Shown here: piece after piece, positions 1 through 23,396 of the stretch
Numbering within the stretch: the first letter of the stretch is position 1
Layout: each line of letters opens with the position of its first letter
Assembly: GCA_037441385.1 (NCBI GenBank)
Contig: JBBISH010000102.1
Span: 1-23,396 of the forward strand
DNA from: Myxococcales bacterium
GTDB taxonomy: Bacteria > Myxococcota_A > UBA9042
Direction: 5' to 3'
Length of the DNA stretch: 23,396 nt
The notes under the pieces: model-generated
Seen by the model: only the letters and a program-made list of their open reading frames with translations
Told to the model about the DNA's origin: nothing
The model's database searches: none
Program-made: the position numbers and the translations under genes

Positions 1-770
1 GTGCTCTTCCGATCTGTGACCTGGGTCGGACTGCCGAGCGCCCACGCGGCACCCAATGTCAAATCCGCCCATGATGCCGCGGACGTGGCCGAAGCTACCG
101 AACTGGTCGAACTGGCGCGGCGCCGCTTCAAAGAAGGCCAGTTTGAGGTCGCCGCCAAGCTTTTCCGGCGCTGCTTCGAACTGACGGGCAAGCCGGCGAT
201 GCTGTTCAACGTCGCTCGCGCCCACGAGGAAGCCGGCCAGAAAGCCTTGGCGATCCAGGCATTTCGCGACTACCTGGCCGTGTCGACCGATGCCGCGGGC
301 CGGGAAGAGGCGCGTGCCCACATCGAGTGCTGCAGGACGCAAAGCCCCGCCCAACCGACCCTGTGCCTGGCAAAACCCAGGGCAGCGGCAAGAGCGGCAC
401 GGACATTGCCAGCACCGCGCCTGCACCGGGTTCCTCCAGGGCCGCTGGCTGGGGATTGTTGATCGGAGGCACTGCCGTAGCCCTAGCGGGTGGCGCAGTG
501 TATGCCACAGGAGTGGCTGCCGACGGCGCACTGCAGGGCGATCTTGCGCGTCGCGATCCGGCCGGCCGAGTCATCGGCGTGAGTCGGGCGGACACCCTCA
601 GCCGCATCGACAGCATTGGCAACCGCGAGACGGCTGGAGCCATTCTCGGCGCGGTCGGTCTGGCGGGCATCGCCACGGGTATTGCGCTTTTGTTGCAGGA
701 CCGGCCGGCCCAGAGTAGCTGGATGGTCACTCCGGCAGGTACCGGCTTTGCGCTCTCGGCGAGGTTTTGA
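1..770 (+). pseudogene. TPR-domain exported protein (5' partial), split by a single-base frameshift at ~327
   Basis: Frame 1 gives TPR helices (ARRRFKEGQFEVAAKLFRRCFELTGKPAMLFNVARAHEEAG...AIQAFRDYL). The 327..770 frame gives a linker, two Gly-rich hydrophobic segments and a C-terminal ...GFALSARF. Adding one G at atc-gag-(g)tg-ctg joins them (HIE-VLQDAK). Could be a sequencing error. Confidence 0.75.
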
Positions 771-2203
771 TGCACAGCCTGTGCCACTGGACATTCGCGC
801 TACTGACGCTGCTCGCCGCGTGCAACGCCAACGAGTCCGCTGACGCATTCACATTCGCTTGCGCGAACACGGCGCAATGCGGACTCGGTTACGTGTGCAC
901 CGACGGTGTTTGCGCGCGGCAAGGCGCGGTCCAGAATCAAGACGCCCAAACGCCTGCAGACCAGCATCAGGCCCCCGCAGACGGCGACGGCGAGGACGCC
1001 GGCAGCGTCGACGCCCCAGGTTTGGATTACGCGACTGTGCTCGATGCACCGACAGAAATCGACGTGGACAATCCGCCTGACGCGGACGCAACGGCCCCGG
1101 ATTCGGCTCTCCTCGACTCCGCAGTCCCAGACGCCGCCGCGGCGGATGCGATCGGCCCCGATGGCGCCGACGCTGCTGTCGATCCGAACGATGCTTCGCC
1201 GCCGCAGGACTTTGGACCGACTTGCAGCCCCGCGACCTGTGACGACCAGAACCCCTGCACCCAGAATCTGTGCAACGCCGATGGGAGTTGCGCCAACCCG
1301 CCCATCTCCGGTGGTTGCGACGATGGCAATCCATGCACGGTGAGCGACGCCTGCTCGGGCGGAAGCTGCACCGGGGTCGCGAAGGATTGCAGCGGTTCAA
1401 GCGATGCGTGCCACAGCGGCGAATGCCAGTCGGGCGCATGCGTGAAGGTGGTCAAGGCCTTCGGCCCCTGCAACGATGGCGACCCCTGCACCAGCAACGA
1501 CACGTGCAGCGCCAGTGGCGTGTGCGCCGGCTCGGGCTCCTGCGATCCGTGCACCCTCTATTGTGCCAATGCCGGTCTTGGCGCCTGCGTCAGCGGCAAG
1601 TGCGTGGTCGATTGCGCCACCCACGACTGCAGTTCGGCCAGCGCCTGCCCAAGTGCGGTGCCCTGCAAGCTAGACTGCAGCGGTGCCGGCACCTGCCAGG
1701 GCAAGATCGCTTGCAGCGCTTCGGCCTGCGACATCAGTTGCACTGGCAGTGGCGCCTGCGGCGGCGGCGTCAGCCTGTCGGCCTCCAGCGGCACGTTGAC
1801 CTGCGGCGCGGGGGCGTGCAAAGGCAAGATTACGTTGAGCGGCACCAGCGCCGAATTGACCTGCACGGGCCTGGATGCCTGTGCCGCGAGCATCGCCGTG
1901 TCGGCGTCCAATGCCGGCGTGACCTGCAATGGCACCAACAGTTGCAGCGGCGCCATCACCTTCAGTGCCTCAAACGATTCGTTGATCTGCAGTGGCCCGA
2001 GCAGTTGCGCCGGCGATATCACCAGCTCCGGCTCCAACTTCGACGCGGTCTGCTCCGGCAACGGCAGTTGCGCCGGCAACGTGACCTTGTCCGGCACCAA
2101 CGCCAATGCCACCTGTTCGGGTCAACTCGCCTGCCTCGGCGGGGTGTGCTGCAAGACCTCAAGCTGCAGCGTCTCGCCGGCCGGCAAGGCGAGCTGTCCG
2201 TAG
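770..2203 (+). CDS. Cys-rich lipoprotein with CDDxNPCT repeats and a C-terminal 21-aa Cys/Ser/Gly tandem repeat
   Basis: ATG overlaps the upstream stop (TGATG). Lipobox LLAAC, Asp/Ala-rich linker, three C(D/N)DxxPCTxxxC repeats, then CxGxxxCxGxIxxS repeats. Confidence 0.85.
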   Translation: MHSLCHWTFALLTLLAACNANESADAFTFACANTAQCGLGYVCTDGVCARQGAVQNQDAQTPADQHQAPADGDGEDAGSVDAPGLDYATVLDAPTEIDVDNPPDADATAPDSALLDSAVPDAAAADAIGPDGADAAVDPNDASPPQDFGPTCSPATCDDQNPCTQNLCNADGSCANPPISGGCDDGNPCTVSDACSGGSCTGVAKDCSGSSDACHSGECQSGACVKVVKAFGPCNDGDPCTSNDTCSASGVCAGSGSCDPCTLYCANAGLGACVSGKCVVDCATHDCSSASACPSAVPCKLDCSGAGTCQGKIACSASACDISCTGSGACGGGVSLSASSGTLTCGAGACKGKITLSGTSAELTCTGLDACAASIAVSASNAGVTCNGTNSCSGAITFSASNDSLICSGPSSCAGDITSSGSNFDAVCSGNGSCAGNVTLSGTNANATCSGQLACLGGVCCKTSSCSVSPAGKASCP

Positions 2204-2236
2204 GCGCAGTTGTCCACCCTCTGGCAGAGGGACTTG

Positions 2237-2330
2237 TGCGAAATCCGAATGATTCGTCTCGTCAACCTTGGCAATTCCTCGGGTGGCGAGCCGGGGTCCC
2301 CGGCGGATTCTCGGCGGCTGCACAACGGGG
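2237..2330 (+). repeat. Degenerate partial copy of MITE family A
   Basis: tgcgaaatccgaatgattcg...ggcaattcctcggg...ccggggtccccggcggattctcggcggctgca aligns to the 5' two-thirds of the 132-bp element. Confidence 0.65.
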
Positions 2331-2513
2331 CACGACGGCCTCGTGGCCACCGGCGGCAACTTGGCAGCAACTTGGGGGGCATTCTCTGAGCCCTGGTCCG
2401 CTTGGGGCCTGCGCAAACTCAGGGGGCATGGGCGAGCGCGCGACCCTTGCGCGACGCCGGCCGGCACCGTACCCTGCGCGCCGGCGCCCCCCGCCGCGCC
2501 ACGGAGGATCGCA

Positions 2514-3287
2514 ATGAAGTTGGCTCCACTGTTGATGATTTGCTCTCTGCTGCCACTGGCCCGCCCCGCCGTGGCCGCCGATACTCCGGCCGAGGCTGAG
2601 GCCAAAGTGCGCGCCCAGTACGGCGACGCCTTCATGGACGACGTCAAGGCCCTCAAGGCCGCTGAGAAGGACGGCTACGTCCAGGGCGTCAAGACCTGCC
2701 TCAAGGTGTATGCCGGGGCCGTGGACCGCGACAAGCAAAATGCCGGCAAGTCCGAGGCCGAGTTGCATAAAGCCGGAGTCGCCCAAGAATGGCGCGCCTG
2801 CACGGCCACTTGCGGCAAGAACCTGCCCGCGGCCACGCCGGCCAGCGTTCGCCCCATCGCCGCGCGCTACGAGGCGATCTGCAAGCAGAAGGCGGGGGCC
2901 CTCGACGCGGTCGACCACATCAAGCGGTTCCGCGCCGCCATGGCCAAGGTGCCCAGTGCCCACGGCGCCTTGGACCTCATGTACATCGTCGCCGAGGCCA
3001 AGGGCGCGCTCAACCAGGCCAAAGAAGGCGCAGGCGAGTCTACATACCCTGTTGAAAGCAAAGAGTTAGCTCAGGTCGAGGCCGACCACAAAGCCGAGTT
3101 GGCCAAGGCCCGCAAGTTCGCCGCACGCCCAGATGTGGTCGAGCTCGAGCAGCAGCGCAACCACTTGCGGGCCAAGATCGAGGACTACCAGAAACTTGGG
3201 ATGACCAAGCAGGCCGAACAGGCCAAGGAAGATCTCCGCCACGTGGACATGAAGTGGGCGGCGCTGGCCAAAGAAGCAGGGCTGTAG
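2514..3287 (+). CDS. Secreted hypothetical helical protein
   Basis: GGAGG RBS before the ATG at 2514, signal peptide MKLAPLLMICSLLPLARPAVAA, strong GC3 bias, coiled-coil-like C-terminus. Confidence 0.8.
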   Translation: MKLAPLLMICSLLPLARPAVAADTPAEAEAKVRAQYGDAFMDDVKALKAAEKDGYVQGVKTCLKVYAGAVDRDKQNAGKSEAELHKAGVAQEWRACTATCGKNLPAATPASVRPIAARYEAICKQKAGALDAVDHIKRFRAAMAKVPSAHGALDLMYIVAEAKGALNQAKEGAGESTYPVESKELAQVEADHKAELAKARKFAARPDVVELEQQRNHLRAKIEDYQKLGMTKQAEQAKEDLRHVDMKWAALAKEAGL

Positions 3288-3633
3288 GCGCGGCGCGTGG
3301 GCTGGCCGCGGAACTCTGGCGACCTCTGAAGTGGCGACACGGAAAAGCTCAGCAAAACAGCGCATTGTCTGCATAGTGTTTGACGGGCTTGCTGTGCTGC
3401 GTTACAGGCATCACTGGACCGGGGTGTGCAGGCGCGGGCAGCCAAGACCAATCTCCAGATAGAGACGGCCAAGGGGGGCGCGTGGCCCCTTGGGAGCCCG
3501 ACGTGCGACGGCCAGCATGGGCGCCTGCTTCGACGTGACGGTCTTTGCAGACGCCGTTTGCCGGCTGGGCGCGTGGAACTGGCCAAACGATCATTGCGCT
3601 GCTACGCAGGCCAGCGCACGCAAGGAGGACAGC

Positions 3634-4416
3634 GTGGGAATCGAGTTGGAGCCAAAGCCGAAACCGCAGACCAAACCCAATGCCGCCGCCGAGGCACTGC
3701 CCAGCTGGAAGAAGGCTGTGCGGCCCGGCAGCAACTACGCCGAGGCGCGCGAAGCGCTTTCGCCCAACGGCAAGCCCACCCTTGGCGCCCACCGTGGCAG
3801 CGCTCCTTCGGGCCCCACCTCGGCGCCGGCGTCGGGCGTCCGCATCGGCGGCCACCGCGAGCGCCAATCGCCCGTTGCGACCACGACCGGTGCCGTCGCG
3901 TCGGGTGTCGGCCCTGCCACCAGTCAGGCCCACGGCGTGGCATCGGGCACGACCAAGGCCCAGGTGCCGCAAGCCGGTGAGATCATTGCGGGGTCGCAGG
4001 CCAAGACGACCGAGCTGAATCGAGCCGCGAGCCAATCGCCCTCCGGCTCCGCCAACAGCCACGGCGCGATCGAGGCCAAGGGGCGGTTCGAAGGCGGGGC
4101 CCAGCCCCAGCAGACCAAGAAAGGCAACAAGTTCATGGCTATGGCCCAGTTACTGACCAAGGCGAGCGAGCCCACATCGGGACCCAAGTCGCAGCGCCCC
4201 GAAGACTACACGGATCCCCATGTATGGGCGGCCGTGCTGGTGCCCGACGACGACCGGCAATACCGGAGCATCGTAGAGAATCTGCGGCACAAACACCGCG
4301 ACAACGGCACCGTGGGGAGCATCAACGCCGCTTGGGAGGCCGGTCAGGCCCGCCTGGAGCTGGCCAAAGAGCGCTGGGCCAAACACCCCGACCACGCCAA
4401 GCGGCAGGTCATCTAG
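3634..4416 (+). CDS. Hypothetical protein with a low-complexity N-terminal half
   Basis: AAGGAGG RBS directly before the in-frame GTG at 3634 within ORF 3490..4416; genome-like codon bias. Confidence 0.65.
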   Translation: MGIELEPKPKPQTKPNAAAEALPSWKKAVRPGSNYAEAREALSPNGKPTLGAHRGSAPSGPTSAPASGVRIGGHRERQSPVATTTGAVASGVGPATSQAHGVASGTTKAQVPQAGEIIAGSQAKTTELNRAASQSPSGSANSHGAIEAKGRFEGGAQPQQTKKGNKFMAMAQLLTKASEPTSGPKSQRPEDYTDPHVWAAVLVPDDDRQYRSIVENLRHKHRDNGTVGSINAAWEAGQARLELAKERWAKHPDHAKRQVI

Positions 4417-4726
4417 AGACTAGACGAATTCGTGCGTTGCGGTGACCTGGGTTGTGTTGGCCGATGCGGCCGACCCGCGGGTAGACGTTGGGCGAATGGG
4501 CCCGTCGCCGTTTGCGCAGGATCTGCTCGCCACTGGCGCGGCTGGTCCGATCGAACCCAGGGCACTTTCGGCTGGCGTGATGTTCGGCCACGCCGCCAAT
4601 CCGCTGCGCACTCGCGACGAGCGGGTCGTGCCCACCAAGGAATACGCAGAGATGACGGCCCAAGGGCCACTGCACGTGCACGCCGCGGCCCTGGCGCGAC
4701 TGTACGAAACCGTGCACGCACACTCA

Positions 4727-4804
4727 TGCGGAATCCGTCTGAATCGGCTCGAAAACTCCGGCAATGCTCCAAGCCCGAACCGGGGTCCCCGCCTGATTCT
4801 CGCC
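4727..4804 (+). repeat. 5' part of MITE family A
   Basis: tgcggaatccgtctgaatcggctcgaaaactc...cccgaaccggggtccccgcctgattctcgcc; preceded by TCA, diverges after 4804. Confidence 0.8.
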
Positions 4805-5020
4805 AGAACCACCGAAACTCACGCCGTATCGGAGCAAGATAGCCAGAACTCGAGCAGGCCCGACCGGTTCGGCACTCCCACGCTCAACGTGTACCCAAAT
4901 TCTGGCGGCGCCAAATGACGCGCCGCGCCAAGTCGCACAGGACGGCAGTGCTGCAGGGCTTTCGATCAAGTCTGGGGTGCGCGCCAGGATCCACCGCCGA
5001 AATTCGTCCCGGCCGCCGAT

Positions 5021-5080
5021 CCCCGCTGAGAAGCAGTCCACTGGACTGCTTTTCTGGCCTGCGGCCACCACGGGGACCCC
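5021..5080 (-). repeat. Family D micro-element, copy 1
   Basis: Absent from the other B copy; contains hairpins aagcagtcc-act-ggactgctt and tggcc-tgc-ggcca inside a ccccg/cgggg outer stem. Confidence 0.7.
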
Positions 5081-5145
5081 TGGATGCAAATCAAGGCGCA
5101 AGGAGCGGAGCGACTGAGGCGACCTAGCGGTCGCCGCAGGGAGAA

Positions 5146-5206
5146 GGGCCCCAGCGGTCGCCCGAAGGGTGAACGGGTCGCCCCAGTGGGGCAACCCGTA
5201 GCTGGG
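5146..5206 (+). repeat. Family D micro-element, copy 2
   Basis: Absent from the other B copy; cccagc/gctggg outer stem, ccc-gaa-ggg hairpin, cgggtcgcccc-agt-ggggcaacccg hairpin. Confidence 0.7.
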
Positions 5207-5397
5207 ACGACGCAGCAACGCCGAGTTGCGCCCTAAGCGGCGGATCGGGGGCGCGTGCCTTTACTTGCGCCACGGGGGCAACAGGCGTAACGTCGCCGCG
5301 ACCCTCGGGCTTGGCGACGCGATCCCAAGCCGCGTGGCCCGATGCGCCAGCCGTGGCGCGGCGAGGCTCTCGTGCTCTCTAGCGTACTGCCCACATA

Positions 5398-5529
5398 TAC
5401 CAATTCCGTCCGAATCGGATCGAAAACTCGGGCAATTCTTCGGGCCCGAACCGGGGTCCCCGCCTGATTCTCGCCAGTTGCAGAACGGGTCAGAAAGGCT
5501 GTACAGGCGCGAATCAGGTGGGGTGCGGA
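5398..5529 (+). mobile_element. Full-length MITE family A (132 bp)
   Basis: Collinear with 19825..19956 and with the reverse complement of 17774..17905. Confidence 0.85.
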
Positions 5530-5535
5530 TTAGAC

Positions 5536-7476
5536 ATGGAAGTCACGTGGCTGTTCGGGACTAGCTTGGCGGCGCTGACCGCGGCCATGACGGTGGCGCG
5601 TGCCCGTCCCAACCTGAGCGTGTATGCCCTGGCGATCGCGGCCGCGAGCTTGCTGGGCGCCGCGCTCACGGCCCTTGCCACTGCCATTACCTGGGATTTG
5701 CAGTTGCCGGGCTCGCTGGGCGGCCAGCCCATGCACCTGCAGCTCGATCCCCTTGGCGCGCTGTTCATGGCGGTCGTGGCAGTGGTCGGCGGCGCAGGCG
5801 CCTGGTATGCGCGCGGCTATTGGTCGCACGCAGAGCGCGGCGATTCCTCTGTAGCTGGGCGGCGTTGGTGGGCAGTGTTCATGGCCAGCCTGGTGTGGGT
5901 CATCTTGGCTCGCAACGGCCTGCACTTCTTGCTGGGCTGGGAGTTGTTCAGCGTCGCGGCCTACTTCCTGGTCTCGCTCGACAGCGAGGACGCCGAGGCC
6001 CGCCGCGCCGCCTGGCTGTATTTGGCCGCCTCGCACCTCACTACCGCCGTGCTCTTCGGCTTGTTCGCCGCGCTGGCCAACCTGACCGGCAGCTGGGAGC
6101 TGGGGCCGGTTCGCGATCCGCGGGCCAGTGGCTTGTTTTGGCTAGGTCTTTTGGCCTTTGGCGTCAAGGGCGCCACGTGGCCCGGTCATGTGTGGCTGCC
6201 CAGCGCCCACGCCAACGCACCCAGCCACGTGTCGGCGCTGCTGAGCGGCGCGGCCATCAAAATCGGCATGTACGGCCTCTATCGCCTGACCGAATGGCTG
6301 CCGCTGCCCAACTCAGCAGGTTGGGTCATCGCCGGCTTGGGCGTCACCAGCGGCGTGCTGGGCGTGGCTTTTGCGCTGGCACAGCATGACCTCAAGCGAC
6401 TTCTGGCCTACCACAGCGTCGAGAACATCGGCATCATCTTGATCGGCTTGGGCTTTGGCATCGTCGCCCGCCAGCACGGCCACCCGGCATGGGGCACCCT
6501 GCTGGTGGTCGGGTCGCTACTGCACGTCTGGAACCACGCGCTGTTCAAAGCATTGTTGTTTCTGGGCGCCGGAGCGATTCACCATGCCACGGGCACGCGC
6601 GTCATGAGTCAGCTGGGCGGTTTGTGGCGCGGGATGCCGGCGACGAGCGCCCTGTTTGCCCTGGCGGCCATGGCGATTGCTGGCTTGCCGCCGCTGAACG
6701 GCTTTGTCAGTGAACTACTGATCTACATTGGGCTTTTTGACGAATTCGCCGCCGGTCAGAGCGCCTATGCTGCTGCCGGGGGCGCGGTGCTGCTGGGTTT
6801 GACGGGTGCGCTGGCGCTGGCCTGTTTCGCCAAGGTCGTCGGGGTGGTCCTGCTCGGCTCGCCGCGTTCGCCCGCCGCCGAACATGCCCACGAGGCCGGC
6901 AGGGATCTGCTGCAGGCGATGGGAGTTCTAGCCAGTTTGTGCGCAATTATTGGCCTGTTGCCGGGCGCCGTTTGGCCGCTGGTCGCAACCGCGGCGGGCC
7001 AGTGGTACGGGCTGGCGCCGCAGCCCACTCCGCAGCTGTTGACGCACCTGGGCACGCTGCACGTGGCCCTGGCGGCGGCGGGAGTGACCGCCGGGGTCGT
7101 GCTGTGGAAGCGCCTGTCGCGCATGGGGTTCCGCCGAGCGCCCACCTGGGATTGCGGGTACGCCGCGCCCACGCCGCGCATGCAGTACACCGCCGGCTCG
7201 TTCGCCCGCATCATGACCGAGTGGTTTCGCTGGATTTTGCGCCCCGAGTGCCACGCCGCGCCACTCAGCGCCCCCTTTGCCGCGCCCGCGCACGCCGACG
7301 AGCACACGCCCGAGACCGTGTTGAAGCTGGCGATCGAACCCACGGCGGGCGCCTTGCTGTGGCTGGCCGACCTTGCCCGGCGCCTGCAGCATGGCCGCGT
7401 GCAAGCCTATGTGCTGTATGTATTGATCGGCGTCGCCTTTATCGCGGCGCTCGCCATCTACGGCGGTGGGCCATGA
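5536..7476 (+). CDS. hyfB: Ehr/hydrogenase-4 component B-like antiporter subunit (NuoL/MrpA-D family)
   Basis: WELFSVAAYFLV, KGATWPGHVWLPSAHANAPSHVSALLSG, DLKRLLAYHSVENIG, HALFKALLFLGAG, TWDCGYAAPTPRMQYT motifs. Confidence 0.92.
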   Translation: MEVTWLFGTSLAALTAAMTVARARPNLSVYALAIAAASLLGAALTALATAITWDLQLPGSLGGQPMHLQLDPLGALFMAVVAVVGGAGAWYARGYWSHAERGDSSVAGRRWWAVFMASLVWVILARNGLHFLLGWELFSVAAYFLVSLDSEDAEARRAAWLYLAASHLTTAVLFGLFAALANLTGSWELGPVRDPRASGLFWLGLLAFGVKGATWPGHVWLPSAHANAPSHVSALLSGAAIKIGMYGLYRLTEWLPLPNSAGWVIAGLGVTSGVLGVAFALAQHDLKRLLAYHSVENIGIILIGLGFGIVARQHGHPAWGTLLVVGSLLHVWNHALFKALLFLGAGAIHHATGTRVMSQLGGLWRGMPATSALFALAAMAIAGLPPLNGFVSELLIYIGLFDEFAAGQSAYAAAGGAVLLGLTGALALACFAKVVGVVLLGSPRSPAAEHAHEAGRDLLQAMGVLASLCAIIGLLPGAVWPLVATAAGQWYGLAPQPTPQLLTHLGTLHVALAAAGVTAGVVLWKRLSRMGFRRAPTWDCGYAAPTPRMQYTAGSFARIMTEWFRWILRPECHAAPLSAPFAAPAHADEHTPETVLKLAIEPTAGALLWLADLARRLQHGRVQAYVLYVLIGVAFIAALAIYGGGP

Positions 7477-8396
7477 TCGACGACGCCTTCGGGCTAGCCG
7501 AACTGGTCGGCCGGGCGCTGCTTTGGGCGCTGCTCGCGCCGCTGGTGCCGGGCATCGTGGGCCGCACCAAGGCGCTGATCGCAGGTCGGCGTGGTCCGCC
7601 GGTTCTCCAGTTGTATTACGACCTTGCGCGCCTCTGGCACAAGGAGGTCGTTTGGTCGCAAGTGGCCTCGCCCGTGCATGTGCTGGCCCCGGCGGTGGCG
7701 TGGGTGGCGGTGCTTGGGGCGGCGCTGCTGCTTCCGGTGGGCCGCCCGCATGGCGGGGTCGATCTGCCGGGCGGAGCGCTGATCCTGGTGTACTTGCTGG
7801 CGCTGGCGCGCTTTGCCACGGCGACGGCGGCGATGGACACGGGCTCGGCCTTTGAGGGCATGGGCGCGGCCCGCGAAGTCAGCTATGCGGTACTCAGCGA
7901 AGTTGCCATCATTACCGGACTTTTGGCGTTAGGCGTCCGCGGCGGCTCGGCCTCGCTGCCCACGATGCTGGCGGCGTCGGGCGGCGTTGGCGCAGCGCTG
8001 TTGGCGGCGGGGCTCTTCACCGTGCTGCTGGCCGAGAATTGCCGAGTGCCCTTCGACGATCCCAACACCCACCTGGAGCTGACGATGGTCCACGAGGTGA
8101 TGGTGCTGGATCACAGCGGCCCGCCGTTGGCGGTGATCCTGCACGGCGCGGCGCTAAAACTCACGCTTTTCGCGGTGTTGCTGGTGCAGGCCGTAGTGCC
8201 GCTGGGCCGGTTGGCGCCCTGGCCAGCACTGGGCCTTGTGGCTGCAGCGGTACTGGCGGTCGCCGTGGCGGTGGGCCTGGTCGAGTCGCTGGTAGCCCGT
8301 CTGGCCTTCCGGCGGGTGCCGTTGCTGCTCACTACGGCGTTTCTGCTCAACCTTTTTGCCCTTCTCGTCGAAGTCGAGGGCGGACAGCTGCCATGA
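7473..8396 (+). CDS. hyfC: Ehr/hydrogenase-4 component C-like membrane subunit (NuoH/HycD family)
   Basis: GRRGPPVLQLYYDLARL, SAFEGMGAARE, AENCRVPFDDPNTHLELTMVHE; ATGA overlap with the upstream gene. Confidence 0.92.
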   Translation: MIDDAFGLAELVGRALLWALLAPLVPGIVGRTKALIAGRRGPPVLQLYYDLARLWHKEVVWSQVASPVHVLAPAVAWVAVLGAALLLPVGRPHGGVDLPGGALILVYLLALARFATATAAMDTGSAFEGMGAAREVSYAVLSEVAIITGLLALGVRGGSASLPTMLAASGGVGAALLAAGLFTVLLAENCRVPFDDPNTHLELTMVHEVMVLDHSGPPLAVILHGAALKLTLFAVLLVQAVVPLGRLAPWPALGLVAAAVLAVAVAVGLVESLVARLAFRRVPLLLTTAFLLNLFALLVEVEGGQLP

Positions 8397-9034
8397 CCGG
8401 GACCGTCAACCTGCTCATCGGCATCGCCGCCGGCCTGAACTTGATGGCGCTGGCCAGCAGTCGCCTGCCCTCGATGATCCGGGCGGCCGCGTTGCAGGGC
8501 CTGGTGCTCGGCGTGCTGCCCCTGCTCATCGAGACGGAGTGGACGCCGCTGTTGCTCCTCACCGCCATCGGCACGGCCGCCGCCAAAGGCTTCGTCATAC
8601 CCACCTTATTACGTAGGGCGATCCGCGCTGCCGCTATCGACCGCGAGGTCGAGCCGCTCATCGGCTTTGTGCCGTCGCTCTTGCTGGGGGCCTTGGCGAC
8701 GATTTTGGCTATGATGTTCGCTCGTTTGCTGCCCATGCGCCCTGAGCACACTGGTACGCTCTTGTTGCCCGGCGCGTTCGCTACCGTGGCCTGCGGCGCG
8801 CTGCTGATCATGGTCCGCAGCAAGGCCATCTCCCAGGTCTGTGGTTACCTGGTGCTCGAAAATGGCGTGTATCTACTTGGCCTTCTGCTGCTCGGCTCTA
8901 CGCCGCTGCTGGTCGAGGCCGGCATCCTGCTCGATCTCACCGTGGCGATTTTCGTCATCGGCATCGTGGTCGACCGCATTCAACGGGCGTTCGACTCGCT
9001 TGACACCCGCAACCTGACGGAGCTGCACGAATGA
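8393..9034 (+). CDS. hyfE: Ehr/hydrogenase-4 component E-like membrane subunit
   Basis: KAISQVCGYLVLENG...PLLVEAGILLD...FDSLDTRNLTELHE; ATGA overlaps at both ends. Confidence 0.9.
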   Translation: MTGTVNLLIGIAAGLNLMALASSRLPSMIRAAALQGLVLGVLPLLIETEWTPLLLLTAIGTAAAKGFVIPTLLRRAIRAAAIDREVEPLIGFVPSLLLGALATILAMMFARLLPMRPEHTGTLLLPGAFATVACGALLIMVRSKAISQVCGYLVLENGVYLLGLLLLGSTPLLVEAGILLDLTVAIFVIGIVVDRIQRAFDSLDTRNLTELHE

Positions 9035-10470
9035 GGGCGGTGGCGCTGGTGGCTGTGCCCGGTGCGGCGGCGCTGACGGCGCTGGCGTGGCCCAAAGCCG
9101 AGACGCGGCCTTGGCTTTTGCCAGGGACTGCGGTGATCCACGCCGGCTTGGCTCTGTCGCTGCTGGTGGCGCCCACCTCGGTCCAGGCGACCCATTGGCT
9201 GGGCAACGATGTGCTGGCGCGGGCGGTGCTACCGGCGATTTCGCTTCTGTTTTTGCCGGCTTCGCTCTACACGGTGGCCTATTTGCGGCTGCGACCCGAG
9301 CGAGACAACCGGGTCTTTGTCGCCGCCTTGCTCGGCGTGTTGGGGCTGCTGAGCCTGGCGGTGCAGGCGCAACACCTGGGCCTGTTGTGGGTAGCGGCGG
9401 AAGCGGCGACGCTCGTGACCGTGCCGCTGCTGCACTTCAACCGCTCGGCGCGCGCCTACGAGGCCACCTGGAAATACCTCCTGGTCGGTGGCACCGGTTT
9501 GGCCCTGTCGCTCATGGGGTCATTCTGCTTGGGTTACGCGTCGTTCCAAGCGGGCGGTGCGGGCGACCTGACATTTTTGTCACTGGGCAGCCAGGTGCGC
9601 CAGCTGTCGACGCCGTGGCTCACGCTCGCGTGGGTGCTCCTGCTGGCTGGCTACGGGACCAAGATGGGCGTGGCGCCGATGCACACCTGGAAGCCCGACG
9701 CCTATGGCGAGGCCCCGGGCATCGTCGGCGCGGTACTCGCGGGCGGCATGACCACCATGGCCTTTGTCGCCGTGCTGCGGGTGCGGGCGCTGGTCGACGC
9801 GGCGGTCGGGCCGGGTCTGACCAGCCGGACTCTGCTGGGTATTGGCCTGCTGTCGATGGCCCTGGCGGCGCTTTTCCTTTTGCGTACCAAGGATTTCAAG
9901 CGGCTGCTCGCCTACTCGAGCGTGGAGCACATGGGCATCTTGGCCATCGGCGCTGCGCTGGGCCCCCTCGGCACCTTGGGCGCGCTGTACCACACCTGGA
10001 CCAACGCCCTGACCAAGGGGGCTTTGTTCTTTGCAGCCGCCAACTTGCGCAGGGTCGGTGGCGGTCGAACCGCCGACGAGGTGGGCGGCTTGGCGCGCTT
10101 GGCCCCAGCGTCGGTTGGGGTGCTGGTGGCTGGCCTGTTTGCCGTCACCGCCTGCCCGCCGTTTGGCATGTTCTACTCCGAACTGCAGATTTTGCGCGCG
10201 GCCTTTGCCACTGACCACGCCGGCGTCGCCGCATTCTTCTTGTTCTGCCTGCTACTTGCCTTCTTGGGCATGAGCCGCTTGGTGTTCGCCATCGCCTACG
10301 GTCCCACGCGCATCCAGGGCACGTTCGACCCGGCGATGCGCGACCGCGCCGGGGTGATCGTGCCGCCGCTGCTGTGCCTTTTGGCCGCGCTGTGGTTGGG
10401 GGCCGCGCCGCCGTCGCTGCTCACCCAGACCTGGCAGGCGGCCGCGCAGTGGCTGGGAGGGCAGCCATGA
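9031..10470 (+). CDS. hyfF: Ehr/hydrogenase-4 component F-like antiporter subunit
   Basis: EATWKYL, GYGTKMGVAPMHTWKPDAYGEAP, DFKRLLAYSSVEHMG motifs. Confidence 0.92.
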   Translation: MRAVALVAVPGAAALTALAWPKAETRPWLLPGTAVIHAGLALSLLVAPTSVQATHWLGNDVLARAVLPAISLLFLPASLYTVAYLRLRPERDNRVFVAALLGVLGLLSLAVQAQHLGLLWVAAEAATLVTVPLLHFNRSARAYEATWKYLLVGGTGLALSLMGSFCLGYASFQAGGAGDLTFLSLGSQVRQLSTPWLTLAWVLLLAGYGTKMGVAPMHTWKPDAYGEAPGIVGAVLAGGMTTMAFVAVLRVRALVDAAVGPGLTSRTLLGIGLLSMALAALFLLRTKDFKRLLAYSSVEHMGILAIGAALGPLGTLGALYHTWTNALTKGALFFAAANLRRVGGGRTADEVGGLARLAPASVGVLVAGLFAVTACPPFGMFYSELQILRAAFATDHAGVAAFFLFCLLLAFLGMSRLVFAIAYGPTRIQGTFDPAMRDRAGVIVPPLLCLLAALWLGAAPPSLLTQTWQAAAQWLGGQP

Positions 10471-11942
10471 GCGAAGTGCGCGCGTGGCTTGAGAATCCTG
10501 GCGCCCTGCCCTGGCAGGCGGTGCCCGAGCGGACCGCCGATCAGTTGGTGGCCGAGACCGCTGAGGCGCTGCAAGCGGGCGCTCGCCTGTCGGCCTGGTT
10601 GGGCGTGCCCGCCAATGAAGGCGTGGTGATCGTTGCGGTTCTCGCCTTCGACGCGGAGCACCGCCTGGGCGTCGCGCGCAGTCGGCCGCTGCGGGGCGGC
10701 CTGCCGTCGCTGACGCGGCAGTGTGCCGAGGCGCAGTTGTTCGAGCGCGAGCTGTGGGAACTCCATGATCTCACACCGTTGGACCACCCGTGGCTCAAGC
10801 CCGTGCGGCGCATCCCCGGCACCGACGGGGCGCCCGTCCCCTTCTATGCGCTGGACGGCGGCGAGGTGCACGAGGTCGCGGTCGGGCCGGTCCACGCCGG
10901 CATCATCGAACCTGGGCATTTCCGTTTCCAGTGCCAAGGCGAGCAGGTGCGACACCTGGAAATTGCCTTGGGTTATCAGCACCGCGGCGTCGAGGCGGCG
11001 CTGCTGCGTGCCCGACCGCCGGCAGCGTGGGCGATGATCGAGACACTGGCCGGCGACACCAGCATCGGTCACGGCAGCGCCCATGCTTTGCTCCGCGAGG
11101 CGCTCTCTGGGACTCAAGTGCCGGCGCGGGCTCACTATTTGCGGGCGTATGCCTTGGAGCTCGAACGGCTGGCCAACCACACCGGCGACCTGGGCGCCCT
11201 GGCCAACGACGTGGCTTTTCAGCCCACTGCGGCGGCCTGTGGCAAGCTGCGCGGCGATTTCTTGAACCTTACTGCAACCTTGTGCGGCAATCGTTTTGGG
11301 CGTTCCTGGCTGCGGCACGGTGGCGTGCGCTTCGACCTTGACGATGCGCGGCGCCGCGACTCGATCGACCGCCTGCACCAGTCCCTGCACGAGGTCGAAG
11401 ATGCGGCGCGCTGGCTGTGGGCGAGCGGCTCGGTCCGCGCCCGCTTCGACCTCACCGGGCAAGTCGCGGGCGCAATGGCCAAAGAAATCGGTCTGGTGGG
11501 CGTTGCCGGCCGCGCGTCGGGGCGCACTTGCGATGTGCGGGTGGACCACCCGACCGGCGCCTACGTGGCCCTGCCCATGACCGCGCAAGTCGACAGCTTG
11601 GGCGACGTGGCGGCCCGTGCGTCGGTGCGTCGCCACGAGATCCACGAAACGGCCCAGTTTCTGGAACGTTTGCTGAACAACCTGCCGAGCGGCCCAGTGA
11701 CCGAGTCGTCCGCGCCGCTGGCCGGTGACCGGCTGGGTGTGGCACTGGTCGAGGGCTGGCGTGGCGAGATCTGTCACGTTGGCCTGACGAATTCGTCTGG
11801 AGGTTGGCGCAGTTACAAAGTCGTCGATCCCTCGTTCCACAACTGGCTGGGACTGGCGATGGCGCTGCGCGATCAGGCCATCTCGGACTTCCCTCTCTGC
11901 AACAAGAGCTTCAACCTGTCCTATTGCGGACACGACCTGTAG
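10467..11942 (+). CDS. hyfG: Ehr large subunit (NuoC/D-like fusion, HycE/HyfG homologue lacking the NiFe-binding CxxC motifs)
   Basis: FERELWE, HEVAVGPVHAGIIEPGHFRF, LGYQHRGVE, ELERLANH, VEGWRGE, DPSFHNW, SDFPLCNKSFNLSYCGHDL. Confidence 0.9.
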   Translation: MSEVRAWLENPGALPWQAVPERTADQLVAETAEALQAGARLSAWLGVPANEGVVIVAVLAFDAEHRLGVARSRPLRGGLPSLTRQCAEAQLFERELWELHDLTPLDHPWLKPVRRIPGTDGAPVPFYALDGGEVHEVAVGPVHAGIIEPGHFRFQCQGEQVRHLEIALGYQHRGVEAALLRARPPAAWAMIETLAGDTSIGHGSAHALLREALSGTQVPARAHYLRAYALELERLANHTGDLGALANDVAFQPTAAACGKLRGDFLNLTATLCGNRFGRSWLRHGGVRFDLDDARRRDSIDRLHQSLHEVEDAARWLWASGSVRARFDLTGQVAGAMAKEIGLVGVAGRASGRTCDVRVDHPTGAYVALPMTAQVDSLGDVAARASVRRHEIHETAQFLERLLNNLPSGPVTESSAPLAGDRLGVALVEGWRGEICHVGLTNSSGGWRSYKVVDPSFHNWLGLAMALRDQAISDFPLCNKSFNLSYCGHDL

Positions 11943-11946
11943 GGCC

Positions 11947-12720
11947 ATGTATTCGCTTGAGATCCTTGCCCGCCGCCTGCGCATCGGCAGCCAGACCATG
12001 GCGTTTCCCCGCGGTCCGGCGCCGGGTCTGCCCGACCGCCACGGCGGGACATTACGCCTAGATTCAGAGCATTGCGCCGCCACGTGCCGCGCCTGCACCG
12101 AGGTCTGCCCCACGGCCGCCATCGTGCCCGCGGCGCCCACCGTGCTCGATTTGGGCCGCTGCCTGTTCTGTGGCGCGTGCGTCGACGCGTGCCCGAGCGG
12201 TGCCGTTGCCCACACGGGCGATCACCGCATGGCCGCGCGCAGTCTCGCCGATTTGCGCATCGGCGGCCCCCACGGCCACGAGCTGCGGCAGGCCACTGAA
12301 CTGGGCGACGAGCTTCGCCAATTGCTCGGCCGCTCGCTCAAGCTGCGGCAGGTGAGCGCCGGCGGCTGCAACGCCTGCGAAGCCGATCTCAACGTGCTGG
12401 GCACCATCGGCTGGGACCTCGGCCGCTTCGGCATCCAGTTCGTCGCCTCGCCGCGCCACGCCGACGGCCTGGTGCTGACGGGCCCCGTGCCGCCCAACAT
12501 GGCCCTGGGCTTGCGGAAAACCTGGGACGCCATCCCCGGTCCCAAGATCGCCATCGCTGTCGGCGCGTGCGCCATCTCGGGCGGGCCATTCGGCGCCGAG
12601 ACCTGCGGCCACCAAGGCGCGACGGGCACTCCGCTGGCCATCGATCTGTACATCCCGGGCTGCCCGCCACATCCGCTGACGATCCTGGAGGGAATTCTCA
12701 GGGTTCTCAAGCGCTTGTAG
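11947..12720 (+). CDS. hyfI: Ehr small subunit: 2x[4Fe-4S] ferredoxin fused to a NuoB/HyfI-like domain
   Basis: CxxxCxxCxxxCP and CLFCGACVDACP, then GGCNACEAD, SPRHADG, GACAISGG, YIPGCPPHP. Confidence 0.88.
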   Translation: MYSLEILARRLRIGSQTMAFPRGPAPGLPDRHGGTLRLDSEHCAATCRACTEVCPTAAIVPAAPTVLDLGRCLFCGACVDACPSGAVAHTGDHRMAARSLADLRIGGPHGHELRQATELGDELRQLLGRSLKLRQVSAGGCNACEADLNVLGTIGWDLGRFGIQFVASPRHADGLVLTGPVPPNMALGLRKTWDAIPGPKIAIAVGACAISGGPFGAETCGHQGATGTPLAIDLYIPGCPPHPLTILEGILRVLKRL

Positions 12721-12727
12721 TCCACCT

Positions 12728-12880
12728 GGGCATTTCTACCCCGCATTCTTCTCTTTGAACCCAGGTCGTGCTGGTTTGGGGCAGCACGCGTTCGATCCGC
12801 GGCCGCTGTGGCGCCACGATCGGCGTGGTGGCTGCGCCTTGGAAGTCATCGTGCTCGAAATACAGCGGTGCAGAAAGGGG
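12728..12880. repeat. Degenerate element with family C-like ends
   Basis: Starts gggcatttctaccccgcattct (cf. 22869 gggccattctctaccccgcattct); ends gcggtgcagaaa, an imperfect inverse of tttctaccccgc. Confidence 0.4.
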
Positions 12881-12939
12881 ATTTGGCGATTCTCCAGAGC
12901 GTGAAGGTCGGGCCAGCAGTGGCGGCGCGCAACGGCCTC

Positions 12940-12968
12940 TTGACTTTTGGACCGGTCGGTCCTAAAGT
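12940..12968 (+). promoter_or_regulatory. Sigma70-type promoter overlapped by a TetR operator palindrome
   Basis: TTGACT(12940)-17 bp-TAAAGT(12963); inverted repeat acttttggaccg-gt-cggtcctaaagt (11/12 match) spans 12943..12968. Confidence 0.8.
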
Positions 12969-12974
12969 GAGCTC

Positions 12975-13562
12975 ATGACGATCGGCAGACCACTCGAATT
13001 CGATCCCGACGAGGCCCTGGGCGCCGCGGTGCAGGTGTTTTGGTCCAAGGGATACCAGGCCGCCTCCCTGACCGACCTGCTCGAAGCGATGACCTTGTCC
13101 AAGAGCAGCCTCTACCAGGCTTTCGGCGGCAAGCGGGAGCTTTTCGAGCAGAGCGTGGGTCGGTACGTCGACGAACTCTCGGCGGTGATGCTCGCCAGGC
13201 TCGACGCGACCGACTCGGGCCGCCGCTTCATCGAGGAGACCTTCTTTGGCGTTGCCCACACGGCCGGCCAAGCCGCTGGGGGCCGCGGCTGCCTGCTGGC
13301 CAACTCGGCGTCGGAGTTGGGCCAGCGCGACCCGGGCCTGGCTGCGCACGTGGCCCGCGGCATGGAGCGCTTCGCCGCCATCTTTTGCACCGCGATCGAG
13401 CGGGGGCAAGCCGCTGGCGAGATCACCAACGGGATCAGCGCGCCGGTTCTTGCCACCTACCTGCTCGCCTGCATGAACGGCCTGCGCACCATGATCAAAG
13501 CCGGCGCAACCTGCCACGCCGCCTGCGAAGTGTGCGCGTTGATGCTGCGGCCGCTCGACTAA
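12975..13562 (+). CDS. TetR/AcrR-family regulator (NemR/ComR-like, Cys-containing C-domain)
   Basis: GRPLEFDPDEALGAAVQVFWSKGYQAASLTDLLEAMTLSKSSLYQAFGGKRELF HTH; RGCLLANSASEL. Confidence 0.93.
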   Translation: MTIGRPLEFDPDEALGAAVQVFWSKGYQAASLTDLLEAMTLSKSSLYQAFGGKRELFEQSVGRYVDELSAVMLARLDATDSGRRFIEETFFGVAHTAGQAAGGRGCLLANSASELGQRDPGLAAHVARGMERFAAIFCTAIERGQAAGEITNGISAPVLATYLLACMNGLRTMIKAGATCHAACEVCALMLRPLD

Positions 13563-13638
13563 CCGTTCCCTGACAACCCGTGGGCCATTCGGTTCCACCC
13601 GACCGTAGCGATTGCTTGACCACCAAGGAGACCGATCC

Positions 13639-14481
13639 ATGGAGACCGCCGCCGTGCCGAATACGACTAAGACGACCCAACTGCCCTACGACTTCGACCA
13701 CCCCCGGCTGTACCCGGACGTCTTCCACGACATGCACATCGGCAAGGCCGACCTTGGTCCGGGGGATGCCGTCGGTGAGTTCGACCTGCCGACCACAGAG
13801 GGCGGTCGCTTCCGTTCGAGCGACCTCCGCGCCGACGGGCGACCGGTGCTCGTCACCTTTGGCTCGCAGACCTGCCCCATCACGGAGAGCGCGGCCCCCG
13901 GACTGAAGGGGCTCCACGCCCGGTTCGGCCAGAAGATCCGCTTCGTCATGTTGGCCGTCCGCGAGGCCCACCCAGGCGCGAGTATCCCCCAGCCCCACAC
14001 GGCCGCGCAAAAGGCCAGGCACGCCCAGGCCCTCCGCGACCGCCACGCCCTGCCCTTCGAGGTCGCCGTCGACAGCGTCGACGGGGCCCTCCATCGCCGC
14101 TTGGGCTCGCGTCCGTCGAGCGCCTACTTGGTACTCCCAGACGGTACCATCGCCTTCCGCGCCCAGTGGTCCAACGAGATCGACTCGATCGCCTCGGCCC
14201 TGGAAGCCGTCACCAACAACCGGCCGGTGCCCAACCCGACCGTGACCCGCACCTACCCGGCCATGGCAAAGGCGATGGGCTTTGGCGGCCCCGTTCACCA
14301 GGCCGCCGGCAAGGGCGCGACCTTCGACACGTGGAGGATCGCGCCCCCGTTCGGCATGATCATGGCGATCTCGGGGATGCTGTTCTTCTTGCCGGTGGAG
14401 CGGCGCGGCGGCGTCGCCATGGCCGTGATGATGGCCGGTAGCCTGGCCGCCGGCATCGCCGTGGTCCTCGCCTTCTCTTGA
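13639..14481 (+). CDS. Iodothyronine-deiodinase-like thioredoxin-fold protein (Cys form) with C-terminal TM segments
   Basis: AAGGAG RBS; RPVLVTFGSQTCP and VREAHP match the deiodinase FGSxT(U/C)P / EAHP signature; hydrophobic C-terminus. Confidence 0.8.
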   Translation: METAAVPNTTKTTQLPYDFDHPRLYPDVFHDMHIGKADLGPGDAVGEFDLPTTEGGRFRSSDLRADGRPVLVTFGSQTCPITESAAPGLKGLHARFGQKIRFVMLAVREAHPGASIPQPHTAAQKARHAQALRDRHALPFEVAVDSVDGALHRRLGSRPSSAYLVLPDGTIAFRAQWSNEIDSIASALEAVTNNRPVPNPTVTRTYPAMAKAMGFGGPVHQAAGKGATFDTWRIAPPFGMIMAISGMLFFLPVERRGGVAMAVMMAGSLAAGIAVVLAFS

Positions 14482-14527
14482 CCGCCGGCTGCAGGCCTTG
14501 GACCAGCGCGCGGTGCGCGACGTGGAC

Positions 14528-14660
14528 AATGGAATCCTTCTGAATCGGCTCGACAGACTTCGGCGATTCTTCGGGCTCGAAGCGGGGTCTCTGCCTGATT
14601 CTCGCCGGTTGCAGACCGGAGCAGAGAGCCCGCACAGGCGCGAACCAGACGGGGTTCGTA
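14528..14660 (+). mobile_element. MITE family A, diverged full-length copy (133 bp)
   Basis: Collinear with the other copies; ends ...agacggggttcgta followed by TCA. Confidence 0.8.
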
Positions 14661-14794
14661 TCAGGGGCACTCTTTGTGGCAGCACGATGATGCGGATTCC
14701 TTTGGACGCGACCAATTACTGGATATTCGTTGAGTAATTGGCGTGCCGGCCGCGTCTCCAGCTCCAAGCGGACCGCAACCACGGCGCTCATCGT

Positions 14795-15940
14795 CTACAG
14801 CAGCCGTCGCTTCACCAGCGCGAACAGGTCGGCGTTCGTGGGGCGCATCACGCATGGCAGAAAGCCGTGGGCGATTCCCTTGGGGTTGGGGCAATCGCTG
14901 GGATCGGTCATCTCCTGGGTGGTCGTCACGCGCAGGGCGGCCGTCGCTCCCGCGCCGACAAGGGCCTCGTAGAGACCGCTCGCCTGCGACAATGGCACAA
15001 TCGGATCGTTTGGCTCTTGTGCTTGAACGAGCAGGACCTCTCCGCTGGGCGTGCAGGCATGGGCCGTCGGCGAGGCGTCGACGCAACGGTCGCAGGCTCG
15101 GCCGGCGCCACAGGCACCAAGCGGCGTGGCACAAGTGCTGCGGGCCTCCAGATTCACGGCCGACGCGACGGGGCTCGCAGACGCGGCGAACGCCGGCAGG
15201 TCGTAGACGCCCGAGACGCCGACCGCCGCCACGACGCCCGGCGCTGCGTTGCTGCACTGCGGGTCCAGGTCCGCACGGTCGCGCGTCAACGCGGTCATGA
15301 GCGCAAGGTGCGCCCCCGCCGACTCCCCGATGATGCCGATGCGGGTGCCGTCCACACCGTAGTCTGCCGCTCGCTGGGCAATCCACTGCACGGCGCACTT
15401 GACGTCCATCACGTTGTTGGGAAACGCACCGCCTTCCTCGACGAGCCGATACTCGATGTTGAAGGTCGGCACGCCATAGAATTTGGCCCACGCTTGGGCG
15501 TACACCGCGACCGCGTCCCTTCTCCGCTTGCAGTCGGCAAAGCCTCCGCCATGCACGACGACCAGAACCCCGGGCTTCTGCGGCGTCGCCTGCGAGGGCG
15601 GGAGATAGAGATCGCCAACCAGGACGCGACCTCCGCGTGTCGCGTATGCAAGGTTTTCGTGGGCACGGACGCCGTCGAACGCACCGGTGAGAATCGTGTC
15701 CTTTGGGGCAGGGGCCGTAGACGTCGGGCCGCCGGGCTCGGCACATCCCTGGTCGGTGAGAGGCTGGCCGTCCTCTGTCCACGCACAAGACGCCGTCTCA
15801 GCGCCGTCCGCGCCGCCCACCTCGGGGTTGCCCGCATCGCCGTCGGCGACGGCCACGGAGTGGGCGCCAGGTTGGGCCTCTTCTGGGGTGCACTGAACAC
15901 CGCAGAGCAGCGCGGTCGCGACAAGGATCCTTCGCTTCAT
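14795..15940 (-). CDS. Exported alpha/beta hydrolase (HSL/BD-FAE-type esterase), probable lipoprotein
   Basis: VVHGGGF oxyanion motif, GESAG nucleophile elbow, NDPIVP, AHGF; signal peptide MKRRILVATALLCGVQC. Alternative start at 15970. Confidence 0.88.
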   Translation of the reverse strand: MKRRILVATALLCGVQCTPEEAQPGAHSVAVADGDAGNPEVGGADGAETASCAWTEDGQPLTDQGCAEPGGPTSTAPAPKDTILTGAFDGVRAHENLAYATRGGRVLVGDLYLPPSQATPQKPGVLVVVHGGGFADCKRRRDAVAVYAQAWAKFYGVPTFNIEYRLVEEGGAFPNNVMDVKCAVQWIAQRAADYGVDGTRIGIIGESAGAHLALMTALTRDRADLDPQCSNAAPGVVAAVGVSGVYDLPAFAASASPVASAVNLEARSTCATPLGACGAGRACDRCVDASPTAHACTPSGEVLLVQAQEPNDPIVPLSQASGLYEALVGAGATAALRVTTTQEMTDPSDCPNPKGIAHGFLPCVMRPTNADLFALVKRRLL

Positions 15941-15979
15941 CGAGTCGGTTCGCGCGACGGCTGCGCGCATGGCCCACTC

Positions 15980-16009
15980 AACCTATGTCGGTGTGGTCGT
16001 ATTCGTCAA
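15980..16009 (-). promoter_or_regulatory. Candidate sigma70 promoter for the hydrolase
   Basis: Minus strand TTGACG-18 bp-TAGGTT just upstream of the gene. Confidence 0.4.
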
Positions 16010-16100
16010 CCGGCAAGCGGGCACGCCCAGAAGTTCCGGCTCACTCGGCAAGCTACGTCTCTTACCTCACGAGCGGCGCCCCGCCTGGAGTTCGACTGGG

Positions 16101-16352
16101 GGGCATCTTCTACCCATTCTTCTCCCAGACAATTTGGGCGTCCCGGACCGGCGACGATGGGCGCTGGAGGAGTCGGCAAGCGCTTGCGCCGGCCCGTCGC
16201 GCTCCGGCCGCCGGTCGAAGCAGGGGCAGGCGAAATCCGAAGTGGCCTGCTCCCGGCGGTGGCGACGCTCCGCCGCGCCGCCACCCCAGCGGGGCCTGGA
16301 TCGCTGACGCGGGCGGGGAATTCGCAGTGGTTCTGATGGGTAGAAAGTGCCC
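16101..16352 (+). mobile_element. Family C TIR element (~250 bp), complete
   Basis: 17-bp TIR GGGCATCTTCTACCCAT / ATGGGTAGAAAGTGCCC (15/17); internal blocks tttgggcgtcccgg, gctcccggcggtggcg, cgccgccacccc and atcgctgacgcggg shared with the 20344 and 22869 copies. Confidence 0.75.
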
Positions 16353-16436
16353 GGTAGGAAGTGCCCGGCATTGGTTGCAGGCCGGTGGGGTAGGCGTCCC
16401 TGCCTTACCGGTTGCTGTCTCTGCCGCCGCGTCGAA

Positions 16437-16624
16437 TGGCCCTCACCCCCGGCCTACGGCCGCCCCCTCTCCCACTGAAGTGGGCGAGGGGTAAAGGGAA
16501 ATTGCATTGCCCCTCGCCCAAAGCGTTGGGAGAGGAGGGGTCCCCGCGGTGAGCGAAGCGAACAAGTGGCGCCAGCGGCGCCGGGAGAGCGGGGCTGCCG
16601 CCGCAGGCGGCGGGGTGAGGGCCA
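16437..16624. repeat. REP-like long hairpin of the CCCTCACCCC...CCTCTCCC / GGGAGAGG...GGGGTGAGGG type
   Basis: Perfect 13-bp terminal IR tggccctcacccc/ggggtgagggcca; inner IR gggcgagggg/cccctcgccc; lies 70 bp downstream of the 17414..16695 gene. Confidence 0.8.
16537..16594 (+). repeat. Family D micro-element, copy 3 (inside the REP-like hairpin)
   Basis: ggggtccccgcggtgagcgaagcgaacaagtggcgccagcggcgccgggagagcgggg: same ends and hairpin order as D1 (reverse complement) and D2; breaks the host's symmetry. Confidence 0.6.
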
Positions 16625-16694
16625 AGTGCCAAGGATCGCACAGGTTTCCAACACACTTACGGCGTCAGTAGCTATCCGGTAAGCCAGGTACGCG

Positions 16695-17414
16695 TCACTC
16701 CCCCAAAGCCGCCAACACCCGCTCGGCCAGCGCCTTCCACGCTCGGGCGCGCTCGCGGTTGACCTGGCGCTGCCGCTCGCCCCAGCCCGCGGCCTCGGCG
16801 GCGATGCGCTCGGCGTCGAGGCCCTGGAACGCCTTGTGCGCCGCCGCCAAATGCCGAACCGTGGTCGAGGTGCGCTTGCGACCGCGGCGCGGCTTGTCGG
16901 CCGGGAACGTCTTGGCGATCGCCTCGCTCAGCTGCCGCGCCGTCAGCTCTTCGGCGATGGCGACCTCGGCCATCTGCTGGCGCCGCGCCGGGTCGGCAAG
17001 GGGCAGCAGCACGCGGTGGTGGTCGACGCTGAGGCTCCAGGCGGTCTGGGCGTCCATGTGCAGCAGCTGCTCGCCCACGCGCACCAGCACCCGCAGCGCG
17101 TCGGCCGACATCGCTAGGTCGGGGTGCAGACACAGCGCCTCGAAGGCTGGGCGCTTGCTGTGGCGCGGGTTGGTGTACAGGTCCCAACGGCCGTCGCAGA
17201 ACTCGTCGAGCACATAGCGGTGGACCTCGACCGCGGTGCGCAGCCCGGCGTGCAGCGTGGTGCGGTTGAGGGTGCGGACGGCTTGCTCGACCTGGGCTTG
17301 CTCGGCCGCGGGCAAGGCGCTGAACAGCGACTCGAAGGTCGGGAGCGGTCGGGCCGGCGGGCGGCCGTGGTGGGTGGTGGGCACAAGCTCTCCGGTGGGT
17401 GTCGGGCTGGTCAT
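16695..17414 (-). CDS. Hypothetical DNA-binding protein, DUF1016 N-terminal (YhcG_N)-like, no nuclease domain
   Basis: AGGAG RBS; LSVDHHRVLLPLADPARRQQMAEVAIAEELTARQLSEAI resembles the LSWSHH..LL...D...R..Y...A....WSVRxL motif; basic patch KPRRGRKR. Confidence 0.7.
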   Translation of the reverse strand: MTSPTPTGELVPTTHHGRPPARPLPTFESLFSALPAAEQAQVEQAVRTLNRTTLHAGLRTAVEVHRYVLDEFCDGRWDLYTNPRHSKRPAFEALCLHPDLAMSADALRVLVRVGEQLLHMDAQTAWSLSVDHHRVLLPLADPARRQQMAEVAIAEELTARQLSEAIAKTFPADKPRRGRKRTSTTVRHLAAAHKAFQGLDAERIAAEAAGWGERQRQVNRERARAWKALAERVLAALGE

Positions 17415-17507
17415 GGCTGCTCCTGGGCGGTGCGGTGGTTGCGCTCGATGCCCTGGCGGTCATGGTGGCGCACGGCGAAGATTTTGTCCAAGTGGCTGCG
17501 ACCCCGT

Positions 17508-17543
17508 GATTTGAGGCCGCCTCAAATCGGCAAGCCGCTGATT
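17508..17543. promoter_or_regulatory. Perfect palindrome plus adjacent IHF-consensus site
   Basis: gatttgaggc-c-gcctcaaatc (17508..17528); reverse complement of 17531..17543 is AATCAGCGGCTTG, matching WATCARNNNNTTR. Confidence 0.55.
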
Positions 17544-17580
17544 TGTTTAGACCTCGTCAGTCGACTTGGGCGGTCGGGAC

Positions 17581-17653
17581 GCGTAGGTTCCGCGACCATG
17601 TCCGCCCTCCCGGCACCGGCCACCGTGGCGCCCACAGCGCACCCGCCAAACGG
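17581..17653. repeat. Family E ~70-bp motif, copy 1
   Basis: gcgtaggttccgcgacc...cccggcaccggccacc...cgcccacagcgcacccgccaaacgg; matches 20230 and 22595. Confidence 0.65.
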
Positions 17654-17723
17654 TGGCCAAGTCGTCGCGAAGTCGTTGCAATGTTGTCGCAAAGCAGCTG
17701 CCCAGGATCCACCATCGAACGTC

Positions 17724-17987
17724 GCCCCGGCCGCCGATTTGGGATGCAAATCAAGGCGCAAGGAGCGGAGTGATACGAACCCCGTCTGATTCACGCCTGT
17801 ACGGCTTCTCTGACCCGGTCTGCAACCGGCGAGAATCAGGCGGGGACCCCGGTTCGAGCCCAAAGAATTGCCCGAGTTTTCGATCCGATTCGGACGGAAC
17901 TGGTATGACTGAGGCGACCTAGCGGTCGCCGCAGGGAGAGTAGCGACACAGCAACGCCGAGTTGCGCCCAAAGCGGCGGATCGGGGC
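17724..17987 (+). mobile_element. Family B TIR element carrying a nested MITE A
   Basis: Imperfect TIRs gccccggccgccgatttgggatgcaaatc / gagttgcgcccaaagcggcggatcggggc; 264 - 135 = 129-bp core. Confidence 0.8.
17774..17905 (-). mobile_element. Full-length MITE family A with a 3-bp TGA target duplication
   Basis: ggag-TGA-[tacgaac...ctggta]-TGA-ctgagg versus the empty site ggag-cga-ctgagg at ~5107..5119. Confidence 0.9.
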
Positions 17988-18081
17988 TGCAAAAGTGGCT
18001 GGTCAGGCGCGGCGTTTGCGTGTATCCTCTCGCCCCCTCGCGCGACACCGCTTGGGTCTGGAGTGCAGCATGGGCAGGCAA

Positions 18082-19806
18082 ATGCACAGGGTTTTCCTCG
18101 CGGCCGTCGGTCTCGCGACCGCTTGTGCCGCCGAAAGCAGTGGCCCGCTGGGCGATCGCGGTGCGGGCTTTGGCCAACAGAGCGGCGCGCTTACGATTCC
18201 TGGCCCGTGCGACTTGGCCAGCACTGCCAGCATCGCGGTGCCTAGCCAGTGCGCCACGATTCAAGCCGCCATCGACCACGCCAAGGCCGGTGCCGTAATC
18301 ACTGTAGCCGCGGGCGCCTATAGCGAGGCGCTGTTTCTGAACAAGAGCCTGACGATCCAAGGCGCCGGTGCCGCGCTGACCCGCATTCAAGCGCCAAGCA
18401 GCGCGGTCACAGTCTTGCAGCTTGGCCAGGGCGGCGGCGGCACCGTGAGCAAGCTGACCCTGAGCGGCGGGGCGGCGGGCATCGGCGCCGGGCTGTACGA
18501 CAGCAGCTTTCACCTGCTGCTGCCTGCCAACCTGACGCTGAGCAGCGCAGCGATTTCGGGCGCGCCCAGCGGGATGCTCGGCTCGTTCGCTGGGGTCACC
18601 TTGGTCAGCAGCAGCATCGCGGGCTGTAACACGGCGGCGATGAACTTGAGCCGGGCGAGCTCGGTCACCTTGTCGGCGGCCACCTTGGCGAGCTCGGGCA
18701 GCGGCTTGGTGCTGAGCCAGCCGAGCGCCTTGGCCAGTACGGTCGCCGTGAACAACAGCACCTTCAAGTATATGAGCGGCAACGCACTGTCGGTCACGGG
18801 CAAGCTCGTGTCGCTGAGTGTGGCCGGCAGCAGCTTTGCCAACAACGGCACCGGGCTGTACGCCAGCGGTATGGGCAGCACGGGCAGCGTCACCATTACC
18901 GGCAGCAACGCCGTGGGCAACAAGTTCATGGGCTTTCAGGTGAACTCGGTCGACGGCCCCATCAAGCTCGACGGCAACCTGACCCAGTACAACGGCAGCG
19001 TGGGCGCGGCGTTTAGCGGTGGGGTTGGTGCCATCACGGTCAGCAATCACGCCTCGCTCAGCGACGCGGGCAGCGCGATTTCAGTGGTGGGCGGCGCGCA
19101 TCCGCTGCAAGTGCTGCATCTTGCGGTCAACGGCAGTGCCAGCGGCCTGGCGCTGGCGAGCACGGGTAGCGCCGCCACCGCCGTAAACGACATCAAGGTG
19201 GTCAACCCGGTGGGCATCGGCATCGACGTGTTCAACACGGCCGGCAAGGTCGACCTGAGCAACTACCAAGTCAGCAACGCTGCGGGCTTTGGCATCCGGC
19301 TGTGGCACGCCGCCAACGTCGCGTTGGGCACCGGCAAGGTCGACGGCACCAAGCCCCTAGCTTCGACCGGCAAATTCGGCGACGGCGTGGGCGTCTTTGA
19401 CTCGCATGCGGTGGTCACCGGCCTCACCGTCACCGCGTCGGCGCGGGCGGGTCTGAGCCTGCTTGGCTGCACGGCCGGCAGTTCCGTGTACGGTGCGTCG
19501 GTCGAAGTGCACAGCATCGTTGGTCTGTGCAACGGCATCGACATGGACATCGAGACGAGCACCTACGAGGCCGACGCCTTCTGCGGCAGCGGCGATCCAG
19601 GCCCGGCCTTTGTCGACCTGTCGGGCACCTTTGGCGCCGCCTGTGCGTCGAGCTGCGCGGCCACCGCCCCAACCACTACCTGCGTGGCTGTGCCTGGCGC
19701 GGCTTGTGAGCTCAGTTGGGCGCCGGCGTGGCAACAGTGCAAGGCTTTGAGCAATGGGCTGACCTCGCTTGACCCTGGCAGCCTGGCGATGCCGCCCCAT
19801 TCCTAA
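18082..19806 (+). CDS. Right-handed beta-helix (pectin-lyase-like fold) lipoprotein
   Basis: Lipobox LATAC; VPSQCATIQAAIDHAKAGAVITVAAGAYSE...KSLTIQGAG N-cap; Ser/Gly/Asn-rich repeats (NNGTGLY); Cys-rich tail. Confidence 0.85.
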   Translation: MHRVFLAAVGLATACAAESSGPLGDRGAGFGQQSGALTIPGPCDLASTASIAVPSQCATIQAAIDHAKAGAVITVAAGAYSEALFLNKSLTIQGAGAALTRIQAPSSAVTVLQLGQGGGGTVSKLTLSGGAAGIGAGLYDSSFHLLLPANLTLSSAAISGAPSGMLGSFAGVTLVSSSIAGCNTAAMNLSRASSVTLSAATLASSGSGLVLSQPSALASTVAVNNSTFKYMSGNALSVTGKLVSLSVAGSSFANNGTGLYASGMGSTGSVTITGSNAVGNKFMGFQVNSVDGPIKLDGNLTQYNGSVGAAFSGGVGAITVSNHASLSDAGSAISVVGGAHPLQVLHLAVNGSASGLALASTGSAATAVNDIKVVNPVGIGIDVFNTAGKVDLSNYQVSNAAGFGIRLWHAANVALGTGKVDGTKPLASTGKFGDGVGVFDSHAVVTGLTVTASARAGLSLLGCTAGSSVYGASVEVHSIVGLCNGIDMDIETSTYEADAFCGSGDPGPAFVDLSGTFGAACASSCAATAPTTTCVAVPGAACELSWAPAWQQCKALSNGLTSLDPGSLAMPPHS

Positions 19807-19824
19807 GACGCGGTATGGGTCGTG

Positions 19825-19956
19825 TACCAGTTCCGTCCGAATCGGATCGAAAACTCGGGCAGTTCTTCGGGCCCGAACCGGGGTCCCCGCCTGATTCTCG
19901 CCGGTTGCAGACCGGGTCAGAGAAGCCGTACAGGCGCGTATCACACGGGGTTCGTA
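19825..19956 (+). mobile_element. Full-length MITE family A (132 bp)
   Basis: taccagttccgtccgaatcggatcgaaaactcggg...acggggttcgta; near-identical to the inverted copy at 17774. Confidence 0.9.
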
Positions 19957-20229
19957 TTGTGGGTCAGGGGGTGAGTAGGTTGCAGTGAGTAGGGTGCCGA
20001 CGCAGGGCGCATCGCCGCTCCGCGGCGACCCGGCCACGAGTTTGGGCAAGCAAGATCCTGCACGAATCGACACTTCTTGGCCCAAACCGGCGCGCGTCGC
20101 CGCCCTTCGGGTTCGTGTCCGTTGCGCAGAGTGGCCGCTGGTGCGGCCCACAGCAAGCAAGATGCAGTTGCACACGCGTATTCCTTGCATCGGAGCCGCT
20201 GTGGAACGACCCAAGGTGGCTGAAGGAGG

Positions 20230-20290
20230 CGCAACCACGCCCCCTCCGGCACCGACCACCGCATCGCCCACATCGCACCCGCCAAACCGG
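20230..20290. repeat. Family E motif, copy 2
   Basis: cgcaacc...ccggcaccgaccaccgcatcgcccacatcgcacccgccaaaccgg. Confidence 0.65.
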
Positions 20291-20343
20291 ACCTACCAGC
20301 GTGAGAGACTGATCCTAGGCCGCCAGCAGACCGCCAGCTGACC

Positions 20344-20614
20344 GGGACCCTTGCTACACCGCATTCTCCAAGACATTTTGGGCGTCCCGGCCCGGCAAGC
20401 GTCAGGTTGGGGGGCAAATTCTGCAAGTGTGGGCATTTTCTGAACCCCGTGCCGGGCCGTCGCGCAGCGGCCGCCGGTCGTCGCCAGCTCCTGCACGGTC
20501 CCAACCTACTGCTCCCGGCGGTGGCGTCGCTCTTCCGCGCCGCCACCCCTGCGGGCCTGCATCGCTGACGCGGGTTCAGTATTTTCGAGCAATTCCAATG
20601 AGTAGAAATTACCC
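20344..20614 (+). mobile_element. Family C element, copy 2
   Basis: 46-bp identity 20359..20404 = 22884..22929 with continued similarity to ~20573; right end atgagtagaaattaccc resembles the C TIR. Confidence 0.8.
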
Positions 20615-20790
20615 TCCTACCTCACAATCGGTGCCGGCGGTGCAGACGCCGCCTTTGCGGCAGGGGGTGCCGCGGGGCGCCATTTTGGCGTCGCAGCCTC
20701 GGATTGGGTCGCAGGTGTTGGTGGTGCATGGGTTCTTGTTGTCGCGGACGATGGCGGTGTCGCCGCAGTTGGCGTCCTTGCACACGTCGG
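20609..20790 (-). pseudogene. Remnant of a Cys-rich repeat protein
   Basis: CKDANCG...DNKNPCTTNTCDPIRGC...GTPCRKGGVC resembles the CDDxNPCTxDxC repeats; no credible start; stop lies inside the C-element end. Confidence 0.65.
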
Positions 20791-20874
20791 CAGAGTTGGG
20801 GCGGGCCAAATTTGGTGGATGGGGCTGGGGTGGTTTGGGAGCGTTTCCCTTCCGCCTCTGCCGCGCTAGGGTGT

Positions 20875-22536
20875 CTAACGCAACGCAGCGAGGAGGTCCC
20901 CGCGACGGAAGGCGGCAGACAGGCGCTGCAGTGAGACGTCGGGACCATCAAGCGCCAGTTTCGCGAGCGCCGAATCCAGTCGTCGGACAGCAGCGGACAA
21001 AATATCGGCGCGCTCGTCTTCGAGGAGCTTTCTCACTTGTGTGAAGCGGGATGGCTTGAGGTCGTCGAGGTTGAGGCCAGCTCGTCGCAACAGTTCTTCG
21101 CCCATCAGCATGGCCAAGAAATGTGCCGCATAGGAACGGTATCGCTTGTCCTGGGTCGTGGTCGATGGGCGCTTCCGCTCGTTCTCTGCCACGCGGAACA
21201 GCAGCGTGGCGACTGCAACTTGGGCGGCATTCAGCGAATCGATGAAGATATCGTCGTAGTGCTGGTTGAACAGCGTGCGACGGTAGAATTTGGCGGTATG
21301 CGGCTGCCGACGCCAAATCGCAAAGATGGCCTCCGCGGCGACACTTGAAGTAATCGTGGCAGTGTCCGCCGTGTGTTGATCGCGCTTTCGCTTGTAGGTG
21401 TAGTCCAGCTCCTTGAGGGCAAGTTCAAGCTTCTGCTGAATCTCGTCGTTGGCGCGGAGGTCGCGCAGATCAACTGGATTCTGGCTATTAGTCGCGTAGG
21501 TAATGCGCTGAACAATGTTCGGCGCGTCCTCGGGCAGTTGGTAGAGTCGCACCAGAACGTAGGCCTTGCTGAAGTCGACCATCCCTGGCAATCCATCACG
21601 CAAGGTCTGCTGGAGGGTCTTGCAGGTCTGCCCGCCGTTGATGATTTGCAGGTCCTCGACCTGGACCGAGTAGTTGTCTGCCTGCAAGGCATTGTGGGCA
21701 AACTTGCTGCAGACCATCGTGACGCCGTTGTTGAAAAAATAGAAGAAAGGGTTCTGCGATGCGTCGAGGAGTGTAGTGCGGATGGCAGCGTTGACGCGGC
21801 TATCGCTGAGTCCGAGGTACCGGCGGATATTCCGCTCCAACAGCCGATCGCCATGCCTATCCATTAGCGCTGCCACTTCGGTAACGGACATGCGGCCAAC
21901 CAAGACGCGAGTGAACTGAAAGTCTTCGACAATGGCCTTGCCGGCAAGTGACAGGCGATCAGAAACCGGCTTCTGCCGCTGCAGCAGTGAGATGAGCCGG
22001 TCGTGGTTGATGTGTTCCCAACGAACCTGGTCGCCGAACCTTGCGTTGGTGATGTGGAAATCACCCTCATCGTTCCAACGCCTGCCATTGTTGCACAACA
22101 GTACGTGAACCCGTGGAATATTGCCATCTGCCACAAGCGATCGAATTTCCTCGATCTTGGGGGCAATTGTGTCGTTCATTTCGAGCAGCTTGTACGGGTC
22201 GAAGAGCGCGCCGACGGTGCCCACCAACCGCTGAATCGAGTTGGCTGGGAAAGCGCTTTCGCCATCATCTCGCTGCTTGTATTTCGCCTGCAACAAAGTG
22301 ACCGTGAACTCCCCGTCGCGAGGTTCACCGACGTCCATGGCGTCAATGCCCGCATCGCCGCCACCATCGACGAGCCATTCCAGAGCTTCGTCGGGATCCA
22401 AGTCAAAGAGCGTGCGCACGCACTCGACGACAAACGCGCTGGATGCTTTGCGGTTTGCATCGCCGTCAAGTCGATCGCCCAACTGACCAACCAACGTCTG
22501 CACACGTTGGCCCAAAACACTCAAATTGATACTCAT
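20875..22536 (-). CDS. AIPR-family (abortive infection phage resistance) protein
   Basis: N-terminal DGGGDAGIDA...LLQAKY; core LERNIRRYLG, FYFFNNGVT, QIINGGQT, ATNSQNPV motifs; visibly lower GC than its neighbours. Confidence 0.9.
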   Translation of the reverse strand: MSINLSVLGQRVQTLVGQLGDRLDGDANRKASSAFVVECVRTLFDLDPDEALEWLVDGGGDAGIDAMDVGEPRDGEFTVTLLQAKYKQRDDGESAFPANSIQRLVGTVGALFDPYKLLEMNDTIAPKIEEIRSLVADGNIPRVHVLLCNNGRRWNDEGDFHITNARFGDQVRWEHINHDRLISLLQRQKPVSDRLSLAGKAIVEDFQFTRVLVGRMSVTEVAALMDRHGDRLLERNIRRYLGLSDSRVNAAIRTTLLDASQNPFFYFFNNGVTMVCSKFAHNALQADNYSVQVEDLQIINGGQTCKTLQQTLRDGLPGMVDFSKAYVLVRLYQLPEDAPNIVQRITYATNSQNPVDLRDLRANDEIQQKLELALKELDYTYKRKRDQHTADTATITSSVAAEAIFAIWRRQPHTAKFYRRTLFNQHYDDIFIDSLNAAQVAVATLLFRVAENERKRPSTTTQDKRYRSYAAHFLAMLMGEELLRRAGLNLDDLKPSRFTQVRKLLEDERADILSAAVRRLDSALAKLALDGPDVSLQRLSAAFRRGDLLAALR

Positions 22537-22594
22537 TCGCCTGCATCCTTCGCTGCGGTCGGTTCAACTCCCACCGCACCACCGATGCGTAGGC

Positions 22595-22665
22595 GCGCAG
22601 GTTCCGCAACCGTCTCCGTCCCGGCACAGACCATCGCAACGCCCACATCCTACCCGTCAAACCGG
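22595..22665. repeat. Family E motif, copy 3
   Basis: gcgcaggttccgcaacc...cccggcacagaccatcgcaacgcccacatcctacccgtcaaaccgg. Confidence 0.65.
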
Positions 22666-22868
22666 AACTTCCGGCCTTGGGCGGCGACTCTACGCCCGCG
22701 ACCGACCGGCGTCAATGCTGACTTTCCCATGAGTTTCTCGGTAAATGCCCGCACAACCAAAGTTCCGCCCCCCCAGCGCCAGAGGCCCCTCGCGTGCGCC
22801 GCCTACGGCAGCGGTCCCGCCCCGTTGTCATCCGCGTCGCCGGAAACTGGCTCGCCAGGCAGCCTTGT

Positions 22869-23101
22869 GGGCCATTCTCTACCCCGCATTCTCCAAGACA
22901 TTTTGGGCGTCCCGGCCCGGCAAGCGTCAAGTTGGGGGGGCAATTTCTGAAAGTGGGGGGCATTTTCTGAACCCCGTGCCGGGCCGTCGCGCTGCGGCCG
23001 CCAGTCGTCGCCAAGTCCTGCCCAACCGCGACCTCCGGCTCCCGGCGGTGGCGCCGCGCCGCCGCGCCGCCACCCCTGCGGGCCAGCATCGCTGACGCGG
23101 G
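22869..23101 (+). mobile_element. Family C element, copy 3 (right end missing)
   Basis: Direct repeat of 20344..20573; similarity stops at atcgctgacgcggg. Confidence 0.8.
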
Positions 23102-23396
23102 AGCCTGCCTCACCAGCAGCGCCCCCACGTGATTGAAACTGGTCGCGCCGCCGATGTAGCCCAGCACCTCGTGGATCTTGCTGGCGGCAAACAAGCCCTT
23201 GGCGGGCAAGCTGAAATTGGCGAAGCCGCCGTTGTTCTTGGCCGGGTCCAACAGGTTGCCCTGGTTGGCGATGTTGGCCGCCGGGCCGTGGTAGGTGGCG
23301 CCGGGGCGCGGGTACAGGCCGCCGCTCCACTTGGTCGGCCGGCCGTCGGTGCCCATCACGGCGACCAGCGTCCAGCCGCCGCCGCCCCACTGCATC
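23102..23396 (-). CDS. Partial fibrinogen-like YCDxxxxGGGW-domain protein, running into the C element
   Basis: MQWGGGGWTLVAV motif at the window edge; the frame continues through the C repeat to 22712, so the native 3' end looks lost. Confidence 0.55.

What the first reader, a model, noticed from the sequence alone, without database searches (positions are those of the whole stretch)
5021..16594. Family D: ~58-nt micro-element conserved in structure, not sequence, found only inside other repeats
Seen: three copies (5021..5080 minus, 5146..5206, 16537..16594) share the layout GGG(T/C)CCC(C/A)G(C/T)GGT - hairpin with a C-GNA-G triloop (gca, gaa, gaa) - hairpin with a CC-AG(T/C)-GG tip - AGC(G/T)GGG. 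The stems covary: outer ccccg/cgggg versus cccag/ctggg; second stem aagcagtcc/ggactgctt, cgggtcgcccc/ggggcaacccg, ggcgcc/ggcgcc. Two copies have an empty site in the window (+58 and +59 bp). Established: C-GNA-G triloops such as GCGAAGC are exceptionally stable in single-stranded DNA, and HUH/Y1 enzymes (IS200/IS605 TnpA, RAYT) recognise ssDNA hairpins. Inference: a three-way-junction ssDNA or RNA module mobilised by a structure-reading enzyme. This is my best candidate for an undescribed system here, resting on only three hand-aligned copies.
Basis: partly seen in the sequence, partly recalled or inferred. Interest (0 to 1): 0.75.

Follow-up and report, generated by a model that had tools for sequence, protein, structure and literature searches.

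The report
Small three-hairpin repeat in intergenic DNA
Three copies of a roughly 60-base DNA element that keeps the same three-stem fold while its stem sequences differ sit between genes of an uncultured bacterium; it looks like a new variant of the small palindromic repeats known from many bacteria, but three copies are too few to show how it moves.

Summary
Three elements (5020-5081 minus, 5145-5207 plus, 16536-16595 plus) share GGGYCCCMGYGGT, a C-GNA-G triloop hairpin, a CC-AGY-GG tipped hairpin and AGCKGGG. The 13-mer occurs 3 times against 0.04 expected.

A covariance model built from copy 2 alone finds copy 1 at 41 bits. A sequence-only model from the same copy does not find it at all. 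So the likeness is structural. Copy 3 is weaker: short stems, and a fold no better than shuffles.

Copies 1 and 2 are absent from a 94%-identical paralogous repeat (net +58 and +59 nt), with no target duplication and no long terminal inverted repeat.

No further copy turned up: none in the window, none real among 78 chance-level pattern hits in 185,579 species genomes, and none in Rfam, plasmids or phages. The window is a whole 23-kb metagenome contig, so the rest of the genome was out of reach. No transposase, HUH or RT gene is detectable.

Best reading: a lineage-specific, REP/BIME-like structured repeat module gained or lost as a unit. The structure-reading HUH enzyme is an untested inference. 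"Only inside other repeats" holds for 2 of 3 copies.

The parts
5020..5081 (-). Copy 1. Outer stem 5070-5076 with 5020-5026. Hairpin 1 5055-5067 (GCA triloop). Hairpin 2 5028-5054 (12 pairs, one A.C mismatch, AGT triloop).
   Evidence: (41 bits, E 7.8e-10 to a model built from copy 2 only)
5145..5207 (+). Copy 2. Outer stem 5150-5155 with 5201-5206. Hairpin 1 5158-5172 (GAA triloop). Hairpin 2 5173-5199 (12 pairs, one C.A mismatch, AGT triloop).
16536..16595 (+). Copy 3, the weak one. Outer stem 16542-16547 with 16589-16594. GCGAAGC mini-hairpin within 16550-16562. Hairpin 2 core 16568-16582 (6 pairs, AGC triloop).
   Evidence: (17.3 bits)
4984..5250 (.). Host repeat A, which carries copies 1 and 2 in opposite orientation, 63 nt apart.
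17702..17986 (.). Host repeat B, the paralogue with empty sites at 17739-17741 (for copy 1) and 17940-17943 (GTAG, for copy 2). Without its nested insert it folds as one long hairpin, 17725-17986.
17771..17905 (-). A 134-nt MITE (family D1) nested in host repeat B and absent from A. It has terminal inverted repeats and a flanking TGA on both sides. Its core shares GGGGTCCCCG...CGGGG with Family D.
5122..5145 (+). Host segment directly 5' of copy 2 that resembles the 5' half of copy 2 (about 20 of 25 nt, including GCGGT and a C-GCA-G tip). The paralogue is at 17916-17939.
   Evidence: 7.7 bits, E 0.13; the best non-self hit of the sequence-only model

Best explanation
Family D is a lineage-specific, non-coding, structured DNA repeat of the REP/BIME kind. 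It is a 57-63 nt module of a 6-7 bp outer stem, a short C-GNA-G triloop hairpin and a longer CC-AGY-GG tipped hairpin.

Shown: the fold; the conservation of termini, junction and loop tips while the stems turn over with pairing kept; and the gain or loss of the module as a discrete unit inside a hairpin-rich intergenic repeat, with no target-site duplication and no long terminal inverted repeat.

Inferred: the module is recognised in folded single-stranded form (either strand folds) by a trans-acting enzyme encoded elsewhere in the genome. That enzyme would read the conserved unpaired and tip nucleotides plus the shape, as RAYT/IS200-type HUH enzymes do with REP hairpins and IntI does with attC. 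It would insert or excise the module at hairpin-rich sites. The identity of the enzyme is not shown.
For: The motif is enriched: 3 matches against 0.04 expected.

The structure-aware model from copy 2 finds copy 1 at 41 bits and copy 3 at 17.3 bits, with the next hit at 13.3 bits. The sequence-only model from the same copy misses copy 1 at E<=10 and gives copy 3 only 2.7 bits. BLAST links copies 1 and 2 by nothing.

The folds of copies 1 and 2 are significant on both strands and with both RNA and DNA parameters.

12 of 24 pairs change on both sides and 93.7% of cells are paired, against 75% in shuffles and 33-44% in slid controls.

Termini-matched chance sequences lack the inner layout in 78 of 78 cases.

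The filled and empty sites lie in host repeats whose shared blocks match at 134 of 142 positions. The two inserts are only about 56% alike, so they are not copies of each other.

A second element (the D1 MITE) is nested in the same host repeat, so this host is a landing site. REPs inserted within other palindromic repeats and in mosaic intergenic regions are described in PMC3733652 (section 7 read).
Against: There are only three copies, one of them weak.

No further copy was found in the window, in 1.16 Mb of other loci, or among the 78 pattern hits in 185,579 species genomes. Those 78 match my uniform-composition estimate of about 82 chance hits.

No near-identical 'master' copy of copy 1 or copy 2 is seen, although both insertions would be recent.

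No candidate enzyme is in the window.

The direction of change (insertion into A or loss from B) cannot be told.

At both sites 2-4 nt (TG of TTG, and GTAG) differ between the filled and empty forms, so the junctions are not clean.

The 5' half of copy 2 resembles the host sequence right next to it. This could mean local duplication rather than transposition.
Confidence: 0.45

Rival explanations
1. Passive mosaic module. The hairpins arise and are lost through replication slippage, template switching or gene conversion among hairpin-rich intergenic repeats, with no dedicated enzyme. They persist because stable hairpins are tolerated or mildly useful, for example in transcript stabilisation.
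For: The whole intergenic space here is built of stable hairpins and repeat modules. The 5' half of copy 2 resembles the immediately adjacent host segment (E 0.13 window-wide, but directly adjacent). The junctions are not clean. No enzyme gene was found.
Against: Random palindrome formation would not give the same 13-nt and 7-nt termini, the same two loop tips and the same spacing in three places with unrelated stems. 0 of 78 termini-matched controls have the inner layout, and the motif occurs 3 times against 0.04 expected. No flanking direct repeats explain a slippage deletion giving the B form.
Confidence: 0.2
2. A relative or miniature derivative of the 134-nt D1 MITE, or a carrier of the same protein-binding palindrome GGGGWCCCC. 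It would be bound or moved by the machinery that serves D1.
For: GGGGWCCCC occurs 7 times against 0.33 expected. All 7 are in D1/D2 repeats (5) or Family D (2). The family model aligns 5 D1-family cores to the frame GGGGTCCCCG - 12-bp stem - CGGGG at 10.1-15.3 bits.
Against: Those scores are at chance level (E 0.1-1.5), and all D1-family copies together are one independent observation. Family D lacks D1's roughly 19-nt terminal inverted repeats and its flanking TGA. D1 lacks hairpin 1 and the CCAGYGG tip.
Confidence: 0.12
3. A structured RNA: a small RNA, a cis-regulatory element or a ribozyme that happens to be multicopy.
For: The pattern of conserved junction and loop nucleotides with covarying stems is the classic signature of a structured RNA. 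The RNA folds of copies 1 and 2 are significant.
Against: There is no Rfam match at gathering score in the window, nor any match overlapping all three elements at E<=10 around them; the few weak, far-sub-threshold hits there are chance-like. Copies lie in both orientations relative to each other and to neighbouring genes. Wobbles and mismatches are split 2:2 between strands. The junction strands (GG, 0-1 nt, 1 nt) are too short for a hammerhead core. Presence or absence inside a young repeat pair is not expected for a regulatory RNA.
Confidence: 0.1
4. Chance resemblance among GC-rich hairpins.
For: The window is 67% G+C and full of hairpins. Copy 3 folds no better than shuffles.
Against: See: the motif is 75 times over expectation, copy 1 scores 41 bits against a maximum of 20 bits in 78 termini-matched controls, and 0 of 78 controls have both inner motifs.
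Confidence: 0.03

Closest known systems
REP / REPIN elements with RAYT (TnpA_REP) transposases, and BIME mosaics
   Same: Short, GC-rich, extragenic, hairpin-forming. No terminal inverted repeats or target duplication. Copies in inverted orientation close together (copies 1 and 2 are 63 nt apart). Inserted within other palindromic repeats and mosaic intergenic regions (PMC3733652: abstract and section 7 read; PMC3116915 and PMC2817692: abstracts seen in the listing).
   Different: REPs are 20-40 bp single stem-loops with an unpaired GTAG or CGTC tag (PMC3733652 abstract). Family D is 57-63 nt with three helices, and 0 of 3 copies have such a tag at an end. As I recall (no call), REP copies within a genome are alike in sequence, whereas copies 1 and 2 here share almost only structure. 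No RAYT gene was seen, and copy number is unknown.
Integron attC sites
   Same: The same logic of structure conserved and sequence not conserved, with recognition of a folded single strand (PMC2727003: abstract seen in the listing).
   Different: I saw no RYYYAAC/GTTRRRY core sites on reading the three copies (consensus recalled from my own knowledge). The fold is a three-way junction instead of one long imperfect hairpin with extrahelical bases. There is no cassette ORF association. No integrase domain was found.
IS200/IS605-derived miniature elements (palindrome-associated transposable elements)
   Same: No inverted terminal repeats and no target duplication. Subterminal hairpins are read as ssDNA by a Y1 HUH transposase (PMC6006769: abstract seen in the listing).
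   Different: As I recall (no call), those elements carry distinct left-end and right-end hairpins and insert 3' of a fixed 4-5 nt target. Here a single closed junction is present, and no common target is visible across the 2 sites with an empty form. GGGAGA lies 5' of copies 2 and 3 only.
Classical bacterial MITEs, such as the D1 element in this same window
   Same: Small, non-coding, nested in other repeats, with presence/absence polymorphism.
   Different: MITEs have terminal inverted repeats and target duplications. D1 has them (about 19-nt repeats and a TGA on both sides). Family D does not.

Membership tests
REP (repetitive extragenic palindrome) / REPIN | 20-40 bp imperfect palindrome forming one stem-loop | tested here: not met
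   The element is 57-63 nt with three helices: an outer stem plus two hairpins.
REP (repetitive extragenic palindrome) / REPIN | Unpaired GTAG or CGTC tag at one end (PMC3733652 abstract) | tested here: not met
   0 of 3 copies carry the tag at an end. Copy 2 has an internal GTAG at 5198-5201, and the empty site in B reads GTAG.
REP (repetitive extragenic palindrome) / REPIN | High copy number per genome | not testable with these tools
   The window is the whole 23,396-nt contig. The source genome is not in genome contigs: no locus carries the paired hits.
REP (repetitive extragenic palindrome) / REPIN | Cognate RAYT (Y1 HUH) gene, usually flanked by copies | tested here: inconclusive
   No such domain in 77 ORFs scanned with Pfam and 20 scanned with NCBIfam. 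Only 23 kb is available.
REP (repetitive extragenic palindrome) / REPIN | Extragenic; neighbouring copies in inverted orientation | tested here: met
   All 3 copies lie in stretches without strong codon periodicity. Copies 1(-) and 2(+) are 63 nt apart.
MITE (DDE-transposase dependent) | Terminal inverted repeats of about 10 nt or more, and a target-site duplication | tested here: not met
   Only the 6-7 bp outer stem is present, and the 5' GGG has no mirror. There is no duplication at either of the 2 filled/empty comparisons.
Integron attC | R''/R' core sites (RYYYAAC / GTTRRRY; consensus recalled) flanking one long imperfect hairpin | tested here: not met
   I saw no such cores on reading the three copies. 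The fold is a three-way junction.
Any Rfam 15 family (ribozymes, sRNAs, ssDNA motifs) | A match at or near the family's gathering score | tested here: not met
   0 matches at gathering score in the window. At E<=10, only unrelated matches far below threshold, e.g. 16 bits against a gathering score of 137.
IS200/IS605-type miniature element | Insertion 3' of a fixed tetra- or pentanucleotide; separate left-end and right-end hairpins (features recalled from my own knowledge) | tested here: inconclusive
   Only 2 sites have an empty form. The 5' flanks are GCATCC and GGGAGA, with no shared target.

The most novel reading that the evidence does not exclude
Family D is a new class of structure-defined mobile DNA. 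It would be a roughly 60-nt three-way-junction module recognised purely by shape plus a few tip and junction bases (attC-like logic outside integrons). An as yet unidentified ssDNA-acting enzyme would copy it into hairpin-rich intergenic repeats. Different 'alleles' of the stems would coexist in one genome.
Probability: 0.15. Interest if true: 0.75.

Novelty: new variant of a known kind. Interest (0 to 1): 0.4.

Why it matters
If the genome holds many such copies, this would be a REP-like family whose members within one genome are held together by fold rather than by sequence. It would also fold as a three-way junction rather than a single hairpin. That would widen what structure-reading DNA enzymes are known to recognise, and it would give a compact natural ssDNA junction built on the very stable GNA mini-hairpin.

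On the present evidence it is a well-documented curiosity: three copies in one metagenome contig.

Tried and rejected
Self-cleaving ribozymes and other known RNAs: no Rfam match at gathering score, and none overlapping the three elements at E<=10 around them. The junction strands are too short for a hammerhead core, judged by reading the sequence.

tRNA-like element: ARAGORN finds 0 genes.

attC site: I saw no core sites on reading the copies.

Terminator: no T-run after copies 2 and 3, judged by reading the sequence.

More copies by pattern in 185,579 species genomes: 78 single hits in scattered taxa, at the chance level of about 82. None has the inner layout.

More copies by covariance model: none in the window or in the 78 loci.

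Relatives of the repeat-bearing regions: none in plasmids or phages, apart from one irrelevant 64-nt match inside a coding region.

Protein-level relatives of the ORF that runs over copies 1 and 2, as a way to reach other contigs of the organism: 214 candidates, none at E<=0.001.

A candidate enzyme next to copy 3 (ORF 16672-17463, with a weak ParB-HTH match): no solved-structure or Atlas lead.

Strand assignment from wobble pairs: 2 against 2, so uninformative.

R-scape is not available, and three sequences would be too few for it.
Full report
**What is there**

The window is 67% G+C. It is the whole of a 23,396-nt metagenome contig. Its NuoCD-like protein is listed with a longest contig of 23,396, and the nearest relative is 72% identical and named by NCBI as coming from a 'Deltaproteobacteria bacterium' MAG.

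The genes I could name are:
- an Mbh/Ech-like complex, 5518-12720 (+);
- a TetR regulator and an AhpC-like protein, 12975-14481 (+);
- an esterase, 14795-15970 (-);
- an ORF with a weak ParB-HTH match, 16695-17414 (-);
- a beta-helix protein, 17962-19806 (+);
- an AIPR protein, 20875-22536 (-).

The spaces between them are packed with repeat families and stable hairpins.

**The three copies**

The motif GGGYCCCMGYGGT matches exactly three times, at 5067-5079(-), 5146-5158(+) and 16538-16550(+). The expectation is 0.04, and 0 of 100 shuffles reach three. There is no one-mismatch match, and the two-mismatch matches are at chance level (15 found, 11.6 expected).

Each copy then has four features in order:
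- a hairpin closed by C-G around a GNA triloop (GCA, GAA, GAA);
- a second hairpin tipped CC-AGY-GG;
- one unpaired A;
- AGCKGGG, which pairs back to CCCMG(Y).

**Fold**

Copies 1 and 2 fold into exactly this three-way junction as the minimum-energy and centroid structure. This holds with RNA and with DNA parameters and on either strand:
- RNA: -34.0 and -38.9 kcal/mol, z -3.2 and -3.6. The opposite strands give z -5.0 and -5.0.
- DNA: z -4.5 and -3.4.

Copy 3 does not stand out, with z from -0.2 to -0.8 and 44-77 of 200 shuffles as good. Its hairpin 1 is a GCGAAGC mini-hairpin flanked by G.A/A.G mismatches. Only 6 pairs of its hairpin 2 remain.

**Structure versus sequence**

A covariance model built from copy 2 alone, with the junction as its structure (R1), finds copy 1 at 41.0 bits (E 7.8e-10) and copy 3 at 17.3 bits (E 0.006). 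The next full-length hit scores 13.3 bits inside a coding region.

A model of the same sequence without structure (R3) does not report copy 1 among its 47 matches at E<=10, and gives copy 3 only 2.7 bits. BLAST with short words links copies 1 and 2 by nothing, and links copies 1 and 3 only by the 16-nt 5' motif.

On the model-fitted alignment (3 copies plus a reverse-strand row of copy 2's palindromic hairpin), the counts are:

| Measure | Observed | 500 shuffles | Slid controls |
|---|---|---|---|
| Cells paired | 93.7% | 75% | 33-44% |
| Pairs changed on both sides | 12 of 24 | mean 4.3 | 1-4 |

0 of 500 shuffles reach the observed values.

Between copies 1 and 2, by hand, 8 of the 12 pairs of hairpin 2 are changed on both sides and 2 are identical (the CC/GG tip). 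Each copy has one A.C mismatch.

So 'conserved in structure, not sequence' is correct for copies 1 and 2. This alignment leans towards the model, and three sequences cannot carry a formal covariation test.

**A control for copy 3**

It returned 78 single hits in scattered phyla. That is close to the roughly 82 I compute for uniform base composition.

None of these hits has the element's interior:
- By inspection of their folds, none shows two triloop hairpins.
- 71 of 78 have no perfect triloop hairpin of 5 bp or more.
- 6 of 78 have an inner CGNAG, 1 of 78 an inner CCAGYGG, and 0 of 78 both.

They score 12-20 bits with R1. Copy 3's R1 score is therefore what the termini alone give. Its membership rests on carrying both inner motifs at the right spacing. 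Copy 1 is far outside this control distribution.

The scan also shows that the source genome is not in that collection, because no locus carries the paired hits of copies 1 and 2. It further shows that the family, with these termini, is not widespread.

**Presence and absence**

A global alignment of 4960-5300 against 17678-18040 gives shared blocks of 32/37, 29/29, 33/34 and 40/42.
- Positions 5021-5080 are present only in A, where B has two extra bases. The net difference is +58 nt.
- Positions 5145-5207 are present only in A, where B has GTAG. The net difference is +59 nt.
- Positions 17771-17905 are present only in B.

The last of these is a 134-nt MITE (family D1) with roughly 19-nt terminal inverted repeats and TGA on both sides. 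The host repeat is therefore a landing site for at least two kinds of element.

Without its insert, the host folds as one long hairpin, 17725-17986. The site of copy 1 lies in its stem and the site of copy 2 lies near its apical part.

Family D shows no target duplication and no terminal inverted repeat beyond the outer stem. The junctions are not perfectly clean, since 2-4 nt differ between filled and empty forms. The direction of change cannot be told.

The host copies are about 94% alike, while copies 1 and 2 are only about 56% alike. So the two inserts are not duplicates of one another. Either two different source copies inserted recently, or B lost both.

The claim 'only inside other repeats' fails for copy 3 in this window. 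Positions 16330-16670 have no second copy, only local inverted repeats.

**Searches for relatives and for an enzyme**

- Rfam: nothing at gathering score, and nothing overlapping the three elements at E<=10 around them.
- tRNA genes: none.
- A three-copy model (R2): no new copy in the window. The best other hit is a plain 21-nt hairpin at 17.4 bits. In the 1.16 Mb of loci the top score is 24.6 bits, against 66-84 bits for the training copies.
- Plasmids and phages: nothing relevant.
- The ORF running over copies 1 and 2: no protein relatives.
- Enzyme domains: no HUH, RAYT, DUF559, reverse-transcriptase, integrase or DDE domain in 77 of the 124 ORF translations of 80 aa or more scanned with Pfam, nor in 20 scanned with NCBIfam.
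- The ORF next to copy 3: no lead from solved structures or the Atlas.

**Two leads that stay open**

First, the best non-self hit of the sequence-only model is the host segment directly 5' of copy 2 (5122-5145) and its paralogue (17916-17939). About 20 of 25 nt match, including GCGGT and a C-GCA-G tip (E 0.13). This could mean insertion next to a site that resembles the element's own 5' half. It could also mean origin by local duplication.

Second, GGGGWCCCC occurs 7 times against 0.33 expected, always in D1/D2 repeats or in Family D. R2 aligns 5 D1-family cores to the frame GGGGTCCCCG - 12-bp stem - CGGGG, at chance-level scores of 10-15 bits.

**Interpretation**

The closest known kind is the REP/BIME world: short, GC-rich extragenic hairpins without inverted terminal repeats or target duplications, often paired in inverted orientation, and sometimes inserted in other palindromes and mosaic regions (PMC3733652, abstract and section 7 read). 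Family D fails two defining REP features tested here. It is not a single 20-40 bp stem-loop, and it has no GTAG or CGTC tag at an end. Its copies are held together by fold rather than by sequence, which is the logic of attC sites (PMC2727003, abstract), although it has none of the attC core sites as I recall them.

GNA triloops closed by C-G are very stable in DNA (PMC13037366 and PMC3201870, abstracts). This fits a single-stranded DNA form but does not prove one.

I therefore rate it a new variant of a known kind. A structure-reading ssDNA enzyme is the best mechanistic analogy, but it is untested. Its rivals are passive hairpin turnover, a link to the D1 MITE, and an RNA role.

**What stayed unchecked**

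- The rest of the source genome.
- Supplements of the cited papers were not opened.
- A proper covariation test was not possible.

Noticed in passing
window 17771-17905 (-); other copies near 5396-5531, 19823-19958, 14529-14662, 4727-4860, 2264-2339: A 134-nt MITE family (D1/D2) with roughly 19-nt terminal inverted repeats (TACCAGTTCCGTC... / ...GACGGGGTTCGTA). The nested copy in host repeat B is flanked by TGA on both sides and is absent from repeat A, so the insertion is recent.
   Followed up: partly
window 20241-20574 and 22616-23101 (also 16110-16313): Repeats of about 220-330 nt (77-94% identity) flank the AIPR gene on both sides. The stretch between them is lower in G+C (0.57-0.61 against about 0.67). 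This looks like a gene set between direct repeats.
   Followed up: no
window 2293, 4782, 5072, 5453, 16537, 17842, 19880: The palindromic 9-mer GGGGWCCCC occurs 7 times against 0.33 expected, always inside repeat elements. It could be a shared protein-binding site.
   Followed up: partly
window 5122-5145 and 17916-17939: A host-repeat segment directly 5' of copy 2 resembles the 5' half of Family D (GCGGT plus a C-GCA-G tip). It could be a degenerate half-element, a target motif or the source of a local duplication.
   Followed up: partly
window 16437-16624: Copy 3 sits inside a roughly 190-nt nest of palindromes: 16437-16449 pairs with 16612-16624, there is a long hairpin at 16463-16540, and a C-GCA-G hairpin at 16597-16611. 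The fold of 16425-16635 gives z -6.1.
   Followed up: partly
window 767-4416: Several long ORFs with clear codon periodicity have no Pfam or NCBIfam match. Their function is unknown.
   Followed up: partly
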